Source of the DNA: a virus | Length of the DNA: 64,000 nucleotides | Virus record (IMG/VR): IMGVR_UViG_3300045412_000547 | Direction: 5' to 3' (one strand) | Part shown: positions 1-64,000 of the stretch, piece after piece | Layout: each line of letters starts with the position of its first letter | How positions within the stretch are numbered: the stretch's first letter is position 1 | Program-made: the position numbers and the translations under genes | The notes under the pieces: model-generated | Seen by the model: only the letters and a program-made list of their open reading frames with translations | Databases searched by the model: none | Told to the model about the DNA's origin: nothing

Positions 1-775
1 CTTCTTTACCTTCTAACGATTCTTGATTTAAAATTTCTGAAAGAAGTACTTTACGGTGTTTCGGTGAAACATTATTCTCAAAAAACTCATAGCTAATATC
101 ATTTAAATCTAGAATATAATAACCTTTTGAAGAACCAACGTCACCAAAATCCATCTCAAACGGATTACCTAAGTATATAATTTTACCTTCATCGTACTCT
201 CTTTCATCTCTTAAATGAAAATGACCAGAAAAAATATACCGAGCATGATCTAGTAAGTCTTTTGATTTAAAACCTTCTTCACAGAGCTTAAATGAATTCA
301 TTTTGAAGCTTTCTATTTCTAAATGACCAAAAATAATATCGCCTTTATCTAGATTTGATAAATCAGAGTTCCAAGGTAAGAAAATACATTTTTTACCGTA
401 AAGAACTGTAGTACAAGTTTGACTTATAACATTAATATTGTCCCATCCATGTAGAATAGATAGAGAATTAACATCAGTACGATCTTTATAAAAAGAATCG
501 TGATTACCAACTAAGATATTTATATTAAAATCTTTCCAGATTTTTAATATTTCATTAACTACATGAATCGTGTTTACAGCTATTTCATCTCTGTAATGAT
601 AAAGATCTCCAAGCAGTAAAATATCTTGAATATTTTTTTCTTCTAACTCGTTCTTTAACCATATAGCCCACTTGAGAGCGGTATCGTGCCAAAAGCTACT
701 ATTTTGATGTACTCCAATATGTAAATCGGATATACAGCAAACTTTGCTGTTTCGTAAAGTTACGTCTTTTTGCAT
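1..775 (-). CDS. 47: Recombination endonuclease subunit, Mre11/SbcD-like (T4 gp47); truncated at window edge
   Basis: Not in ORF track; manual translation from ATG at 775 gives MQKDVTLRNSKVCCISDLHIG...LLGDLY...VGNHD...FGHLE...FSGHFH (metallophosphoesterase motifs); TAATG overlap with gp55 stop, T4 synteny. Confidence 0.92.
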   Translation of the reverse strand, partial: MQKDVTLRNSKVCCISDLHIGVHQNSSFWHDTALKWAIWLKNELEEKNIQDILLLGDLYHYRDEIAVNTIHVVNEILKIWKDFNINILVGNHDSFYKDRTDVNSLSILHGWDNINVISQTCTTVLYGKKCIFLPWNSDLSNLDKGDIIFGHLEIESFKMNSFKLCEEGFKSKDLLDHARYIFSGHFHLRDEREYDEGKIIYLGNPFEMDFGDVGSSKGYYILDLNDISYEFFENNVSPKHRKVLLSEILNQESLEGKE

Positions 776-1368
776 TAGTCTTGTGCGTTATAATTATCAT
801 CATCTGGCTCTATGTAGATGTGAACATTTCCAAATTCATCTGTCTTAGCCATTGTTTCAGTATAAACTTTTTGTTTATACTCATCTAAAACTTCATGATG
901 TTTCTTCTCTTTTTTAATCCGATTGATAAAAGCATGAAATGCAATTGTTGTAAAATATGAAAAAGGACTAAATCCTGAATCTAATCTAAACTTTTTGTTC
1001 TTTAATGCCGAAAACATTTTTACAACAGCATCGCCAATCATCTCATCTTTGTAAGAATAGTTAATAAAGTTAGTAGCATAAGACAACCCGTTAGCTATCT
1101 TTATAATACTATCTCCAAGTTTTTCACTAATGCGCTCTGACTGATAAAACTTACGTATCTCTTCCTCAAATTCTCTACTATTTACATAATGAAGTTTATC
1201 TTTTGGTTTAAGCTTTTTTGCTTCTTGAACTTTCTTAGCTAATATTTGAAAGTCAGGATCATTTAAATCTAGATCATCTTCTATAGCTAGATCTTCAGCA
1301 ATATTCTTGCCTTTTTTCTTAAGCTTCTTGGATTGTTTTTGTATTGGTTTGGATGTTTTCTTTTTCAT
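775..1368 (-). CDS. 55: Late-transcription sigma factor (T4 gp55)
   Basis: HYVNS...IANGLSYATNFINYSYKDEMIGDA...PFSYFTTIAFHAFINRIKKEKK motifs; adjacent to gp47. Confidence 0.92.
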   Translation of the reverse strand: MKKKTSKPIQKQSKKLKKKGKNIAEDLAIEDDLDLNDPDFQILAKKVQEAKKLKPKDKLHYVNSREFEEEIRKFYQSERISEKLGDSIIKIANGLSYATNFINYSYKDEMIGDAVVKMFSALKNKKFRLDSGFSPFSYFTTIAFHAFINRIKKEKKHHEVLDEYKQKVYTETMAKTDEFGNVHIYIEPDDDNYNAQD

Positions 1369-2761
1369 AAAGTTTTAAACGCTTCTCCATATGCTGTTTA
1401 CCGTAAAAAAGTTGATCTGCTATGTCAAAAATAACTAGCTTTTCCTTATTTTGATGTAAGCGAAGACCACGGCCTATTGATTGTATAATCTTCACCTTTG
1501 CTTTTCCACCTCCGGCGAAAATTATAAAATGTAAATTTCTTATATTTATTCCGGTCGAGAATATTTTTGATATGGCAACAACACAAATATTATCTTTTTT
1601 CTCCATTAAATTTTTAATTTTGTCTCTTTCTTCAACTTCAACTTCTCCGCGTATAAAATATACGTCTTTTGTTTTACAGTGTTCTTTCAATAACGATGTT
1701 ATGGTTTCACCGTGCTCAATAAAGTCTATTAAGATAAGAACATTATTCTTTAGACCGGTTACTAATTTACTAATAATTTTATTTCTAAAGTCACTCTTAA
1801 TTATAAATTTTTGTTCAGCTCTGAATCTATCTGATATTCCTACAAAATTTTCCTTTTCTTGTATTTTTTTATAAAAAAGTTGTAATATTTGAATCGTTAC
1901 ATTACTTACATAATTTTCTAACCGAAGCTCGTAGCTATTTTTCTCGTAAAGAATAGGTCCAATTTTTCCTATAATGTTCCATTGGTCTAATTCGTTTTCT
2001 GGTAGTGTACCGGTGAACCCAAATTTAAACGGGGTATTAATTTTTTTAATAATTTTGTTAATTTCGTTACCTCTTCTTATCTTATGAACTTCGTCAACTA
2101 CAAGAAAGTTAATTTGAGTGAGCCAATCTAAGTTTGTGTTCTTGCTTTGAAGTATTCCCAGATTAGCAATAACCACGCTTGTTGTTAAATCGAGCGGATT
2201 ACTACCTGTAAATTTTGAAGTACTGTAAGAAACTTTGTAACTTTTAAAATCACTAGATGTTTGGTTTACAAGACCAAGATCTGGAACTATAATCAAAGCT
2301 TTAGCTTTTGGTGTCTCACGAAACGCGTTAGCTAATACCGATGCTATAACTAAGGTTTTACCGCCTGCTGTAGCTAGAACAACAGTTCCCCTTCCAATTT
2401 TATAACACTTTTCAACTATTTCTTTTTGATAATCTCTAAGATCTAATTTAAGTTTTTCTATTTCTTTATCTTGTTTCCAAAGACTCTTAGCGGGTAGTAA
2501 TTGCTCTAAGATTTGAGTATCTGTCTTAATCTCATCTACATACTGTAGAAATGTGATAAACTTTCTTATCTCAAAGTATAAACCTAAATCAAACCTACCG
2601 TTAGGGGTGATAGCATAAGTTCTTTGCGGTACGAATCTTTTATAATTTCGTATAAATGCTGCAGATTCGTTTTTTACAGAAAACTTTTCTCGTATTTCAT
2701 TAAACAGGTCACCACTAACGATGCCCTGCTTTTTAGCAGAGTCATATTCAAATGATATCAT
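1319..2761 (-). CDS. uvsW: SF2 DNA helicase UvsW
   Basis: LRDYQ, ATAGGKT, DEVH, GFTGT, STGINI, QSIGRGLR; next to uvsY. Confidence 0.92.
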   Translation of the reverse strand: MISFEYDSAKKQGIVSGDLFNEIREKFSVKNESAAFIRNYKRFVPQRTYAITPNGRFDLGLYFEIRKFITFLQYVDEIKTDTQILEQLLPAKSLWKQDKEIEKLKLDLRDYQKEIVEKCYKIGRGTVVLATAGGKTLVIASVLANAFRETPKAKALIIVPDLGLVNQTSSDFKSYKVSYSTSKFTGSNPLDLTTSVVIANLGILQSKNTNLDWLTQINFLVVDEVHKIRRGNEINKIIKKINTPFKFGFTGTLPENELDQWNIIGKIGPILYEKNSYELRLENYVSNVTIQILQLFYKKIQEKENFVGISDRFRAEQKFIIKSDFRNKIISKLVTGLKNNVLILIDFIEHGETITSLLKEHCKTKDVYFIRGEVEVEERDKIKNLMEKKDNICVVAISKIFSTGINIRNLHFIIFAGGGKAKVKIIQSIGRGLRLHQNKEKLVIFDIADQLFYGKQHMEKRLKLYEKENIQTNTKTIQEA

Positions 2762-3147
2762 GTGGTCTCAAGTTTTATGATATCTATTAAATTCTTCAAA
2801 TCATAAGATGTACTGCTTAGAGTCTTTTCTGCTTTCTCTAAAAGTTCTACTACAAGATTCAGTTCGTTTATTTTTTTGTCTATCTCTTTTAATTCGCTAT
2901 GTTTTTCAGCGGTTTTTTCTATGATAGGTAATGCTAATTTGACAGGACTCGTCTCTTGGATTTGATCTACTAATTTTCGTTTTATTTCCTCTCTTTTACC
3001 TCGACATTCAAAAAGCTCATGTTTATGTCGAATATAGCGCCCAGCCCATTTATGCTTGATTCCGGGTAATTTCAACTGGTATTCTTTTAAATTTAGCTCG
3101 TCAATCTTTAAATCGCTTTCTAATTCCTTAATATAATCTTCGATCAT
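2758..3147 (-). CDS. uvsY: Recombination mediator UvsY
   Basis: DLKIDELNL...LPGIKHKW N-terminus, coiled coil, 129 aa, upstream of uvsW. Confidence 0.8.
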   Translation of the reverse strand: MIEDYIKELESDLKIDELNLKEYQLKLPGIKHKWAGRYIRHKHELFECRGKREEIKRKLVDQIQETSPVKLALPIIEKTAEKHSELKEIDKKINELNLVVELLEKAEKTLSSTSYDLKNLIDIIKLETT

Positions 3148-3181
3148 TAGCTAAATAATAATATATACAAACGTAAAATCC

Positions 3182-3472
3182 ATGAACAGATTTGAAAAAG
3201 TATTTAATGAAGTTTTAGCTGAAAACAACTCCTCTGGAGGAGAAAGTAGCGTTTTTGGTAGTAACAATGGTCAGGATATTGGCTCTCATGGAAATCAGTT
3301 TGCCTCTCAAAATAGTAATGCCTATGCGAAAGGCGACAATCGAAAATTATCTCCTTACGGTCCTGCAGGAGCTGTATTAGGCGCTAAAGTTTCAAAGAAA
3401 AAAAAGAAACGCAAAAGTTCTAACGTTACGGTTAAATTTCCGATACAGCGTAGAACATTTTCAGGTTATTGA
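3182..3472 (+). CDS. Hypothetical protein, possible internal head protein
   Basis: MNRFEKVFNEVLAE N-terminus, Lys-rich C-terminus; TAAATA upstream. Confidence 0.6.
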   Translation: MNRFEKVFNEVLAENNSSGGESSVFGSNNGQDIGSHGNQFASQNSNAYAKGDNRKLSPYGPAGAVLGAKVSKKKKKRKSSNVTVKFPIQRRTFSGY

Positions 3473-3473
3473 T

Positions 3474-3887
3474 ATGGATTTAGGGCATTGGATAGTGGCA
3501 GAGGGTGTGGAATTTTCTGAAGAAAACTACGGTTTTATATATGAAATAACTAATAAAGTTAATAATAGAATTTACATTGGAAAAAAGCAATGTAAGCATA
3601 GAAGAAAAAGAAAACCGCTTAAGGGTAGGACTAAAAATAGAATTCAAATTCAAGAATCAGACTGGAAAACTTATACAAGTTCTTCAAATGATCTTAATTA
3701 TGACATACAAAAATATGGAAAGGAAAAATTTGTGTTTAAAATTATCCGTGCATGTAATTCAAAGTGGGAGCTAGCTTATTTTGAAATTAAAGAACAAATT
3801 GAAAGGGAAGCAATTTTATCCGAGCAATATTATAATGGAATAATAAACGTAAGAATTGGGCGTCCACCAAAAGATTTGAAGTTATAA
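3474..3887 (+). CDS. GIY-YIG endonuclease, T4 endonuclease II (DenA)-like
   Basis: GFIYEITN...YIGKKQ, ESDWKTYTSSS, YYNG; single domain of 137 aa. Confidence 0.8.
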   Translation: MDLGHWIVAEGVEFSEENYGFIYEITNKVNNRIYIGKKQCKHRRKRKPLKGRTKNRIQIQESDWKTYTSSSNDLNYDIQKYGKEKFVFKIIRACNSKWELAYFEIKEQIEREAILSEQYYNGIINVRIGRPPKDLKL

Positions 3888-3908
3888 AAATATACTTTAA
3901 AATACAAT

Positions 3909-4463
3909 GTGAGTGATATTTTAAGTCGTTATAACATTCATTTAACAGATTTAGTTAATATTTACAAAAATAAAATTGATGTACCGCTTGTTAACGACTT
4001 GCATAAATTTAGTATATTAGGTCAAATAGATAAATCATTTAGAAAACTATTTTTGCATAACGTAATTTTTTATGTTTGTCAAGAAATAGTAGAAACAAGA
4101 TGTAAAGAGAAAATAATTTTATACTATTGTGAAAAAGAATTTTTACAGCAAAAACTTAATATTTTTGAACATTACAACAAGCATGCAATAAATTATGAGC
4201 TTTCTAATGTATTTAAAATAATAAGAAATAAAATACCTATTCGCTATTTTAGCTCAGACACACCTATGTTAGAATTAAAGTCTTTATTAAAGGATAAAAA
4301 CGGTAAAGCAGTAGATGTAGTAAACAAAATTCGTCATCTTTCTGACAAAAAAGTTTCTTATAGCTTTTTAAAAGCAAAATCATTTTGTAATAAGAATGGA
4401 CTAGTGTTTTTAGTCAAAGAGTATTTTGAAAAGCTTAAGACAAAACATCTTTTTATATCATAG
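3909..4463 (+). CDS. Hypothetical protein
   Basis: 184-aa ORF 5 nt downstream of a TAAAAT -10 box. Confidence 0.6.
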   Translation: MSDILSRYNIHLTDLVNIYKNKIDVPLVNDLHKFSILGQIDKSFRKLFLHNVIFYVCQEIVETRCKEKIILYYCEKEFLQQKLNIFEHYNKHAINYELSNVFKIIRNKIPIRYFSSDTPMLELKSLLKDKNGKAVDVVNKIRHLSDKKVSYSFLKAKSFCNKNGLVFLVKEYFEKLKTKHLFIS

Positions 4464-4481
4464 TTTTTAATAAATATATGT

Positions 4482-4823
4482 GTGAAGTTTAATGATTCAT
4501 TAAAAAACGCATATTTGTTGTTTGAGCAAGAGCCGCCTGAAAGCGCATTGCCAGATGCTGCAATGCCTCAGAAGGATGCATTACCAGAAGCGCCACCGGG
4601 CCCGGATTTAGAAACAAAAACCGATAAACTTACCCCTGAGGGCGAAGTAATGTTGATAAGATTACTATTAAAAGCGTTTGTATTGTCACCTGAACCGGAA
4701 GATGCATCTGAAATATCTAAAATTCAAAATGTTAATGCTAATAATGCTAAAGAAGTTCTAAAGAAAATTATTGGACTAGTAAGAAAATATACTAACGTTG
4801 ATGTCGATATTCCGGAAGTTTAA
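4482..4823 (+). CDS. Hypothetical late protein, Pro/Glu-rich
   Basis: ORF preceded by AATAAATA at 4469-4476. Confidence 0.65.
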   Translation: MKFNDSLKNAYLLFEQEPPESALPDAAMPQKDALPEAPPGPDLETKTDKLTPEGEVMLIRLLLKAFVLSPEPEDASEISKIQNVNANNAKEVLKKIIGLVRKYTNVDVDIPEV

Positions 4824-4840
4824 AACGGTGTCAAAAGGTT

Positions 4841-6025
4841 ATGAGGCTTTTTGATGAATACTATTTTTTAGTAAACGAAAAAGCTAGTCTTCTTCATCCT
4901 TATTCATTACCAAATATTACAACTGGTAATGATCTTGTACGTTTTTTTCAAGAATCTATATCATCAATTGAGAATGGCAAAGCTACCTTAAAGTTTGATG
5001 GTGTTAACTGTTCATTAAGATTTCAAAATAATCAATTTGTTTTAGATCGTTTTTCCTTGAAAGACGAGGAAGGTATAACAGCAGATAAGTTATCTTCAAG
5101 ATTTAAAGAAGGACATGGTCTTATTGATGCGGGTCAAACAATATTAAAAATCTTTAATAATTCTATTCCTAATATACAACAAGAGCTTCATGAGTTAAGA
5201 ATGTTAGAAAAAAGTAATATTGTTTTAAATATAGAATTTATTCAAGGTACAACAAACGTTATAAATTATAAACACAATTATTTTGTTATACATAATGTAT
5301 TAGAAATTTATGAAGCTTTTAGTCCGGTAAGAAAATCTAGAAGCAGAAAAGTTAGAGCTATAGATTATGATAAAAATTCTTTAGAAAGATTAGTAAAAAA
5401 AATAAATTTAGAAGCTAATAAATTCAATTTTAATGTGGTACATAGAGAAATAGTGCGTTTTTCTACTAAACCAGATTTAAATAAAATTTTAAATTCTAAA
5501 TTAGACATAAAAATAAATGAAGAAAATATTCAATCTGATACTTTAAAAAATCTGCTAGAAAAAGCAAAAAATACAAGCAACGTTATAGTAAAACTTTTTG
5601 ATAAAAGCTCAGTTCGAGCTCTAAGCAGAAAGATATACCTTTTATTCGCAGGTGGTTACAGTATCGAGCAAATTTTACTAGATTTAAATAAAGTCCAAGC
5701 CGTTGTAGATGGTATTGTCTTTTATCATACTACTATGTTCTTAGGACAAGAAATTTTAAACTGCTTGGTTTCTAATTTAGGGCCTGTAAATGAACAAGAA
5801 GGTATTGTTATTAATGATATAACTTTATCACACGTACCTTTTAAAATTACCGGCACATTTATGACAAGGAATTATTTTGAGAGTAAATTTAGAAATGAAG
5901 AAGAGGAATATGGATTTAAAGGTTTTTATAATAATGTACAAAAAACTTTAGGAGTTCCTTTTACAGAACCCGAATACGGTAAGCAAAGTCCGCAATTAAG
6001 ATTAACACCGGGAATGGTTATATGA
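4841..6025 (+). CDS. DUF6267-like protein with ligase-type nucleotidyltransferase motifs
   Basis: TLKFDG (KxDG motif I), EGIVI (motif IV-like), FKITG; directly upstream of a cytidylyltransferase, a pairing typical of T4-like phages. Confidence 0.6.
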   Translation: MRLFDEYYFLVNEKASLLHPYSLPNITTGNDLVRFFQESISSIENGKATLKFDGVNCSLRFQNNQFVLDRFSLKDEEGITADKLSSRFKEGHGLIDAGQTILKIFNNSIPNIQQELHELRMLEKSNIVLNIEFIQGTTNVINYKHNYFVIHNVLEIYEAFSPVRKSRSRKVRAIDYDKNSLERLVKKINLEANKFNFNVVHREIVRFSTKPDLNKILNSKLDIKINEENIQSDTLKNLLEKAKNTSNVIVKLFDKSSVRALSRKIYLLFAGGYSIEQILLDLNKVQAVVDGIVFYHTTMFLGQEILNCLVSNLGPVNEQEGIVINDITLSHVPFKITGTFMTRNYFESKFRNEEEEYGFKGFYNNVQKTLGVPFTEPEYGKQSPQLRLTPGMVI

Positions 6026-6687
6026 ATACCTTTCAAGATTTTTATAATAAATCTCTTAAAAATAACTTAGTAGTTATATTTCCAGGTAGATTCCAGCCTT
6101 TTCATCCGGGGCATAAAAAACTTTATGATTATGCAAAAGAGCAGTTTCCTGCTGCAGATTTTAAAATAGCTACTAGCAATGTGAATAGAACCACAACATA
6201 TGAAGATCCTCGATATAAAATAGATCCTGAAAGATACCCTTTTACGTTTGAAGAAAAGAAAAAAATAATTCAAGCGTACGGTATACACGAATCTGAAATA
6301 CAGCTAACAGCTAATCCGTATAAAGCTGTAGAAATTTTAAAAGATTATAAACCGGAATTTACCAAAGTTATCTTTATTGGTGGAAAAAAGAATGAAAGTG
6401 AATCTGAAGGTAAGCCTAGATTTAGCTACTCTGAAACGTCTTATTTTCAGCCATTTAAAAAATTAGAAGATCTACAGCCATTTGATCCAAATCATAATGG
6501 TCATGCATATATTTATGAACCCTTAACGCTTACGTTTAAATTAGGAGAACAAATAGTACAAGACGCAAGTCAACTAAGAAAAATGTATAAAGAAGCTGAC
6601 GAACAAACAAAAAGAAATTATATAAGAGAATTGTTAGGAGAGTTTAATAAAGAGATTTATGATTTATTTTCTTCTAAATTAAGTTGA
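6022..6687 (+). CDS. Cytidylyltransferase-like (HIGH-family nucleotidyltransferase)
   Basis: VIFPGRFQPFHPGH, PFTFEEK, ASQLR motifs. Confidence 0.8.
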   Translation: MNTFQDFYNKSLKNNLVVIFPGRFQPFHPGHKKLYDYAKEQFPAADFKIATSNVNRTTTYEDPRYKIDPERYPFTFEEKKKIIQAYGIHESEIQLTANPYKAVEILKDYKPEFTKVIFIGGKKNESESEGKPRFSYSETSYFQPFKKLEDLQPFDPNHNGHAYIYEPLTLTFKLGEQIVQDASQLRKMYKEADEQTKRNYIRELLGEFNKEIYDLFSSKLS

Positions 6688-6890
6688 GAAGATTTAAATG
6701 TAGCTGTTGTATCAGTTGAAAGCTTAGCTAATTCAAAAGCAAACTCATGAGAAGGTACAAGAGAGCGAAAGCGATTTAATACATCTTGGTAATACTTACT
6801 TTCTTTATGTGCAGCTAGATTCTTTAAAATTCGGCCGCAATCATCAAAGGATAAGTGATTAACTTTCTTGTTTTTTTGCTTTTTACTCAT
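6657..6890 (-). CDS. Hypothetical protein
   Basis: 77-aa ORF following 6905-7519 on the same strand. Confidence 0.5.
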   Translation of the reverse strand: MSKKQKNKKVNHLSFDDCGRILKNLAAHKESKYYQDVLNRFRSLVPSHEFAFELAKLSTDTTATFKSSQLNLEENKS

Positions 6891-6904
6891 ACGCTTTAAA
6901 AAGC

Positions 6905-7519
6905 TTAGAGCTTTTTCTGTTCTATGACCTTGATAGTCTCAAAGAGTATTTTTTCTAAATTTTCTAAAGATTCTTTTTTTAATGAATTTTTCAAACTACT
7001 GATAACTTTCTCACTACCTTTATCAATAGCTGCGTAGAGTGATTCTTCATTATTCTCTTCAAGACTATTCATATCCATATTAAATTTCTGTCGGTATTTT
7101 TCGTAATCTTTATAAGCAAAAATTGAAGCTAAATTTTCTTGAGCTGTTGTGATTTTAGAAAATACCCAAGGTTCTAAATTTTCTTCATCTTTCAACAAAT
7201 CATGAAGCATAGCAGAAATTTTATGTATTCTAAAGAGCTCTTGTTTTGCCATAAAGGCACCAGTATCTTCCGAACCTCCTTCAAACCCTGATTCCGGTTC
7301 TATGCTTGTACCACATCTACATTCTTCACAATTTTCATCTTCACAAGTACATCCCTCTTCCCCTTCGCAAGCACATTTCTTTTTAGGGAGATTAATAACT
7401 GTAGGTTGTCTAGACCCTAACCCCACTTCGCTCTCAGCATTAGGACCTAAGCCAACGTTTTCCTTTACTACTTTTTGAGTATATAGCTCATTTAATAGTA
7501 CAATGTCTTTCTCGAACAT
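6905..7519 (-). CDS. Hypothetical virion/head-associated protein
   Basis: MAKQELFRI...LEPWVFSKIT motif common in T4-like head proteins; Cys/Glu cluster; minus-strand CATAAATA at 7525-7532. Confidence 0.6.
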   Translation of the reverse strand: MFEKDIVLLNELYTQKVVKENVGLGPNAESEVGLGSRQPTVINLPKKKCACEGEEGCTCEDENCEECRCGTSIEPESGFEGGSEDTGAFMAKQELFRIHKISAMLHDLLKDEENLEPWVFSKITTAQENLASIFAYKDYEKYRQKFNMDMNSLEENNEESLYAAIDKGSEKVISSLKNSLKKESLENLEKILFETIKVIEQKKL

Positions 7520-7556
7520 ATAAATATTTATGCAAAATACATAAATAATTCTAACT

Positions 7557-7688
7557 ATGAAATCATTTAAAACGTTTTTTACAGAAAAAAAGAAAGCTCC
7601 GCGTGGTGTATGTTGGAAGGGTTATAAAATGGTCGGCCATAAAAAGAAAGGTGGCAAAACGGTTCCTAATTGTGTACCAAATAAGTGA
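7557..7688 (+). CDS. 43-aa basic protein with CWKGY...VPNCVP motif
   Basis: Not in ORF track: MKSFKTFFTEKKKAPRGVCWKGYKMVGHKKKGGKTVPNCVPNK; CATAAATA at 7540-7547; GTGA overlap with next gene. Confidence 0.8.
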   Translation: MKSFKTFFTEKKKAPRGVCWKGYKMVGHKKKGGKTVPNCVPNK

Positions 7689-8332
7689 AAAATTTTCAGG
7701 ATTTTTTTAATAGACCTGTACTTGGTGTCAATGAATTAATTGACATACAGGGTATTGGCAAAGTCAAGGCTAAAGTAGATAGCGGTAATGAAGGTTACAA
7801 TGTTTTGCATGGTATAGATATAAAGACAAGTAACGGTAAAATCACATTTACAACTGTAGATAACAAAACAGTAACATTACCTTTAAACGGGGATATGCAA
7901 ATTCATATTGGTAGTGGTGTAAAAGAAGACCGTCCTATGGTGAAGCTTTCATTCAGCTTGCTGGGTAAGACGTTTACCGAGCCATTTACAATTGCAGACC
8001 GTTCGGAAAATGAAGACCCGGTTTTAATTGGAGAACCATTTTTAAAAAAAATTAGAGGTTTAGTTGATGTTTCTAAAGAAATAAACGAATCTTTACAATA
8101 CAAAGTAATTGCAAAAAGAAATGATGAATTATCTAAAGCTTGGAATAAAAAAAAATATACAGAAAAAGAAATTAGAAAAATTGCTAACCGTCAGAAAGTT
8201 TTAATTACAGATATAAAAGGTTCTCCGAAATTTAAAGGTAAAAATAAATTAAAAATAGTTAACCCATTAAATAAAAAATCATTTATTAAATTTAAAAAAG
8301 TTATCAATAGCGACACCACAGAAACCGATTGA
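7685..8332 (+). CDS. Retropepsin-like aspartic protease (RimK-associated RimB / 'ATP-dependent zinc protease' family) with basic C-terminal tail
   Basis: KAKVDSGN, EDRPMV, FTIADRS, PVLIG motifs. Confidence 0.75.
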   Translation: MKNFQDFFNRPVLGVNELIDIQGIGKVKAKVDSGNEGYNVLHGIDIKTSNGKITFTTVDNKTVTLPLNGDMQIHIGSGVKEDRPMVKLSFSLLGKTFTEPFTIADRSENEDPVLIGEPFLKKIRGLVDVSKEINESLQYKVIAKRNDELSKAWNKKKYTEKEIRKIANRQKVLITDIKGSPKFKGKNKLKIVNPLNKKSFIKFKKVINSDTTETD

Positions 8333-8632
8333 TTGTAAAATTTGAAAAATATTGTATTGATTAATGGCTTTCGTAACAAACACAGTGGGCGCATAATGCA
8401 CATCTGTATCAATTCTATCCCCTATTTCTTCACCTGTTAGTAAAATATCATCTATAAAGTCCATAGCTCCTCTTAATTTTAAAAATTTGTAGTAAAAATC
8501 TTTATTATCTGAACATTCTAACAACACTTCGCGGTGAAGGTATTCGTGGGCAAAAAAAGTAAGCTCTCTAATGCTAGATACCGACGATGGTGGGTTCACT
8601 AGGTCCCCATGAATTATGAGGTTTGTAGCCAC
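8279..8632 (-). CDS. Hypothetical protein
   Basis: 117-aa ORF with minus-strand AATAAATA just upstream. Confidence 0.55.
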   Translation of the reverse strand: MATNLIIHGDLVNPPSSVSSIRELTFFAHEYLHREVLLECSDNKDFYYKFLKLRGAMDFIDDILLTGEEIGDRIDTDVHYAPTVFVTKAINQYNIFQILQSIGFCGVAIDNFFKFNK

Positions 8633-8651
8633 AATAAATATTTATTGTCAT

Positions 8652-9305
8652 TTAGATTAATTTTCTGTTCTGCGCAAACTCAATAAACTTATAAAACTCA
8701 TTTCTCGAGTTATCATTATTATCTAGAAAGGCTCCGGACATCCGAGCAGTTCGCATAGTAGAATCATGACGAATACCACGGTTAGAACAGCATGTATGAT
8801 TAGCTTCAATCATGACTGCAACACCATTATTTTTCTCACAAACATTATTAATATAATCATGAATTTGCATTGTAAGATTTTCTTGAACTTGTGGGCGGCG
8901 AGAAAACCAATCTACAATTCGATTTAATTTACTCAATCCAATTACTTTTCCGTTCTTTGCAGGTATGTAAGCCACGTGTGCAAATCCCATAAAAGGAGCA
9001 TGGTGATGTGAGCAAAGCGAAGTTAATTTAATATTTGTTTGTGCTACAATTCCATCATACTTGTCAATATTATCAAATGCTGTAACTTTGGGAGGCTCAC
9101 TATAACAACCCCAGGCAAAATCTTCCACAAAAGCTTTAGCAACCCGGTGCGGTGTATTTGAACTATTAGGATCATTTCTCCAGTCATATCCAAGCGCATC
9201 CATATATGCTTCATATGCTTTAGCTGCTTTATCTATAATTTCGTGCTTTTCTTGTTCGTTTACCGGGTGATTGTGGTTTGCAAAAGCTAATTTTTTTCTA
9301 CTCAT
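8652..9305 (-). CDS. folE: GTP cyclohydrolase I
   Basis: TPHRVAK, SLCSHH, IGLSKLNRIVDWFSRRPQVQE, HTCCSNRG; start placed at MSRKK (9305). Confidence 0.95.
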   Translation of the reverse strand: MSRKKLAFANHNHPVNEQEKHEIIDKAAKAYEAYMDALGYDWRNDPNSSNTPHRVAKAFVEDFAWGCYSEPPKVTAFDNIDKYDGIVAQTNIKLTSLCSHHHAPFMGFAHVAYIPAKNGKVIGLSKLNRIVDWFSRRPQVQENLTMQIHDYINNVCEKNNGVAVMIEANHTCCSNRGIRHDSTMRTARMSGAFLDNNDNSRNEFYKFIEFAQNRKLI

Positions 9306-9354
9306 CTTTAATTTTTTAATATAATAGTACTGTTTTTCAAGATAAATAATGTTA

Positions 9355-9786
9355 ATGAAAGGTGATTCCTGTCTGACAAAATTGTTAGAATCTAGTTCTC
9401 TTAAGAAAATTAGAATAAAAGTAGATCCTAAAGAAATTTCTAAAGCTACAGATTTTAGCAAGTGTAACGGATATGAAGGTTATATTTTAAGAGAAAAATT
9501 AGGTAAAACAAAGATTATAGTTTTATCCCCGGATTTTCCAGTATTTGATGATATCCCGGTTGAATTTTTAGAAACCATTTTAAACGATCAGAACGTAGAT
9601 ATTGTAGATGAATTTAAGTGCTTCGTACACGGTAAGCTGGAGATCAAGGACGGGGACCCTTTAATACAGTGTCTATCTAAAGCTGAAACAATTGAAGACA
9701 TAGAAGCCGGTCTCCGTCAAAAAGGATTGGAACCACAGGCTATTTGTGAGCTTTACAGAGATTTTATTTCTAATGAGCAAGTTTAA
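9355..9786 (+). CDS. Hypothetical late protein
   Basis: GATAAATA at 9341-9348, 6 nt before ATG; YEGYILRE motif. Confidence 0.6.
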   Translation: MKGDSCLTKLLESSSLKKIRIKVDPKEISKATDFSKCNGYEGYILREKLGKTKIIVLSPDFPVFDDIPVEFLETILNDQNVDIVDEFKCFVHGKLEIKDGDPLIQCLSKAETIEDIEAGLRQKGLEPQAICELYRDFISNEQV

Positions 9787-10645
9787 TAAACGAGTAAGCG
9801 AGCTTTTAAATGAAGCAGGCTATACTTCTGCAGCTCTTAAATCTGGAGCAAAATCTTTTGGTAAAAAAGCTTTAAAAGCTTTAAATCCACTTACTCTAGC
9901 TAGCAAAGGAATAGGTGCTTTAGGAACAGCGGTAAAAGGTGCACAAGCAGTTGCAACAGCACCGCAAAAATTTGGTCAAGCATTAAAAGGAGCAGTTGTA
10001 GATAATGATTATTCCCCTCTTTCAAATTCGTTGGGAAATATATCCCAAAAATTAGGAACAGCAGGAGAGAAGATCAATCAAGGTATATCTGGTGGAATTC
10101 AAGCAGTTAAAACACAAAGAGATCAAGATATACAAAAAAGAGAAAATAAAATTTATCAAGGTTTAATAGGTACAAATAATCCTCCACGCCCTGGAAACAA
10201 AATATCTTTTTATAACGTACCGGGTATGGTAGAAAACGGAATATCTGTAGGTTCTATAAAAGAAGTAAGACCTTACAAAAATGGATATGTATATACTGTA
10301 AGAGTTAATTCCGGTAAACCAGATGGCCCGGATACGGCTAATATTGTCTATTCAAAAGATAGCTCTTCCGTAGAAGTTTTTTATTCTAAGAAAAATGTTC
10401 CAATGCCTAACTTGACGATGAATACAGTATTGACACCTTCGGGTAAAGGATCGTGGTCAATCTCGCAGCCCGAATACTTAAAACCAGATAGGTCTTCATC
10501 TATTAACGCTACGGACGTCACTAGCGGTACCCTTGAAGTGGGGAAAGATATCGTTTATCGTCAACCAGATGGTAGTTTAGCAAAGGGAGTATACCTCGGC
10601 TATAGTGACATGACTGGTAAAAAGCTTCGAGTAATAAGAAAATAA
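9773..10645 (+). CDS. Hypothetical protein, possible internal/ejected protein
   Basis: MSKFNKRVSELLNE start, Gly/Ala/Lys amphipathic N-terminal half. Confidence 0.6.
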   Translation: MSKFNKRVSELLNEAGYTSAALKSGAKSFGKKALKALNPLTLASKGIGALGTAVKGAQAVATAPQKFGQALKGAVVDNDYSPLSNSLGNISQKLGTAGEKINQGISGGIQAVKTQRDQDIQKRENKIYQGLIGTNNPPRPGNKISFYNVPGMVENGISVGSIKEVRPYKNGYVYTVRVNSGKPDGPDTANIVYSKDSSSVEVFYSKKNVPMPNLTMNTVLTPSGKGSWSISQPEYLKPDRSSSINATDVTSGTLEVGKDIVYRQPDGSLAKGVYLGYSDMTGKKLRVIRK

Positions 10646-10753
10646 CTCCCAGAGTTGATTTTTAATCACTTTTTCTTATAATAATATAGGTATAGAAAAG
10701 ACTGCGTTTTTTTTTAAGAAGTTGATTGTTTTAGAAATTCTATAATTAATTTT

Positions 10754-11386
10754 ATGAAATATCAGAGTACAAAAATAATTGAACTTGGTAGTTGTGCATT
10801 CCGTCAATGGAGAGCTGAAAGTCATTGTAAATTTATACACGGATATCGGCTTACAGCAAAGTTTTGGTTTTTTTGTAATGAATTAGACGATAAAGGTTGG
10901 GTTGTAGATTTCGGTGCATTAGATAACTTGAAAAGCGAGCTACAAAAAATGTTTGATCATACAACTTGTATTGCTTTAGATGATCCATATCTTAAAGAAT
11001 TTGAAAATTTAGCTAAGCTTGGTATTGTTGATTTAAGAGTCTTTCCTTACGGCGTTGGTATTGAAAAGTTTACACGAGAAGCATTTAATATTGCAAACAA
11101 AAATGTTAAAGCAATGACAAATGATCGTTGTTGGGTAACGAGAGTAGAAATGTGGGAGCATGAAAAAAATTCAGCTATATATGAAGAAGCAACAGCCATT
11201 ACATCTATTTCAGTTGGCTCACCAGTACCTGCGATGGTATCTAACTCTGCAGCAGGAGATACATTACAGGAACAACCTCAAGTCAATAACCCGGTAGCTG
11301 ATAACCCCCGGGCAGCTCCTTTATATACAAAAAAGAGTTCTGGATATAGTAATTTATTTGGTGGTACTAGTTGGGGAAATAAATGA
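10754..11386 (+). CDS. queD: 6-carboxytetrahydropterin synthase
   Basis: HCKFIHGY, WVVDFG, FDHT, EHEKNSA; low-complexity C-terminal extension. Confidence 0.9.
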   Translation: MKYQSTKIIELGSCAFRQWRAESHCKFIHGYRLTAKFWFFCNELDDKGWVVDFGALDNLKSELQKMFDHTTCIALDDPYLKEFENLAKLGIVDLRVFPYGVGIEKFTREAFNIANKNVKAMTNDRCWVTRVEMWEHEKNSAIYEEATAITSISVGSPVPAMVSNSAAGDTLQEQPQVNNPVADNPRAAPLYTKKSSGYSNLFGGTSWGNK

Positions 11387-11583
11387 GTCAAGATAAAAAG
11401 CCGATCGATGCAGAGATTAAGCAGCAGCTTTACGGTGGGGAAATAACCGATCATTATCCTAAACTTCAAGATAAACTACCTTATAAAAACGATAATGAAG
11501 CATTAGAAGATATCTATTCAAAAATTCAACAAAAACAAAAAAACATTTTAAAAAATAAAAACGTTATGATAAAGAAAAAATAA
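11383..11583 (+). CDS. Hypothetical protein
   Basis: 66-aa ORF overlapping the queD stop. Confidence 0.45.
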   Translation: MSQDKKPIDAEIKQQLYGGEITDHYPKLQDKLPYKNDNEALEDIYSKIQQKQKNILKNKNVMIKKK

Positions 11584-11623
11584 TTGAGTATATTTCTGGG
11601 TAAACCCTAGCTGTCTCACCTAA

Positions 11624-12370
11624 CTATTTATTTTTTATAGTAGCTATAATTTTTACAATAAATTTTAATAGTTTACTTCTTGTTATATCGTCTTCTGTAA
11701 AATGAAATGAATGTATTCCTTGTGCACGACTTTCATCAAAATCGAATGCTTTCATTATTTTTTCGAATCCAGATTTACTAATATCAGACTGTAAAGAATC
11801 TCCTATTACGAATAACTTACAATTTTTCCCGTAGCGTGTCAAAATAGTAACAAGTTCGCTTTGTTCTAAATTTTGAGCTTCATCTACTATTACGACACTG
11901 TTCATAAAAGTTGAGCCTCTTAAAAAATTTACCGGAATACTTTTAACATAATCATTCTCAAACAAAACGTTTGTTAGTTGTTTACCTATTAATTCATCGC
12001 ATTTTTCTATTAATGGCAAACTCCAAGGTTTAAATTTTTCATCAACCTCTCCTGGTAGACTTCCTAATTTCCTTGTAGCAGATTCTACTATACTTCTTAT
12101 GTAAATTATTTCGTCTATCTTCTTTTCTTTTAACATTGTTAGCGCAACATATACCGCACAATAAGTTTTAGATGATCCTGCTGGCCCGTCACAAAAAATA
12201 ATATGTGATGAATCGTCAAAAGCCTTTTCAACAAAAGCTTTATGGCGGTCGTTAAAATGAAATTTTTGATCAATTCTAAAATTTAAAAAAATATCAGGTT
12301 TAATTATACTGTTTTCTTCGCGAACGTGTTTTTTGGCAGCTTTTTTAAGCTGTCTGTCCTTCTTTGACAT
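11624..12370 (-). CDS. phoH: PhoH-family ATPase
   Basis: GPAGSSKT, LGSLPG, FLRGSTF, VDEAQN, GDSLQSD. Confidence 0.93.
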   Translation of the reverse strand: MSKKDRQLKKAAKKHVREENSIIKPDIFLNFRIDQKFHFNDRHKAFVEKAFDDSSHIIFCDGPAGSSKTYCAVYVALTMLKEKKIDEIIYIRSIVESATRKLGSLPGEVDEKFKPWSLPLIEKCDELIGKQLTNVLFENDYVKSIPVNFLRGSTFMNSVVIVDEAQNLEQSELVTILTRYGKNCKLFVIGDSLQSDISKSGFEKIMKAFDFDESRAQGIHSFHFTEDDITRSKLLKFIVKIIATIKNK

Positions 12371-12431
12371 CTGTTAATATTTAATGTTTTTTTGTAGTTT
12401 ATTTTTTGCTTCTTGCATATAAATTTTATAG

Positions 12432-13175
12432 ATGAATGAAAATTCTTACATTTTTTTAAGTGATGATAGAATTTTTTATACTATTGAAGGGGAGGGTGAG
12501 TATGTAGGGAGACCTTCTGTTTTTATGCGATTATCTATGTGTAATCTTACATGTAGAGGGTTTGCATCATCAGATTCACCTCATGGTTGCGATAGCTTTA
12601 TTAGCTGGTCTGTAAAAAATCGTATGACTTTTGATGAAATTTTTGATTACATGTCACAAAATAGTTATAACTGTAATTTAAAAGACGGTGCTATATGGAA
12701 GATAACTGGGGGTGAACCTCTTATTCAACAAAAAAATCTATTAGGATTAGTACAAGCCTTTAAAGATCGATATGGCTTTACACCTCATATCGACTTTGAA
12801 ACAAATGCTACTATTATGCCCGATTCAGAATGGAAAGATAAATGGGGTGCAACGTTTACAACATCTCCAAAGCTTTCTAACAACGGTGATCCTGTAGAGA
12901 AACGCTATAAGCCTGAAGTATTAAAATGGCATGCTAAAAATAATTCTGGTTTTAAATTTGTAGTTAGCGGTGAAGATGAAGTAAAAGAAATATTAGAAAA
13001 ATACGTATATGAGTGTATTGTACCGGTAAATCGAATATGGCTTATGCCTTGTTGTGGAAGCCGCGAAGAACATACACAACAAAGTTCGATTGTTGCAGAT
13101 TTATGTAAGAAATATAATTTTAAGTTTAGTCCGAGGTTGCAGTTAGTTATTTGGAATAAAGCACTTAAGGTTTAA
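12432..13175 (+). CDS. queE: 7-carboxy-7-deazaguanine synthase (radical SAM)
   Basis: FYTIEGEG, FMRLSMCNLTC...CDS, ITGGEP, ETN, SPKLSN, SPRLQ. Confidence 0.92.
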   Translation: MNENSYIFLSDDRIFYTIEGEGEYVGRPSVFMRLSMCNLTCRGFASSDSPHGCDSFISWSVKNRMTFDEIFDYMSQNSYNCNLKDGAIWKITGGEPLIQQKNLLGLVQAFKDRYGFTPHIDFETNATIMPDSEWKDKWGATFTTSPKLSNNGDPVEKRYKPEVLKWHAKNNSGFKFVVSGEDEVKEILEKYVYECIVPVNRIWLMPCCGSREEHTQQSSIVADLCKKYNFKFSPRLQLVIWNKALKV

Positions 13176-13860
13176 TAAATCTACCAAACCACGTTCCCCA
13201 CATAAATACTCCAAACGGTTCTAATTTTTTTTCCTGCACTAGCTTATCAACAGATTGTCTGACTAATTTACTTTTTTCATCCGAACTAACATAGTCATCT
13301 ATTACAACTATACACTTATTTACCATTAGTTCTGAAAATTGATTAATATCTCTCTCAATGTGACCGTCAGAATCAATTAAAATTAAATCTATTTCCTGTA
13401 ATAATGAGTTAATTTTTTTAACACTATTTTCATCATATGATTTACTTAGTACTAAAGATATTTTTTTATCCACACCCCATTCAACAATATTATTAATAAA
13501 GTCATCTATAATACTGTTAGAAGGTAAAAAGGGGTGGTTTAATTCGCTGCCACCAGACTCAACAGCAACTACTGGTACACAAGCTTCAAGAGACATTGCT
13601 ATAGTTCCACCGCCCACATAAGCTCCTAAATCTAATATACCCTTTTTAGATAGTTTACCAAAAAGTTTAAGTAGAAATAAAGTATCATTATGAAGCATAG
13701 AAATAGCTTTTAACTGTTTAATTATTTTTAATTTTTCTAAATTATTAGAAACACTAAAAACATATTCATATAAATTATCAATTATTATGTCAGGGTAACT
13801 TTTTTCTATTTTTTTTTCTAGTGAAATTACATCTAATGACTCGAAATTATTCACATACAT
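13165..13860 (-). CDS. Class I SAM-dependent methyltransferase (Methyltransf_24-like)
   Basis: ILDLGAYVGGGT, IDLILIDSD, IVVIDDY. Confidence 0.75.
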   Translation of the reverse strand: MYVNNFESLDVISLEKKIEKSYPDIIIDNLYEYVFSVSNNLEKLKIIKQLKAISMLHNDTLFLLKLFGKLSKKGILDLGAYVGGGTIAMSLEACVPVVAVESGGSELNHPFLPSNSIIDDFINNIVEWGVDKKISLVLSKSYDENSVKKINSLLQEIDLILIDSDGHIERDINQFSELMVNKCIVVIDDYVSSDEKSKLVRQSVDKLVQEKKLEPFGVFMWGTWFGRFIKP

Positions 13861-13900
13861 ATTTACTAGAAATCTTAATCTTATCAAATAAAATATAGAA

Positions 13901-14656
13901 ATGCGAATTGCAATTTGTGGATCTGCTTGCCAGGGTAAATCGACTTTAATAAATGATATTATTAATAATTGGCCAATGTATAAAAAATCAGACGAATCTT
14001 ATAGGCAAGTTATAAAAGAGGAAAAGCTTAAAATAAACAAAGGAGTAAATCAGGAAGGTCAATGGAAAATTTTAAATTGTCTTATAAATGATGTTCAAAA
14101 AACTAGTAAAGGTGAAAAAATACTTTTTGATCGCTGTCCGTTAGATAATTTAGTTTATTCTCTTTGGAGTAATGGAAAAGGTAGTTCTGATATAGATGAT
14201 GAATTTATAAAAAAATGTATCCCTCTAGTTAAAGAAAGCATGAAATTCATAGATATAATTTTCTTTATTCCAATTACTAAGGCAGCACCTGTAAAGCTTG
14301 AGAAAAAAGCTACTCGAGAAATTGATCGGCTTTTTATTGAAGAAATAGATAACATCTTTAAAGCAATTTCATATCAGGCTAATCAAAATAAATCTCCTTT
14401 TTTTGATCCAGCAGATAGGCCTCCAATTATTGAAATATTTGGTAAACCAGAAGAGCGTATTCAAATGATTAAGTTTTATCTCGGTCAAGATGGTGATTTA
14501 ATTGATTCTGATGAAAGTGTATTAAGTTTTGAAAATCTTAGTGAAATGCAGTCTTTACTTGAAACTCAACAGAATATTAGTAATGAAGAAAAACAAGAAA
14601 AGAAAATTAAGGAGCAGATCATGGTAAACAATAAATATTTACGTGACAAAATTTAA
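13901..14656 (+). CDS. P-loop nucleotide kinase-like protein (AAA_28 family)
   Basis: MRIAICGSACQGKSTL, FDRCPLDNLVYS. Confidence 0.75.
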   Translation: MRIAICGSACQGKSTLINDIINNWPMYKKSDESYRQVIKEEKLKINKGVNQEGQWKILNCLINDVQKTSKGEKILFDRCPLDNLVYSLWSNGKGSSDIDDEFIKKCIPLVKESMKFIDIIFFIPITKAAPVKLEKKATREIDRLFIEEIDNIFKAISYQANQNKSPFFDPADRPPIIEIFGKPEERIQMIKFYLGQDGDLIDSDESVLSFENLSEMQSLLETQQNISNEEKQEKKIKEQIMVNNKYLRDKI

Positions 14657-14861
14657 TGACAAGTTTGAACAATTATTGGAAAGCTACCCTACTTCCGTAA
14701 GAATAGTGAAAAGGGAGTTTTATCCTAAAAATTTTAAGCTTTCAGAAAACTTTATTAAAGCTTTTAGAGACGAATACAAAAGACTTGTAGATGAAGGGCA
14801 CGATAAAAGAAATGCTTTAAGAAAAATTAATAAAGCATTATTTTTTCACACCAGAGCTTAA
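14643..14861 (+). CDS. Hypothetical late protein
   Basis: AATAAATA at 14630-14637; MTKFNDKFEQLLE start. Confidence 0.55.
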   Translation: MTKFNDKFEQLLESYPTSVRIVKREFYPKNFKLSENFIKAFRDEYKRLVDEGHDKRNALRKINKALFFHTRA

Positions 14862-15571
14862 AAGAATTTTGTAACTTTGTATTTAAATCCAAGATTAAAA
14901 TTCAATCTATGAGCCTGGGTGTGATATACATCGAATGAAAAGCAGTTGTTTGCCGCGGGTAAAATATTAGTAACGTATAGTGTACCAGAAAGTAGGGGCA
15001 TTACTGAAGTATAAGCAGGATTTAAAACTAAATTAATATCAGCTTCAAGAACATCTGTATAAGCTAAATTTGCAGGTAAAGGATTAGAAACTGTTACTGT
15101 TTGATATTGATTGTTAGATTGTATTATACCAGTTCCATAAGCAACATAAACGCTAGTAAAAATATTATCTAAATAAGAAGTAACGGCCGGAACAAAATTA
15201 GTTTTTATATCATTGTATTCAGGTGAACCAACAATATAATCTGCACTCATACAAATACCACCTGTGTATATAAACTTATTATAATAGCTGTTTACCAAAG
15301 ATGCACCTGTTCGTCCATTTGAACAAAAATTATTTGCTGAAATATTAGCTGCTAAAGTAATTGAGTTTGCAAAAATATCTTGCGCACAAGTAGTGCCCAT
15401 TATAGTGGCATTTTTACCTGTATCTGTCTTTACAACATTTAAATTCTCAAACGTTATTGTGTTGGTACCTTGTTCTGTCTGTACTATAAGTAAGTCCCCC
15501 TCCACCAATTCGGGAACTGCAGGGAGTTGAGAAATATTAACAAAATTACTATTTGACGCGTTGATTGCCAT
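14858..15571 (-). CDS. Putative virion structural / fibre-associated protein
   Basis: ISQLP...GDLLIV...TNTITF fibre-anchor-like N-terminus; minus-strand TATAAATA at 15578-15585. Confidence 0.55.
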   Translation of the reverse strand: MAINASNSNFVNISQLPAVPELVEGDLLIVQTEQGTNTITFENLNVVKTDTGKNATIMGTTCAQDIFANSITLAANISANNFCSNGRTGASLVNSYYNKFIYTGGICMSADYIVGSPEYNDIKTNFVPAVTSYLDNIFTSVYVAYGTGIIQSNNQYQTVTVSNPLPANLAYTDVLEADINLVLNPAYTSVMPLLSGTLYVTNILPAANNCFSFDVYHTQAHRLNFNLGFKYKVTKFF

Positions 15572-15605
15572 CTATAGTATTTATATTAAAATATTAAAAG
15601 CCCAT

Positions 15606-16424
15606 ATGAATAAAATCGGTGTAGGTATAGTTACATGTAATCGGCCTACATTCTTTCTTAAAAGTTTAATGAGTATACCCGATTCAATTACAGATATTGT
15701 CGTGGTTAATGATGGTGATGACTTCGCTGATATTGACAAATTATATAAAAAGAAAAGTTTTATGTATCTTCATAACAGTACAAATTTAGGTGTAGGTAAA
15801 TCAAAAAATAAGTTAATGCGTTATTTATTGAGTAATAATTGTGATCATATTTTTATTATAGAAGACGATATTGTTGTTAAAGATCCTGAAGTGTTTAATG
15901 CATATACTAAAGCTAGAAATAAGACTGGTATTCAACATTTTAATTTCGGCTATCACGGTCCTGCTAATAAAGCAGGTATTTCTGGAGGCAAGCCAGTTCC
16001 AAGATTTATAGTAGATTATGGGGATATCAAAATCGCAATTAACATGCATAGTGTAGGTGCTTTTTGTTATTATACAAAAGAAGTGTTAAATAAAGTTGGT
16101 TTAATTGATGAAGATTATACTAATGCTTTTGAGCATGTAGATCATGATTACAGAATTGCAAAAGCTGGCTTTGGTACACCTTATTGGAATTTTGCTGATA
16201 TAGCAAATAGCTGTGATTATCTAGAAGAAATAGAGTGCTCAGAACACAGTAGTGCTATACGCCCTAGAAAAGATTGGCAGAAAAATATTCAAGAAGGTGC
16301 ATTAATATTTCAAAAGAAACATGGATATTTACCCTCATGGCAGAACGCTGTACCCGATACACCACAAGATACGGTCAAAGAAATTTTAAAAGTCATTTAT
16401 AAGAAACATGCAATCCGAACTTGA
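15606..16424 (+). CDS. Glycosyltransferase, GT2 family
   Basis: GIVTCNR, VVVNDG, NLGVGKSKN, FIIEDD, VGLIDE. Confidence 0.88.
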   Translation: MNKIGVGIVTCNRPTFFLKSLMSIPDSITDIVVVNDGDDFADIDKLYKKKSFMYLHNSTNLGVGKSKNKLMRYLLSNNCDHIFIIEDDIVVKDPEVFNAYTKARNKTGIQHFNFGYHGPANKAGISGGKPVPRFIVDYGDIKIAINMHSVGAFCYYTKEVLNKVGLIDEDYTNAFEHVDHDYRIAKAGFGTPYWNFADIANSCDYLEEIECSEHSSAIRPRKDWQKNIQEGALIFQKKHGYLPSWQNAVPDTPQDTVKEILKVIYKKHAIRT

Positions 16425-17157
16425 TATTTTAATTCCTGTTTCAATTGATCACGAGGATAGACTGAGAAACTTGTCTATAGTTTTAAACTATTTAACCAAA
16501 GCTAGGTTTAAAAATGTATATGTTCGAGAATATTATAAAGAAGAACCTAAGGCTAAAAATTTACTACAACAATATACTCAATATAAATACACTTCTTTTA
16601 AAAATGAAAAGGATTATTTTAATAAGATGAAATGTATTAATGAATTGTTTGATTTTACTAGCAATCAAATTGCTTGTTGGTATGACGTCGACGTATTAGT
16701 AAATAAAAAAAGTCTTATTGATTCAATAATATTGATTAAGGAAGGTAAATATGATATTGTTTACCCTTATGATGGTAAATTTTATGATATATCTGCAGAA
16801 ACCGTTAAAAAACTAGTAACTGATTTAAATACACCTATAGAACTTAAGGAATGTATTTTATTCAATAAAAGTTCTTGGGGAGGATGTGCCGTATTTTCTA
16901 GCAATGCTTTCTTAAGAGGCGGTAAATGTAATCCTAATTTTAAAAATGTTGGTTATGACGATGATGAATTTTTAATGCGGTTCAGACGTCTTGGATTTAA
17001 CATTGGTAGAACTGATGGTGTATTATTACACCTAAATCACTTTAGAGGTAACACATCGTTTAATTATAATGACTATACGCAAGATAATATTAATGAAGTT
17101 ACAAAAGTTACACATATACCTCTTGAAGAATTAAAACAGTATATTAAGAAATGGTAA
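16408..17157 (+). CDS. Glycosyltransferase, GT7/GT2-like
   Basis: DRLRNL, FNKMKCIN, YDVDV, GG...NPNFKNVGYDDDEF. Confidence 0.8.
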   Translation: MQSELDILIPVSIDHEDRLRNLSIVLNYLTKARFKNVYVREYYKEEPKAKNLLQQYTQYKYTSFKNEKDYFNKMKCINELFDFTSNQIACWYDVDVLVNKKSLIDSIILIKEGKYDIVYPYDGKFYDISAETVKKLVTDLNTPIELKECILFNKSSWGGCAVFSSNAFLRGGKCNPNFKNVGYDDDEFLMRFRRLGFNIGRTDGVLLHLNHFRGNTSFNYNDYTQDNINEVTKVTHIPLEELKQYIKKW

Positions 17158-18002
17158 TGATTACAGCTCGATTAAAAGGCGGATTAGGTAATCAAATGTT
17201 TCAAATAGGAACAGTATTAGCGCTTGCTAAAAAATTTAAAGATAATTATGGTATTGATTATAACATAAAACATTATTCCGGTCAGGGTTTTCCACATCTT
17301 AAATATAAAGACAATATTTTTAAAAACATTCCTATTATAGATTTCAAAGTAACCGATTTTAAAGTATATAATGAGCCAAAGTTTAATTATGTAGAAATAC
17401 CGAAAACAAAGGAAAACCTTATAATTGATGGATACTTTCAAACACAAAAATATTTTTTAGATTTTAAAGAAGATGTAAAAAATATGTTTTATTTTGACCC
17501 GTCTTTAAAAGAGGCTGTAGATAGAAAAGTAAGATCTATAAAAAATGTAGCTGAAAAAAATAAAGTTACAGTTATGCACGTGCGTAGAGGAGAATATACT
17601 CTTCTTCCTAAAATACACCCCGTACAGCCTTTAGAGTTTTTTAATAAAGCTTATGAAATTTGTAATGACGGAGATACTTGTTTCATCATCATAACCGACA
17701 CACCGGATTGGTGTAGGTATAATTTTAAACAAAAAAATGTCTTTTTCTTTCAATCAGGATTTAACTTTTTTCATGACCATAAAGGCGGGGGTCTAAGCGA
17801 GTTATATGATCTGTATATAGCATCTTCTGCAGATAAAAATATTATTTCTAATAGTTCGTTTGGCTGGTGGGGTGCATATCTTGGCAAACCAAAAGAAAAC
17901 GTTATTTGCCCTCGTCATTGGTTTGGAGAGAGTGTATGGTTTAAACCTACCAATTGGAAGGATTGGGAAGATATATTTGTTGATGGTTGGGAGATATTAT
18001 GA
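17151..18002 (+). CDS. Alpha-1,2-fucosyltransferase, GT11 family
   Basis: GGLGNQMFQ, GYFQ, HVRRGEY, NSSFGWWGAYL. Confidence 0.92.
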   Translation: MVMITARLKGGLGNQMFQIGTVLALAKKFKDNYGIDYNIKHYSGQGFPHLKYKDNIFKNIPIIDFKVTDFKVYNEPKFNYVEIPKTKENLIIDGYFQTQKYFLDFKEDVKNMFYFDPSLKEAVDRKVRSIKNVAEKNKVTVMHVRRGEYTLLPKIHPVQPLEFFNKAYEICNDGDTCFIIITDTPDWCRYNFKQKNVFFFQSGFNFFHDHKGGGLSELYDLYIASSADKNIISNSSFGWWGAYLGKPKENVICPRHWFGESVWFKPTNWKDWEDIFVDGWEIL

Positions 18003-18838
18003 AAAATATTTTAATTTTAGGATCTGAAGGACAAATTGGTAAGCCGCTAGAGGAATATCTAAACACAAAAGGATATAGAGTTGTTGGGCTCGATATAACA
18101 AAATCTGCTTATCATGATTTGAGAGAGTATGATAATTCTATTATTAGTGGTTATATAAAAAATACTGACTTTGTTTATTTTTTAGCGTTTGATGTAGGGG
18201 GGTCAAGATACTTAAAAGAATATCAATATACGTATGATTTTATTGATAATAATACGCGTATAATTGCAAACACATTTCATTTTTTGAGATTATATAATAA
18301 ACCATTTATTTTTGCTTCTAGTCAAATGTCTAATATGAGTTACTCTCCTTACGGCGTTACTAAAGCTTTAGGAGAATATTACGCAAAGAATTTAAACGGG
18401 AGAATCGTTAAATTTTGGAATGTTTACGGCATAGAAAATGATATGGCCAAAGCGCATGTAATAACGGATTTTATTTTAAAAGCAAAGCACAATAATATTA
18501 TCGATATGATGACAGATGGCCAAGAAGAGAGACAGCTTTTATACAGCGAGGATTGTTGTAAGTGCTTAGAAATTGTTGCTAATAACTTTGATAAAATTTC
18601 AAAAGACAAAGAATTACATATAACTAATTTTGAGTGGTTTAAAATTATTGATGTTGCTTACAAAATAGCGAATCTGTTTCCTGGCACAACAGTTATACCT
18701 TCGACTAATAAAGACACGGTACAGTTAAATAAAAAAAATGAACCTGATCCTTACATTTTAAATTTTTGGAAGCCAGAAGTAACTATTAATGAAGGTTTAG
18801 CCAAAATTTCCTCCTTTTATAAGAATAGTAATTTTTAA
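17999..18838 (+). CDS. NAD-dependent sugar epimerase/dehydratase (extended SDR)
   Basis: ILGSEGQIG, YGVTK (YxxxK), NVYG, DGQEERQLLY. Confidence 0.85.
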   Translation: MKNILILGSEGQIGKPLEEYLNTKGYRVVGLDITKSAYHDLREYDNSIISGYIKNTDFVYFLAFDVGGSRYLKEYQYTYDFIDNNTRIIANTFHFLRLYNKPFIFASSQMSNMSYSPYGVTKALGEYYAKNLNGRIVKFWNVYGIENDMAKAHVITDFILKAKHNNIIDMMTDGQEERQLLYSEDCCKCLEIVANNFDKISKDKELHITNFEWFKIIDVAYKIANLFPGTTVIPSTNKDTVQLNKKNEPDPYILNFWKPEVTINEGLAKISSFYKNSNF

Positions 18839-18876
18839 GCTATTGAAGTTTATATTTTTTTAGTAATATATATAAC

Positions 18877-19623
18877 ATGGATAATCTAATTCTTGGTCAG
18901 CAGTGGGGCGGGTTAGGAGATAACCTTCAATTTTCGACATTGCCTGAGCTTTATAGTAAGGTAAACAAAGAAGTATATATATCCTCAAGCAACGTAGTAA
19001 GAAATACCGAAATAAAAGAAATAGTATGGGATAAAAACCCTTTTATAAAAGGAACTTTAAATTTATCTCAGAATATTGGCGGTCATTTATTTTACTCTAT
19101 TCCTAAAAGTGCATGGGAAAAAAAATGTAACATAATAAAAAAATGGGAGCTTGTTCACGGCTTTAATTCTGATGATGATTTTCCTTTACCTAAAATTTAT
19201 TACAAACCTAATTTATTAGAAGCTTATTCTAATAAAATTGTAGCGGATTTTACTGCTACCACTTTAAATGAGCATTATAGTAGTGATTTATCTGTAATTA
19301 AAAATTATACTTTAAAAAACTATAATAAAAACGATTTCTTTATTTTACGACCATCTTCTAAAAATATTCAAAAACAATCATTAGCTAAATCTAATTTTGA
19401 ACATCAAGTTGTTGAGTATAGTAATATTTTTGAATATGCAGATATTATTTTTTCTGCTAAAAGATTTGTATGTTTCTACAGTGGTGGTATGGTTTTAGGA
19501 TCTGCCCTAAGAAAAAGTGATATAGACTGTATATTTCCGCCTCACCCGGATTATTACATAGAACATGAAATGCCTTATTATTATTTTCCAAATGTAAAAT
19601 ATATAGAAACACTTAAAAAATGA
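18877..19623 (+). CDS. Putative GT-B glycosyltransferase
   Basis: GGLGDNLQFSTLP N-terminal motif; located within the glycan cluster. Confidence 0.5.
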   Translation: MDNLILGQQWGGLGDNLQFSTLPELYSKVNKEVYISSSNVVRNTEIKEIVWDKNPFIKGTLNLSQNIGGHLFYSIPKSAWEKKCNIIKKWELVHGFNSDDDFPLPKIYYKPNLLEAYSNKIVADFTATTLNEHYSSDLSVIKNYTLKNYNKNDFFILRPSSKNIQKQSLAKSNFEHQVVEYSNIFEYADIIFSAKRFVCFYSGGMVLGSALRKSDIDCIFPPHPDYYIEHEMPYYYFPNVKYIETLKK

Positions 19624-20243
19624 TAGAAAACTATGAATTAATGCCTACCGGTGCTATAAAGCAAGTAAATATAAAACCGTTTAAATATGATTATGAGTAT
19701 ATAGAAAAGTCTTTTAATAAAATAGATAATAATTCTATGTCTTGCTTAAGGATTGGAAATATTTTAGGTACTATAGGCTATATACCTCAATCCTTACTTG
19801 ATGTGGGTTATGGCAATGGCAATTTTTTAGAGTGGTGCTCGAAGATTATTCCTAACTGTTATGGTAACGATATTGAGCCAGCTTATCCATTACCGGAGCA
19901 CATAAAATTTGTTAATAATATTACTGATCAGTTTTATGAAGTAATTACTTTTTTTGATTGTTTAGAACATTTTGCTTCTATTGATTTTTTTAATGATTTA
20001 AAGTGTAGATGGTTGGTGATAAGCTTACCATGGTGTCATTATTTTTCTGATGATTGGTTTAGATCATGGAAACATAGAAAAGTCGATGAACACATTTGGT
20101 ATTTTAATGATGATTCGTTAAGACAGACGTTAGAGCAATATAATTTTACATTAGTAAGATCAAACAATATTGAAGATACTATAAGAAAGCACGAAGCTTA
20201 TCCTAATATCTTGACACAAATATTTTTAAAAAATGAAACTTAA
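19620..20243 (+). CDS. SAM-dependent methyltransferase
   Basis: LLDVGYGNGNFL, ITFFDCLEH, EHIWYF. Confidence 0.85.
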   Translation: MIENYELMPTGAIKQVNIKPFKYDYEYIEKSFNKIDNNSMSCLRIGNILGTIGYIPQSLLDVGYGNGNFLEWCSKIIPNCYGNDIEPAYPLPEHIKFVNNITDQFYEVITFFDCLEHFASIDFFNDLKCRWLVISLPWCHYFSDDWFRSWKHRKVDEHIWYFNDDSLRQTLEQYNFTLVRSNNIEDTIRKHEAYPNILTQIFLKNET

Positions 20244-21096
20244 AATTGTTCAAGATAATTCTGCTTGTGGCCTTGGTTCTACAATTTTAAGAGTTATTCA
20301 TAATTTACAGTATATTCAAAACGACGATCTTTTATATTTTGAAATGAGAAACCTTTTATATTCAAGCAAAGGAAATACTTGGAATAAATTTTTTCACCAG
20401 CCTTTTGAAGATAAAAAAAATGAAATAGAATATTTATTTAACAAGGGAGAATACGAAATTATAACACGTTGGTATAAATGTGGTAATTTTGTTTTAGATT
20501 ATGCTAAAGATCAAAATAAAGACCAATTTTTAGATCGCGAATTTGTTGATTCGATACGTAAAATCACAAGAAAATATTTAAAAATTAAAAAAGAAATATC
20601 TGGTATAGGTAATTTTTTTGTCAAAAACAACTATGGTATGCAAAATGTTTTATCTATTCACAAAAGAGGTACAGACCATTTTGTTACAGGGGGACATGCA
20701 GCAGGACAAAAATATTTAATGGATTATAAAGCTGTGATTAAACCAGCTATAGAAAAAGCTTTAAAAGAAAATAAATGCGACAAGATATTTTTAGCTACAG
20801 ACGAGCAAGAAACATATGATAATGTAAAAAATGATTTTGGCAGTATAGTTTTAAAATATAACACAGAGCTTATGCCTACAGGTTCAGACGGTGGTCTTCA
20901 TTATTCTAATGCTTATAGTGATGACGCTAAAAAATATAAATTAGGTGTAGATATGCTCACGGATGTTATTATAATGGCTTCTTGCAAATACAGTCTGTGT
21001 ATGAGAAGTAATGTTTCTTTTTTAAATATTCTACTTCGGGATAATTACAATTATGAATTTATTGACAACCATATTGATTATGGAAGATGGTATTGA
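20233..21096 (+). CDS. NodZ/GT23-like fucosyltransferase-fold protein
   Basis: GLGS, SIHKRGTDH, IFLATD, SNVS motifs. Confidence 0.75.
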   Translation: MKLKIVQDNSACGLGSTILRVIHNLQYIQNDDLLYFEMRNLLYSSKGNTWNKFFHQPFEDKKNEIEYLFNKGEYEIITRWYKCGNFVLDYAKDQNKDQFLDREFVDSIRKITRKYLKIKKEISGIGNFFVKNNYGMQNVLSIHKRGTDHFVTGGHAAGQKYLMDYKAVIKPAIEKALKENKCDKIFLATDEQETYDNVKNDFGSIVLKYNTELMPTGSDGGLHYSNAYSDDAKKYKLGVDMLTDVIIMASCKYSLCMRSNVSFLNILLRDNYNYEFIDNHIDYGRWY

Positions 21097-21114
21097 TTAT
21101 GGAAAGGTTAGATA

Positions 21115-21957
21115 ATGATAAAAGTAAACTTATTTGATGGTACGTTCGGACATTCTTTAAATGAGAATGGGTTTCTAACTTCTACAAAAGATAGAAAACC
21201 TACGTTAATTTCATATAAAGAAAAATTAATGTCTTATGATGGTATAACTGTTTTTAGTGATGAATATATGTACAGTGATTTTCCCGAACAGGTCAAAACA
21301 AAAACTAAGGTTGGATGGTGTATTGAATCGCCTGGTGTTAAACCTCAAGTTACGCAAAATTTAGAAAAAATAGATAACCGGTTCGATTATATCATCACCT
21401 TTAGAAGAGATTTAATTGAAAAAAATCCAAAAAAATATCTACCGGCTATTGTTGGTGGTACTTGGATAAACGAAAATGATCATGGGTTATATAAAGATGA
21501 AAAATCTAAAAATTGTTCTATTATACTTTCAGGTAAATCCTTTTTACCCGGACAGCAATTAAGACATGCAATTTATCGTCAAGTACAGGGTATAGATGCA
21601 TTTGGCGGTGGTACTAAAACCGGACACATATTCGATAAATTAGATTCTTTAAAGAACTATAAGTTTACTTTTGTTATCGAAAACTGTCAATACTATAATT
21701 ATTTTACAGAAAAACTTATAGATGCTTTTGTAACAGGCTGTATACCTATATATTGGGGCTGTCCTAATATAGGTGATTTTTTTGATTTAAAAGGATTAAT
21801 TTTGTTTAATAGTTTAACTGATATTAAAAAGCTAAAACTATCTAATAATTATTTTATTGAAAGGTCAGTTAATATTAAAAATAACTTTAAAAAAGCACAA
21901 GAGTACCTCTCTTCGGATGATTCTTTAGCTAAAACAATAAAAAAATATATTTTATGA
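21115..21957 (+). CDS. Alpha-1,3-fucosyltransferase, GT10 family
   Basis: YKFTFVIEN...YFTEKLIDAF..GCIPIYWG. Confidence 0.9.
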   Translation: MIKVNLFDGTFGHSLNENGFLTSTKDRKPTLISYKEKLMSYDGITVFSDEYMYSDFPEQVKTKTKVGWCIESPGVKPQVTQNLEKIDNRFDYIITFRRDLIEKNPKKYLPAIVGGTWINENDHGLYKDEKSKNCSIILSGKSFLPGQQLRHAIYRQVQGIDAFGGGTKTGHIFDKLDSLKNYKFTFVIENCQYYNYFTEKLIDAFVTGCIPIYWGCPNIGDFFDLKGLILFNSLTDIKKLKLSNNYFIERSVNIKNNFKKAQEYLSSDDSLAKTIKKYIL

Positions 21958-22946
21958 AATATGCATTAGTATGTGGCGCAGGTGGTTTTATTGGAAACCA
22001 TTTAGTAAATAAATTAAAAGATCTTGGTTACTGGGTAAGAGGAGTAGATTTAAAATCTCCAGAATTTAGCAGTACAAATGCAGATGATTTTATTGTAGGT
22101 GATTTACGAGACAGACAAATAGTAAAAGATAGTTTATATGTATTGAAAGATAGCAATACAAACAGTAAAGAAATTTATGTAGATGAAATATATCAATTAG
22201 CTGCTGATATGGGCGGAGCAGGATATATTTTTACTGGTGATCATGATGCCGATGTAATGCATAATTCTGCATCGATTAATTTAAATGTTGTTGATCTGGC
22301 TACTAAATTTAAAGTTAAAAAATTATTTTACAGTAGTAGTGCATGCATGTATCCGGAGCATAATCAATTGGACCCTGATAACCCAAATTGTGAAGAAAGC
22401 TCTGCATACCCAGCTAATCCAGACAGCGAATACGGTTGGGAGAAATTATTTAGTGAACGTTTATATTTAGCTTATAAGCGAAATTATGGGTTAAACGTAA
22501 AGATTGCTCGTTTTCATAATATTTTTGGCCCGCTCGGCTCATGGAATAACGGAAAAGAGAAAGCTCCCGCTGCTATTTGTAGAAAAGTGGCCCAAGCAGT
22601 TGACGGGGGCGAAATTGAGATTTGGGGAGACGGTAATCAAACGAGAAGCTTTTTGTATGTTGATGAATGTTTAGATGGGATTATTAAATTAATGGAATCT
22701 AATTTTGAAGGCCCTGTAAATATAGGATCTGAAGAAAAAGTTTCTATTAATCAATTAGTAAATATTGTTTCTAAAATAGCAGGTAAAACTTTAATTAAAA
22801 AGCATATTAAAGGGCCTACAGGAGTAAGAGGTAGAAATTCAGATAATAAACTGATTAAAGAAAAAGTTGGATGGGCACCATCTCAACCTCTAGAAGTAGG
22901 CCTTAGTAAAACGTATGCTTGGATCAATAAAATGATATATGTATGA
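21954..22946 (+). CDS. GDP-mannose 3,5-epimerase-like SDR
   Basis: GAGGFIG, LAADMGGAGYI, YSSSACMYPE, YGWEKL, RFHNIFGP, EKAPAAICRK, GVRGRNSDN: characteristic GME motifs. Confidence 0.85.
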   Translation: MKYALVCGAGGFIGNHLVNKLKDLGYWVRGVDLKSPEFSSTNADDFIVGDLRDRQIVKDSLYVLKDSNTNSKEIYVDEIYQLAADMGGAGYIFTGDHDADVMHNSASINLNVVDLATKFKVKKLFYSSSACMYPEHNQLDPDNPNCEESSAYPANPDSEYGWEKLFSERLYLAYKRNYGLNVKIARFHNIFGPLGSWNNGKEKAPAAICRKVAQAVDGGEIEIWGDGNQTRSFLYVDECLDGIIKLMESNFEGPVNIGSEEKVSINQLVNIVSKIAGKTLIKKHIKGPTGVRGRNSDNKLIKEKVGWAPSQPLEVGLSKTYAWINKMIYV

Positions 22947-23000
22947 CTATTATTGAACTTATTTTTTTTATTGCAGTTCTTGCTTACCTTATTAAAATAA

Positions 23001-23603
23001 TTGGAGAACATTAATGTGATTTCTGAAGACATTAAAATTTATGACGGTAGTTTAATTCACAGTCGCTTTGCTTATAAATTCTTCAAAGAACGTACATTAC
23101 CTATTGGAAATATTCTAGCGTTTCGTGCGCCTATGAAAGTTGAAGCAGAAGGAATGATTGATACTGAGGACGTTTTAAATAATGATTTTATTTATAGTGA
23201 AGATGCTATTAATTTTGTTTGGGAAATACCATATTTAGATCCTTTTGGCGCGGTTGCCTGGCAAAGACTGTTTAATACGCAGGTAGCAAATATTTTAAGT
23301 ACTTCTTACCTTAAGGCCCCTATTACTGTAGACGGAGACGATATGATCGTTCAGAAAGAGCATACTCAAGGCGGTGTCACCCAAACTAGTGGTAAATGCA
23401 GTGTGAGTATAACTTATGTAAAGAACGGAACTGCGCTAGGTCATACAGGTATTAATATTAAAGCCGGTAAAAAAGCTCCTGCATTTGCTTTTTCTACTAA
23501 TTTAGATGATACCCAGGCTATCGGGCTTATGCAGGATGCAATAAAGCTTTTTTATACTTTAAACGATGATATTTTTATCGCTACTACTAAAGTTATCACT
23601 TGA
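23001..23603 (+). CDS. DUF366 family protein (biotin/lipoate-ligase-like fold)
   Basis: YDGSLIH...AFRAPMKV...MIDTED...IYSEDAINF.WE...QRL...GDD...KCSVSI...HTGINI; true start may be GTG at 23016. Confidence 0.75.
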   Translation: MENINVISEDIKIYDGSLIHSRFAYKFFKERTLPIGNILAFRAPMKVEAEGMIDTEDVLNNDFIYSEDAINFVWEIPYLDPFGAVAWQRLFNTQVANILSTSYLKAPITVDGDDMIVQKEHTQGGVTQTSGKCSVSITYVKNGTALGHTGINIKAGKKAPAFAFSTNLDDTQAIGLMQDAIKLFYTLNDDIFIATTKVIT

Positions 23604-23968
23604 GTACAATTTTTGATTTTTTAAGCGATATTTTATTTACAAAAAATAAGACTGCATATAAGTCTATTGATGATAGTAAATCATTCTCACCATACCTCAT
23701 AAATCGATGGATTAGTATGTATTCTCCAGATTGTGCTTTAATGGTAAATAGCATTGGAAAATATATATCAACATTTGAAAACAAACTCGACTTTTACAAT
23801 CTTTTAGTAGCTGTAATACCAAAAAAAGTTAGAAAAAATATAAGCTATGTAAAGAAAATTAAAGACGAGACAAAACCTAAAGAGGATAGTATTGATTTAG
23901 TTGGGCTTCTTAGTAAAAAACACGAAATTTCTAAAAGAGAAGTAAAGGAATATCTATCGATTGAATAA
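23600..23968 (+). CDS. 62: Clamp loader small subunit (T4 gp62-like)
   Basis: IFDFLSDI...FSPYLINRWISM...ISKREVKEYL. Confidence 0.65.
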   Translation: MSTIFDFLSDILFTKNKTAYKSIDDSKSFSPYLINRWISMYSPDCALMVNSIGKYISTFENKLDFYNLLVAVIPKKVRKNISYVKKIKDETKPKEDSIDLVGLLSKKHEISKREVKEYLSIE

Positions 23969-23994
23969 ATAAAGCGCTCGCATAAGTCATTTTA

Positions 23995-24441
23995 ATGAGC
24001 GCGAATATAGACTTATTATCTGTCAAAAAGTCATTAATTGACTTATCGGAGACACCTAAAAATTCATTTAATTCAGTTTTTACAGGTTATAATTTAAAAA
24101 AACTTTTAGATGATATTTTATTAGTAAAGTTTGTTGATGAAGCTGAGGACGGGGCTTCTATTATTAGAAACGGTATAGTTGTTCCTCTTAATACAGATAC
24201 CCGTGCATGGAGAATAGGAGAAGTTATACTTGCGGGCCCCAATATTAAATATACCCAGATTGGCGATTACGTATGCTTTCCTAACAATCTTGGAATACCG
24301 ATAGCTAATTTAGATGTAGATAATTATGGTACATTAAAAAAAGGAGTATTCCTAAATGAACAGAGAATTTTTGGTATTTGTTCATTAAGGAAAGATAATG
24401 AAAGTGTCGCTTCCCACATTAAAAAACGTTCTTCTAAGTAA
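23995..24441 (+). CDS. GroES-like co-chaperonin (gp31 analogue)
   Basis: DDILLV...NGIVVP...GEVILAGP...IGDYVCF...LNEQRIFG. Confidence 0.7.
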   Translation: MSANIDLLSVKKSLIDLSETPKNSFNSVFTGYNLKKLLDDILLVKFVDEAEDGASIIRNGIVVPLNTDTRAWRIGEVILAGPNIKYTQIGDYVCFPNNLGIPIANLDVDNYGTLKKGVFLNEQRIFGICSLRKDNESVASHIKKRSSK

Positions 24442-24775
24442 TGTGGGGGAAATAAAATTTATTCGTAGGAGACCAAAGCTTGGTTCTCCTCCTACTAGAC
24501 GTATGCTTTGTACAAATAGTTTAAAGCTTTTAAATAGTACAGAAGGTAGACTTGCTTTAAATTATAGGCCTGCTATGCGTACTCCTCGTTTTAATCCTAC
24601 AGAAAAAAATCTTTTAATAACCTGGGACATCTTTATGCAGGATTATCGTTGTGTTAATATGTCAGCCTGCGAGCTTATTACATTTATACCTGCAGGTCAA
24701 GAGTTTTGGAAATACTTTAATGAAGTATTAGCCGGTATGTCTCAAAAACAAAAAATAGATTTTATGAACGCATGA
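24398..24775 (+). CDS. SH3/Sm-like beta-barrel protein (DUF2693/WYL_2-like)
   Basis: IKFIRR...RRMLCT...TWDI..QDYR pattern. Confidence 0.5.
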   Translation: MKVSLPTLKNVLLSNVGEIKFIRRRPKLGSPPTRRMLCTNSLKLLNSTEGRLALNYRPAMRTPRFNPTEKNLLITWDIFMQDYRCVNMSACELITFIPAGQEFWKYFNEVLAGMSQKQKIDFMNA

Positions 24776-25119
24776 CATCTGTTGAACAAATAGAAAAAAG
24801 TGTAAATAACTTTCTTCAAAAGAAAGTCAAATTTTTACTTGATACTAAGACTTTAAAAGAGGGTAAGATACTATTATTTTGTTTAAAAGATTTTTACTGT
24901 ATTTTTACGCTTATATCTGAGGTAAAAAATAATAAAAAAATATTATATGAGATCCCCTACCCTTTTAATATAGAAGTTTTTGATGAAAAAATAGTTTTTG
25001 ATTATACGGTTGATACTTTTTGTAGAGGAGATAAGAATTTAAAAGATATTATTAATAGAATTAAGACAAAGAAACCTTTTAAACTTTTTAATAAAAAACT
25101 TACAATTTTATCTGTATAA
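24772..25119 (+). CDS. Hypothetical protein
   Basis: 115-aa ORF with ATGA overlap; EGK and EIPYPF motifs. Confidence 0.55.
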   Translation: MTSVEQIEKSVNNFLQKKVKFLLDTKTLKEGKILLFCLKDFYCIFTLISEVKNNKKILYEIPYPFNIEVFDEKIVFDYTVDTFCRGDKNLKDIINRIKTKKPFKLFNKKLTILSV

Positions 25120-25148
25120 TTTGAATTATAATAAGATATAATATTAAT

Positions 25149-26780
25149 GTGCTGAGTAGATATTTAGGTCACTTCCCAAAAGAATACAACCCTAGTTCCC
25201 AGCAAGTAAAATTAATTAAAGGTGTTGAGAGAGCGTTTAATAATAGTAAAAAATTTGTTGTTTGTAGTGCTCCAACGGGGTCGGGTAAAAGTTTTTTAGC
25301 TAAAACATTATCCGGATTAAGTCAAAAACCTTCTACAGAATTTAAAAATTTAATTACTTCATATAAGGCTTATAAGCAAGATTACGTGGGTAATTATAAT
25401 CATGAAGTAGAATGCTTATCGGAACCCCCATTCGGGACATTTGCTTTAACTATAACGAAATCACTTCAAGATCAGTATTTAAAATTATTTCCTGATACCG
25501 ACTTATTAAAAGGCAAAACTAACTATGCCTGCAATGTAGATACAAGATTCGATGTTGAAACCGCCCCTTGTGTGTTTTTACCAAAGCTGAGGGACGATTG
25601 TTGGGAGAAAAACTTTTGTGCTTACTATACACAAAGAAACAAATCATTACTTTCCCAATTTTCAGTTTTAAACTATAAAATGTTTTTAAGTCTACCAAAC
25701 CATGTGAAGCGGAAAAACTTTATTATTTGTGACGAAGCATCGGAATTAGAAGATGAGCTTGTTAAGAGATTTTCTGCAGAAATTATATATGATAAATTAA
25801 GAAATTATGGTATAGAGTATAAGCCTATTATATCAGAAAACCGTGAAAGAGCGTTTAGCTGGACTAACGATTTAATTTTAACATTAAGCGAAAAAATAAA
25901 TACACTCATAGTAAAAGCATCTAAGAAAGAAGGAGCTTTATCACAGCCTGATCGCATAAAGCTTTTATATTTAAAAAATATTCACCGCTCGTTACTCACC
26001 GTAAATGCAAATTGGAGAGAAAGCGAATACATTGTCGATTTTGATGCAAAAAAAGTTTCATTTTTACCATTACGCGTAAATAGACTTTCCAAACATATCT
26101 TCGATTATGCTGATAATATTTTGCTTATGTCTGCTACTATTATTGATCATAAAAATTTTGCACGGAGTCTAGGAATAGAAGATTATACGTATGTTGAGGT
26201 TGATAGTGATTTTGATTCGCAAAAATCTCCTATATATGTAACATCAAAAAATAAGCTTAACTATAAAAATATAAAAAATGTTTTACCTGTTATTTGTGAT
26301 CAAATAAAGTCTATTGTCAATCATCATATCACAGAAAAAGGAATTATACATACCCATTCTAATGAAATTACCGAAACATTAAAAACAAAACTTAAAGATA
26401 ATTGCCGGTTTTTATTTCGCGATGATCTTACCAATAATGAAGAAATTTTAAAAGAGCATTTTGAATCGCATTTACCAACAATTTTAGTAAGCCCTTCTTT
26501 AGCATATGGTATAGATTTAAAAGACGACTTAGCGCGGTTTCAAATTATAGTAAAATTACCATATCCACCTTTATCATCTAAAAGAATTAAAAAACTTTTT
26601 GATTTAGATAAAGATTGGTATGAAAATAAAATGCTAAATGCACTAGTACAGGCTTGCGGGCGTGCAACAAGAAGTAAGCAAGATTTTTCAACTACATACA
26701 TACTGGATGGTAATATTTTTAATACACTTAAACGCGTAAAAGTCAAACTTCCGAAATATTTTATAGATAGAATTTGTTAA
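25149..26780 (+). CDS. DinG/Rad3-like helicase
   Basis: APTGSGKS, LQDQY, LKGKTNYAC (Cys cluster), ICDEA, MSAT, QACGRATR. Confidence 0.88.
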   Translation: MLSRYLGHFPKEYNPSSQQVKLIKGVERAFNNSKKFVVCSAPTGSGKSFLAKTLSGLSQKPSTEFKNLITSYKAYKQDYVGNYNHEVECLSEPPFGTFALTITKSLQDQYLKLFPDTDLLKGKTNYACNVDTRFDVETAPCVFLPKLRDDCWEKNFCAYYTQRNKSLLSQFSVLNYKMFLSLPNHVKRKNFIICDEASELEDELVKRFSAEIIYDKLRNYGIEYKPIISENRERAFSWTNDLILTLSEKINTLIVKASKKEGALSQPDRIKLLYLKNIHRSLLTVNANWRESEYIVDFDAKKVSFLPLRVNRLSKHIFDYADNILLMSATIIDHKNFARSLGIEDYTYVEVDSDFDSQKSPIYVTSKNKLNYKNIKNVLPVICDQIKSIVNHHITEKGIIHTHSNEITETLKTKLKDNCRFLFRDDLTNNEEILKEHFESHLPTILVSPSLAYGIDLKDDLARFQIIVKLPYPPLSSKRIKKLFDLDKDWYENKMLNALVQACGRATRSKQDFSTTYILDGNIFNTLKRVKVKLPKYFIDRIC

Positions 26781-26788
26781 ATAATAAA

Positions 26789-27562
26789 GTGAGGAACCGT
26801 ACATTTAATTTCGAGGTAAAGGACCTTGTTACTCAGTTCGTTGCGGCTTTTGACGATATTATTATCAAAAGATACGACAAGAATAGGGTAGCCCAAAGTT
26901 TACTTCAAGTCAGATATGTTTATTCCCCAAAACAAAGAGTAATGTACGATTTGGTCAACAAGGCGCAGAACATAACGGTACCAGTTGTTGCTATAAGCAT
27001 TTCAAACGTTGCAAGAGACGAAACTCGTGTTTTTAATAAATTGGCTGGTTTTAATTTCCCTGGGTCAAATTTAAATGTTAAGTCTAATTTTTTAGCTAGC
27101 CCAATACCTATTAACATAACTGTCAATATGTCTATCCTTTCAAAGTTTCAATCTGATATGGATCAGATTATTTCAAACTTTGTACCTTACAACAACCCCT
27201 ATATAATAATATCTTGGAAAATACCATCTGATTTACTAAGTCAAAAACAAGAGATTAGAAGTGAAATATTGTGGAGCGGTAGTATTAATCTTACTTACCC
27301 TACTGATATAAATGCATCAGAAAAATATAAGATTGTTGGTGATACTTCATTTACAATAAAAGGTTGGATGTTTCAAGTTAAACAGCAAGATGTGGGCAAT
27401 ATCTATCAAATTGATACTCACTTCCACGCTCAAAGAAATGTTCCACTTTATGATGATGTTACTACATTAATGATGGGTACAAGTACATTGTCTGAAACCG
27501 AATCATTTAGTCTATCTGGTAGCCCTCTTATTACAGATGTTATATACTCATACCCGGGGTGA
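26789..27562 (+). CDS. 15: Tail sheath stabiliser/terminator (T4 gp15-like)
   Basis: FVAAFDDIIIKR...VRYVYSPKQR...DQIISNFVPYNNP...FTIKGWMF. Confidence 0.75.
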   Translation: MRNRTFNFEVKDLVTQFVAAFDDIIIKRYDKNRVAQSLLQVRYVYSPKQRVMYDLVNKAQNITVPVVAISISNVARDETRVFNKLAGFNFPGSNLNVKSNFLASPIPINITVNMSILSKFQSDMDQIISNFVPYNNPYIIISWKIPSDLLSQKQEIRSEILWSGSINLTYPTDINASEKYKIVGDTSFTIKGWMFQVKQQDVGNIYQIDTHFHAQRNVPLYDDVTTLMMGTSTLSETESFSLSGSPLITDVIYSYPG

Positions 27563-27591
27563 TGTTTATACCTTTATGTTTGAATACTTTT

Positions 27592-27599
27592 AATAAATA
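27592..27599 (+). promoter_or_regulatory. T4-type late promoter upstream of portal
   Basis: AATAAATA 5 nt before ATG; gp55 is encoded in the window. Confidence 0.7.
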
Positions 27600-27604
27600 A
27601 TATT

Positions 27605-29398
27605 ATGGCTGATTCCAATAGGGAAAGTACGTTTGGTCGGGACTTAATGAAGTTTATTTCGAATAAGCTTCCTTACAAAGAACTCTCTCTTGCTGATAAA
27701 ATTAACGATCTTAATCCCAAGTACAATCTATTTTTTGATAAAGGTACAAAGAAAAGCGAAGCTTTAGCAAGACAAAGTGTTTCATCATCTGTCTTATATA
27801 CAGATGACCTTGTAGCCAATGTCTTACAAAATAAAGATTATCACGAATTCATGTATGCAAACATACAACCGGATAAATCTCGCCGGTTAATGGATTATCG
27901 CGTTATGGCAGCTTTTTCAGAAGTTGCTAACGCTTTGGATGAAATATGTGATGAATTTATTAATAAGGATGATAATGGAGAAATAGTAAAGTTAAAATTT
28001 CGTGATGTAAATTTATCAGAAGACGTAAAGCAAGAAATTAAAAAAGAGTTTCAAAAATATATAGGTTATTTTGATTTAGAACATAACGGTTGGGAGTATG
28101 TAAGACAAATGCTCGTAGATGCAGAGATATATTTTGAACATATTATTCATAAAAAATTTCCCGAAGAAGGTGTTCTTGGCGTAATACAAATACCCTCCGA
28201 TCTAATTGATCCTATTTTTGGTAACGTACAAAACATGTTGATTAAGGGTTATCTTTTAAAGAAGCCTGTTTTTGATTTAAAGAATCCAACTAAGATTATT
28301 AAAACTGAATTTGTACCTATGGACGTTAATCAAGTAACGTACATTAATTCAGGCATATGGAATGAAAGCAAAACTGTTCGTCTTCCTTTTATAGAAAATG
28401 CGCGCCGAGCATATCGCCAGCTTAGCCTTATAGAAGATTCTATCGTTATTTATAGACTTGTCAGGGCTCCGGAGCGGTTAGTTTTTAATGTTGATGTAGG
28501 TAATATGCCCCCTCCAAAAGCAGAAGCTTACTTAAGAAAGCTTATGCAACAATATTGGAGTAAAAAAACTTTTGATGCTGATCAAGCAGCCACCGTTCAA
28601 AAATTTAACCCTCAATCAATGTTAGATAGTTTTTGGTTTGCTAAAAGAGCGGGCAGTGAAGGCACTACAGTTACGCCTTTACCTGGTGGCCAGAACCTTG
28701 GTGAACTTACAGATTTGATGTATTTTGTTCAAAAATTATACAAAGCTTTAAAAGTACCGGTTACGAGAATTAACCCAGAAGACACATACAAAGATGGCGC
28801 TGATATTCTTAGAGAAGAGTTAAAATTTGCTCGATTTATTATAAGGCTACAACAAACTTTTACATCAGGTTTCAAAAACGGCTTTATTACTCATTTAAAG
28901 CTTAAAAAACTTTGGGAAAAACATGAATTAAAAGAAACACATTTAGATTTATATTTTAATGTTCCAACTAACTTTTATGAGTTAAGGGAAAACCAAAAAT
29001 TTCAATTAAAAGCTGAAAACTTTAATGCTATCACTCAGAGTGAATTAGTATCTAAAACTTATGCTCAAAAGAAATACCTTGGTTGGTCTGAAACAGACAT
29101 TATGGCAAATAGAGAATTTTTACGCAAAGATAGAGAATTGCTTTGGGAGTTAGATCAGATTACACAAGGCGGTCCGGATTGGAGAGAGGGTGGGGTAGCT
29201 GCCGCGGGTGGTGGTCAACCATCTGAAGGTGGCGGTGCGTTAGGCGGCCCTAGCGGGTTACCACCGGCCCCTCCTGAATTTGGACCTGGCCCGGGACCTG
29301 AAGCTGGTGGCGCGCCTCCTGCAGGCGGTGCACCGACCCCTGGCGGAGCAGCTCCTGCCGGGGGGGCTGGAGGAGCAGGAGGGCCTACACCGGCTTAA
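27605..29398 (+). CDS. 20: Portal protein (T4 gp20) with Gly/Pro/Ala-rich C-terminal tail
   Basis: EDSIVIYRLVRAPERLVFNVDVGNMPPPKAEAYL, LPGGQNLGE, YKALKVP. Confidence 0.97.
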   Translation: MADSNRESTFGRDLMKFISNKLPYKELSLADKINDLNPKYNLFFDKGTKKSEALARQSVSSSVLYTDDLVANVLQNKDYHEFMYANIQPDKSRRLMDYRVMAAFSEVANALDEICDEFINKDDNGEIVKLKFRDVNLSEDVKQEIKKEFQKYIGYFDLEHNGWEYVRQMLVDAEIYFEHIIHKKFPEEGVLGVIQIPSDLIDPIFGNVQNMLIKGYLLKKPVFDLKNPTKIIKTEFVPMDVNQVTYINSGIWNESKTVRLPFIENARRAYRQLSLIEDSIVIYRLVRAPERLVFNVDVGNMPPPKAEAYLRKLMQQYWSKKTFDADQAATVQKFNPQSMLDSFWFAKRAGSEGTTVTPLPGGQNLGELTDLMYFVQKLYKALKVPVTRINPEDTYKDGADILREELKFARFIIRLQQTFTSGFKNGFITHLKLKKLWEKHELKETHLDLYFNVPTNFYELRENQKFQLKAENFNAITQSELVSKTYAQKKYLGWSETDIMANREFLRKDRELLWELDQITQGGPDWREGGVAAAGGGQPSEGGGALGGPSGLPPAPPEFGPGPGPEAGGAPPAGGAPTPGGAAPAGGAGGAGGPTPA

Positions 29399-29402
29399 TT
29401 AA

Positions 29403-30482
29403 ATGGATTGCTCCTCTGTAACACCTATTTCAGCTTTTCAAAGTACAAATCTTAATAGTAAGATTGATTCATTTTCCCGTCTAGGTAATCGTATTAGCCG
29501 GTCTATGGGCGCTCCTATGGTAAATTTGGAGATACATCAAGATCAATTAAATGAAAATATAGCTATTGCCTGTGAAATGTTTGCTAAATTTGCCGGTTAT
29601 ACACAAGAAACTTTAGTATTTGATTCAGATCTTTATAAAGATGGAAAGGGATTAAAGCTTGACGAGTTATTTAGTATTACACCCAATTTTAATCGGGTTA
29701 ATGATCCTTCTAAACCAGTTTATGTAGCAAATATCTCTCTACCTGCAGCTATTTTTTTATCATCAACTTCTCTTTCTTCCACTTACTTGGATGGTATTTT
29801 TAAAAATCAAATTTTAACACAAACAAATTTTCTATCAGTTATCAATTTTAACAATTCTTTATTATCTGCTTTTACACCTTCATCAAATATAAATGCTGAA
29901 AAAATAGTTAACAGCTTTGACTATGATATTATGGATTATAGAAAAGTTATTGACGTTTACGATTTTGAAGAAGGAACATCTACGGGTATAAACACGCTAT
30001 TTACTATTGAGCAAACTTTAGCGCAACAAACATATTTTAGTTACGCTATGGGCAACTATGGTTTTGATTTAATTAGTTGGTATGTTTTGAAACAATGGTT
30101 AGATATTAGAGAAAACATGTTAGCAATAAAAAGAGCGGTCAATTTTGATGAACGTACACAATATCTAACCATGAACCCTCCACCACGCACGCCGGGATCA
30201 GGCTCTCGGTTTTATGGAGTCGTTGGTTGCTATGTTGAAAGACCTTTAAGGGACTTAATAAAAGAACCTTGGGTATATCAATATGCTCTAGCTTTATCAA
30301 AAATAGCTATTGGTAACGTTCGTGGAAAATACACAGGTACTACATTATTTGGAGGAGGGCAAATTAATTCTAATGATTTACTAAGTCAAGGTCTTAAAGA
30401 AAAAGAGGAATTAGAGCGAAAGCTTTACGAAGGTGCACCAGGTTTAGGCGATGCAGCACCACCTGCGTTTTTTGTCGGGTAA
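29403..30482 (+). CDS. 13: Neck protein (T4 gp13-like)
   Basis: MGAPMVNLEI..DQL, WVYQYALAL.K...G..RGKY...LFGGGQIN. Confidence 0.85.
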   Translation: MDCSSVTPISAFQSTNLNSKIDSFSRLGNRISRSMGAPMVNLEIHQDQLNENIAIACEMFAKFAGYTQETLVFDSDLYKDGKGLKLDELFSITPNFNRVNDPSKPVYVANISLPAAIFLSSTSLSSTYLDGIFKNQILTQTNFLSVINFNNSLLSAFTPSSNINAEKIVNSFDYDIMDYRKVIDVYDFEEGTSTGINTLFTIEQTLAQQTYFSYAMGNYGFDLISWYVLKQWLDIRENMLAIKRAVNFDERTQYLTMNPPPRTPGSGSRFYGVVGCYVERPLRDLIKEPWVYQYALALSKIAIGNVRGKYTGTTLFGGGQINSNDLLSQGLKEKEELERKLYEGAPGLGDAAPPAFFVG

Positions 30483-30483
30483 A

Positions 30484-30942
30484 ATGCGCCCTATTCAAAA
30501 AAACGATAATTTTAGACAAGGTTTATTTAAGCCAAAAAACCCGCAAAAATATCTTGGCAAAGGCATGCCTGTATATAGGTCCGGTTGGGAACTTAAATTT
30601 TTTAGATGGTGTGATGACAACCCTAATGTTCTAGAATGGGCCAGTGAGTCTGTAATCATTCCATATGTAAGCCCAATCGATCAAAAAGTACATAGATATT
30701 ATACAGACGGTATAATTGCTATAAAAGAACAAGATAATATTAAAAAATATATTATTGAAATTAAGCCTAGTAAGCAAACAGTCAAACCAGAAAATTCAAA
30801 TAGAAAAAAAATGTCGACAAAAATATATGAGGCTACAAGGTATGTACAAAATACAGCTAAATGGGAGGCTGCTAAAAAATGGTGTGAAAAAAAGGGTTAT
30901 AAATTTTTAATCCTTACTGAGAAAGAATTAGGAATTAGATAG
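30484..30942 (+). CDS. 4: Head completion nuclease (T4 gp4)
   Basis: FKPKNPQKY.G..VYRSGWELKF..WCD.NP.VLEWASE..IPY...HRYYTD...EIKP. Confidence 0.93.
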   Translation: MRPIQKNDNFRQGLFKPKNPQKYLGKGMPVYRSGWELKFFRWCDDNPNVLEWASESVIIPYVSPIDQKVHRYYTDGIIAIKEQDNIKKYIIEIKPSKQTVKPENSNRKKMSTKIYEATRYVQNTAKWEAAKKWCEKKGYKFLILTEKELGIR

Positions 30943-30949
30943 TATAAAG

Positions 30950-30957
30950 AATAAATA
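30950..30957 (+). promoter_or_regulatory. T4-type late promoter upstream of gp21
   Basis: AATAAATA 6 nt before ATG. Confidence 0.7.
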
Positions 30958-30963
30958 TTTTAT

Positions 30964-31635
30964 ATGGCTTTTAGACTACTTGTAGAAACACCAGCTCCGG
31001 ACGAGCAATTTGAGTATATTGTTGAGGAAAAGAACCCTAAAGAACCATCTAAATTGTATATTTCTGGGCCTTACATGATGTGTGAAACTATTAATAAAAA
31101 TCTGCGTAAATATAGTAAAGATGACATGACGCGGGAAGTTAATCGTTATGTTAAGGAAATGGTTGAACCTAAAAGGGCCATGGGTGAATTAAATCACCCT
31201 ACATCTGCAGAAGTAAATTTAGAACGCGCTTGTCATATGGTTACAGAACTTAAAATGCAAGACAATTTTGTATTTGGAAAATCCCAAGTACTTTCTACTC
31301 CAATGGGATTATTAGTTCGTTCTCTTATTAATGATGGTGCAAGAGTTGGCATGTCTAGCCGTGCCTTGGGTAAGCTTGTAGAGGAAAAAAATGGAATTAA
31401 TCTTGTTCAAGATATGAGATTAATTGCTATAGATTGTGTTGCTGATCCGTCGTGTCCTAAAGCTTTTGTTAATGGTATTTTAGAAAGCAAAGAATTTGTT
31501 TTAAAAGCTGACGGTAGCTTAGAAGAGTTTTATGGTAAGTTTGAGCAAGCAGTTTCAAATTTACCCAAAAAAGAAGTTGCCCACTATTTAAAGGAACAAA
31601 TTATGTCTTTCTTTAAATCTCTTGGAAATCATTAA
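30964..31635 (+). CDS. 21: Prohead protease (T4 gp21)
   Basis: AMGELNHP, LSTPMG, GMSSRALG, DCVADPS..AFVNGILE. Confidence 0.96.
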   Translation: MAFRLLVETPAPDEQFEYIVEEKNPKEPSKLYISGPYMMCETINKNLRKYSKDDMTREVNRYVKEMVEPKRAMGELNHPTSAEVNLERACHMVTELKMQDNFVFGKSQVLSTPMGLLVRSLINDGARVGMSSRALGKLVEEKNGINLVQDMRLIAIDCVADPSCPKAFVNGILESKEFVLKADGSLEEFYGKFEQAVSNLPKKEVAHYLKEQIMSFFKSLGNH

Positions 31636-31656
31636 CAATAGCAATAAATAATAAAA

Positions 31657-31959
31657 ATGAGCAAAGCTAAAAAAAAGACAGTTTCGCAGGATGAAATTGA
31701 CGTAAAAAAGTCGGATCTGGATAAAGATGGTAAATTGTCAAAATATGAAAAGGCGAGAGGTAAAGCTATTGATAAAGCTAGAGGCGGAAACGGCAAAATG
31801 CCTAAAAAGACGAATAATGAAAGTATAAGCGTTGTAAGGTTTTTACAGCAACTTTCTCAAAAAAATTATGCCGAGGCTAATAAATATTTAAGCGAGGTTG
31901 TAGATTCAAAGTTAAAGACTAAGATTCAAACAGCCTTGAAGAACAAATTATTTAAATGA
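31657..31959 (+). CDS. Small prohead-core-associated protein with EF-hand-like loop
   Basis: DLDKDGKLSKYE; lies between gp21 and gp22. Confidence 0.55.
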   Translation: MSKAKKKTVSQDEIDVKKSDLDKDGKLSKYEKARGKAIDKARGGNGKMPKKTNNESISVVRFLQQLSQKNYAEANKYLSEVVDSKLKTKIQTALKNKLFK

Positions 31960-32840
31960 GCAAATCTGTTACAGACATTCTTAAAGAAGCAACCAAAGAT
32001 ATTCTTTCTGAAGATATCTTAAAAGAAATCGAATTGGCTTTCAATACTACAGTTAATGATAAAGTAAAAATTCATGTTGAAAAAGCTCTCAATGAACAGG
32101 ATGAGGATTACGCAAAAAAATTAGAAAAGCTTGTTGATGTTATCGATGCTGACCATACAACTAAATTAAATCAAGTTGTCGAAGCAATAGATAAAAATCA
32201 TGCTAAAAAACTTCAAACGATTGTCGAAAAATACGAAAAGACAATTAAAGAGGAAGCGGTAGGTTTCAAAAATAATTTAGTTGAACAAGTAAGCAAATAT
32301 TTAGAAATTTACCTGGACGAGAAAATTCCTTCCGCTCAGATTCAAGATGCAGTAAACAATAAGAGAGCAACTAAAATGTTAAGCGAAATGCGTAATATGC
32401 TTTCTGTTAATGATGCTCTTGCAAAAGACAGCATTAAAGAAGCTGTTATAGATGGAAAGAATAGACTTGATGAAGCTGTTAAACAGCTTGAAGCCGCTGA
32501 TTCAAAAGTTAAGAAATTAAGTGAATCATTAAATAAAGCTGAAGCACAGCTTGTCTTAGAAAAGAAATTATCTTCATTAGATAGCGATAAAAAAGCTTAC
32601 ATGAAGAAAATGCTTTCTGGCAAGACGCCGCAGTTTATAAATGAAAATTTTGATTATACACTTAAGCTGTTTGAAAAAACTGAAGAAGAGCGGCTTGCAA
32701 ATCTTAAGGAAGAGGCAGTAACAGAGAGCGTAGCTCAAAAAGTAGATCGCCCTGTTATTGAAGAAAAAGCAAAGTCTAGTAATGATGAACTAAGAGACCC
32801 TGCTTTTGATCTCTATCTTAAAGAGCTCAATAAATATTAA
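31956..32840 (+). CDS. 22: Prohead scaffold protein (T4 gp22)
   Basis: Coiled-coil, acidic, directly upstream of the major capsid gene. Confidence 0.85.
   Translation: MSKSVTDILKEATKDILSEDILKEIELAFNTTVNDKVKIHVEKALNEQDEDYAKKLEKLVDVIDADHTTKLNQVVEAIDKNHAKKLQTIVEKYEKTIKEEAVGFKNNLVEQVSKYLEIYLDEKIPSAQIQDAVNNKRATKMLSEMRNMLSVNDALAKDSIKEAVIDGKNRLDEAVKQLEAADSKVKKLSESLNKAEAQLVLEKKLSSLDSDKKAYMKKMLSGKTPQFINENFDYTLKLFEKTEEERLANLKEEAVTESVAQKVDRPVIEEKAKSSNDELRDPAFDLYLKELNKY
32829..32836 (+). promoter_or_regulatory. T4-type late promoter for gp23
   Basis: AATAAATA within the last codons of gp22. Confidence 0.7.
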
Positions 32841-32912
32841 TTTTTAGAGCTTCTGAGGCATTTGCCTGAATAGAATCCCAAGGTCGACACATTAAGGAGA
32901 CTTAATATATAT

Positions 32913-34421
32913 ATGGCACAAATTCGTCCTTCACAGGCGTACATCGATGAGAATCGCGCAAAGGTATTGCTCGAAAAGTGGAGCCCAGTATTGGATTACA
33001 CTTCCGACAATGTCCGCGCAATCGAAGATGATCACACCCGCTTAAACACCGCTATTCTTTTGGAAAACCAAGAGAAGTGGTGCTTTGAAGCTTACGGTAC
33101 AAATAGTGGTAACATTGCTGGTGGTACGACAAGTGTTTTCGGTTCCGTCAATGCTGGCGGTACCGGTGGCGCTTTTCCCCCGAACAGTGACTCCTATGCC
33201 CCGGGTGATGCTCGCCTTCCTAAGATTCTTATTCCGATGATTCGTCGTACGTTCCCGGAATTGATCACTAACGAAATCGTTGGTGTTCAGCCGATGAGCG
33301 GCCCTGTTGGATTAGCTTTTGCCCTCAGATACAGATATGACGGTGATGCACTCGGTGCTACTAACGGTAAAGGTCTTGACGGCTCATTAGCCTCAGGCAC
33401 TACCGTGTGGCCGGGCGCTTCAGCCGGCGGTTCTGATGGAGCTGAATTAGGTTATCAGTACCTCGATACGAGATTTACTGGTACATCTTCTTCTGCTTTG
33501 GTTGGTGATTCAACTTTCTTCCCCTTCGTCCCTCAGGACCAAGGTGTTGCTCAGTTGCTCGCTAACTTTGAGTTAACCTCTAAGATTCCCCAGATTGTAG
33601 TTAGCTTCGAAAAGACAGCTGTTGAAGCTGGAACTCGTAGGCTCGCTGCTCGCTGGTCAGTTGAACTCGAGCAAGACTTGAAGAACATGAACGGTATTGA
33701 TATCGACACGGAACTCACTAACGCAATGTCGTATGAGTTACAGGCCGAAATCGACCGTGAAATGATAATCAGAATGATCCAGACTGCACTCAATGCCGGT
33801 TTCGGCACTGGGTTCTCGGTATGGTCACCCGCTTCGGCGGATGGTCGTTGGCTCGTAGAGCGCAACCGCGATTTCTATCAGAGGTTAATCATCGAGGCTA
33901 ACAGAATCGCTGTCCGTAACCGCCGTGGCGCGGCTAACTTCGTCGTTGCAACACCTCGTGTGTGTGCAATCCTCGAAATGTTACCCGAGTTCCAGTGGGC
34001 ACCGGTACAGGGAAATGTTAACACACAGCCCGTTGGTGTAGCAAAGGTTGGTTCACTTGGTGGCCGTTTCAACGTTTACCGTGATACGAGAACAGAAGCC
34101 CAATTCCAAGCCTACCCCGGAGGTAACTTCGGTGGTATCGGTGCTGGCGCCGCTGGTGGCACACGCTCCCAGCCGGTTGAATACGCGCTTCTCGGTTATA
34201 AGGGTCCGGAGTTTTATGACACCGGTATCATTTATTGCCCGTACATCCCGGTAATGGTGCAGCGCACAATTGGCCCGAACGACTTCTCTCCGAGAGTCGG
34301 GTTGCTTACTCGCTATGGCGTTGTAGACAACATCTTCGGTGCTAACTTGTACTATCACGTAATTATCTTACGTGGTTTAGGCACTGCATTTACACCTGGA
34401 ACACAATCCGTGTACTTCTAA
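32913..34421 (+). CDS. 23: Major capsid protein (T4 gp23)
   Basis: LLENQ, GVQPMSGPVGLAFALR, ELEQDLK, EIDRE, YCPYIP, TRYG. Confidence 0.98.
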   Translation: MAQIRPSQAYIDENRAKVLLEKWSPVLDYTSDNVRAIEDDHTRLNTAILLENQEKWCFEAYGTNSGNIAGGTTSVFGSVNAGGTGGAFPPNSDSYAPGDARLPKILIPMIRRTFPELITNEIVGVQPMSGPVGLAFALRYRYDGDALGATNGKGLDGSLASGTTVWPGASAGGSDGAELGYQYLDTRFTGTSSSALVGDSTFFPFVPQDQGVAQLLANFELTSKIPQIVVSFEKTAVEAGTRRLAARWSVELEQDLKNMNGIDIDTELTNAMSYELQAEIDREMIIRMIQTALNAGFGTGFSVWSPASADGRWLVERNRDFYQRLIIEANRIAVRNRRGAANFVVATPRVCAILEMLPEFQWAPVQGNVNTQPVGVAKVGSLGGRFNVYRDTRTEAQFQAYPGGNFGGIGAGAAGGTRSQPVEYALLGYKGPEFYDTGIIYCPYIPVMVQRTIGPNDFSPRVGLLTRYGVVDNIFGANLYYHVIILRGLGTAFTPGTQSVYF

Positions 34422-34480
34422 TCAACTGATTAGAATCGACAAAAAGAAAGTATTTTCACCTAGTAAGTCCTAGGAAATTT

Positions 34481-34514
34481 AAAAAGAGGGATCTTGCGGT
34501 CTCTCTTTTTTTTT
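34481..34514 (+). terminator. Rho-independent terminator after gp23
   Basis: AAGAGGGATC-TTGC-GGTCTCTCTT stem-loop followed by a T-run. Confidence 0.85.
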
Positions 34515-34547
34515 GTAAAAATATAAACTTTTAGAATAAATATTTAC

Positions 34548-34913
34548 ATGGCAATTTTTAATAGCATGGTAGCAAACCCGCAGGCAACAGACCCGGTTTC
34601 ATTAAATCTTTCTTTAACATCTAACGGTGTTATTATTAGAAGTTTAGGTAGTAATGCTAGTGCCATTTTATTTAATAAAGAAAATACTCTTACTGGTTCA
34701 ACAACGTTAATCACTGTTACAGCAAACAACGTTGCCACAAGATTTTCTATTGATAATAGTTATAATAATAAGCTTATTTCTATATTATTAACTAACGGTA
34801 CAGCATTTGAATTTACTTTAAATATTGCAACAAACGATGCTCAGACACTTACAGATGCTGGCTTTAATTCGGTTAGTCCTGAAAAATTAAGACGTACAAA
34901 TTTAGAAGGCTAA
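34548..34913 (+). CDS. Hypothetical late (probably virion) protein
   Basis: AATAAATA at 34535-34542; beta-rich 121 aa. Confidence 0.6.
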   Translation: MAIFNSMVANPQATDPVSLNLSLTSNGVIIRSLGSNASAILFNKENTLTGSTTLITVTANNVATRFSIDNSYNNKLISILLTNGTAFEFTLNIATNDAQTLTDAGFNSVSPEKLRRTNLEG

Positions 34914-35828
34914 TTACTGCCTGACAGTTTTCGTAAAGTACTTAAACTTATCAACTAGGTTTCTATCTAATAAATCATAACTGCTTGCGCGAGTTGGATT
35001 AATATCAATACCGCCACGCCGGACATATAAACACGATACAACTAACTCTTCAGGGTTAAATTTATCATAAAAACGTTTATAAATTGTCTCACAAATCTCT
35101 TCATGAAAATGACATTCATCTCGGAATGATATAATATATTGCAGTAATGAAACTTTATTAATTTCATACCTACCTTTGTAATGTATGTAAACATCGCCCC
35201 AATCTGGCTGAGATGTTACTCTGCAGTTACTTTTTAATAAAGCAGAATGAAATCTTTGGGTCCTAGATTCTGGTATTTCAATAGCATTTAAAAGATTAGG
35301 ATTCTCACTATAAGATAATGCTTGTATCATCGTTACATCAATTTCTAATTCTAAATTAGGATATTCACTATTGGGAAATACTGGAGGATAATAAGCACCA
35401 TCATCAATAGATGTAGTAGATCTTACATATACAAGGACATCTGTTTTTAATAGTAAAGAAAGATCTATACTAATTTTATCTTGTAATTGATTCAATACAC
35501 TTATAATATTACCTTTAAATTTTTCCATGTTAAATGAGTTAAGATACAATTTGATCGATTTAGATTCTACGATGTACTCACTATTACAGGGATAAACAAT
35601 TTTTGCTATTGCTGCTATTGGCATGCCTTCTGCTGTTAAACAAGATACTTCATATGCATTCCAAATATCATATCCTTTAAAAGGTAAATTGTCGTCCTTT
35701 ATGCCTAAATGTTTTCTATTATTTTGTCTTGGTTCAGGTACTAATAAAGACGGGTCATATGTACATTTGTAACCAGTAATCTTGCCTAAATGCTTTGAAA
35801 TATTACTATTATCGAGTTGTGTGTTCAT
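34914..35828 (-). CDS. queF: NADPH-dependent preQ0 reductase (bimodular QueF)
   Basis: DIWNAYEVS, IVESKSIKLYLNSFN, LKSNCRVTSQPDWG, FHEEICE, RRGGIDINP. Confidence 0.96.
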   Translation of the reverse strand: MNTQLDNSNISKHLGKITGYKCTYDPSLLVPEPRQNNRKHLGIKDDNLPFKGYDIWNAYEVSCLTAEGMPIAAIAKIVYPCNSEYIVESKSIKLYLNSFNMEKFKGNIISVLNQLQDKISIDLSLLLKTDVLVYVRSTTSIDDGAYYPPVFPNSEYPNLELEIDVTMIQALSYSENPNLLNAIEIPESRTQRFHSALLKSNCRVTSQPDWGDVYIHYKGRYEINKVSLLQYIISFRDECHFHEEICETIYKRFYDKFNPEELVVSCLYVRRGGIDINPTRASSYDLLDRNLVDKFKYFTKTVRQ

Positions 35829-36396
35829 TTATTATTAATTTAATTTGATTCATCCTTTCTTCAATTGTTCCTTTTAGTCTATATACCCTATCTTTCCATT
35901 GCGATTGCTTTATATAGTGTTCGAACTTTTCTATCATTATATTTCTAAAATTCTGATCTACACTTCTTTCACCGTCATCAATCAGTATTACATCAGTAGG
36001 GTCAGGATATAAAATAATATCGTATTTAGTATGATATCTAAGCCAATACCACATAGACTGCATCCATACATTATCACTAACTAGTTTTTTATCGTGAAAA
36101 TAATCTGTATATAAAAACCCATCCATAAGACACCTATCATGAACTGCATTTTTACATGATGACAATATATCAGCTCTAAATAAATTTTCTAGTTCTTTAT
36201 TAATAATTAACAGTTGAGTAATGTCATTAGCACCTTCTTCGTTTATACTAACATTAAATTCTCTTTTAACTAACCGAGTAACTTCATCAATATAAAAAAA
36301 CCTATCTCCAAGCCATTTAATACTCTCTTCTTCTTTCATTTTCTTTAGCAAAGTAGTTTTACCTGAACAATGCGGGCCCGTAAACGTTATATTCAC
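35809..36396 (-). CDS. P-loop nucleotide kinase-like protein (AAA_28 family)
   Basis: FTGPHCSGKTTL, HDRCLMDG, DDGERS. Confidence 0.8.
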   Translation of the reverse strand: MNITFTGPHCSGKTTLLKKMKEEESIKWLGDRFFYIDEVTRLVKREFNVSINEEGANDITQLLIINKELENLFRADILSSCKNAVHDRCLMDGFLYTDYFHDKKLVSDNVWMQSMWYWLRYHTKYDIILYPDPTDVILIDDGERSVDQNFRNIMIEKFEHYIKQSQWKDRVYRLKGTIEERMNQIKLIINEHTTR

Positions 36397-36406
36397 TAAC
36401 TATATC

Positions 36407-36556
36407 TTAACGGAATAATTTTTTAATACAAGCTTTTAATTTCTTAAAAATAGTTATTGTGGCATTGTCAGCTATTTCTTGTAATTTAAAATATCCCTTT
36501 AGTAGATGATTATCATCATCAACCCAAACATACTTCGGGCGCTCTTTTTTCTTCAT
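36407..36556 (-). CDS. 49-aa hypothetical protein
   Basis: Not in ORF track; ATGA-coupled to the Nmad1 gene: MKKKERPKYVWVDDDNHLL... Confidence 0.4.
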   Translation of the reverse strand: MKKKERPKYVWVDDDNHLLKGYFKLQEIADNATITIFKKLKACIKKLFR

Positions 36557-36900
36557 TTACACCATTTTCTTCTTTTTACTATTTCGGCAATAATACAATA
36601 TACCGAAGTATCACTAAAAGCATCGAATACAGGCTCATTTGCTGTATCAAAAGTTTTTTTACGTAGCACAAGATTAATTAATCTTTGAATCTTATCATTC
36701 AACCGTACAACAATAGCAGAAACTGATGCTGTTATATCTTCTTGTTTAAATAAATCGGAACCTAGGCTAATATTATGTGGTCCGTAGTCAAATTGTTTTT
36801 TACAAAACGTCTCATAATGTTCAGATTGTATTTTTTTAAATTCACTACATGTTTCAGGATATGTAGTTTCTACATATTGAATAATTTCTTGAGAGGTCAT
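36553..36900 (-). CDS. Nucleotide modification-associated domain 1 (Nmad1/DUF1599) protein
   Basis: KKQFDYGPHNI...VRLNDKIQRL.NL...NEPVFDAFSD..VYCIIA. Confidence 0.8.
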   Translation of the reverse strand: MTSQEIIQYVETTYPETCSEFKKIQSEHYETFCKKQFDYGPHNISLGSDLFKQEDITASVSAIVVRLNDKIQRLINLVLRKKTFDTANEPVFDAFSDTSVYCIIAEIVKRRKWCK

Positions 36901-37469
36901 TTCTCTAATATCTTACATCCTTTTAAAAAACTTATCCATAAATCTAGCGCCACTTTTCTTAATTTAGTATAGACATCGTCTAAAGATAATCCATCAATTT
37001 GCTCTCCTTGACTCATCAAAATTTCACCTTCATCTACACCCGGTGTGACACGATGTATGACACAACCAGCCAATTTATATCCTTCACGGAAAGCCCTCTC
37101 TTGCGGATTAAATCCTTTCATAGAAGGAAACTTATCAATAAGGCCGGGATGCAAATTATATATCTCATACTTTTCACAAATCTGCTTTGGTATAATTCTT
37201 AAGTAGCCGTGTAAAGTCACAATCGGATTACTATATACACTCAAAACATTTTCATAATTTTCAATAGTCGGTTTATTCGGTATCATATACCAGGTATGTG
37301 GCTTATTTAATTTAGTAGCACGAAACTTAGTTAGTTCGATTAATTTTTGATTTATCCCGTCCTTGGTATGTCTATTGGTAACTATACTGTCAGGATACAC
37401 ACCAAGTGCATTACTTAAGTCGTAAATTTCAGTTCCTGTTTGTGAAAAAAATGTAACCCAGGGTCTCAT
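36897..37469 (-). CDS. PurN-like formyltransferase, probable preQ1 formyltransferase (DpdN-like)
   Basis: FSQTG, LHGYLRII, YNLHPG, GCVIHRVTPGVDEG; in an operon with dpdA-like and queF. Confidence 0.8.
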   Translation of the reverse strand: MRPWVTFFSQTGTEIYDLSNALGVYPDSIVTNRHTKDGINQKLIELTKFRATKLNKPHTWYMIPNKPTIENYENVLSVYSNPIVTLHGYLRIIPKQICEKYEIYNLHPGLIDKFPSMKGFNPQERAFREGYKLAGCVIHRVTPGVDEGEILMSQGEQIDGLSLDDVYTKLRKVALDLWISFLKGCKILEK

Positions 37470-38278
37470 CTACGAATAATTTTTTTAAACATATTTACGT
37501 TATAATTTAAAATATTCAATTGCGTAGGTGTAAGCTCGTGGTCAATTAAATCAGCTAACTTTGTTGTTGGTTTTGTGGGTATACCATAATCAGCATCATA
37601 TTTTAAGCCGTGTATAGCGGCGACAACCGGGTTACTTGTATCACAACTTACAATATTATAAATATTTTTATCAACATAAAATCTAAATTCTTTTGCTAAC
37701 GAACAACCAAGTAAATGGTGTGGTTTATTCCAATTCCATAAACCACAATCAATTAGCTGTGATATAAACCGCTTTCTTCCTGAACAAAACTTTTCTAATT
37801 TTGAATGACCTTCACCGGTTACTTGATAATAACTTAAATCAAAGCTAATCGCAATCATATCTGTTTCATTAGACATAAATTCATAACAATCTTTCAAGTC
37901 TTGCCAATTTTTACCTTGTATAGCACCAATAGCTCGAGAAAAGAAAGAACTTTTTAATGCTCCGGCCTGATCTCTAAAATTTATATAACTATCAATCGTA
38001 GCATCTGAATCTTCTAAAACATCTGGTACAATAAACATATTTGGCTGTATGTCTAGTGCTGCTTGAAAAAATTTATCCCTATTAAAAGCAGTACCGAGTT
38101 CAAATATAGAGTTATCTAATAGAACTTCTCGGTTATGTATATTCCGTGCTGTTTTAAAATAATTGTAATAATTAGATTTTGTCTCAAATAAATGAACTAA
38201 TGCGTAGTCAAAATCATTATATGTCTGTGAATAATCTATAATAGATATGGGAGATTCGTGAGATACTTTTATTAGCAT
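37466..38278 (-). CDS. dpdA: TGT-fold 7-deazaguanine transglycosylase (divergent DpdA, probably DpdA3-type)
   Basis: LLDNSIFE, IVPDV, GAIQG, HHLLG, SCDTSNP match the order of TGT/DpdA catalytic motifs; operon context. Confidence 0.72.
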   Translation of the reverse strand: MLIKVSHESPISIIDYSQTYNDFDYALVHLFETKSNYYNYFKTARNIHNREVLLDNSIFELGTAFNRDKFFQAALDIQPNMFIVPDVLEDSDATIDSYINFRDQAGALKSSFFSRAIGAIQGKNWQDLKDCYEFMSNETDMIAISFDLSYYQVTGEGHSKLEKFCSGRKRFISQLIDCGLWNWNKPHHLLGCSLAKEFRFYVDKNIYNIVSCDTSNPVVAAIHGLKYDADYGIPTKPTTKLADLIDHELTPTQLNILNYNVNMFKKIIRR

Positions 38279-38284
38279 CCTAAT

Positions 38285-38312
38285 ATTATATAAGTAAATA
38301 CTCGTATATCAA
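38285..38312 (-). promoter_or_regulatory. Sigma70-like early/middle promoter of the dpdA operon
   Basis: TTGATA-N16-TATAAT, 6 nt before the dpdA ATG. Confidence 0.6.
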
Positions 38313-41284
38313 TGTCTGATTATCCACAGTATTTAGGAAATTATTTAGGAATAGTAATACAGAATAACGACCCAGCTAAACGTGGTCGAATTAAGGTTTT
38401 TGTTCCCCATATAACGCCCACAGTTTACAAAAACTGGAATGAAGTCAATAAAGATAAGCAGTTTAAGTTTTTAGGGGCAAATATTAATAGCGATTTGACA
38501 GATATAATGGAGGACTTAAAAAGAATTTTGCCTTGGGCTGAATGTGCAGCTCCTATAGCAGGGGAGTCGAGTAGTGGTCGTTATAATAAATTTTACAATG
38601 TCGGTTCTATTAGCGATAGTAGTAAGTTAAAGTTAACAGTGAATTCATTGTCAAGCAGTGAAATAAATTATAAGAATGTCGTTGAAAAATATCAGTATAC
38701 ACAAAATTTTGATCTTATAGGAGAAAAACCCGGTGCAGTTTACGATAAAGATTATTTTCGGTTAAATGATGCTTTTATTAACCCTAAGGAAACAAACGCA
38801 AACAATACAAACATTTTTGCTTTTAATTATTTACCTGAAACTTACAGCAATGCTGCAAAAGGAAGTTTTAGTATACCCAACGTAGGCGCGCACGTCTGGA
38901 TATTTTTTAATGCAGGTGACCCTTTAAAACCAGTTTATTTTGCTGCTTCTTACGGTAATGAAGATTGGAGAACAATTTACCAGACTACCACGGGTGGCAG
39001 CGAGTCTTTTGATGGAACATCATTTAATGCTGATAAAGGTTTAGATTATCCAGGAACTTACGAAAACATACAAAAAGAAAATTATGATATTAACACAGAA
39101 GTTTATAGAAACAAATATGTACTAAATCAAAAAGGTGGTACTATACAAATAGTAAATACCGATAACCGAGAATCAATAAAGATGTCTCATTTTTCCGGTT
39201 CATTTAAAGAATTTACAAATCTAGTAAATGTTGAACTTGCTACTAATAATGATCAAAAGTTAGTTTTGAATGATCAGTTTTTAACAGTTCGGGGAGATAG
39301 AAACGAATTTACTGGAAATAATTTAGATTTTTTAGTACAAGGAGATCATTATTTAAAAATTGGAAATTTAAAAGCTGACTATCATAAAAAATGGAGAGAG
39401 ATAGTTAAAGAAATAGCAGATACAAAGCAGTTATTTGAAATCAGAAGAGCTGAAAGAATAGAAGATAGTATTTTACAGCTTACAGCTCCCGGTCAATTTA
39501 AAAGCGGGCAGCATGCAGATTGTCCAGTCTGTACTGCAATTAAAGATATGTATGGTAAAAAAGATAGATACTGGGCTTATAATAACTCTACAAAAAATGA
39601 TTACAAAAATGAAGTTTTTGGTACTATAGCTGACACTGCGGGCGATTTTATTTTTAGTCAAACTATAATTGGAGGTGCAATCGGCTTTGCAGCAAAAAAA
39701 GTAGGTGTTCAGGGAAAGCCGGAATTTGGAAGCGGTCCAGAATTATCTCAAAAATTCTTTGGTGGTGATTCAGGAGGAAACAATGGACCTGGATGGATAT
39801 TTGGGGTAAGGTGCCCGGCTTGTAATCCCGACCCCGGTGAAGAACGTTTTATAATGCTTGGCGAATCAAGACCCACTCCAGGTAAGAGTCCAAGTTCTGC
39901 AGATGGTACATTTGCAAATGAAACGCGTAAGCGGTTCGTTAAAGAATTAACTCTTAGAAAAATGAAAGAATTAGCAGATCTAGAAAAGAAAATGGGAATT
40001 GGTGGAAGTCAAATCATTGAAATAACAAAGCACAAATTCGAAAACATTGGTATGACAATGAATGATTTTGGGTCTGTTCGAGTAGATGCAAAAGGTAAGA
40101 TGGAAGTTTCAGAAGTACGTGTTGGAAAAGGTGGGGTATTTTATAATAGAACACCTTCACCTCTTGTAGAATATGTTCATGTAGATGATCTACCAGGGGG
40201 TAATTACACATTAAACGTATGCAATCGTTACAACCTTCAAGTAGGTGCCGGGGGTATAAATTTTAAATCTTATGGGCCAGTGAATATGACAGGCACGATA
40301 ATGAATATTGCTGGTACCCAGGTTAATGTAGCAAGTGAAAACGAAGTCAATATTGATGGCGGAAAGCGGTTATCGTTAGTGGGCGATATACTTAGTTTAC
40401 GTCAGCGTAATGGTGGTCAAGTTGTTGTCGAAGGCAATCTAGGAGTAACAAAAAACGTTATTATAGCCGGTGGCCTTCATGTTGAAGGAGAACTATGCGC
40501 TAATCATATAACACTACCAAAAGAAATTCAAGCCACAGAACAAGCCACGCTCCAAGGAGCTCCCACAGTATTAGAACCAATGTCTAATACAAAAGGTAAA
40601 ATACTTGGTTTTGGTGTACCCCTTTCAAATTGGCCGGTACCTATAGTTAATGAATTTGGTACTGTAGCATATGAACCAGGTACTGCAGGTGTTTCGGGCC
40701 CTCCATATATAGGATTTACAGATGCTACTATTCCATGTGGACGGCTACAAGTTAATACACCTATTGGATATATTAAAGCTGATTTAACTGTTGGGTATAT
40801 ACCAGCAGGTACATGCAATGTTCAAGGAACAGATTCTCAAGGTGCAACTGTTATATGCACTAACATAATTCCTATTGAAGTTAAAGCATCTAGATTAATA
40901 TCCGGTGGTCTCGATGTACCGGTTTTAGCATCATCTAATGGTAGTAGTGTGGCAGGATTTGATACTCCAGTATTTGGATCCGGTGTAGGATCAAATCTCC
41001 CGTCAGGACCTATAGGAGGTGCTGGTTTAATTGGTGCAGGATGTGTAAAAGGATCCGATGCAGGTATAGCGGGTCTTAATGCAGAACTAATGCCTATTAT
41101 GATTTACGGTACCGGTAGAGATGAAAATAGTATAACCATTAAACCTCATAGCCACCAGTTTATTGGTATAGCAACAGATCCTAAAGAGCGTAATGTTGAT
41201 GTTAGAGAAGTAGCGCTAGCTATGAATAGTGGATCTCCGGTACCACCAGAACCTGTTAATAATGCGAAAAAGACTAACGCTTAA
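38312..41284 (+). CDS. Baseplate hub / central spike protein (gp5/VgrG-like)
   Basis: GIVIQNNDP..RGRIKV, IPNVGAHVWIFF..GD...PVYFA (gp5 OB-fold); Gly-rich beta repeats; C-terminal HSH. Confidence 0.8.
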   Translation: MSDYPQYLGNYLGIVIQNNDPAKRGRIKVFVPHITPTVYKNWNEVNKDKQFKFLGANINSDLTDIMEDLKRILPWAECAAPIAGESSSGRYNKFYNVGSISDSSKLKLTVNSLSSSEINYKNVVEKYQYTQNFDLIGEKPGAVYDKDYFRLNDAFINPKETNANNTNIFAFNYLPETYSNAAKGSFSIPNVGAHVWIFFNAGDPLKPVYFAASYGNEDWRTIYQTTTGGSESFDGTSFNADKGLDYPGTYENIQKENYDINTEVYRNKYVLNQKGGTIQIVNTDNRESIKMSHFSGSFKEFTNLVNVELATNNDQKLVLNDQFLTVRGDRNEFTGNNLDFLVQGDHYLKIGNLKADYHKKWREIVKEIADTKQLFEIRRAERIEDSILQLTAPGQFKSGQHADCPVCTAIKDMYGKKDRYWAYNNSTKNDYKNEVFGTIADTAGDFIFSQTIIGGAIGFAAKKVGVQGKPEFGSGPELSQKFFGGDSGGNNGPGWIFGVRCPACNPDPGEERFIMLGESRPTPGKSPSSADGTFANETRKRFVKELTLRKMKELADLEKKMGIGGSQIIEITKHKFENIGMTMNDFGSVRVDAKGKMEVSEVRVGKGGVFYNRTPSPLVEYVHVDDLPGGNYTLNVCNRYNLQVGAGGINFKSYGPVNMTGTIMNIAGTQVNVASENEVNIDGGKRLSLVGDILSLRQRNGGQVVVEGNLGVTKNVIIAGGLHVEGELCANHITLPKEIQATEQATLQGAPTVLEPMSNTKGKILGFGVPLSNWPVPIVNEFGTVAYEPGTAGVSGPPYIGFTDATIPCGRLQVNTPIGYIKADLTVGYIPAGTCNVQGTDSQGATVICTNIIPIEVKASRLISGGLDVPVLASSNGSSVAGFDTPVFGSGVGSNLPSGPIGGAGLIGAGCVKGSDAGIAGLNAELMPIMIYGTGRDENSITIKPHSHQFIGIATDPKERNVDVREVALAMNSGSPVPPEPVNNAKKTNA

Positions 41285-42240
41285 TTATATCCAATATCTA
41301 CATAATACAAAGCTTCTAAATCTTCGCCCCCGGCGTAACTAATTGCACTTTGAAGGTCTTGTTGTATCTCATTTAATTTCCAGAGATATGTATTATGCTG
41401 CATGGGAATTAATTCCAATTTACCTTCTACGTTATTTTCCGTTCCTTTATTATAAAAACTAGCAGATCCGTAATATTCTTTATAAAATAATGTCGGGCTA
41501 TTTGGGTCTCTAACTAGTAGTGAGGGGCTGTCGTATAAACATGCAAACATACCGCCGCACATTACCATGCTGGCCCCGGCTACAATAGCTTTTGCTATAT
41601 CTCCATTACAACGTATTCCTCCATCGGCAATAATATCTACCTTACATCTTTCCGCTATGCTTTGAATACAGGTAAACATAGGCATTGTAAAGCCAGTTTT
41701 ATCTTTTGTAGTACATACATATCCTTGACCAATGCCTACTTTTATACCATCCGTACCCCATCCAACCAAATCTTCTGCAGCTTGAGAGGTAGCAATATTG
41801 CCTGCTATAACATATGTTTCGCTTGTTTTTAAATTACAAATATGTTCTAACATGTTTTTTACAAACGAATGGTGACCGTGGGCAACATCAATAGTTACAA
41901 AATCTAATCGTAAATTGTTTGCAAATATATTTTCTAAATCTATATAATCTTTATCATGTACCCCTACACTAATAGAAATAGTCTTCCACCCTTCTTTATT
42001 AGCCTTTTTTACAAACTCAAAATTATCTACATTAAATCTATGCATAATATAAAAGTATTCGTTTTCAGATAATAGTTTTGCTAATTTTTCATTGATAGAA
42101 CATTTCATATTGGAAGGCACAACAGGCACTTTAAATATATGGTTACCTAACTTAGTAAATGTAGAAGCAACTTTACGAGTAGGAAGACCAGACATTTTTG
42201 GAATTAAGAAAATGTCTTTATAGTGTAAGAAACGCTTCAC
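41281..42240 (-). CDS. guaC: GMP reductase
   Basis: YIMHRF, IDVAHGH, IAGNIAT, KVGIGQGYVCTT, IIADGGIR, DLQSAISYAGG. Confidence 0.93.
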   Translation of the reverse strand: MKRFLHYKDIFLIPKMSGLPTRKVASTFTKLGNHIFKVPVVPSNMKCSINEKLAKLLSENEYFYIMHRFNVDNFEFVKKANKEGWKTISISVGVHDKDYIDLENIFANNLRLDFVTIDVAHGHHSFVKNMLEHICNLKTSETYVIAGNIATSQAAEDLVGWGTDGIKVGIGQGYVCTTKDKTGFTMPMFTCIQSIAERCKVDIIADGGIRCNGDIAKAIVAGASMVMCGGMFACLYDSPSLLVRDPNSPTLFYKEYYGSASFYNKGTENNVEGKLELIPMQHNTYLWKLNEIQQDLQSAISYAGGEDLEALYYVDIGYN

Positions 42241-42257
42241 CTATCTAATTATAGGTA

Positions 42258-42473
42258 TTATTTTAATTTTCTACTACTTAACCAATTAGATCTATGGTTC
42301 ATTACCCAATCCATCAATGCTCTCTCAAAACCAACATCAAAACCTGCTTTTTCAGACATATACCATTTATTTTCTAATATACAATTTCTCTCTTCAAGAA
42401 ATCGTTGATATAATGCAGATGTTGAGTAGTTATATTCCATACAAATGTGCTGGCCAGACAAACACCTACTCAT
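42258..42473 (-). CDS. DUF4032-like small protein
   Basis: SALYQRFLEERNCILENKWYMSEKAGFDVGFERALMDW. Confidence 0.7.
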   Translation of the reverse strand: MSRCLSGQHICMEYNYSTSALYQRFLEERNCILENKWYMSEKAGFDVGFERALMDWVMNHRSNWLSSRKLK

Positions 42474-42491
42474 TTATATTATTTATTGATT

Positions 42492-42968
42492 TTATGGTCG
42501 ATAATGTATGTCGAGATCCCTTTCATTGACAGTATCATACACAGTATTAAATTTATCTGTAAAGGTAAATTTTCTTAACATAAAATTATTATAACTTATT
42601 TCACCGATAAGAAAAACAGTATAAGGATTTTTATCATAATCTACATACGCTAAAACAAATCGCTTTATATCTTCTGTTAGTGAGTTAAATTTACGTCTCA
42701 CTAATAATCTTTTTGGTGATTTAGTATACGTTGTTGTTTTAACTTGCGCTCCATTGATACCAAAATCAACTCCATCGTCTCCTTTATTGTTCCATACATC
42801 CCAATTTGGACTTACATTAATAAAAAGCCCGTAAGCAACTTCACCAAGGCGGCCAACTAAATGATTTTTAAAAGACCCAGTATTTTTATACACGTCCTTT
42901 TTTTCAACTAATAAGGCAAATTCTTTAGCTTTTTGAAATTGATCTTCAGAAAGAAGTATTTTTTTCAC
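42492..42968 (-). CDS. Putative PD-(D/E)xK nuclease-like protein
   Basis: GRLGEVAY...GDDGVDF...QVKTT pattern. Confidence 0.55.
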   Translation of the reverse strand: MKKILLSEDQFQKAKEFALLVEKKDVYKNTGSFKNHLVGRLGEVAYGLFINVSPNWDVWNNKGDDGVDFGINGAQVKTTTYTKSPKRLLVRRKFNSLTEDIKRFVLAYVDYDKNPYTVFLIGEISYNNFMLRKFTFTDKFNTVYDTVNERDLDIHYRP

Positions 42969-42986
42969 TATGAATATTTAAAAAAT

Positions 42987-43077
42987 AAAAAAAGCTTTTC
43001 AAGTATACCAGTAACCTTCGAAAAGATTCCCACCTACCCGCCCCTGGTATACGAATATACTACGTCGCCTTCAAAAG
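42987..43077 (-). ncRNA. Candidate structured small RNA / attenuator
   Basis: GC-rich intergenic stretch; 9-bp stem 43003-43011/43044-43052, two UUCG hairpins, G-tract, flanked by an AATAAATA promoter and a U-run. Confidence 0.55.
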
Positions 43078-43080
43078 TAT

Positions 43081-43311
43081 TTATTGGGACTCATATAACT
43101 TTTTTTGTAAGTTTAAAATAAATTCTTTTTTTTCTTCTTTTAGCTTATTTTTTAATTTTTCTAATTCGTAAAGCGTTACATCTACTCTTAAACTTTTTAA
43201 AAATTGCTCTTTAGGCTCTACGTTACAACCAGAAAATGAGTTTTCAAATATATAAAACAAAACTCCTATTTCTTCATCTGTACAATTTTTTAATACTTCG
43301 GAAGTTATCAC
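43081..43311 (-). CDS. Hypothetical protein
   Basis: 76-aa ORF coupled to the nrdB stop. Confidence 0.55.
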   Translation of the reverse strand: MITSEVLKNCTDEEIGVLFYIFENSFSGCNVEPKEQFLKSLRVDVTLYELEKLKNKLKEEKKEFILNLQKKLYESQ

Positions 43312-44372
43312 AGTTTAATATCTTCAAAAGCCGTATCATCAATATTGGTATCGCGAGCCCCGATCTTATATGCAGATATTTCTGTTTCTTGAGGTGCTAC
43401 CTGAACCTTACTACTATCTAAGTAGCTATCCAGCCATCCTGAGATAGGATTATCTTTTTGATTAAAAATCTTTTTATAACCTAAAGAGCGTAATCTTGAA
43501 TCACATAGCCATTTTGCATAACCTCCGAGTACATCTGCATTAAGACCCAATAAAGAACCTTTACTAAAAAGATAGTGTGCCCATTCAACTTCACTTTGAG
43601 CAGCCTGTTCATATACTGCGTAAATTTTATCCTCGCTCTTTTTCACCATTGAAGTAAAGCCTTCTTTATCTTCATCACGTAAAATTTTTAGTAAATTACT
43701 AGTTATTGCAAAATGCTGCGATTCATCACGTTGAATTAATTTAATAATTTTAGCATTACCCTCCATTTTACCACGATAGCCAAAATAGAAAGAACATGCA
43801 AAGCTTACATAAAAAACCAGCCCTTCCATACAGTTAACAGATAATATACAATCAAATATCTTTTGTTTTACATCTTTTTTTGTATCGTCCCCTAATATTT
43901 TATCAAAATTATTTCTTATCAGTTCAGCGCGTTCTACAATTTCCTTATCTTCCATAATACTATCAAAAAAAGCAGATGCATCCGGATGAACATTGTTAAG
44001 TAAATAAGAATAACTATAGCTATGAATACCTTCAAAGCGTTGCCAAGTATTCATACATATTTCTAGTTCTGGATTTGATACATAATCTTTTAATGAATGT
44101 ATAGACCTTGAAAGCATACTATCCCCAAGAGTTTGAAACTTTAAATTTGTATCAAATACAAAACGTTCCGGTCCGTCTAGTTCCTTATAATCATTTCTAT
44201 CTTTCTGTAAAGTTATTTCATGAGGCCACCAAAAAAATTCTTCTTGTTTTTTAAACAGCTCAAAAAAGATAGGGTACTTAAATTTATCATATCTCTGTAA
44301 ATTTAAATCCTCGCCAAAAAATAGCGGTTGTTTTGTATAGTCTATGTTTTTAAGATTAAGCACGGTTTTCAT
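43308..44372 (-). CDS. nrdB: Ribonucleotide reductase class Ia beta subunit
   Basis: FFWWPHE, FQTLGDS, FEGIHSYSY, EGLVFYVSF, RDESQH, VAPQE. Confidence 0.96.
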   Translation of the reverse strand: MKTVLNLKNIDYTKQPLFFGEDLNLQRYDKFKYPIFFELFKKQEEFFWWPHEITLQKDRNDYKELDGPERFVFDTNLKFQTLGDSMLSRSIHSLKDYVSNPELEICMNTWQRFEGIHSYSYSYLLNNVHPDASAFFDSIMEDKEIVERAELIRNNFDKILGDDTKKDVKQKIFDCILSVNCMEGLVFYVSFACSFYFGYRGKMEGNAKIIKLIQRDESQHFAITSNLLKILRDEDKEGFTSMVKKSEDKIYAVYEQAAQSEVEWAHYLFSKGSLLGLNADVLGGYAKWLCDSRLRSLGYKKIFNQKDNPISGWLDSYLDSSKVQVAPQETEISAYKIGARDTNIDDTAFEDIKL

Positions 44373-44378
44373 TATTTA

Positions 44379-46634
44379 TCACAACTTACATGCACCGCTA
44401 GAACAATTATCTTCTTTATTTTGACTTATATCTTTATCGCCGTCATCAGTGTTGTTATAATATAAACTTATTAAGCCTATACTATATGCATACATTATCT
44501 CTTTCATAACTTTACTGTCCGGCAAAATATGGTTTGAATAATGATTATAGTTATAATAAACATTAGTAGAAATAGCCATATCGATATATTTTTGAATAAC
44601 AGCATTAACATTTAAAAGACCCATATTATCTTTAAAATTAAAAGCTAAGTCATAGTTATCGTGATATTTTCCAATTCCTGGTACTAATACCGGTAGTTTA
44701 CTCATTTTCGATGTTTTATATGTTATTAAACTACGAACTGGCTCTACCCCATTTGTAGAACTTTGAATTACAGAACTGGACTCACATGGCATACAGGATG
44801 ATAATGTAGAGTGTCTTAAACCATATTCTTTTACCTGTTTTCTCAATAATTCCCAGTCACACGATAATTTTCTCTTGACTATACCATCAATATTCTTTTT
44901 ATACGTATCTATAGTAAAAATATTTTTACTGTATTTTGTATTTTGATATTTTTCGCACTTACCTTTTTCTCTAGCTAAATTACAACTTGACGATAATAGA
45001 TAATATTGAAAATGTTCCATCCATTCATCAAGCAGTGTCAAGGCTTCTTTTTCGCCATACTTGACTCCGTTTTTAGCAAAAAAGGCAGCAAGATTGGTAA
45101 TACCAACACCTAAACTTCTTCTCTTTTTAGCAAAATTCTCAGCAGCTTTATTAAAGTAATCCTGTATGTCGATTATTTCATCTAAAAACCGTACAATTAA
45201 ATCACATGTTTTTTCTAGATCTTTAAAATCCTTTACTTCCAGCATATTTACTGCAGATAAGATACACATACCAATTTCTGCATCTGAGTCGTGAAAATCG
45301 TTCAAAGGTATGGTAGGGTGAATAACTTCTGTACACAAATTACTCATAGTTACTTTATCTAACCAAGAACTATGCTCATTAGCAGTATCAACATTTAAAA
45401 TATAAATACGCCCTGTTTCGACCCTCTCTTTTACAATTAATGAAAACAGTTTCCTAGCAGACACTAATTTTTTTCGCTTAATTCTTCTATCTTGCTCGCA
45501 TTCTTTATAAATTTTGTCAAAAGAAGATGTGCCCCATGCTTCATATAAATGCGGTACATCATGCGGACTAAACAAAAACACCTTTTCGTCTTTAATTACA
45601 CGGTCATAAAATAGCTTAGACATACCAACGGTATAATCTAATTTTCTAACTCTATTATCGTCCGTACCAGCATTATTTTTTAAAACAACAACATCCTCAA
45701 TCTCATAATGCCACCATTGAATATTAACCGTAGCAGATCCTCCTCGTAACCCATTTTGCTGCCATGCTTTAACGGATGCTTCGTAAATTTTTAAAAAAGG
45801 TATAAGCCCGGTATGTACTACCTCTCCATTAGCTACCGGAGAGCCTATTGCTCTAATTTTTGAAATATCAATACCAATACCACAGCGACTTGCGGTGGCG
45901 ATTGAAACAGCTGTTCCCGATGCCGTAATGCTTTCCTTATTATCATTAACACCTATTAAGCAGCAGCTAGCATACTTTCGCGAATTGGTTCTAACCCCAG
46001 CCATAACCGGGGTAGGTAAATTAATTTTATGTTTGGAAATACTATTATAAAATTTTTTTACATAATCCAAACGAACATTTTTTGGATAATTAATAAACCC
46101 GTACAGCGCTATCAATGCATAAGCAAACTGGGGTGTTTCGTAAATAATATTAGTGACTCTATTTTTAATGAGATATTTGTCACATAACTGCTTCAAACCA
46201 GCGTAGGTAAAAAGAAAATCTTTATCATGGTCTATAAACTCACCGGCTTTATTAAGTTCATCTTCTGTATATTTCTCTAAAATACAAGGGTCATAAATTT
46301 TATTTTTGATGCCATTTTTGATAACATCAAGAAGGCGGGGAGCGTGTCTCCCTCCCCATACATCTTTTCTTAATTGATAATTTAAAAGCTTACATGCTAC
46401 GTATTGATAATTTGGAGTTTCAAGCGAAATTAAATTTGCTGTCGATTCAATAAGGACTTGATGTATATCCTTTGTAGAAATATTATCCTGTAAATTTAAA
46501 CGCGTATTAATTTCGATATCAGAAAGATGCACATCTGATATATTGCTTATGGCCCAATTAATAACTTTATGAATTTTATCTATGTTAAATTTTTCTTTTT
46601 CTCCGCTCCTTTTCGTTACATAGATATTACTCAT
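44379..46634 (-). CDS. nrdA: Ribonucleotide reductase class Ia alpha subunit with ATP cone
   Basis: VTKRSG, LPTPVMAGVR, ASCCL, SNLCTE, MPCESSS, LYY, CSSGACKL. Confidence 0.97.
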   Translation of the reverse strand: MSNIYVTKRSGEKEKFNIDKIHKVINWAISNISDVHLSDIEINTRLNLQDNISTKDIHQVLIESTANLISLETPNYQYVACKLLNYQLRKDVWGGRHAPRLLDVIKNGIKNKIYDPCILEKYTEDELNKAGEFIDHDKDFLFTYAGLKQLCDKYLIKNRVTNIIYETPQFAYALIALYGFINYPKNVRLDYVKKFYNSISKHKINLPTPVMAGVRTNSRKYASCCLIGVNDNKESITASGTAVSIATASRCGIGIDISKIRAIGSPVANGEVVHTGLIPFLKIYEASVKAWQQNGLRGGSATVNIQWWHYEIEDVVVLKNNAGTDDNRVRKLDYTVGMSKLFYDRVIKDEKVFLFSPHDVPHLYEAWGTSSFDKIYKECEQDRRIKRKKLVSARKLFSLIVKERVETGRIYILNVDTANEHSSWLDKVTMSNLCTEVIHPTIPLNDFHDSDAEIGMCILSAVNMLEVKDFKDLEKTCDLIVRFLDEIIDIQDYFNKAAENFAKKRRSLGVGITNLAAFFAKNGVKYGEKEALTLLDEWMEHFQYYLLSSSCNLAREKGKCEKYQNTKYSKNIFTIDTYKKNIDGIVKRKLSCDWELLRKQVKEYGLRHSTLSSCMPCESSSVIQSSTNGVEPVRSLITYKTSKMSKLPVLVPGIGKYHDNYDLAFNFKDNMGLLNVNAVIQKYIDMAISTNVYYNYNHYSNHILPDSKVMKEIMYAYSIGLISLYYNNTDDGDKDISQNKEDNCSSGACKL

Positions 46635-46686
46635 ATAAATTGAAAAAAATACTTATTAATCTTACTGTATAAAAAACAGTTTTTTA

Positions 46687-47277
46687 CTAAAGAAGCATAA
46701 AATTATTTTTTTTATACAATTCTATAATTTTTTCGTTACTAAAATTATAAATATTCCGATTACTTAAGATAAAAATATTATTACTACTTATAGCTTGGCT
46801 GAAATGAACTTGTTTAGAATTATATTCGTATAGTTTAGTCAAACTTAAATCTTTTCTACTTTTTAGTGTTATTTTTTTTAATTCAGTACCGTTTATAGGA
46901 TATACGCCTTTTTCTAAATAAACACTACATTCATTACAAGACAAATTAAATTCTGATAAAATTTGCTCATATAATTTAAGAGAAATAGAATCTTTAATAT
47001 TTAAGTTTAATGCTTCTAGCCTTTTTACCAAATTAATATATTCTGGCTTTAAATATATTTCTACACCCTTAAAAAATTTTAAAACCGGTATAGCATTGGC
47101 TGTAGGGTGAACAACGCTTCGAGGATTTAATGATTCTTTAAAACAAACTCTTTCTTGATCATACTTATTTTTAATTAGTTGACCAATAAAAATAAAAGGA
47201 TATTTGTTTTGAGAAATCAAATTAAACTGCTCTATATCAGGCGCTACATTTACTAACGAAACATTAATCATGTACAT
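46687..47277 (-). CDS. Hypothetical protein
   Basis: 196-aa ORF with TTGATT..TATAAT upstream. Confidence 0.55.
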   Translation of the reverse strand: MYMINVSLVNVAPDIEQFNLISQNKYPFIFIGQLIKNKYDQERVCFKESLNPRSVVHPTANAIPVLKFFKGVEIYLKPEYINLVKRLEALNLNIKDSISLKLYEQILSEFNLSCNECSVYLEKGVYPINGTELKKITLKSRKDLSLTKLYEYNSKQVHFSQAISSNNIFILSNRNIYNFSNEKIIELYKKNNFMLL

Positions 47278-47317
47278 GATTATAATACATGAAACGGTAA
47301 ATCAATAATATTATTTT

Positions 47318-47686
47318 TTATTGAAAATTTTTTATAAAATGTGTTAGTATTACCACTAAAATAGCTGTAGCAGATGAAATGATACTTGTAGATAATGTTG
47401 TACGAAACCCCCACTTATTTTTTAAAATTACATCTTTTGAATTAAATTCTTTATGTATTTGGTCAGCTAAATGATTAAATTTTTCTGTTACTACTTCTGT
47501 AATATGATCAAATTTATTTTCCAGCTTTTCATCGAGACTTTTTATTTGTTCCTCAAGCTTTACAACTTGAGTTACTAGTGCAGGTGTACCGTTACCTCTA
47601 TATAAAGTTTTATAGATATTCTCTAAATCGTTTTTTAGCTTAGACAATTCTTCTACTTTTATGCTAAAGTTATTCTTATTTTTCAT
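47318..47686 (-). CDS. Coiled-coil protein with C-terminal transmembrane segment (possible lysis/membrane protein)
   Basis: LYRGNGTPAL, heptad repeats, hydrophobic SATAILVVILTHF. Confidence 0.5.
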   Translation of the reverse strand: MKNKNNFSIKVEELSKLKNDLENIYKTLYRGNGTPALVTQVVKLEEQIKSLDEKLENKFDHITEVVTEKFNHLADQIHKEFNSKDVILKNKWGFRTTLSTSIISSATAILVVILTHFIKNFQ

Positions 47687-47687
47687 A

Positions 47688-47921
47688 TTATGAAACTGGG
47701 AATGTATAGGACAAAATACCTTTTGGTAGTGTATAGACTTTGCCGCGTTGTTTACCGGAAAGTTCTTTAACAACTACCGTTAATCGATCGCCGGTAATAA
47801 TAGGTCCCATACTCACATCCACATTACCTAAATTTATAGTGTAGGCTCTAATACCCTTCTTTACATCATAAATTTGTAACCGGTTGCGTCCCATTAAGGC
47901 CGCTGTATACAGTTTTTGCAT
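47688..47921 (-). CDS. Hypothetical late protein
   Basis: Start at MQKLY; minus-strand CATAAATA at 47932-47939. Confidence 0.55.
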   Translation of the reverse strand: MQKLYTAALMGRNRLQIYDVKKGIRAYTINLGNVDVSMGPIITGDRLTVVVKELSGKQRGKVYTLPKGILSYTFPVS

Positions 47922-47931
47922 ATCTTCTAAA

Positions 47932-47966
47932 TATTTATGTATATAATCAACTACTTTTAATAAATA
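47932..47966. promoter_or_regulatory. Divergent pair of late promoters
   Basis: CATAAATA (minus, 47932-47939) and AATAAATA (plus, 47959-47966) between divergent genes. Confidence 0.6.
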
Positions 47967-47976
47967 TTTCAAAGAA

Positions 47977-49299
47977 ATGTCTGAATACGTAACAAAAATA
48001 TTAATTCGCAGAGGAAACGATCTTTCCCGTAGAACAGCTAATACAACGGGTATTATATTGGACAACGGAGAACCAGGCTGGACTATAGATACAAAAAGAC
48101 TTTATGTTGGGGACGGTGTAACGTACGGGGGAATACCTGTGGGAAGCCGAAACCTAGGCTCCGTAGGTCGTTTGTTTGAAGGATCAGTCACCGGCTTTAC
48201 GAATGAGGCTATACAAGTTTTTGCATTAAGCGGTGTTGAAGTTGGTGATGTTGTTTATGACAGAACAACTAGAGTTTTATATAGTCTCTCAAGTATATCT
48301 AACTTTCCCCCTCTCACTTCCGATATTGTGAGATATGATTTTAATGTTTTGTTAAATGAAGGTAATTTAGAATTTGATAACCAAAATAGAGTTAAAATTA
48401 AAACTAACGGCGTAGGTGTGTTCGAATTAAATCCTTCCGTTGCTGGTCCTGGGTTACAGAAGCTAGAAGGTTCTTTCATTCAAATAGGAACAGGTCCAAC
48501 CGGTGTCACTAATACCATGATGAATTTTATGCCTCCTAACTCTGTAAAAGTCAATAATGGTACAGCATTTCAGTCTCCATCCGATTTAAATATTAATCCC
48601 AATAGTGTTTTGGGTAGAACATCTACCGGATCTTTAACGAGCATATATATCACTTCAGTTTTATCTTATGCAAATTTTGAGGGGGGTAACGGGGTAAGAG
48701 TGGTTAGTGATGGTACTTCTACCAGCGTGTCTTTAAGCTCTGAAGTACTTAACATGACTGAAGCTGGTGTCTTTATCTACAGACCACTATATACATACGC
48801 ACCGGTATCATTTACACAAAGCGTACACTGTCAACAATCCCTTACTTTAAGTAGAGGATTAACATCCGATTTTAATACACTTTCTCTTTTTAACGGCGAC
48901 TGTGTTGTGCATAAACGGCTGTTAACCCGCGAAGCCGCCGGCTTCAAATCTACATTAAGTGCTGTGGGTACAATAACATGTGATAATGATATTATTGCGT
49001 TTGCTACATCAGATAAAAAATTAAAAGTTAATATTAAACCTGTTTCAAATGCTTTAGAGAAAGTAGATAACTTAACAGGATATAGTTTTAATTGGAATAC
49101 ACAAAATACGCCTTACGAACATTTAAAAGGAAGAGATGTAGGTTTTATTGCAGATGAAGTTGAGCAAATATTACCGGAAGCTGTAACTACTCGTAATGAT
49201 GGTATTAAAGCTGTAAATTATGATAAGGTTGTCCCGTTACTTGTACAAAGCATAAAAGAGTTGAAAAAAGAAATTCAAACGCTTAAACATAATAAATGA
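47977..49299 (+). CDS. Tail fibre/spike protein with C-terminal intramolecular chaperone (peptidase S74)
   Basis: ILIRRG...GEPGWTIDTKRLYVGDG N-terminus; SDKKLKVNI...VGFIADEVEQILPEAV...VNYDKVVPLLVQSIKEL. Confidence 0.85.
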   Translation: MSEYVTKILIRRGNDLSRRTANTTGIILDNGEPGWTIDTKRLYVGDGVTYGGIPVGSRNLGSVGRLFEGSVTGFTNEAIQVFALSGVEVGDVVYDRTTRVLYSLSSISNFPPLTSDIVRYDFNVLLNEGNLEFDNQNRVKIKTNGVGVFELNPSVAGPGLQKLEGSFIQIGTGPTGVTNTMMNFMPPNSVKVNNGTAFQSPSDLNINPNSVLGRTSTGSLTSIYITSVLSYANFEGGNGVRVVSDGTSTSVSLSSEVLNMTEAGVFIYRPLYTYAPVSFTQSVHCQQSLTLSRGLTSDFNTLSLFNGDCVVHKRLLTREAAGFKSTLSAVGTITCDNDIIAFATSDKKLKVNIKPVSNALEKVDNLTGYSFNWNTQNTPYEHLKGRDVGFIADEVEQILPEAVTTRNDGIKAVNYDKVVPLLVQSIKELKKEIQTLKHNK

Positions 49300-49496
49300 A
49301 AAGATTTAATAAATTTTTTGAAGATTTTAATATTCAAAAAAGAAGTACAATTAGTTCGACAGATGCAGGTACTACCCGCGGAGATTCGTTTTTAGATTTT
49401 ACCAATCGAATGGAAAAAATGGTATTAAATGATTTAGCGGAAATTCGTAAGAAACAAAAAATAAAAAATAAAAGAAAAAAATTAAGAGAAAAATAA
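49296..49496 (+). CDS. Small basic hypothetical protein
   Basis: MKRFNKFFE start; Lys-rich tail. Confidence 0.5.
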   Translation: MKRFNKFFEDFNIQKRSTISSTDAGTTRGDSFLDFTNRMEKMVLNDLAEIRKKQKIKNKRKKLREK

Positions 49497-49588
49497 TCGA
49501 GAGTTTACTATAGCTCTTCATCTAACTTGCTTGGCCCATTTACTCTGTAAGATTTCTTTTAATCGTCCCAAAAAAAATTATAGTATGT

Positions 49589-51220
49589 TTAACTTACAGA
49601 CCAGCCTTTATTTGTAGCAATGTTTTTGTTGCTTGCATCATATCCAGGATTTCCTGAAACTAAAAGTTGCTTTGCATTGTTTCCATATGAAGCACCAGAA
49701 TATAAGGATGTGTATAATACATTTAAGGCATTTGCATCCATATTTTGATTTCGTAAATCAACGTAAAAATAACTTGTCATTCCTGTAAAGTCTGCCCCCA
49801 CAATTCTATTTTGACTTACTCCATTGAAATCCATGGTTTTTATTAAAGTATCTGCCCTAAATCTAACCCAACGCCCAGACCCTAAAGGAATAATCCCACC
49901 ATAATCATGATAAACGTTCCATAAATTAAAATAATAGGTCCCCGCACCACAGCACCTTCTAGTGTACCCATTCCAGTTATTGTTCATCGTGATCCAATCA
50001 GTAGCTTGGCTTTCGGAGCCAATTCTTGGAGTTGTAACAATTCCCATTACTCGACGGGTATTTGTATTTCCTGCACTACTGGTAAAATTATAATATATAT
50101 AGTACCAATAATCTGGAGGAGGGGGAGCAGATGTACGGGTAGGGGTGTTTGATTGTGTTAAAGTAGTAGTTGTTGTTGGAGTTTGTGTGTTAGAAAGTGT
50201 AACTGTTGTACTTGGAGTAGGCGTCTGTGTCTGGGTATTCGATAAAGTAACCGTGGTGCTGGGGGTTTGTGTCTGGGTATTCGATAAAGTAACCGTGGTA
50301 GTGGGTGTTTGCGTTTGAGTTTTTGTTTGCGTAGGTGTTTGTGTTTGCGTGGGTGTTTTTGTTTGCGTGTTAGAAGGTGTGGACGTTGTTGTCAAGGTAG
50401 TGGTAGAAGTGTTAGTGGGCGTGATGGTGGGAGCAGGAGTAGCCGTATTAGTAGGCGTTTTTGTTTGTGTGGGGGTTTGAGTGTTTGAAGAAGTGGCCGT
50501 GGGAACGGGAGTACGGGTAGGTGTAGGTGTTTGCGTGGTAGTAGAATTAGGAGTAACGCCTGCCGTGGAGGTATGGGTAGGTGTGAAAGAGGGAGTAGCT
50601 GTGGCTGTAGCATCGGGAGTTCGGGTCGGGGTACTCTGGGGTGTACCTGTGGGAGTAAGAGTAGATTGCGGCGTTGGAGTCAAGGTAACTGTGGGAGTAC
50701 ACGTCGGAGTCGATGCCGGTGTTGAAGTGGGGGTAGGACTAGGTTCAGGGTTTTCCAATAAGAAGTCTCCGAACGCTACCACCAGATAGGAACTTCCTGG
50801 CTCGAATGTTGTAAACGGAGAAGTAAAACCGAATTGATAGGATGCAAAACCTGTGCCTGACTTGTTAACAATTAATACACTTTCTAAATAATCCCTGTAA
50901 AGAGAAAAATCTACAGGAATACTATACGGGTAGGTAAAAATATTATATCGGCGTTTAAATTGTATGAAAGGGGGTTTACCTAAATCGGGAAGAGACATTC
51001 CAAAATTAGGACCAGCCTTCTTCACAACAAGATAACCGGTGGCCGGTTGAAATTGTGTGATAGGAGAACTAAAACCGGGTTGGTAAACTTGAAACCCCGA
51101 CTTACTGTTATTGATACCAGCTAAAAAGTCTACATAAACATCGTAGTCAACAAAAGGATAGGAAAACGGACTGTTAAATTGCAATAGGGTATATTTTTGT
51201 GTAAAATTTAATTGTCTCAC
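49589..51220 (-). CDS. Virion surface protein with long Thr/Pro mucin-like linker
   Basis: Two N-terminal repeat units, about 210 aa of TPT/TQT repeats, C-terminal domain ending NPG..D..IATNKGW. Confidence 0.7.
50226..50299. repeat. 32-bp exact direct repeat (period 42) inside the mucin-like linker
   Basis: TGTGTCTGGGTATTCGATAAAGTAACCGTGGT at 50226-50257 and 50268-50299. Confidence 0.85.
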
Positions 51221-51228
51221 CCTATTAT

Positions 51229-51819
51229 TTATGTTTCTTGTCGAACAGGATAGTAATATTCAGCATTTTTGTAAAGCCGCTTTAATGTATAAGAGGGGGT
51301 TCCTATTTTATCAGACGCTGCAATTAATTTGTTTTTTTCTTTAAATATAACCTCTATGTGACCAGGTCTTGATGCTTTCACAGGTTGATATACAGCAATA
51401 ATAATTGTATTTTCAGGAAGGTTCTTAAGATCTTTGAAAGGTATTTCTACATAATCTGAATTATTTTCAAATATCGATCTGTATCGCTTTGCATGAATTA
51501 TCCCGACTGAAGATACAGTATGAGGAATTGTGCTACTCCCTACTCTAGATTTAACAAGAGCACTTCTTAAGCTAAGCTGAGGAAACGCTTTAGAATGTCT
51601 TTCATGTATATTATTAAGAAGGGCCGTTGCAAATTTAGCACATCGTCCACTACTGTAAGGTTTTGTAAGTTTTTTTACATCAGTTTTAAACTCTAAAAAT
51701 TCCGTGTATGTAAGGTTCGGTTTAATAACCCTTTCAGTTTCTAAATACGCAGCTTCTGAAATTTTTGTCGCATTTAAAAGTAATAGAAGTAGAGTCGATA
51801 GGTACAATTTATTTTTCAT
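51229..51819 (-). CDS. Secreted Cys/His (CHAP/NlpC-P60-like) putative peptidoglycan hydrolase
   Basis: Signal peptide [15 protein letters not shown]...SEAA; SGRCAKF and PGHIEV...ASD motifs. Confidence 0.55.
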
Positions 51820-51916
51820 AAATTAAAATTAACACTATTGACCGTGCTGGGTCGCAAAACTAGAATGATTAGTTAGGTTTTGCATAGTCGTATTTTATTA
51901 AATTTAAAAATGAAAA

Positions 51917-52318
51917 TCAACTGCTAGGAGTTGACGGGGGTAGAGTCTGAGGTACAACCGGCTTTGGTTTCGGTTTTAACTTCTTTTGAACATCTATAAT
52001 AGCTTTTAGTTTACGTATAGTAGTATACATTGTTTCGTAAATATTAACAAAATCCTGTGGTTCGTCAGTACGGCCCATGCGAAGCATTTCTCTTAAGTCT
52101 TCTTTGACGTGCTTTTTAATTTGACTTAGTTTTAGTACTCCATATCCTTTAATTAATACTTTTGGATCCCACGGATCTTTAGTTGTACCGTAAATAACGC
52201 CTTCTTCTGCTTCCCTATACTCTTTTGCAGGGTACATATATGAGTCATTATTACGAGTAGTATTGTTTATACCTAAATTGGTATATTGCTCATATATACG
52301 TTTTTGGTCTTTATTCAC
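51917..52318 (-). CDS. Hypothetical late protein
   Basis: MNKDQKRIYEQY start; DPKVLIKGYGVL; CATAAATA upstream. Confidence 0.6.
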   Translation of the reverse strand: MNKDQKRIYEQYTNLGINNTTRNNDSYMYPAKEYREAEEGVIYGTTKDPWDPKVLIKGYGVLKLSQIKKHVKEDLREMLRMGRTDEPQDFVNIYETMYTTIRKLKAIIDVQKKLKPKPKPVVPQTLPPSTPSS

Positions 52319-52333
52319 CCTAAATATTTATGT

Positions 52334-52576
52334 ATGTGGGGTTCGAGTAAAGGGGAAAATAGTCGACAAAAAAAAGAAGCATACCAAATTATAATAGAAA
52401 ACATAGATTTATTTCAAGTATGTGAGGCATGTGATGCAATAATACCCGTTATCTATAAAATCTGCCCGATTTGTAAAAATTATAGATTTAATAACAACGA
52501 ACATTATGTAAAAAAGTCGTTAAAAAATTTTATAAATAGAGACGAGTCTGGTTTTATATATACAGACTTTATATAA
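52334..52576 (+). CDS. Small zinc-ribbon protein
   Basis: VCEACDAII......CPICKNYRF. Confidence 0.6.
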   Translation: MWGSSKGENSRQKKEAYQIIIENIDLFQVCEACDAIIPVIYKICPICKNYRFNNNEHYVKKSLKNFINRDESGFIYTDFI

Positions 52577-52730
52577 AAATATATTCGTTTAAGTGTTGGG
52601 ACAAAAATTTAATTTTTTCTTGTAACTCTTTTTGTTTTTGGCCTTTTGAGTTTTTAGAAACTTTATAGAGATCCAGTATCATATCGGCCGTTATTTTTTG
52701 TGTCTTTTTAGAGCTACTTTTAGTAGTCAT
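52569..52730 (-). CDS. 53-aa hypothetical late protein
   Basis: Not in ORF track; MTTKSSSKKTQKITADMILDLY...; minus-strand AATAAATA at 52736-52743. Confidence 0.45.
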   Translation of the reverse strand: MTTKSSSKKTQKITADMILDLYKVSKNSKGQKQKELQEKIKFLSQHLNEYIFI

Positions 52731-52791
52731 AATAATATTTATTCTAAATGTTACATAGTTGATATTTTTTTATTTTCGCATAATTAGTTAT

Positions 52792-52980
52792 ATGAATACA
52801 ATTGAAACTCTTAAAGCCACAGTAGAAGAAATTGCAGCAGAATTTACAAAATTTGATTCTGGTAACAATTTAGCCGGTACCCGCGCTAGAAAAGCATGCC
52901 AGGTCTTAATTAAGACTGCTCGCGAGATTCGTAAGCAAATTCAAGAAGCTAAAGCTAGTCGTAAAGCTGGCAAAGCCTAG
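52792..52980 (+). CDS. Histone H1-like Hc1 family protein
   Basis: KFDSGNNLAGTRARKACQVL...REIRKQIQ. Confidence 0.75.
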   Translation: MNTIETLKATVEEIAAEFTKFDSGNNLAGTRARKACQVLIKTAREIRKQIQEAKASRKAGKA

Positions 52981-53044
52981 TATTTATTCGGTAAATAGTT
53001 AAATTATATCGAAAAAAAACATAGTCTTACTATTAAGTAATTCT

Positions 53045-53350
53045 ATGAAGTTAAATCTATCTGTAACTAAAGGCGATATTGAAAATGGCGAAAAAGCACA
53101 ACCTAATAACTGTGCTATCGCAAGGGCGTTAAAAAGAAACGTAGCTGGCTTAAAAGAGGTAGCTGTGTTTGTAAATCATGCGCACTTTCGAGTTAACAAA
53201 AATAAAAAAACTGTTAACTACGTTTGCAGTATACCGAAAAAGGCTAATAAGTTTATTAGAGACTTCGACCGCGGGTTAGCCGTGACCCCGTTCAAGTTAA
53301 AATTAAACTTTACCCCTCTTACCTCGTATAAGTCGTTCGCAAACTACTAA
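53045..53350 (+). CDS. Hypothetical protein
   Basis: VTKGDIENG...NCAIARAL...FIRDFDRG..VTPF motif common in phages. Confidence 0.6.
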   Translation: MKLNLSVTKGDIENGEKAQPNNCAIARALKRNVAGLKEVAVFVNHAHFRVNKNKKTVNYVCSIPKKANKFIRDFDRGLAVTPFKLKLNFTPLTSYKSFANY

Positions 53351-53550
53351 GCGAACTTCATAGACGGGCGCTCTTCTTCAGAAAAGAGCTCTAGAATTCG
53401 TATATTATCCAATATATACCATTCATGGTTTATTTTTATACAGTTTTTAGAAGGGGATAATTCGTTCACCTTCCCTTCATAAACAATATGTCGGCTAACC
53501 GGGTAGTTAATAAACAGTATTTTTCTTTCAACTAACTCTTCTAAATTCAT
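53347..53550 (-). CDS. Hypothetical protein
   Basis: YEGKVNELSPS motif, 67 aa. Confidence 0.5.
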   Translation of the reverse strand: MNLEELVERKILFINYPVSRHIVYEGKVNELSPSKNCIKINHEWYILDNIRILELFSEEERPSMKFA

Positions 53551-53702
53551 TTTCTCTTTTTACCTGCATCACTCCTTTTAGCACGAAACATAGCTTTATG
53601 ATTATGTCCTATAGCTTTAATAGGACGTATAAACTGTTCCCTCAAGGATTTTGCTATTCTTTTATTCATATCACCACGGTAACCACTAATTATTTTTGAC
53701 AT
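53547..53702 (-). CDS. 51-aa basic hypothetical protein
   Basis: Not in ORF track; MSKIISGYRGDMNKRIAK...; TTGCAC-N16-TAAAAT 6 nt upstream; ATGA coupling to next gene. Confidence 0.45.
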   Translation of the reverse strand: MSKIISGYRGDMNKRIAKSLREQFIRPIKAIGHNHKAMFRAKRSDAGKKRK

Positions 53703-53750
53703 TCTTCTATTTTAGAGGAACCAATAATATGTGCAAATTAATAAATATAT

Positions 53751-54224
53751 ATGGTGAATTCGGACAATAAATTAATTTTGGAACAATACAAAAAAATTCA
53801 AGAAGGTCTAATAGATAGAACAAAGGCTAATATTTCTTCTATAGGCGGTGAAGTCAGAGGGCTAAAACAAAGGATTGGGGGTCATATAAAAGGAGCAATC
53901 GCAGGATATAATAAAGATGATGAAGCTTATAATACTGCAAAACAAGAAATAGAAAGCGGTAAAAACCTAGGATTAGATGCAAAAACTAACTCTATTGTCA
54001 GATCGCATTTTAAAAAATTAAGAGCTGTTATACAAGATTTTACAGATGACTTAACTGAGTTAGATATATTATCCCGAGAAAATGCCCGTTGGTACAATGA
54101 TGAATTAATGAAAGTTATTGAGAATATGACTAAAAAAGAAACAGTACAAAATTTACCAGTACCGGAAAAACCTAAAATTGTTCCAAGAGGAACGGCTGCT
54201 GCTTTAGAAGAACCCGCTGTTTAA
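53751..54224 (+). CDS. Hypothetical late protein, possible internal protein
   Basis: AATAAATA at 53740-53747; SDNKLILEQY..IQEGLIDR start. Confidence 0.6.
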   Translation: MVNSDNKLILEQYKKIQEGLIDRTKANISSIGGEVRGLKQRIGGHIKGAIAGYNKDDEAYNTAKQEIESGKNLGLDAKTNSIVRSHFKKLRAVIQDFTDDLTELDILSRENARWYNDELMKVIENMTKKETVQNLPVPEKPKIVPRGTAAALEEPAV

Positions 54225-54649
54225 AGAAAAAATACTTTTAAATTTTCACCATCTTTTACAACAGAAAAGGATCTAAATTGAGCTCGATCTTCGTTTAATT
54301 TGTTATAAAGATCTGGCCAGTCTTCTTCAGTGGTGTTAATAACTTTACCGGAATACATAACAAAATTAAAATTATTATTTGTTTGTTCAATAAAATAGTC
54401 AAATTGTGGAGATTTGCTTTTTATAAAATCAGTTAAAACAGGAAGTAGCTTTTCTTTATTTTTATAACAAAAATCTTCTACACGGGTCTTACAAGAACAG
54501 TTAGTCCCATTACTAATCATACTTTCTATATCTGCATAAAGTTCTACCGGATATTTTTCTTTAAGTAGGTCTCTAAACTCTGGGCTCGAATAAATAAGCT
54601 GACTGAAATAATTTCTAACAACGTTTTCGTTGTCTAGCAATAAATTCAT
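54221..54649 (-). CDS. CxC-motif protein, paralogue of 54646-55095
   Basis: NCSCKTRV...YSGKV...FRSFSVVKD...VFFL. Confidence 0.65.
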   Translation of the reverse strand: MNLLLDNENVVRNYFSQLIYSSPEFRDLLKEKYPVELYADIESMISNGTNCSCKTRVEDFCYKNKEKLLPVLTDFIKSKSPQFDYFIEQTNNNFNFVMYSGKVINTTEEDWPDLYNKLNEDRAQFRSFSVVKDGENLKVFFL

Positions 54650-55095
54650 AAAAAATAAATTTTTAATTTACTGCTGTCTTTAACTATGTGGCAACTTCTA
54701 TATATAAATTTTTCTTGATCCATCTTAATCTTAAATTGTAGAAATTCTTCCGGTGTATCGTCTATTTCAAAAACTTTACCGTATACTTCGGTATAAGAAT
54801 ATTTTTTTTCAATTATAGAAGGCTCTATTGCAGGTAATAAATTTTTAGTAAATAAAGAGTTTTTTTCATCTTTAAACCAATTATTTAAGAATTCAAAAAT
54901 AATTCGTCTATTAGATTCAACATAAGACAAGATTTTATTTCTACATTCACAAGCAGGATTTTGTTTAAATGAATCAATTTGAGGTGAAATTAAAGGAGCA
55001 AAATTTTTTAAACTTTCTATCAACGGCCGAGGCCCGATATAAATAATATCTAATACTACATGAGGAAAATATTTATAATCTTCATTAAAATTCAT
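54646..55095 (-). CDS. CxC-motif protein, paralogue of 54221-54649
   Basis: NPACECRNKI...VYGKV...YRSCHIVKD...IYFL. Confidence 0.65.
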   Translation of the reverse strand: MNFNEDYKYFPHVVLDIIYIGPRPLIESLKNFAPLISPQIDSFKQNPACECRNKILSYVESNRRIIFEFLNNWFKDEKNSLFTKNLLPAIEPSIIEKKYSYTEVYGKVFEIDDTPEEFLQFKIKMDQEKFIYRSCHIVKDSSKLKIYFL

Positions 55096-55180
55096 ATTAA
55101 AAATTTATTTAATCATATCAAAAATTCAATACAATAATTACGTAAGTAAGCTCTCACATTTAAAGACACATTAAAGTTGC

Positions 55181-56812
55181 CTAATTTGCAGATCCCGGGG
55201 TTGCAGTGTAACCACCATATAGCATTGCATGACCTGAAATATCATTAGCCCACATAACTAAAGACATTGGATTAGAAGCATCGACTTCAGCCCAATCCTC
55301 ACCACCCACAGTATGATCCCAATTACAATATCCCATGCTAACAGGGAAAGGGCAAGGTACTGTTGTTTGTAATTGTTGTATGATAGGTATGTTGCACCCA
55401 TGATAGCATTTGTTCGGAGGCGGTCCCGGTTCACAACAAGGTCTTTGTTCACTATCTTCGTTACCTATTTGTTTCGTAAATGAATAACACTTACATATAT
55501 TTTCGTAGTTTTCGATCTTGCTTTTCCAATTTTCTAGCCATGCCTTAAAAGTATCAACAAAGTTCTTTACATCTTTTTCAGTTGTAAGAAATAAATCATA
55601 TATCTGCAGCCCAAAATTATCTAGATCTTCTACCCCTTGTTCAACTGCTTCTTTAGTCCAAAATTTCCTTGAATAACCTATAATATCTTCAAAAGTATTA
55701 GGAAAAGGGGTACCATGCGCACCAACAGCAGAATGTATCATGCTCCATATATCTCGTGCAGAATAAGGTTCCATATTTCCTTGTATAAATTCACAGGGTT
55801 TACCTAAACAACTGCCGCATCCCCTCGCGCAGGAATCTTTAACAGAGTTTACAAACTCTTTAACCTTACATTTATATTTTGCTGTAAAAGCATCTACTAA
55901 TGCTTCTAAAAGGCCTGTAGCTGGTGTATTAAGAAAATTATCAATAGTTTTCTTAAATTCATCTCTTATCCACATTTTTCCAATTTTTACTAATGAAAAA
56001 CAAAACAATTCCCCGGCTGGTAAGGCGCTCCAATTAGTATGTAATCTTTTTCCTTTTTCTGCTGCCCAAGAAGGAGTATTATTTAGTTTTTGCATATCTT
56101 CTTCATGCCACTTAATTCCTATTGCCATTTTTGAAGAAACAGTTGTTAAGCAAGCTATAGCTTCATTAAGAGCTTTTATGGTGCCGTTTTTATCTTCAAT
56201 ATAGCATCCTGTTTTTTCACAGGGCCCATCGTCACCGTAAGTAATAAAGCTCGCAGGGCATCTCCTAGGCTTTTTAATTCTATCAAATTCCGGCCATTTA
56301 TTACCATCTAAGCAAGACCCGGATACAAGCCAAATATTTAAAGCAGATTCCATATCTTTCCATACCTTACTTGCTGCATTATAATCAGCAAGACCAGAGT
56401 TGCATAAACAACCTTTATCGTCATCATTCTCAATGTCCTCCTCTAAAAGAGAAGGCACATAACAAAAAACGTTGCTTCCTATTTGGTTTGAAAGTTCAGG
56501 AAAAGTATTGACCGCATGCACAAAAAAAGAATTGAATACAGCCAGTATACTACCTTCCGCGGCTGAAGATTGTCGGAATACTGAATAAAATGCAGTTCCG
56601 GCTAAAAAAAGAGCTCCTGCGGCGCTCTCCCAGAATGTTATAAACAAACCATCAAATAACGCTTTGGCTTGTGCTGCTAATTCATTACTAGGATCTGATA
56701 CAGTGTTCCAAGCGGCAACAGGTAATGGCGGGCAATAACAGCAAGTACTTGTGCACTCGCTTGATGTAGGCCCATTCGGCCACTTTGGAGGAGGTGGTGT
56801 CGGTCTTGCCAT
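55181..56812 (-). CDS. Cysteine-rich late protein
   Basis: About 26 Cys in 543 aa; CATAAATA at 56818-56825 (minus). Confidence 0.65.
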   Translation of the reverse strand: MARPTPPPPKWPNGPTSSECTSTCCYCPPLPVAAWNTVSDPSNELAAQAKALFDGLFITFWESAAGALFLAGTAFYSVFRQSSAAEGSILAVFNSFFVHAVNTFPELSNQIGSNVFCYVPSLLEEDIENDDDKGCLCNSGLADYNAASKVWKDMESALNIWLVSGSCLDGNKWPEFDRIKKPRRCPASFITYGDDGPCEKTGCYIEDKNGTIKALNEAIACLTTVSSKMAIGIKWHEEDMQKLNNTPSWAAEKGKRLHTNWSALPAGELFCFSLVKIGKMWIRDEFKKTIDNFLNTPATGLLEALVDAFTAKYKCKVKEFVNSVKDSCARGCGSCLGKPCEFIQGNMEPYSARDIWSMIHSAVGAHGTPFPNTFEDIIGYSRKFWTKEAVEQGVEDLDNFGLQIYDLFLTTEKDVKNFVDTFKAWLENWKSKIENYENICKCYSFTKQIGNEDSEQRPCCEPGPPPNKCYHGCNIPIIQQLQTTVPCPFPVSMGYCNWDHTVGGEDWAEVDASNPMSLVMWANDISGHAMLYGGYTATPGSAN

Positions 56813-56820
56813 ATAATTAT

Positions 56821-57522
56821 TTATGAAATATTAATAACTTTCATTGTTGTGTTGTTTAAAGGATTTATATAAAACATACCTACAAAATTAGACCAGTTTA
56901 AATTAGAAATATTTTTATTTAATGTTATAGGAGTATTGTATGTAATATTTGCTAATTGAATACTAGATGTAGATTGATTTGTATTTTTAAAAACACTGCA
57001 AATAGCTGATCTAAGAGAGTCTAAAACCAAGTTTACTTGAAAAGTATTTCCTGGTACTTTTGCTTCATTTTTAAAAGCATCGATATAAGTGTTTCTGTTA
57101 AAATCTAAATTTTGTGTTTGGTTTTGTTCAATTTCATAACCAACGCGGGGATGACCATTATTAACACTTAAGTTTTTCATAGGTAATAGGGGTACATTAC
57201 ATGATGCATTTGATTCAAAAATAGATACTGCATAAAAATTTTTATAAAAATAATAGTTTACACCGGACCCGTCGCAACCACCTATATTTTGATTTGGAGG
57301 ATAGACTAAAACATTATTATTTAAGCTATACTCAGAAAGCGGTTTAATAGTTTTAGATGTTTTATATATATATTCTGGGTATTGAAAAGCTACCATAAAA
57401 ATATCTTTAATTATATTCTCTGGTATATCTTGAGAAACATCAAAGGAAGCAGTAAGTACTCTTTCTAAAATAGCATTGTTTTCAATTTTTAAAATACCTT
57501 CTTTTGGTTGTAGGGTAATCAT
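56821..57522 (-). CDS. Putative virion structural protein
   Basis: Asn/Ser-rich, in an operon with the 1108-aa protein. Confidence 0.5.
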   Translation of the reverse strand: MITLQPKEGILKIENNAILERVLTASFDVSQDIPENIIKDIFMVAFQYPEYIYKTSKTIKPLSEYSLNNNVLVYPPNQNIGGCDGSGVNYYFYKNFYAVSIFESNASCNVPLLPMKNLSVNNGHPRVGYEIEQNQTQNLDFNRNTYIDAFKNEAKVPGNTFQVNLVLDSLRSAICSVFKNTNQSTSSIQLANITYNTPITLNKNISNLNWSNFVGMFYINPLNNTTMKVINIS

Positions 57523-57525
57523 AAA

Positions 57526-60500
57526 TTATTCTGGATAAGTGGGTAGAGGTAGAGATGTTGCTTGCGGAATGCTAAATACTTTAGAATTAGTTCCAATTAA
57601 GGTTCTCGACTTACGTCTTGAATGCATAATACTTAAAGTTCCATAAACATTAGATATATCATAAAAGACAAAATCATTACTATTGTCATAAGCTAATGCA
57701 GTTATATAGCTGCCGGAGTCTGTAATAAAGTAGCTATTATAGTTAAATATTTTTTTAGACAAAATATTTAAAGACGGAAAGCTGTCTCCATAAAAATAAT
57801 AAAAATCTTGTGCACGAGCTGTACTTACATACATATATTTAGTATCAGCTAAAAATATATCTTCATCTTCAATGTATGAATTTTTATCTCTACCTATTTC
57901 TGGGTAATGAAGAAGCTTATTACATTCAAATGTTATGTTATTGTTTTTGAAGACGGAAAGGGGAAGAAAAAAATTATCTAAATAACCGAGTGAAATATTA
58001 TTAGAAATATGACTAAAAGAACTTAAGCCTATACTAACTGAAGACAAGCTATAATCGACAGATTGATCTAAATTAAAAATATTATTAGGATCAATAAATG
58101 TAAATACTATTTTATTATTATCAATTTTAAATGAGCCTCCTGTGTTTCCTATTGTAACGTTTGCAGCACTAAGGGAAGAATTAAAACGTTGACCAGAAAG
58201 ACCAGTATATATGTAAAGATCAAGGTTATTAACTTTAAGGAAGTTATATAATGAACCAGAAAACGGAATTATAAAAGTATCATCATATGTTAAATTTTCT
58301 TTATAAATATTTGTGTTATTTAACAAAGCAGAATAAAGATAAGGCACACTTCCTTTACTTAACACTAAAGACGTATCTACTGTTGGAATAAAAAGTGTAC
58401 CTGGAGCGTTTCTTAAAGATTTTTTTAATTTTACATGGTTTACTTGATCATAGGTGTAAGAAGTGTAATAACTGCTTAGAGCGGGAGGTATTTTATTATT
58501 CCACCCATCTTGAATCCAAGTATAATTTACTAAATATACATCACCGGTGTAACCAAGAGGGGATGTGTTAAGCATTAAAATGGTTGGTAAATTGTTATAG
58601 AAATTATCTTGTAGAGGTATAGCGGTGGTGGTATATACAAGACTATAATCAGGGCCGTTTCCTGGATTTGTAATACATGCATATACAGCAAATGAAAAAG
58701 GTGTTACTTTATTATTACTATCTTTTTTAATAAAAGTTTTTTCTAGAAAATCATATTCAACAACTGTGTTAAAAAGCCTTTTTGCAGATGAAAGACCATT
58801 ACTATAGCTGATTGTATAATTTGAAGATAAAAACGAATAAGGCGAATTTGTAAGCTCAACAACGCCTGCACTGATATTTATAAATTGACTGCCAGAAACG
58901 GGTAGCGTAGAAACAGAATACCAGTATGAATTAATATTCCAACTAGTTGGTATAATTGTAAGAGTATACTGATAATAATATTCGTTTGTATATGTTTGTC
59001 CTGTTCCGGTAAGAGGATGATTAATACCCCATACAGGCATTTTATCGTAAAAAGGAGCACCTACAAAGTTATATTTTGGAACATCCATTTCAAAATAATA
59101 TCTAAATTTTTCAGATTCTATGTTGAAAAATGAAGATAAGTTGAGAACATGAGCAGGAACAACTAGGGAAGTTAGAGCATGGACTCTACTAACTCCTTCC
59201 CCATATATATCTGACCATATAGTTGTATCTGCAGGAATATATGCTGGATATAATGAAGTCAAGATAGGTGAATGTGAATAAAAACTTGACGGTATATCAA
59301 AAATTGTTATTATATTGTCCTGAAACTCTGGATCTAATTTCCAGATAGCAACATCACCATTAAAAGAGGAAAGATGTAATGGCTCATTCATAAAGCCGGT
59401 TAATGCCGCGAGATCTACATAAAGACCGCTTAATTCCTTTGCATAAGCATTATATGTACCAGTTAATTTTGCAAAAGCTGTCTTTACTATTTTTGAATTA
59501 TATAAATCTTGTTGATTGTTATATGAATCTAAGTTTGTTTTTACTTGATATAAATCAATTATAATACCAGCACCTATATTGTTTTTATTATCAATAGAAA
59601 AACCATAATTTCCAAGTGCACAGAGGACATTAAATAGCGTAATTGGATAAAATTTTTGCCCGTTATTTTTAAAATTTATGCATTTATATGCTATAGTAGT
59701 CCCCCCCGGGGACCAAGGATTTCCTCCCTCTAAGAACTGAGATCTAGGTATTTTAAGATTATTGATATTACTTGATAGTTGTGGATAATAATTTACAATA
59801 AAATATTCACCGGGGTTAAAGTTGGCTGTAAGGGGTAAATTATATAAATTTAAATCAAAAATTGCAGATGTGGGAAATGCGGGATCTACTAATACGCCTG
59901 ATAACTTTAGGGGTGACGAAAAATTATTTCCAAAATTTCTAAAATTATTTGCTAATACATTATTAAAAGTATCATTTGTATTAGGTATAAACGTAAAGTT
60001 ATTTGTATCTGGAATATAATTTACTAAGTTCTCAAACCCGGAAAGATGGGATAAATAAAATAAATCGTTTTTGTAAAAACCGGTATTTACAGGTATGACA
60101 TTACTAGTTAATGAATTTAATAATGTTTTTATTCTTATAAATGAATCGTACTCACCAATATTTCTAAATAGCGTTGCAAAATCAAACGTTATTGGGCTGT
60201 AGGAAACATATTTTGGTAAATATTGAAAATATGATTGATTATAAAAATCTGGATAAACTTTATCATTTTTATTATCATTGTATAGTAAATTAAATACATC
60301 TTCTTCCCTATCTACAAGGATGGATTGAAATGAAGTTATTCTGTAAGAGTACGGTGCTTTATTTACAGCATATCTTAAATTAATTGTAGAAAGAACTCTT
60401 GCGTAATCAGAGGTAAGATAGGATGTAGATGGTATTCCGGTAATTCCGTTTAAAATTGTTTTATTTGAAATAATACTTGTAAGATAACTATGTTTTTGAC

Positions 60501-60852
60501 GATTGGTTGTTATTGAATTAAGATATTCGCTAAGACGAGTCCTGCTGCCGTCTTTAAGTGTTCCTATAATCTCGTAAAGGCCCCAACCGCTCAAATGCGG
60601 TGTTGATACAAGTGGTGTAAATGTACCATTAACAGAAGAATCATATTCACCGCTTAGAGTTGGAAATAAAGAAAATTCAATTTTTTCCCAATTCAAATTA
60701 TTCTGAGGAAAATCTTTATTTACAAATTTTAATTCACCGGGTATATAGTTATTCTGTAATCCAAGAATTAATTTTTTAAAATCATCTTGTGAAGGACGGT
60801 CCCCAGTCTTAAAATTAAACAAACTATTGTTAAAAAAATAATTAGTAGACAT
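57526..60852 (-). CDS. Large putative tail/baseplate structural protein
   Basis: FKTGDRPSQDDF..LI N-terminal motif seen in tail-associated proteins; Tyr/Asn/Ser-rich beta composition. Confidence 0.55.
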   Translation of the reverse strand: MSTNYFFNNSLFNFKTGDRPSQDDFKKLILGLQNNYIPGELKFVNKDFPQNNLNWEKIEFSLFPTLSGEYDSSVNGTFTPLVSTPHLSGWGLYEIIGTLKDGSRTRLSEYLNSITTNRQKHSYLTSIISNKTILNGITGIPSTSYLTSDYARVLSTINLRYAVNKAPYSYRITSFQSILVDREEDVFNLLYNDNKNDKVYPDFYNQSYFQYLPKYVSYSPITFDFATLFRNIGEYDSFIRIKTLLNSLTSNVIPVNTGFYKNDLFYLSHLSGFENLVNYIPDTNNFTFIPNTNDTFNNVLANNFRNFGNNFSSPLKLSGVLVDPAFPTSAIFDLNLYNLPLTANFNPGEYFIVNYYPQLSSNINNLKIPRSQFLEGGNPWSPGGTTIAYKCINFKNNGQKFYPITLFNVLCALGNYGFSIDNKNNIGAGIIIDLYQVKTNLDSYNNQQDLYNSKIVKTAFAKLTGTYNAYAKELSGLYVDLAALTGFMNEPLHLSSFNGDVAIWKLDPEFQDNIITIFDIPSSFYSHSPILTSLYPAYIPADTTIWSDIYGEGVSRVHALTSLVVPAHVLNLSSFFNIESEKFRYYFEMDVPKYNFVGAPFYDKMPVWGINHPLTGTGQTYTNEYYYQYTLTIIPTSWNINSYWYSVSTLPVSGSQFINISAGVVELTNSPYSFLSSNYTISYSNGLSSAKRLFNTVVEYDFLEKTFIKKDSNNKVTPFSFAVYACITNPGNGPDYSLVYTTTAIPLQDNFYNNLPTILMLNTSPLGYTGDVYLVNYTWIQDGWNNKIPPALSSYYTSYTYDQVNHVKLKKSLRNAPGTLFIPTVDTSLVLSKGSVPYLYSALLNNTNIYKENLTYDDTFIIPFSGSLYNFLKVNNLDLYIYTGLSGQRFNSSLSAANVTIGNTGGSFKIDNNKIVFTFIDPNNIFNLDQSVDYSLSSVSIGLSSFSHISNNISLGYLDNFFLPLSVFKNNNITFECNKLLHYPEIGRDKNSYIEDEDIFLADTKYMYVSTARAQDFYYFYGDSFPSLNILSKKIFNYNSYFITDSGSYITALAYDNSNDFVFYDISNVYGTLSIMHSRRKSRTLIGTNSKVFSIPQATSLPLPTYPE

Positions 60853-61228
60853 AAATTTTATTTGTTAAGTTTAAACTAGAACAGATATTTGTTACAGTAT
60901 CTATATCCATGGTCCCGGTTTGCTCTATAGTAAAGTATTTACCAGTAACATTGGTAACAGAGGTATAAGTAGAAATTACCCCAGCTGTTAATAAGCTAAA
61001 CATTGTTGCAAAAAAATTATCTCTATTAGCGTAAGTATAGACTAAAGACGTGAAGGTATTAATTAATTCATATCTTCTATTTTTTAAGGTTTCAGGAAAC
61101 CATTGATAATCGTAATTTGTAAAACTGTCTTCGAACCATTGTCTGTTTAAAGTATTACCTTGTATACAGGAAAGAGGATAAAAGTGCAAGTCTTTACCGA
61201 AAAAAAATTCTACTCTTGAAAACGCCAT
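60842..61228 (-). CDS. Putative virion structural protein
   Basis: 128-aa ORF translationally coupled on both sides. Confidence 0.5.
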   Translation of the reverse strand: MAFSRVEFFFGKDLHFYPLSCIQGNTLNRQWFEDSFTNYDYQWFPETLKNRRYELINTFTSLVYTYANRDNFFATMFSLLTAGVISTYTSVTNVTGKYFTIEQTGTMDIDTVTNICSSLNLTNKIYVY

Positions 61229-61692
61229 TATCTTGACTCACTATTAGTATTAGTTACCCCTGCATTAATATTTTTTGGTAAAATTGAAGTATTATTTGTT
61301 TCAGCTTTTTTCGCTTCTTTCATATATTCCGTACCAATACGAATCCCTTCATCCCTAAATTCTGGATTTTGATTCATAAACTCCCAAAAAATTCCAACTA
61401 ACGCACTCACAGCGTTCATACTATCTTTACTTCGATTTTCACTTGCTTGGTTTAAGGTTTCAGATGTTTGTACTATTTTAACAGTATTCGGATATTCTTG
61501 ACTCAATTCTTGAGCTGTTTTATTTTTAATTTTATCTGTTACCATTCGAGCCCTGTTGTCATTAGCTTGCAAACCGGACGCTAAAATAACAGAGGCAGCA
61601 ATAACAGCTTTTATTTTATCTAGCATAGTACCTTCTTCTAAAACATAAATTTGTTTATAATTTTCGTATATATTAATTATGTCTAAATTCAC
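61228..61692 (-). CDS. Hypothetical late protein
   Basis: TATAAATA (minus) at 61701-61708; DIINIYENY..LEEG start followed by a hydrophobic segment. Confidence 0.55.
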   Translation of the reverse strand: MNLDIINIYENYKQIYVLEEGTMLDKIKAVIAASVILASGLQANDNRARMVTDKIKNKTAQELSQEYPNTVKIVQTSETLNQASENRSKDSMNAVSALVGIFWEFMNQNPEFRDEGIRIGTEYMKEAKKAETNNTSILPKNINAGVTNTNSESR

Positions 61693-61718
61693 GACATATA
61701 TATTTATATAAAAAGAAG

Positions 61719-62170
61719 TTAAAACGATGTGGAAAACAAAACTTTATCTACAAATTCTTTAGTTTTATTTTTACCGATAAGTGCCAGAGGGCGCCCAAGG
61801 TTTTAGGATTTTGTCTTTGCTTTAATATATTATTAAAGTCTTTTGGTGGGCTTATAAAAATGAAGTCGGGTGAGAAAAAGTCGGCCCACTCGGGTAATGT
61901 CCTCTGATACTCCTTTAGCTCTTGGCACAACTGAGATAGATATATGTTTTTTTCCTTTGAATATGTTATGTCGCAAAATATGCCGGTAATATTGCCGTTG
62001 AGTGCTATCAAATCGAAACCAAAAATGCCACATTCGTGAGAATAGTGAGGGTACGAAACGCAATGTATCACCGATATTCTTCTGTTTGAACTTTGAAAAT
62101 ATTCTAAGTATCCGTATATTATTTGACAATTTGCGAAAAACCAATTTTGCCAAACGTGCTTTCCTTGATA
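61719..62170 (-). pseudogene. Degraded ferredoxin-dependent bilin reductase (PcyA/PcyX-like)
   Basis: One frame reads WQNWFF...YLEYF...VIHCVSYP...IFGFDLIA...FCDIT...RTLPEWADFFSP.FIFISP...QRQNPKT; after a 1-nt shift LIGKNKTKEFVDKVLF; no in-frame N-terminus. Confidence 0.7.
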
Positions 62171-62173
62171 CTA

Positions 62174-62314
62174 TCATAGCTTTATTTTGTCAGGATGTTG
62201 GGCATCCTCAGCGGACTGTAAAGTTGGTACTTCGGGATATTTTGTCTCTTGTTCTTCAACGGACAAAGGTGAGCAACCTGCAAAAATTAAAGACAATAAT
62301 ATTACTTTTTTCAT
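62174..62314 (-). CDS. 46-aa lipoprotein
   Basis: Not in ORF track; MKKVILLSLIFAGCSP (lipobox FAGC). Confidence 0.6.
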   Translation of the reverse strand: MKKVILLSLIFAGCSPLSVEEQETKYPEVPTLQSAEDAQHPDKIKL

Positions 62315-62409
62315 TTACTCAAATTAAAAACTTTTTGTAATTATTTCTTTTTTTGTCAGATTTTTTATTAGTGTTTTCATATTTGCATCTTGATATATTA
62401 AATATTAAA

Positions 62410-62589
62410 GTGAAAAGTTTCAAGGTTTTTTATTTAGAAGAAAAAAGAAAAAAGCGGAAGAAAAAAAGAAAAAGAAAATCTTTCTTTCGTCCATATGGTT
62501 GGTGGGGATGGGGTCCGGGTTATTACGGGGGGTTGCCCGGGGGAGGATATGACGGAGGATATGAGGGAGGCGATAGTGGGAGTGAGTAA
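62410..62589 (+). CDS. Small Lys/Arg- and Gly/Tyr-rich peptide, possible internal head protein
   Basis: GTG start after TTAAATA; MKSFKVFYLEE-KRKKRKKKRKRK-...GYYGG. Confidence 0.55.
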   Translation: MKSFKVFYLEEKRKKRKKKRKRKSFFRPYGWWGWGPGYYGGLPGGGYDGGYEGGDSGSE

Positions 62590-62840
62590 TGTTATACAGA
62601 AAAAAGTATTCTGATTGTAGGTTATTTTGGATTGTAAATCCAATAAATAACCATACCAAGGAATTATATCTAGTATGGCTTTTTGATAAGAATCGATTTG
62701 GGATACGCAAGTATTTTGTTTATAAAAATAATGCTAGAAAACCGCCCTTCACTGATATAATACGAATATATGATATTGATGAACGAGATCGTGTTAGATT
62801 TACGGAAGAAGGCATTTCAATAGCTGTCGAGACTAAATAA
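62589..62840 (+). CDS. Hypothetical protein
   Basis: TAATG-coupled 83-aa ORF. Confidence 0.45.
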   Translation: MLYRKKYSDCRLFWIVNPINNHTKELYLVWLFDKNRFGIRKYFVYKNNARKPPFTDIIRIYDIDERDRVRFTEEGISIAVETK

Positions 62841-62918
62841 TTACATGGGCACGTTCAGTGTGTTTGAAATATTTTATTATGTTACCATTGCATTAGCTGT
62901 CTTCTACGGGCTAAGTTA

Positions 62919-63068
62919 ATGAGTGCATGGCTCATAGCTGTAGTCACTGTGCTATACGCCAGTATATCTATATCTTACTTAATAAAGGGCAATTTTGGTA
63001 TGGCTTGGATTTGGGGTGGTTATGCTTTTGCTAATGGCGGTTTTCTTTACTTAGAGCTTAATAAATAA
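62919..63068 (+). CDS. Small two-TM membrane protein
   Basis: Not in ORF track; MSAWLIAVVTVLYASISISYLIKGNFGMAWIWGGYAFANGGFLYLELNK. Confidence 0.55.
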   Translation: MSAWLIAVVTVLYASISISYLIKGNFGMAWIWGGYAFANGGFLYLELNK

Positions 63069-63148
63069 TTGATTTATTTCATACGTACAAAGGAACCCCT
63101 TCTAAGACTTTTAGGATACTTTCTTTGCAGAAAAGAAATTTTATTTAT

Positions 63149-63541
63149 TTAAAGACTTATTGCAAACCCCTCATAAGTAAAATTTTGTAAGATATCTTTT
63201 GTCATTCCTCGTTCTTTACAAAACTTTTTATAAATGACGTATTCGGATTTTTGATCTATGTTTAATTTAGATATATCCGGTCTGTGTCTAGGTTTATGAG
63301 CTTGTTCTATAGACCAATAACGTATTTCATGGGCATGCTCGTAATATGTATAGTTTAAATTCAACTTGATGCAACCATCTGGATTCCTGCCTGAAAAAAA
63401 CCCATCCCAATCCGCCATCGTGATATTATTAAAAATAACAAGCCCCGGAAACCATCCGCCCGGATTCCATCCGTTTGCATAACCTACCTCTACCAGATAT
63501 GGCTTAGTTGCACCGTAACGATAGTATTTAATATACCTCAT
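63149..63541 (-). CDS. Hypothetical protein
   Basis: 130-aa ORF coupled to the upstream gene. Confidence 0.5.
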   Translation of the reverse strand: MRYIKYYRYGATKPYLVEVGYANGWNPGGWFPGLVIFNNITMADWDGFFSGRNPDGCIKLNLNYTYYEHAHEIRYWSIEQAHKPRHRPDISKLNIDQKSEYVIYKKFCKERGMTKDILQNFTYEGFAISL

Positions 63542-63864
63542 TTTTTACTTCTAAAAAATAAGTTTGTCCTAACAATACTTTTGGGTATGCCTTCTTCACT
63601 AAAAAATTTTATCAAATCAAAAACATAATCATATGTTGTTTTATTTAGTACATCATTAAATAAAAAATTTTCATGATCGGAACGAGGACTTGTCCAGCCC
63701 TGGGAATATGCATACCAAGGCAATTCATTATATTTGAGTTTTCTCTGAGAATCTAAATTTAATGGTACTTTGTAAATTCCAAAACAAGTAAACGCATCTC
63801 TTTTAGTTACTACAAACTCATTATTGAGGTTATTAAGAGGTATTTTCTGAACTTGGTATTTCAT
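63538..63864 (-). CDS. Hypothetical protein
   Basis: 108-aa ORF. Confidence 0.5.
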   Translation of the reverse strand: MKYQVQKIPLNNLNNEFVVTKRDAFTCFGIYKVPLNLDSQRKLKYNELPWYAYSQGWTSPRSDHENFLFNDVLNKTTYDYVFDLIKFFSEEGIPKSIVRTNLFFRSKK

Positions 63865-64000
63865 ATACTAAGAGGTATTCCTTCCTGCGAAAAAGGACGT
63901 AAAGCATTTACACAAAAATAATTATAATAAACATTATAATAAGATTGAGAAACGTAGTTACCGTTTTCACTTTTCAATACATATCTTGTTTTCAATAGAT
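63861..64000 (-). CDS. 3' end of a hypothetical protein (truncated at window edge)
   Basis: Open frame ...ALRPFSQEGIPLSI* with ATGA overlap into 63864. Confidence 0.45.
   Translation of the reverse strand, partial: LLKTRYVLKSENGNYVSQSYYNVYYNYFCVNALRPFSQEGIPLSI

Follow-up and report, generated by a model that had tools for sequence, protein, structure and literature searches.

A compact minus-strand operon in the 64,000-nucleotide stretch of viral DNA analysed here (IMG/VR record IMGVR_UViG_3300045412_000547; hereafter, the window) is predicted from its genes to encode the central part of a DpdA3-type system by which 7-(formylamino)methyl-7-deazaguanine (fdPreQ1) takes the place of G in the genome, the exchange being made before replication on the free nucleoside or nucleotide. 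The probability of this reading is put at roughly 0.5, the chances of the pre-replicative route being about even. It is the kinase encoded beside DpdA3 that suggests, without proving, a base swap on free nucleosides or nucleotides before the DNA is copied. The gene set for fdPreQ1 is already known, and by sequence comparison the unit is a relative of the system in Flavobacterium phage immuto. The idea of a modified dGTP is also not entirely new: such a route is mentioned, 'as proposed for Campylobacter phages', by Hutinet et al. 2019 (PMC6884629), and the 2023 paper of Cui, Hutinet et al. swapped it for a post-replication proposal once DpdA3 had been found (PMC10516641).

Six open reading frames form one tightly packed unit at positions 34914–38278, and both their coordinates and their junctions agree with the original prediction of a single minus-strand unit of mostly overlapping genes. 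The unit and its promoter comprise:

37466..38278, minus strand: DpdA3-subfamily 7-deazaguanine transglycosylase, minimal TGT-fold barrel, 270 aa (sequence identity, AF2 model, Foldseek, VIA)
36897..37469, minus strand: DpdN, PurN-like formyltransferase, 190 aa (Pfam Formyl_trans_N 5.5e-16)
36553..36900, minus strand: orf115, putative DUF1599/Nmad1-family all-helical protein, 115 aa (phrog_1485 2.4e-12)
36407..36556, minus strand: orf49, basic 49-aa ORF, pI 9.8 (ORF list; no family match)
35809..36396, minus strand: AAA_28 P-loop nucleoside/nucleotide kinase (AAA_28 7.5e-13; phrog_2107 'thymidylate kinase' 5.5e-24)
34914..35828, minus strand: two-domain (type II) QueF (Pfam QueF_N 2.2e-35 and QueF 4.2e-22)
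38285..38312, minus strand: sigma-70-like promoter of the unit (TTGATA, 16 nt, TATAAT; consensus scan)

Overlaps of 4 nt occur at three junctions (TGT/DpdN, DpdN/orf115 and orf115/orf49), a 10-nt gap separates orf49 from the kinase gene, and the kinase and QueF genes overlap by 20 nt. Searches of Pfam and PHROG returned no family for orf49, whose orthologues are limited in tblastn to six loci, the closest relatives only. Late structural genes flank the whole on both sides; the phage is uncultured and T4-like, with a Gp23 capsid. The promoter lies within the 33-nt spacer between DpdA3 and a divergent gp5-like gene; the predicted end coordinate, 38312, is the first base of the gp5-like gene. With 11/12 consensus matches it is the top site within 34300–42600. 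The end of its -10 hexamer and the start codon of DpdA3 are 6 nt apart, so that a transcript with little or no leader is predicted. The pattern TTGAHH-N15-18-TAWWMT is found no more than 60 nt upstream of DpdA3 in 89/103 unique related loci, against 1/103 in shuffled controls, and 6 nt is also the modal distance from -10 hexamer to start codon in these loci. The promoter is conserved and of an early type, which fits the nucleoside/nucleotide-level route and does not prove it.

Genes for precursor synthesis and nucleotide metabolism are found elsewhere in the window:

41281..42240, minus strand: GMP reductase, 3 kb upstream of the unit (NF003966 5.7e-100; IMPDH/GMPR Pfam 2.6e-48)
8652..9461, minus strand: FolE (GTP cyclohydrolase I), first step to preQ0 (Pfam 2.4e-48; 53% identity to immuto FolE)
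10754..11386, plus strand: QueD, PTPS family (Pfam PTPS 9.7e-17; 44% identity to immuto QueD)
12432..13175, plus strand: QueE-like radical-SAM enzyme (Fer4_12 1.2e-5; 34% identity, E 3.5e-32, to QueE of Chryseobacterium phage MA9V-3)

Both the large and the small subunit of RNR are encoded on the same strand as the unit, 5–8 kb upstream. GMP reductase is part of the cluster in 16/81 relatives, where its gene separates DpdN from Nmad1. A phosphoribosyltransferase (PRTase) was sought in the window and not found; 4/4 large related contigs have a gene for a type I PRTase, as does immuto (gene 60). No dGTP-excluding enzyme was identified in the window, and neither a MazG nor an HD domain was found in the relatives' contigs of 131–158 kb (60–74% complete by CheckV).

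The closest characterised counterpart is immuto, in whose virion DNA dG is absent and fdPreQ1 amounts to 345,000 per 10^6 nt (Cui, Hutinet et al. 2023, PMC10516641). Its genes lie on one strand in nearly the same order, and identities of 42% for DpdA3, 48% for DpdN and 46% for QueF substantiate the predicted module with its link to formyl-preQ1; the AAA_28 kinases share 28%, and FolE and QueD are orthologous as well. From this orthology and gene order, the same product is predicted, that is, fdPreQ1 replacing all G. The window differs in the DUF1599/Nmad1 gene and the 49-aa ORF added between DpdN and the kinase, in having GMP reductase and RNR close by, and in the late structural genes of a T4-like phage around the unit, whereas the neighbourhood of DpdA in immuto encodes a MazG-like NTP pyrophosphohydrolase and a PRTase.

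The TGT fold predicted for 37466–38278 is recovered in the AF2 model (pLDDT 91.8), which matches TGT in Foldseek with E 3e-9 and probability 1.0, although a Pfam search with the sequence gave no match, the tRNA-TGT model included. Comparison with the DpdA families, as had been proposed, places the protein in the DpdA3 subfamily, with 42% identity also to gp056 of Campylobacter phage CP220. By VIA the structural scores are Z 18.4 to archaeosine TGT (ArcTGT), 17.6 to DpdA (7ui4; rmsd 3.2 over 232 residues) and 16.2 to TGT. D55 (LLDNS) and D213 (SxDTSNP) are invariant in the family, distant members included. The family alignment contains no conserved Cys/His that could form a zinc site, and the 270-aa protein lacks some 100–300 residues of insertions and extra domains present in TGT, DpdA and ArcTGT. 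Family members are acidic, with a median pI of 5.6 (n=111). A bare acidic barrel of this kind agrees with a nucleoside- or nucleotide-level substrate and does not prove one, net charge and small size being weak arguments. Natural DpdA3::QueF fusions occur, and one compact operon (L147) brings together PRTase, PRA-PH, DpdA3::QueF, DpdN, AAA_28 and QueC. PRA-PH belongs to an all-alpha NTP pyrophosphatase family. The arrangement sets DpdA3 among small-molecule enzymes, in keeping with the proposal and again no proof of it.

The DpdN family profile finds its best solved relatives among PurN/GAR transformylases (3.3e-18). N105, H107 and D146 are invariant, so that the PurN catalytic triad is kept, and an N-terminal FFSQTGxE loop aligns with the phosphate-binding N-terminal loop of PurN, xxSGxGSN. 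The substrate of PurN is a 5'-phosphoribosyl amine. At 190 aa DpdN has no extra domain and no nucleic-acid-binding domain. Its predicted role is to supply the N-formyl group of fdPreQ1, and its triad and loop would suit, while not proving, a nucleoside/nucleotide-level route. QueF, an NADPH-dependent preQ0 reductase that yields preQ1, matches TIGR03138 (2e-78) with 263.8 bits, less than the curated cut-off (293.45); its sequence contains Cys202, the FHE motif and, at residue 88, the ESKSIK motif.

Of 81 evaluable unique metagenomic loci, 78 have the kinase gene just downstream of DpdA3 and on its strand. The gene often overlaps the DpdA3 stop codon where DpdN is absent, and it is retained even in loci that lack QueF as well as DpdN. 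It also neighbours DpdA3 in every cultured DpdA3 phage inspected, and this strong link bears out its predicted membership of the module. Its orthologues match AAA_28 in 18/18 cases and dNK in 8/18, and the best solved relatives of the profile are a deoxynucleoside kinase (3.9e-6), the ribosylnicotinamide kinase domain of NadR (1.9e-5) and thymidylate kinases (5e-5). Residues R41, N52, Q61 and D92 are invariant, as are the Walker A motif, a DRC motif and a DGxR lid; of these, DRC and the lid Arg are acceptor-side motifs that the kinase has kept. On the DpdA3 tree of the window's own clade the state of the kinase changes only twice, and the linkage within this clade is largely inherited, a point against the nucleoside/nucleotide-level reading.

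P-loop kinase-like genes likewise lie next to DpdA3 in very distant lineages such as those of CP220, phiST, immuto and MA9V-3, with no detectable similarity among those of different lineages. CP220 (Firehammervirus) has the order gp055 (HD and AAA_33), gp056 (DpdA3) and gp057, an orthologue of the window's kinase. Cellulophaga phage phiST encodes MazG (gp039), an AAA_18 protein (gp041) and DpdA3 (gp042), the last linked to the window's through a Chryseobacterium phage homologue at 24–43%; its kinase-like gene is upstream and of the AAA_18 type, where the window's is AAA_28, and the two proteins have the P-loop alone in common. In immuto the MazG-like gene is number 63, DpdA 65 and the kinase 68; in MA9V-3 the DpdA3-like gene directly adjoins an AAA_18 gene, and in Bacillus phage BSTP12 a Walker A and a DRF motif occur in the neighbour of DpdA3. 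HD in CP220 and MazG in phiST are enzymes of the dNTP-cleaving type near DpdA3. G replacement is complete in both phages (PMC10516641), which differ from the window in having neither QueF nor DpdN and in their end products, dADG and dDG respectively.

In the preferred pathway, FolE, QueD and QueE from the window and QueC from outside it would convert GTP to preQ0, as established for the pathway, and QueF would turn this into preQ1, as established for its family. At this point DpdA3 would most likely replace guanine by the deazaguanine base, with free deoxyguanosine or one of its nucleotides as substrate in place of finished DNA; an action on dGMP or dGTP is what we infer from gene context and protein architecture alone. 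The coupled AAA_28 kinase would phosphorylate the modified product and so commit it to the dNTP pool, while DpdN would formylate the aminomethyl group on a small molecule (base or mononucleotide). An NDP kinase of host or phage, followed by the phage polymerase, would give fully substituted DNA, and the displaced guanine would be disposed of or recycled by GMP reductase here and by PRTase in relatives. All characterised DpdA3 phages are substituted to about 100% against at most 30% for the DNA-acting DpdA subfamilies, attempts to obtain DpdA3 function in E. coli in the absence of its neighbours did not succeed, and in CP220-infected cells the ADG nucleoside was observed in the cytoplasm (PMC10516641). 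These three observations fit, and do not prove, a step at the level of the nucleoside or nucleotide. Post-replicative enzymes can also reach completeness, as T4 glucosyltransferases do on hmC.

A serious alternative, to which we give somewhat less than even odds, is that DpdA3 is a DNA transglycosylase that works on phage DNA after its replication and puts preQ1 or fpreQ1 in the place of G, with DpdN formylating the free or the DNA-bound base and the P-loop protein either helping the exchange with ATP, as the ATPase DpdB does with bacterial DpdA, or being a salvage kinase that merely travels with the cluster. DpdA3 is structurally as near to the DNA preQ0 insertase DpdA as to the tRNA enzymes, and its characterised relatives all act on polynucleotides. 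No enzyme of the TGT family is known to accept a nucleoside or nucleotide in free form; those characterised use tRNA or DNA, the sole other kind of substrate in the structure list being that of a Cap10 complex with an NDG modification. Modification of finished DNA would need no dGTP-clearing enzyme, in line with the searches above, and since the clusters sit among general nucleotide-metabolism genes such as RNR and GMP reductase, some of the kinase linkage could be a habit of the neighbourhood. The presence of DpdA in every modified phage is itself argued by Cui, Hutinet et al. 2023 to indicate insertion after replication (PMC10516641). In the bacterial Dpd system DpdA is the DNA preQ0 insertase and DpdB its partner ATPase (PMC10164549), and like phage DpdA1 and DpdA2 it shares with the window's enzyme the TGT-fold catalytic barrel and 7-deazaguanine base substrates; these systems, however, substitute at most 30% of G (PMC10516641), and DpdA has 413 aa, DpdA3 lacking its extra elements and the zinc subdomain and insertions of the polynucleotide enzymes. 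A post-replicative exchange also leaves unexplained why an acidic kinase-type P-loop protein with acceptor-side motifs and no DNA-binding domain stands beside DpdA3 across lineages whose P-loop proteins are not detectably alike, why near-complete substitution is limited to DpdA3 phages, and why DpdA3 failed in E. coli on its own. DpdB, which we take to be unrelated to the window's small kinase, is ParB-like and not a small dNK/TMPK-like enzyme.

Two further explanations appear far less probable. A ribonucleotide route, which we consider unlikely, is also pre-replicative and never engages DpdA3 on a deoxy substrate: a PRTase would join the 7-deazaguanine to PRPP, or DpdA3 would act on GMP or guanosine, after which the kinase would form the diphosphate and class I RNR the deoxy form. 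The PRTase of the large related contigs, of immuto and of L147, the RNR genes upstream of the unit and the ribosylnicotinamide kinases in the kinase family, with their ribonucleoside acceptors, are all compatible with it. Yet a nucleotide made by PRTase would render DpdA3, the universal signature gene, redundant; the PRTase, which the window lacks, is explained equally well by recycling of displaced guanine. Least probable of all is a role in RNA, by which the phage would step up the queuosine-type modification of tRNA, its own or the host's, with its virion DNA staying canonical. FolE, QueD, QueE and QueC together with QueF do make up the bacterial queuosine precursor pathway, and tRNA boosting was raised by Hutinet et al. 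2019 for phages without a recognisable DpdA (PMC6884629), but the closest cultured relatives with orthologous DpdA3 all have fully substituted DNA (PMC10516641), DpdN has no part in queuosine synthesis, and DpdA3 has neither a tRNA-TGT Pfam match nor a zinc subdomain.

Exchange before replication on free nucleosides or nucleotides would have an apparent likeness to two known modules. That of T4 consists of the dCTPase gp56, the dCMP hydroxymethylase gp42 and the dNMP kinase gp1, and the 2-aminoadenine module of S-2L/phiVC8 is reportedly made up of PurZ, MazZ and DatZ. Common to all would be a base-altering enzyme for mononucleotides, a dedicated kinase, a dNTP-cleaving enzyme (in the window's relatives) and 100% substitution. 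The enzymes are not homologous to the window's, which has no identified dGTP-excluding counterpart, and its base-altering step would be a TGT-fold transglycosylation, unprecedented at the nucleotide level.

The original prediction had assigned the removal of canonical dGTP to orf115, as an acidic Nmad1 protein. The family call is plausible but weak, because the window's own copy has no DUF1599 match even at E<=10, while 13/17 orthologues match PF07659 (best E 1.8e-4) and the model resembles an ESM Atlas cluster carrying DUF1599 (TM 0.68). The protein is not acidic (pI 6.7, net charge 0), and no relation to the MazG proteins of phiST and immuto was detected. Nmad1 is present in 45/81 loci, 44 of these 45 also having DpdN, is missing from 36/81, and is absent from immuto, CP220 and phiST. 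The constant partner of DpdA3 is AAA_28 (78/81), and Nmad1 is an optional accessory confined almost solely to loci with DpdN; as it is neutral, optional and tied to DpdN, with no detectable MazG relation, its proposed part as dGTP remover finds no support. Residues invariant in the orf115 family are K35, Q36, D38, R66, D69, K70, R73, N88, E89, D93 and D97.

The six ORFs of the deazaguanine unit lie on the minus strand of a T4-like phage genome of low GC content (~31%), between the plus-strand late genes for the Gp23 capsid protein and a gp5-like hub protein. The features of this region are as follows.

32913-34421, plus strand, Gp23 major capsid gene (Pfam, 7.1e-87)
34914-35828, minus strand, QueF
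35809-36396, minus strand, P-loop kinase
36407-36556, minus strand, 49-aa ORF
36553-36900, minus strand, orf115 (the ORF called DUF1599/Nmad1)
36897-37469, minus strand, formyltransferase (DpdN)
37466-38278, minus strand, TGT-like gene (DpdA3)
~38279-38312, minus strand, 33-nt spacer ahead of DpdA3 with a sigma-70-like promoter, TTGATA-16 nt-TATAAT (11 of 12 consensus matches)
38312-41284, plus strand, gp5-like baseplate hub gene (late gene)

The junctions within the unit comprise three 4-nt overlaps, one 20-nt overlap and one 10-nt gap, confirming the single, mostly overlapping six-ORF unit of the original prediction. No sigma-70-like site in the region scores better than the promoter in the spacer. 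Of 103 unique related loci, 89 carry such a site no more than 60 nt ahead of DpdA3, compared with 1 of 103 shuffled controls. The divergent spacer is conserved (window 38279-38312; L002-L143 among the related DpdA3 loci of metagenomic contigs, which carry L-numbers here) and consists of TTGAYW, about 16 nt with a recurrent ATTATTTAC element, and then TATAAT. As 6 nt typically separate the -10 hexamer from the DpdA3 start codon in the related loci, a leaderless or near-leaderless early mRNA is implied; from the type and position of its promoter, the unit looks like an early, nearly leaderless transcript read by the host polymerase among late genes. No preQ1 riboswitch was detected when 30000-48000 was scanned against Rfam (E ≤ 1), the matches being at chance level. 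A strong intrinsic-terminator-like hairpin (34481-34510, plus strand; 13 pairs and a T run) lies 3' of the major capsid gene, and the end of a 121-aa plus-strand ORF (34548-34913) coincides exactly with that of QueF, so that the two convergent genes abut without a spacer.

By sequence, the protein encoded at 37466-38278 belongs to the DpdA3 subfamily. In tblastn searches it is 42% identical to the DpdA of Flavobacterium phage immuto over 98% of the query (2e-55) and 42–43% identical to proteins of the group of Campylobacter phage CP220 (CP220 gp056; ~1e-48), while the DpdA3 of Cellulophaga phage phiST (CGPG_00065/gp042) is linked only via Chryseobacterium phage MA9V-3 (24% identity to the window, 43% to phiST). 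The window protein has no Pfam match and its alignment profile retrieved nothing from the PDB sequences at E ≤ 10, so the fold was established through structure prediction. The AF2 model (pLDDT 91.8) matches the Z. mobilis TGT in Foldseek (E 3e-9, probability 1.0, TM 0.68–0.71), and VIA returned ArcTGT (Z 18.4), the DNA preQ0 insertase DpdA (17.6) and bacterial TGT (16.2), the best unrelated barrel scoring 15.5. Residues D55 (LLDNS) and D213 (SxDTSNP) are invariant in all members, the most distant included, and probably correspond to TGT Asp102 and Asp280, an equivalence drawn from motif position rather than residue-level superposition. The predicted TGT fold is therefore upheld by the Foldseek and VIA matches together with the two invariant aspartates. 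DpdA3 is a bare 270-aa barrel, in which the zinc ligands are not conserved and the insertions and extra domains of TGT (373 aa), DpdA (413 aa) and ArcTGT (577 aa) are missing; acidity holds throughout the family (median pI 5.6, range 4.7–6.9, n=111).

The remaining deazaguanine genes also agree with what had been proposed. The formyltransferase, which had been described as PurN-like, matches Pfam Formyl_trans_N (PF00551, 5.5e-16) and is 48% identical to immuto DpdN (gene 67), with the Asn-His-Asp triad (N105, H107, D146) invariant in 17 sequences. PurN proteins, the closest solved relatives of its profile (3.3e-18), have an N-terminal loop with which its own, FFSQTGxE, aligns; the protein is PurN-sized and carries no nucleic-acid-binding domain. 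It is predicted to be a preQ1/dPreQ1 formyltransferase and a PurN paralogue. QueF, expected to be full-length, has both domains (Pfam QueF_N 2.2e-35, QueF 4.2e-22), the QueF motif ESKSIK at residue 88, the catalytic Cys202 and FHE at 241-243; its score against TIGR03138 (2e-78, 263.8 bits) falls below the equivalog cut-off of 293.45, which marks it as a diverged member. FolE, QueD, QueE and QueC lead from GTP to preQ0, and QueF from preQ0 to preQ1. Genes for FolE (8652-9461), QueD (10754-11386) and QueE (12432-13175) are situated 20-25 kb from the unit. In tblastx searches with the relatives' genes, QueC and a PRTase were not found in the window; QueC is encoded in three of five large related contigs and the PRTase in all four of four. 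The window, from a phage predicted to make 7-deazaguanines, also encodes a DUF366 protein (PF04017, 2.5e-22; 23001-23603, plus strand).

Immuto virion DNA lacks dG and contains 345,000 residues of fdPreQ1 (7-(formylamino)methyl-7-deazaguanine) per 10^6 nucleotides (PMC10516641). Given its relatedness to the immuto system, the unit represents a new uncultured member, and fdPreQ1 in place of G would be the expected product in this phage. It adds to the DpdA3/DpdN fdPreQ1 system a clean further member that has Nmad1 and the 49-aa ORF as accessories and a conserved early promoter.

The kinase matches AAA_28 (7.5e-13, 49.4 bits; cut-off 27), as do all 18 of its 18 orthologues, and the nearest solved relatives of its profile are a deoxynucleoside kinase, the ribosylnicotinamide kinase domain of NadR and thymidylate kinases. 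The protein has a Walker A motif, a DRx motif on the acceptor side and a lid arginine, and the invariant residues are G7, G12, K13, T15, R41, Q61, D87-R88-C89 and D141-G142-x-R144. These features point to an AAA_28 kinase of the dNK-TMPK type, whose acceptor could be a nucleoside or a monophosphate.

At least 530 DpdA3 relatives were found in two scans of IMG/VR, and 110 unique loci were analysed. Linkage was counted on the 81 loci that were free of Ns and had 4 kb or more of downstream sequence, taking genes encoded on the DpdA3 strand no more than 6 kb away. The kinase accompanies DpdA3 in 78 of the 81, QueF in 72, DpdN in 57, Nmad1 in 45 and GMP reductase in 16. The original prediction named co-occurrence of Nmad1 and AAA_28 with this DpdA subfamily as a check; AAA_28 does co-occur, and Nmad1 is absent from 36 of the 81 loci. 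Three architectures recur: DpdA3-DpdN-(GMP reductase)-Nmad1-kinase-QueF, DpdA3-kinase-QueF, and DpdA3-kinase alone. In the two shorter ones the kinase gene usually overlaps or directly adjoins the DpdA3 stop codon. Kinase state changes only twice on the DpdA3 tree, so the linkage is mostly inherited inside this clade. Three loci lack a nearby kinase, and in two of these, L119 and L134, DpdA3 (at ~6900-7800) is an orphan. In L119 it is flanked by a baseplate-spike-like gene and by one for a 683-aa CHASE2 plus adenylate/guanylate-cyclase protein, unusual for a phage contig, and by ORF size the layout of L134 is the same. In the relatives with GMP reductase inside the cluster (L015, L016, L018, L021, L025, L027, L034 and others), its gene falls between DpdN and Nmad1, with six state changes on the tree; the window's own GMP reductase gene (41281-42240) is 3 kb upstream of the unit on the same strand and adjoins class I RNR.

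Distant lineages lend the DpdA3-kinase pairing independent weight. In CP220, DpdA3 (gp056) stands between gp055, in which an HD domain is joined to an AAA_33 kinase domain, and gp057, an orthologue of the window's kinase (32% identity). The set in phiST is MazG (gp039), a P-loop protein of the AAA_18 family (gp041) and DpdA3 (gp042); an AAA_18 gene adjoins the DpdA3-like gene of MA9V-3, and in Bacillus phage BSTP12 the gene for a protein with Walker A and DRF motifs overlaps that phage's own DpdA3-like gene. By hhalign the profile of the window's kinase shares the P-loop alone with phiST gp041; the two are therefore not demonstrably orthologous, and the pairing was apparently retained, or formed anew, with different kinases. 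In a search for longer fusion proteins, limited by shared words, no DpdA3::kinase fusion appeared. Natural DpdA3::QueF fusions of 531-568 aa do occur in metagenomes (proteins P0005-P0007; L147 6001-7701), and in L147 a compact operon reads QueD-QueE-FolE-PRTase-PRA-PH-DpdA3::QueF-DpdN-(105 aa)-AAA_28-QueC, followed by thymidylate synthase; all DpdA3 neighbours in this operon are small-molecule enzymes. Complex prediction for DpdA3 with the kinase scored 0.00 against a mark of 0.32 and has no bearing either way.

The role originally given to orf115, that of an acidic Nmad1 protein removing dGTP, is not supported. The protein is neutral (pI 6.7) and has no match to DUF1599 (PF07659) at E ≤ 10, 13 of 17 orthologues matching weakly (best E 1.8e-4). 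The nearest ESM Atlas cluster to its model has a TM of 0.68, with 16% of the cluster members carrying DUF1599. Nmad1 is missing from immuto, CP220 and phiST as well as from many of the related loci, and no relation to MazG-type enzymes emerged: Foldseek found nothing in the PDB at E ≤ 0.001, with iMazG 2q73, YpjD 2gta and DCTPP1 appearing only at E 4-6, the best VIA matches (Z 6.4) were to unrelated generic helical proteins, and hhalign against the MazG proteins of phiST and immuto gave probabilities below 1%. These comparisons lend no support to Nmad1 as a MazG-like dGTPase. An invariant charged set of five acidic and four basic residues (K35, D38, R66, D69, K70, R73, E89, D93, D97) suggests a real binding or catalytic site. 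Nmad1 is found with DpdN in 44 of 45 cases; the association this gives on raw counts (Fisher p=4.6e-10) was rejected because the tree shows just two to three changes per trait and too few independent pairs.

How phages reach 100% guanine replacement by 7-deazaguanines is the real and testable question raised by the unit. From the gene context, we give a probability of about 0.5 to exchange at the nucleoside or nucleotide level. DpdA3 would swap guanine for deazaguanine on a free deoxynucleoside or nucleotide, dGMP being yielded in T4-like phages by host DNA breakdown; the kinase would phosphorylate the modified product, DpdN would formylate the aminomethyl group on the base or mononucleotide, and generic NDP kinase and polymerase would finish the route, with GMP reductase and the relatives' PRTase removing or recycling the displaced guanine. 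This estimate includes a ribonucleotide variant via PRTase and RNR, which we regard as quite improbable. Just short of even odds is the specific pre-replicative form, with DpdA3 as the first TGT-fold enzyme to act on a free dG nucleoside or nucleotide, a dedicated kinase, DpdN acting on the mononucleotide as PurN does on GAR, and a 7-deaza-dGTP analogue feeding the polymerase.

Several observations weigh against exchange on free nucleotides. We know of no precedent for a TGT-fold enzyme with such a substrate; no dGTP-excluding enzyme was identified in the window or in the relatives' large contigs, four of which yielded neither MazG nor an HD domain; and post-replicative modification might also reach completion. 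The published route, in which exchange follows replication at the DNA level, has somewhat under an even chance. That route is inferred from homology alone in the only experimental DpdA3 paper, in which DpdA3 activity was not obtained in E. coli and reconstitution failed (PMC10516641); the same group had earlier written of a modified-dGTP route "as proposed for Campylobacter phages" (PMC6884629). Nucleotide-level exchange is favoured by the bare, uniformly acidic DpdA3 barrel without zinc ligands or insertions and by the PurN-like size and loop of DpdN, again with no nucleic-acid-binding domain. It is favoured too by the restriction of ~100% substitution to DpdA3 phages, complete dG replacement being known only for immuto, phiST and CP220 (PMC10516641), and by the ADG nucleoside seen, as cited in that paper, in the cytoplasm of CP220-infected cells.

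Were nucleotide-level exchange correct, the post-replicative model would be overturned for every 7-deazaguanine phage with full substitution (immuto, phiST and CP220 as well as the clade of IMG/VR relatives), the TGT fold would gain a new reaction class, and the failed heterologous expression of DpdA3 alone would have a direct explanation. It would also supply the missing enzyme set for enzymatic synthesis of 7-substituted 7-deaza-dGTPs, analogues already in use in sequencing and synthetic biology. Because the DpdA3 family is common in viromes of freshwater and marine origin, the answer bears on restriction and CRISPR evasion by a large share of environmental T4-like phages. The mechanistic question posed by DpdA3 and its kinase is not unique to the window, which contributes a well-preserved example, the Nmad1 and GMP-reductase variations, and the conserved early promoter with its leaderless-type start.

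A further DpdA3 form (P0008, a metagenomic protein; L145 984-2411, and L146) bears a ~210-aa C-terminal extension with a GIY-YIG-like stretch, perhaps a homing endonuclease that was fused or inserted, and is directly followed by an AAA_28 gene. Elsewhere in the window, a second AAA_28 protein (13901-14656, plus strand; 251 aa, 5.6e-8) adjoins QueE, and a cytidylyltransferase-like protein is encoded at 6022-6687 (plus strand; 4.9e-10). The pair looks like a split NadR (ribosylnicotinamide kinase and NMN adenylyltransferase) of NAD salvage, separate from the kinase linked to DpdA3. Ordinary T4-like features of the window are the gene for a SegE-type GIY-YIG homing endonuclease (3474-3887, plus strand; 1.5e-28) and, beside it, UvsY (2758-3147, minus strand; 2.6e-7).

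Follow-up and report, generated by a model that had tools for sequence, protein, structure and literature searches.

A new family of phage structured RNAs whose invariant core looks like a G-quadruplex lacking one guanine

A G-quadruplex design that lacks one guanine has so far been known only from test-tube aptamers, and folds with a quadruplex-type G-tract core are known from selected aptamers (class V GTP, Spinach, and Mango). The class V GTP aptamer, which was selected in vitro, presents G-rich asymmetric internal bulges on a helical scaffold, depends on K+, and needs one more guanine to complete its quadruplex (PMC5066627). Quadruplexes with mutated tetrads also bind GTP (PMC5159562), and guanine-vacancy-bearing G-quadruplexes, as the citing paper presents them, occur in genomic DNA rather than RNA and have no flanking covarying helices (Li et al. 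2015, as cited in PMC5066627). Spinach, Mango, and Corn are fluorogenic quadruplex aptamers (PMC5066627 and the title of PMC4923196). Orphan structured-RNA motifs from phages and metagenomes have been catalogued, one catalogue amounting to ten thousand candidates (PMC10690425), whose main text mentions neither quadruplexes nor G-rich motifs nor nrd.

Here we describe an RNA element found in a 64,000-nt stretch of the uncultured virus record IMGVR_UViG_3300045412_000547 (hereafter the window), where it lies on the minus strand in the 112-nt gap between a 76-aa open reading frame (ORF) and a 158-aa ORF. Like the class V GTP aptamer, the element is a G-rich segment on a helical scaffold, with a quadruplex that is predicted to be short of a guanine. 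The aptamer, however, is synthetic, has two layers, and draws its guanines from two bulges on both strands, whereas the guanines of the element all lie in one 5′-side loop between two helices; the likeness is one of design. With the vacancy-bearing quadruplexes, as these are summarized by the citing paper, the element shares an arrangement of three GGG tracts and one GG tract with very short linkers between them; unlike those genomic-DNA quadruplexes, its tract is set inside a conserved phage RNA fold. Spinach, Mango, and Corn place a quadruplex at a junction with A-form helices, as is predicted for the element, but they are laboratory-made, dye-binding molecules with other G-tract arrangements, and none is a natural family. 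Like the motifs of the catalogue, the element comes from comparative analysis of uncultured phage contigs. To our knowledge, no Rfam family has a quadruplex-type G-tract set as an invariant core within two covarying helices, and a survey of the literature returned no description of a natural quadruplex RNA motif or riboswitch of this type in phages.

A different kind of likeness is offered by the 5′ mRNA stabilizers of the Bacillus phage SP82 leader and of cryIIIA (STAB-SD), in which a non-initiating polypurine resembling a Shine-Dalgarno (SD) sequence stands at the extreme 5′ end with a stable structure adjoining. These stabilizers belong to Firmicutes, act with RNase J, and have no G-tract loop. 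Judged from sequence alone, the element resembles them in carrying a purine SD-like word at its probable 5′ end with no start codon at initiation distance, and it differs from them in having the G-tract loop.

The family was first recognized by eye, in the DNA 3′ of nrdB. A search with NrdB returned many IMG/VR contigs at 80 to 91% protein identity, about one third of which have the element 3′ of nrdB; a degenerate sequence pattern run over IMG/VR then added many copies, and a covariance model was built from 25 members of the long class. There are 51 distinct copies, all in AT-rich uncultured phage contigs. In the window the covariance model finds a single copy at 75 bits, with the runner-up at 13 bits; elsewhere it gives 50 matches in pattern-derived loci, 29 in loci picked solely via the downstream small protein, and 11 (E below 0.01) in loci picked solely via NrdB. 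A blastn-short search with the whole element recovered two relatives and no more. The exact 16-mer of the G tract was discarded as a probe, its ten matches in IMG/VR all being chance occurrences in GC-rich contigs.

No copy occurs in more distant NrdB loci (40 to 65% identity) or upstream of bacterial DUF4032-like genes in 80 Verrucomicrobiota loci. A first scan of bacterial genomes produced GC-rich noise, with no true copy among the 120 matches listed, and a TAAATA-anchored pattern, run to completion over some 185,000 species genomes of bacteria and archaea, gave 29 matches, none with the rest of the motif. Among cultured phages there is neither a DNA relative of the window nor a match for the 158-aa neighbor, and a tRNA/tmRNA scan of the window found no such gene. 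A preliminary description of this DNA, made from the letters of the window, had proposed an Infernal/Rfam search as one check, and the element does fall outside Rfam: no family in Rfam 15 reaches its gathering threshold anywhere in the window, and at E values up to 10 the interval 42900-43150 yields only a pair of chance matches, both to the opposite strand and scoring 13 to 14 bits against thresholds of 41 to 76. On this comparative evidence, the element is a new, previously uncatalogued family of phage structured RNAs, and its carriers are a clade of uncultured AT-rich T4-like phages.

The copies share one plan, which runs from TAA(A/G)TA through GAAGGNG, a spacer of 0 to 20 nt, helix P1, the G loop, helix P2, and a bulged A to the return strand of P1 (Table 1). 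Across the family P1 has 8 to 11 bp and P2 has 4 to 7 bp with a free loop; the bulged A is present in every parsed copy of all subclasses except class C, which lacks it. In the window the gene order is nrdA, nrdB, the 76-aa ORF, the element, the 158-aa ORF, and a DUF4032-like gene, with a gene of the GMP-reductase/IMPDH family further downstream. On the minus strand, 3′ of P2, ACUGGUAUAC pairs with GUAUACCAG and is followed by UUGAAAAG and then by the U run. Every segment quoted in the preliminary description is found on the minus strand where it had been placed, and this holds for the two hairpins, the stem of 9 bp, the G tract, and the U run alike.

Table 1. Features of the element and its neighbors in the window
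Feature	Position	Strand	Remark
AATAAATA, late-promoter-like	43078..43085	-	overlaps TAA stop codon of the 76-aa ORF; promoter role inferred
CUUUUGAAGGCGACGUA	43077-43061	-	read directly in window sequence
GAAGGCG heptamer (family consensus GAAGGNG), purine-rich, single-stranded	43066..43072	-	probable RNA 5′ end
P0, weak optional hairpin GUAUA(UUCG)UAUAC	43047..43060	-	3′ arm falls within the P1 5′ arm
P1 5′ arm GUAUACCAG	43044..43052	-	covariation
G tract GGGGCGGGUAGGUGGG	43044-43029	-	read directly in window sequence
G-tract loop GGG-C-GGG-UA-GG-U-GGG	43029..43043	-	predicted quadruplex one guanine short, or two-layer quadruplex
P2 hairpin AAUCUU(UUCG)AAGGUU	43013..43028	-	covariation
Bulged A, between P2 and P1 3′ arm	43012	-	subclass comparison
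P1 3′ arm CUGGUAUAC	43003..43011	-	covariation
U run CUUUUUUU	42987..42994	-	particular to the window phage; outside the family
Second late-promoter-like TAAATA	42975..42980	-	6 nt 5′ of GTG start of the 158-aa gene
158-aa gene, family not assigned	42492..42968	-	inserted between element and DUF4032-like small gene
DUF4032-like 71-aa gene	42258..42473	-	commonest downstream partner of the element
76-aa ORF directly after nrdB	43081..43311	-	commonest upstream neighbor of the element

The fold is robustly supported by covariation. Across 45 distinct aligned sequences, in an alignment fitted to the covariance model and among loci related by descent, whose counts are not independent events, canonical pairs fill 98.5% of cells, double changes occur at 11 of the 14 pairs, and compensatory cells number 172 against 48 +/- 5 in shuffles. 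Sliding the partners by 1 to 3 columns, as a control, leaves only 29 to 43% paired. P1 is 98.6% paired, with double changes at 5 of its 8 pairs; P2 is 98.5% paired and has double compensatory changes at all six, and its loop varies in both sequence and length. An alignment of the long class by itself, made with MAFFT only, agrees with this (98.8% paired). The preliminary description had presented the locus as an unannotated structured RNA and had named a lack of conservation or covariation in related phages among the results that would refute it; homologues were collected from such phages, P1 and P2 covary strongly in them, and the proposal passes this test. The fold of the window copy taken by itself is unexceptional (minimum free energy of −21.7 kcal/mol; z = −1.0 against shuffles), and we therefore take the element to be beyond chance because of its conservation in relatives, not because of its fold energy. 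Neither strand shows the conserved open frame of a protein-coding sequence: relatives disagree in both the frame and the length of the tiny ORFs that follow GAAGGAG, P2 loop lengths differ by non-multiples of 3, and an ORF on the opposite strand overlaps only 6 of 42 copies.

Covariation also bears on whether the element acts as RNA at all. A promoter followed by G clusters favors R-loops, and the element might accordingly be read as a DNA-level feature, either a transcription-primed (R-loop) replication origin or a site for protein binding or recombination, in which the G-rich non-template strand rather than an RNA would matter. The promoter-like motif does precede the G clusters, and the locus is a hot spot for the insertion of different genes. 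Compensatory changes in two helices nevertheless speak for a single strand that folds; copies do not differ in strand or in their fixed spacing to the promoter-like motif; they share no conserved AT-rich tract for unwinding; and 7-deazaguanine in the phage DNA, which the gene set suggests, would preclude DNA quadruplexes if the DNA is so modified. We consider this reading very unlikely.

The G tract, which the preliminary description had singled out as very unusual in AT-rich DNA, turned out to be the most conserved part of the family. The loop reads GGG-N-GGG-N(1-3)-GG-N-GGG and is 14 to 16 nt long, and all eleven guanines are invariant in the 51 distinct copies. The first and third linkers are U, C, or A; the second, of 1 to 3 nt, is UU, A, AC, U, UA, AU, or AAU; and no linker contains a G in any copy. 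The third tract is exactly GG in 51 of 51 copies, and the pattern used on IMG/VR would have permitted a full GGG there, of which the AT-rich copies contain no instance. Measured against the canonical three-tetrad pattern (four tracts of at least 3 G, loops of 1 to 7 nt), the loops of 1, 1 to 3, and 1 nt fit and the tracts do not; the copies have instead the three GGG tracts, single GG tract, and short variable loops of a two-layer or guanine-vacancy quadruplex. ViennaRNA with its quadruplex term puts the minimum at P1 plus a two-layer G-quadruplex (G4) plus P2 in nearly all copies, and without that term finds no consistent pairing for the loop. Invariant tracts joined by free and very short linkers are the signature of a quadruplex and agree with the prediction for a parallel one; a base-pairing seed does not predict them, nor would we expect a sequence-specific protein site to show them. 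The invariant core therefore looks like a G-quadruplex lacking one guanine, a 3-3-2-3 “vacancy.” The c-MYC-type parallel quadruplex has 1:2:1 loops, and the tract of the window is one guanine short of a three-tetrad quadruplex of that 1:2:1 form, a two-layer fold being also possible. A natural family of 51 members is an object for asking whether RNA quadruplexes fold and work in bacteria, and whether a guanine vacancy can serve as a ligand site.

Short-loop G4-like words number twelve in the window, against about 1.9 in block shuffles, and of these the tract of the element is the one tight 3-3-2-3 example that falls between genes. The other eleven, two-layer words all lie at positions within long ORFs (by overlap of position, frames aside), at 29168, 29360, 50115, 50567, 56787, and 62497 on the plus strand and at 63416, 55307, 41767, 29274, and 15506 on the minus strand.

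A vacancy of this kind raises the question of a ligand. A free guanine compound (GTP, GMP, or guanine) could fill the third tract, complete the quadruplex, and lock P1, so that binding would alter termination or access to the 5′ end; a phage that rewrites the guanines of its DNA as formyl-preQ1 could in this way read the guanine/deazaguanine pool late in infection. The 7-deazaguanines themselves could not fill the vacancy because they lack N7. Such a riboswitch-like sensor would agree with the strict 3-3-2-3 arrangement and with linkers that are never G, with the covariation-supported conserved fold expected of an aptamer, and with the precedents of the class V GTP aptamer, the vacancy-bearing quadruplexes as summarized alongside it (PMC5066627), and the GTP-binding tetrad mutants (PMC5159562). 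The window also encodes QueF, a formyltransferase-domain protein, and a DpdA3-like gene 5 to 8 kb away from the element, together with a GMP-reductase-family gene 1 kb downstream, and a DpdA3 homologue occurs in 5 of 5 large contigs that carry the element. Since DpdA3 is found in 1 of 4 relatives without the element too, however, its co-occurrence is confounded by shared ancestry, and the association, which is the only circumstantial link to a possible sensing of DNA modification or guanine nucleotides, is suggestive at best; small fragments are uninformative in this respect, the contigs being only 9 to 19% complete. The sensor would also have to explain why the genes downstream have no evident link to guanine metabolism and why no clearly conserved expression platform appears (the hairpin P0 competes with P1 in the long class only, the U tract is variable, and the heptamer is generally unsequestered). 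The conservation is explained as well by a quadruplex of two layers or by a purine fold of another kind. We regard a sensor as unlikely. If this reading is true, the element would be the first natural riboswitch-type RNA with a hole in a G-tetrad as its ligand pocket.

What precedes the fold is as regular as the fold itself. Of the 51 distinct copies, 44 have TAA(A/G)TA 5 to 7 nt before GAAGG, a count made up of 37 copies scored directly at 5 to 7 nt and 7 scored at 1 nt, in which an overlapping TAAGTA is read as lying at 5 nt; in the window, AATAAATA lies 5 nt upstream of GAAGG. The arrangement fits a T4-type late unit, in which a TATAAATA-like −10 element would stand about 6 nt upstream of the start site. 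TAAATA or TAAGTA also stands 5 to 6 nt before the start codon in 18 of the 69 ORFs of the window, and an SD-like word is present at only 7 of the 69 genes. Taken together, these two counts suggest that the late mRNAs of the window phage are probably leaderless. Because the spacing of the motif to GAAGGNG equals its spacing to the start codon in the genes of the window, we infer that GAAGGNG is the 5′ end of the RNA; because so few of those genes have an SD-like word, GAAGGNG is not a routine ribosome site. The heptamer is GAAGGAG in 41, GAAGGCG in 6, and GAAGGUG in 4 of the 51 copies, and it pairs with downstream sequence no better than background (mean of −3.5 versus −4.3 kcal/mol), apart from a few lineage-specific exceptions. 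Such exceptions are seen in L354:47-140 (+), L104, L124, and L144, where a downstream CUGCUCCUU or UUCCUUU matches the heptamer and would sequester it and extend P1.

ATAAATA stands 5 to 6 nt before the start codons of many genes in the window, for example at 4470, 27593, 30951, 34536, and 53741 on the plus strand and at 56824, 51232, 42486, and 7531 on the minus strand. An exception to the leaderless arrangement is the 502-aa gene at 32913 (window 32830-32915, plus strand), where ATAAATA is followed by a 76-nt leader containing TAAGGAG; this may be a second structured or SD-using leader before a highly expressed late gene.

The reading that we prefer, and in which we place about even confidence, is that the element is an RNA made from a late promoter, with a quadruplex-type core that would clamp P1, and that, heading a cassette of late genes, it acts in cis. 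Transcription would start at GAAGGNG, 5 to 7 nt past a T4-type late promoter. The G tracts would form a parallel quadruplex (loops of 1 / 1-3 / 1 nt) at the junction of P1 and P2, one guanine short of three tetrads, and this quadruplex would clamp P1 shut; a single A lies opposite the loop. The module would then act as a 5′ leader in the stability or read-through of late transcripts or in the translation of the small genes that follow, and not as a plain terminator; an exposed SD-like purine heptamer beside a very stable fold would resemble the 5′ mRNA stabilizers. Even with so modest a function as that of a transcript-stabilizing leader, the element would be a clean new entry for RNA family databases.

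The position of the element is consistent with a leader. It is always on the coding strand, co-directional with its neighbors, and heads one or more late-type genes, and in most copies a gene starts within about 60 nt of it. In class B the 3′ arm of P1 overlaps the TAAATA of the next gene, whose start codon is 5 to 11 nt away. The idea of a split SD, in which P1 would bring GAAGGAG beside the start codon, was set aside: its spacing fits class B only, the start codon of class A lying 26 to 40 nt from P1.

A second possibility is that the element is a free-standing late small non-coding RNA of about 70 to 95 nt that acts in trans and is not the leader of the next gene; it might sequester a host or phage protein, for instance, or dock on the ribosome via its SD-like 5′ end. 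Most long-class copies have another TAAATA, with a start codon, within about 25 nt of the modeled 3′ end of the element (further away in L343), so that the element looks like a separate unit; the next gene may therefore not need a leader, and on this point a free-standing small RNA fits equally well. Such an RNA would also have its own promoter-like motif at a fixed distance, unrelated genes follow the element in different phages, and U richness past P1 is enriched: at least 5 of the next 8 nt are U in 37% of copies versus 16% of background, and at least 6 of 8 in 20% versus 4.5%. That enrichment is absent in the short classes, and no terminator is conserved; classes B and D lack one, having A-rich or coding sequence after P1, and the class B element runs straight into the next gene. 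The orientation and the site just upstream of a gene, moreover, are invariant, which would be needless for a gene acting in trans. We rate a trans-acting RNA as the main rival reading, possible but improbable. The preliminary description had offered a late small RNA or a switch/attenuator. Its first half, widened to a late small RNA or leader, is reasonable with AATAAATA at the late-promoter position; a two-state switch is not a defining feature of the family, because P0 is weak and confined to the long subclass.

P0 is the alternative first hairpin on which a switch would have turned. Within the long subclass it is found again, its arms co-varying (UGUAC/GUACA, UGUAU/AUACA, GCAU/AUGC, and GUAUA/UAUAC), and its 3′ arm there always overlaps the 5′ arm of P1, as had been proposed for the window, where the 9-bp stem GUAUACCAG/CUGGUAUAC is present and overlaps the 3′ arm of the first hairpin. 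Its energies, however, are only −0.3 to −2.7 kcal/mol, with a mean z of −0.6; some copies do not fold P0, imposing it in the window costs about 5 to 7 kcal/mol, and it is missing from the short classes, in which an 11-bp P1 abuts the heptamer. The mutual overlap with P1 thus survives as a trait of one subclass, and P0 as a stable alternative fold was rejected on its weak energies, modest z-scores, and cost. Neither UUCG loop is conserved in the family. Two parts that the preliminary description had counted with the element, the outer helix CUUUUGAA/UUGAAAAG and the U run, are particular to the window phage; that helix is imperfect, with one G.G mismatch, lies partly upstream of the probable RNA start, and is not retained in the closest relatives.

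The lack of conservation of these parts weighs on the view that the locus is a plain intrinsic terminator of the nrdA-nrdB-ORF76 operon, made of a long hairpin and a U run. The whole window element can close as a long interrupted hairpin followed by U7, in each of the four context classes with a visible nrdB the element closes off the nrd genes, and there is the U enrichment after P1 given above. A terminator scan, however, finds nothing at the site, the “loop” of P1 is about 45 nt, and a U tract follows in only a minority of copies. The 45-nt structured insert, its eleven invariant guanines, and the invariant 5′ heptamer would all be needless for termination, the U run and outer helix are not conserved even in the closest relatives, and the sequence after P1 in classes B and D is of the wrong kind. 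A plain terminator is accordingly very unlikely. The constant position downstream of nrdB nonetheless makes a role at the 3′ end of the nrd operon possible.

Wherever nrdB is seen, the element lies about 0.3 to 1.3 kb downstream of it. The upstream neighbor is the 76-aa ORF after nrdB in 29 of 42 copies and a membrane protein of about 410 aa in the other 13. The 76-aa ORF encodes an acidic protein with the motif L(S/T)(E/D)EE..., conserved in many relatives and without a match to any Pfam or PHROG family. Downstream, 10 of the 11 loci chosen via NrdB have a DUF4032-like gene, either next to the element or with a single inserted gene in between, and of 80 phage loci chosen via the DUF4032-like protein alone, 28 have the element upstream of the gene for this small protein. 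Other lineages have an Hsp20-like or a metallophosphoesterase gene after the element. The downstream genes (DUF4032-like, the 158-aa gene, Hsp20-like, and metallophosphoesterase) thus share no single metabolic theme of the sort that marks riboswitches, and this heterogeneity argues against one dedicated regulatory target.

The DUF4032-like phage protein is 55 to 67% identical to a protein in more than 590 Verrucomicrobiota genomes. These homologues point to the host phylum, and the host of the phage is probably a member of Verrucomicrobiota. The bacterial homologue usually lies just downstream of apbC/mrp, which encodes an Fe-S carrier ATPase of NUBPL type, and the DUF4032-like protein possibly has an Fe-S-related role. 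It has no match in PHROGs and no significant sequence match in the PDB; its AF2 model consists of four helices (pLDDT 83) with no fold match in the PDB, and a literature search found no mention of DUF4032. The element marks late transcription units in poorly known T4-like phages, probably of Verrucomicrobiota, whose DNA seems to have its guanine replaced and whose late mRNAs seem to be leaderless.

Two departures from the usual neighborhood deserve a record. A distant subclass (L103, L120, L156, L176, L095, and L163) places a 190-aa gene between nrdB and the element and has an Hsp20-like small heat-shock gene next, and its copies have a weak P2 and no bulged A. In L293-L295 and L299, an apparent tRNA gene 3′ end (ggttcaaatcccagcacctcca) takes the place of the element before the DUF4032-like gene, about 40 to 110 nt upstream of position 1501.
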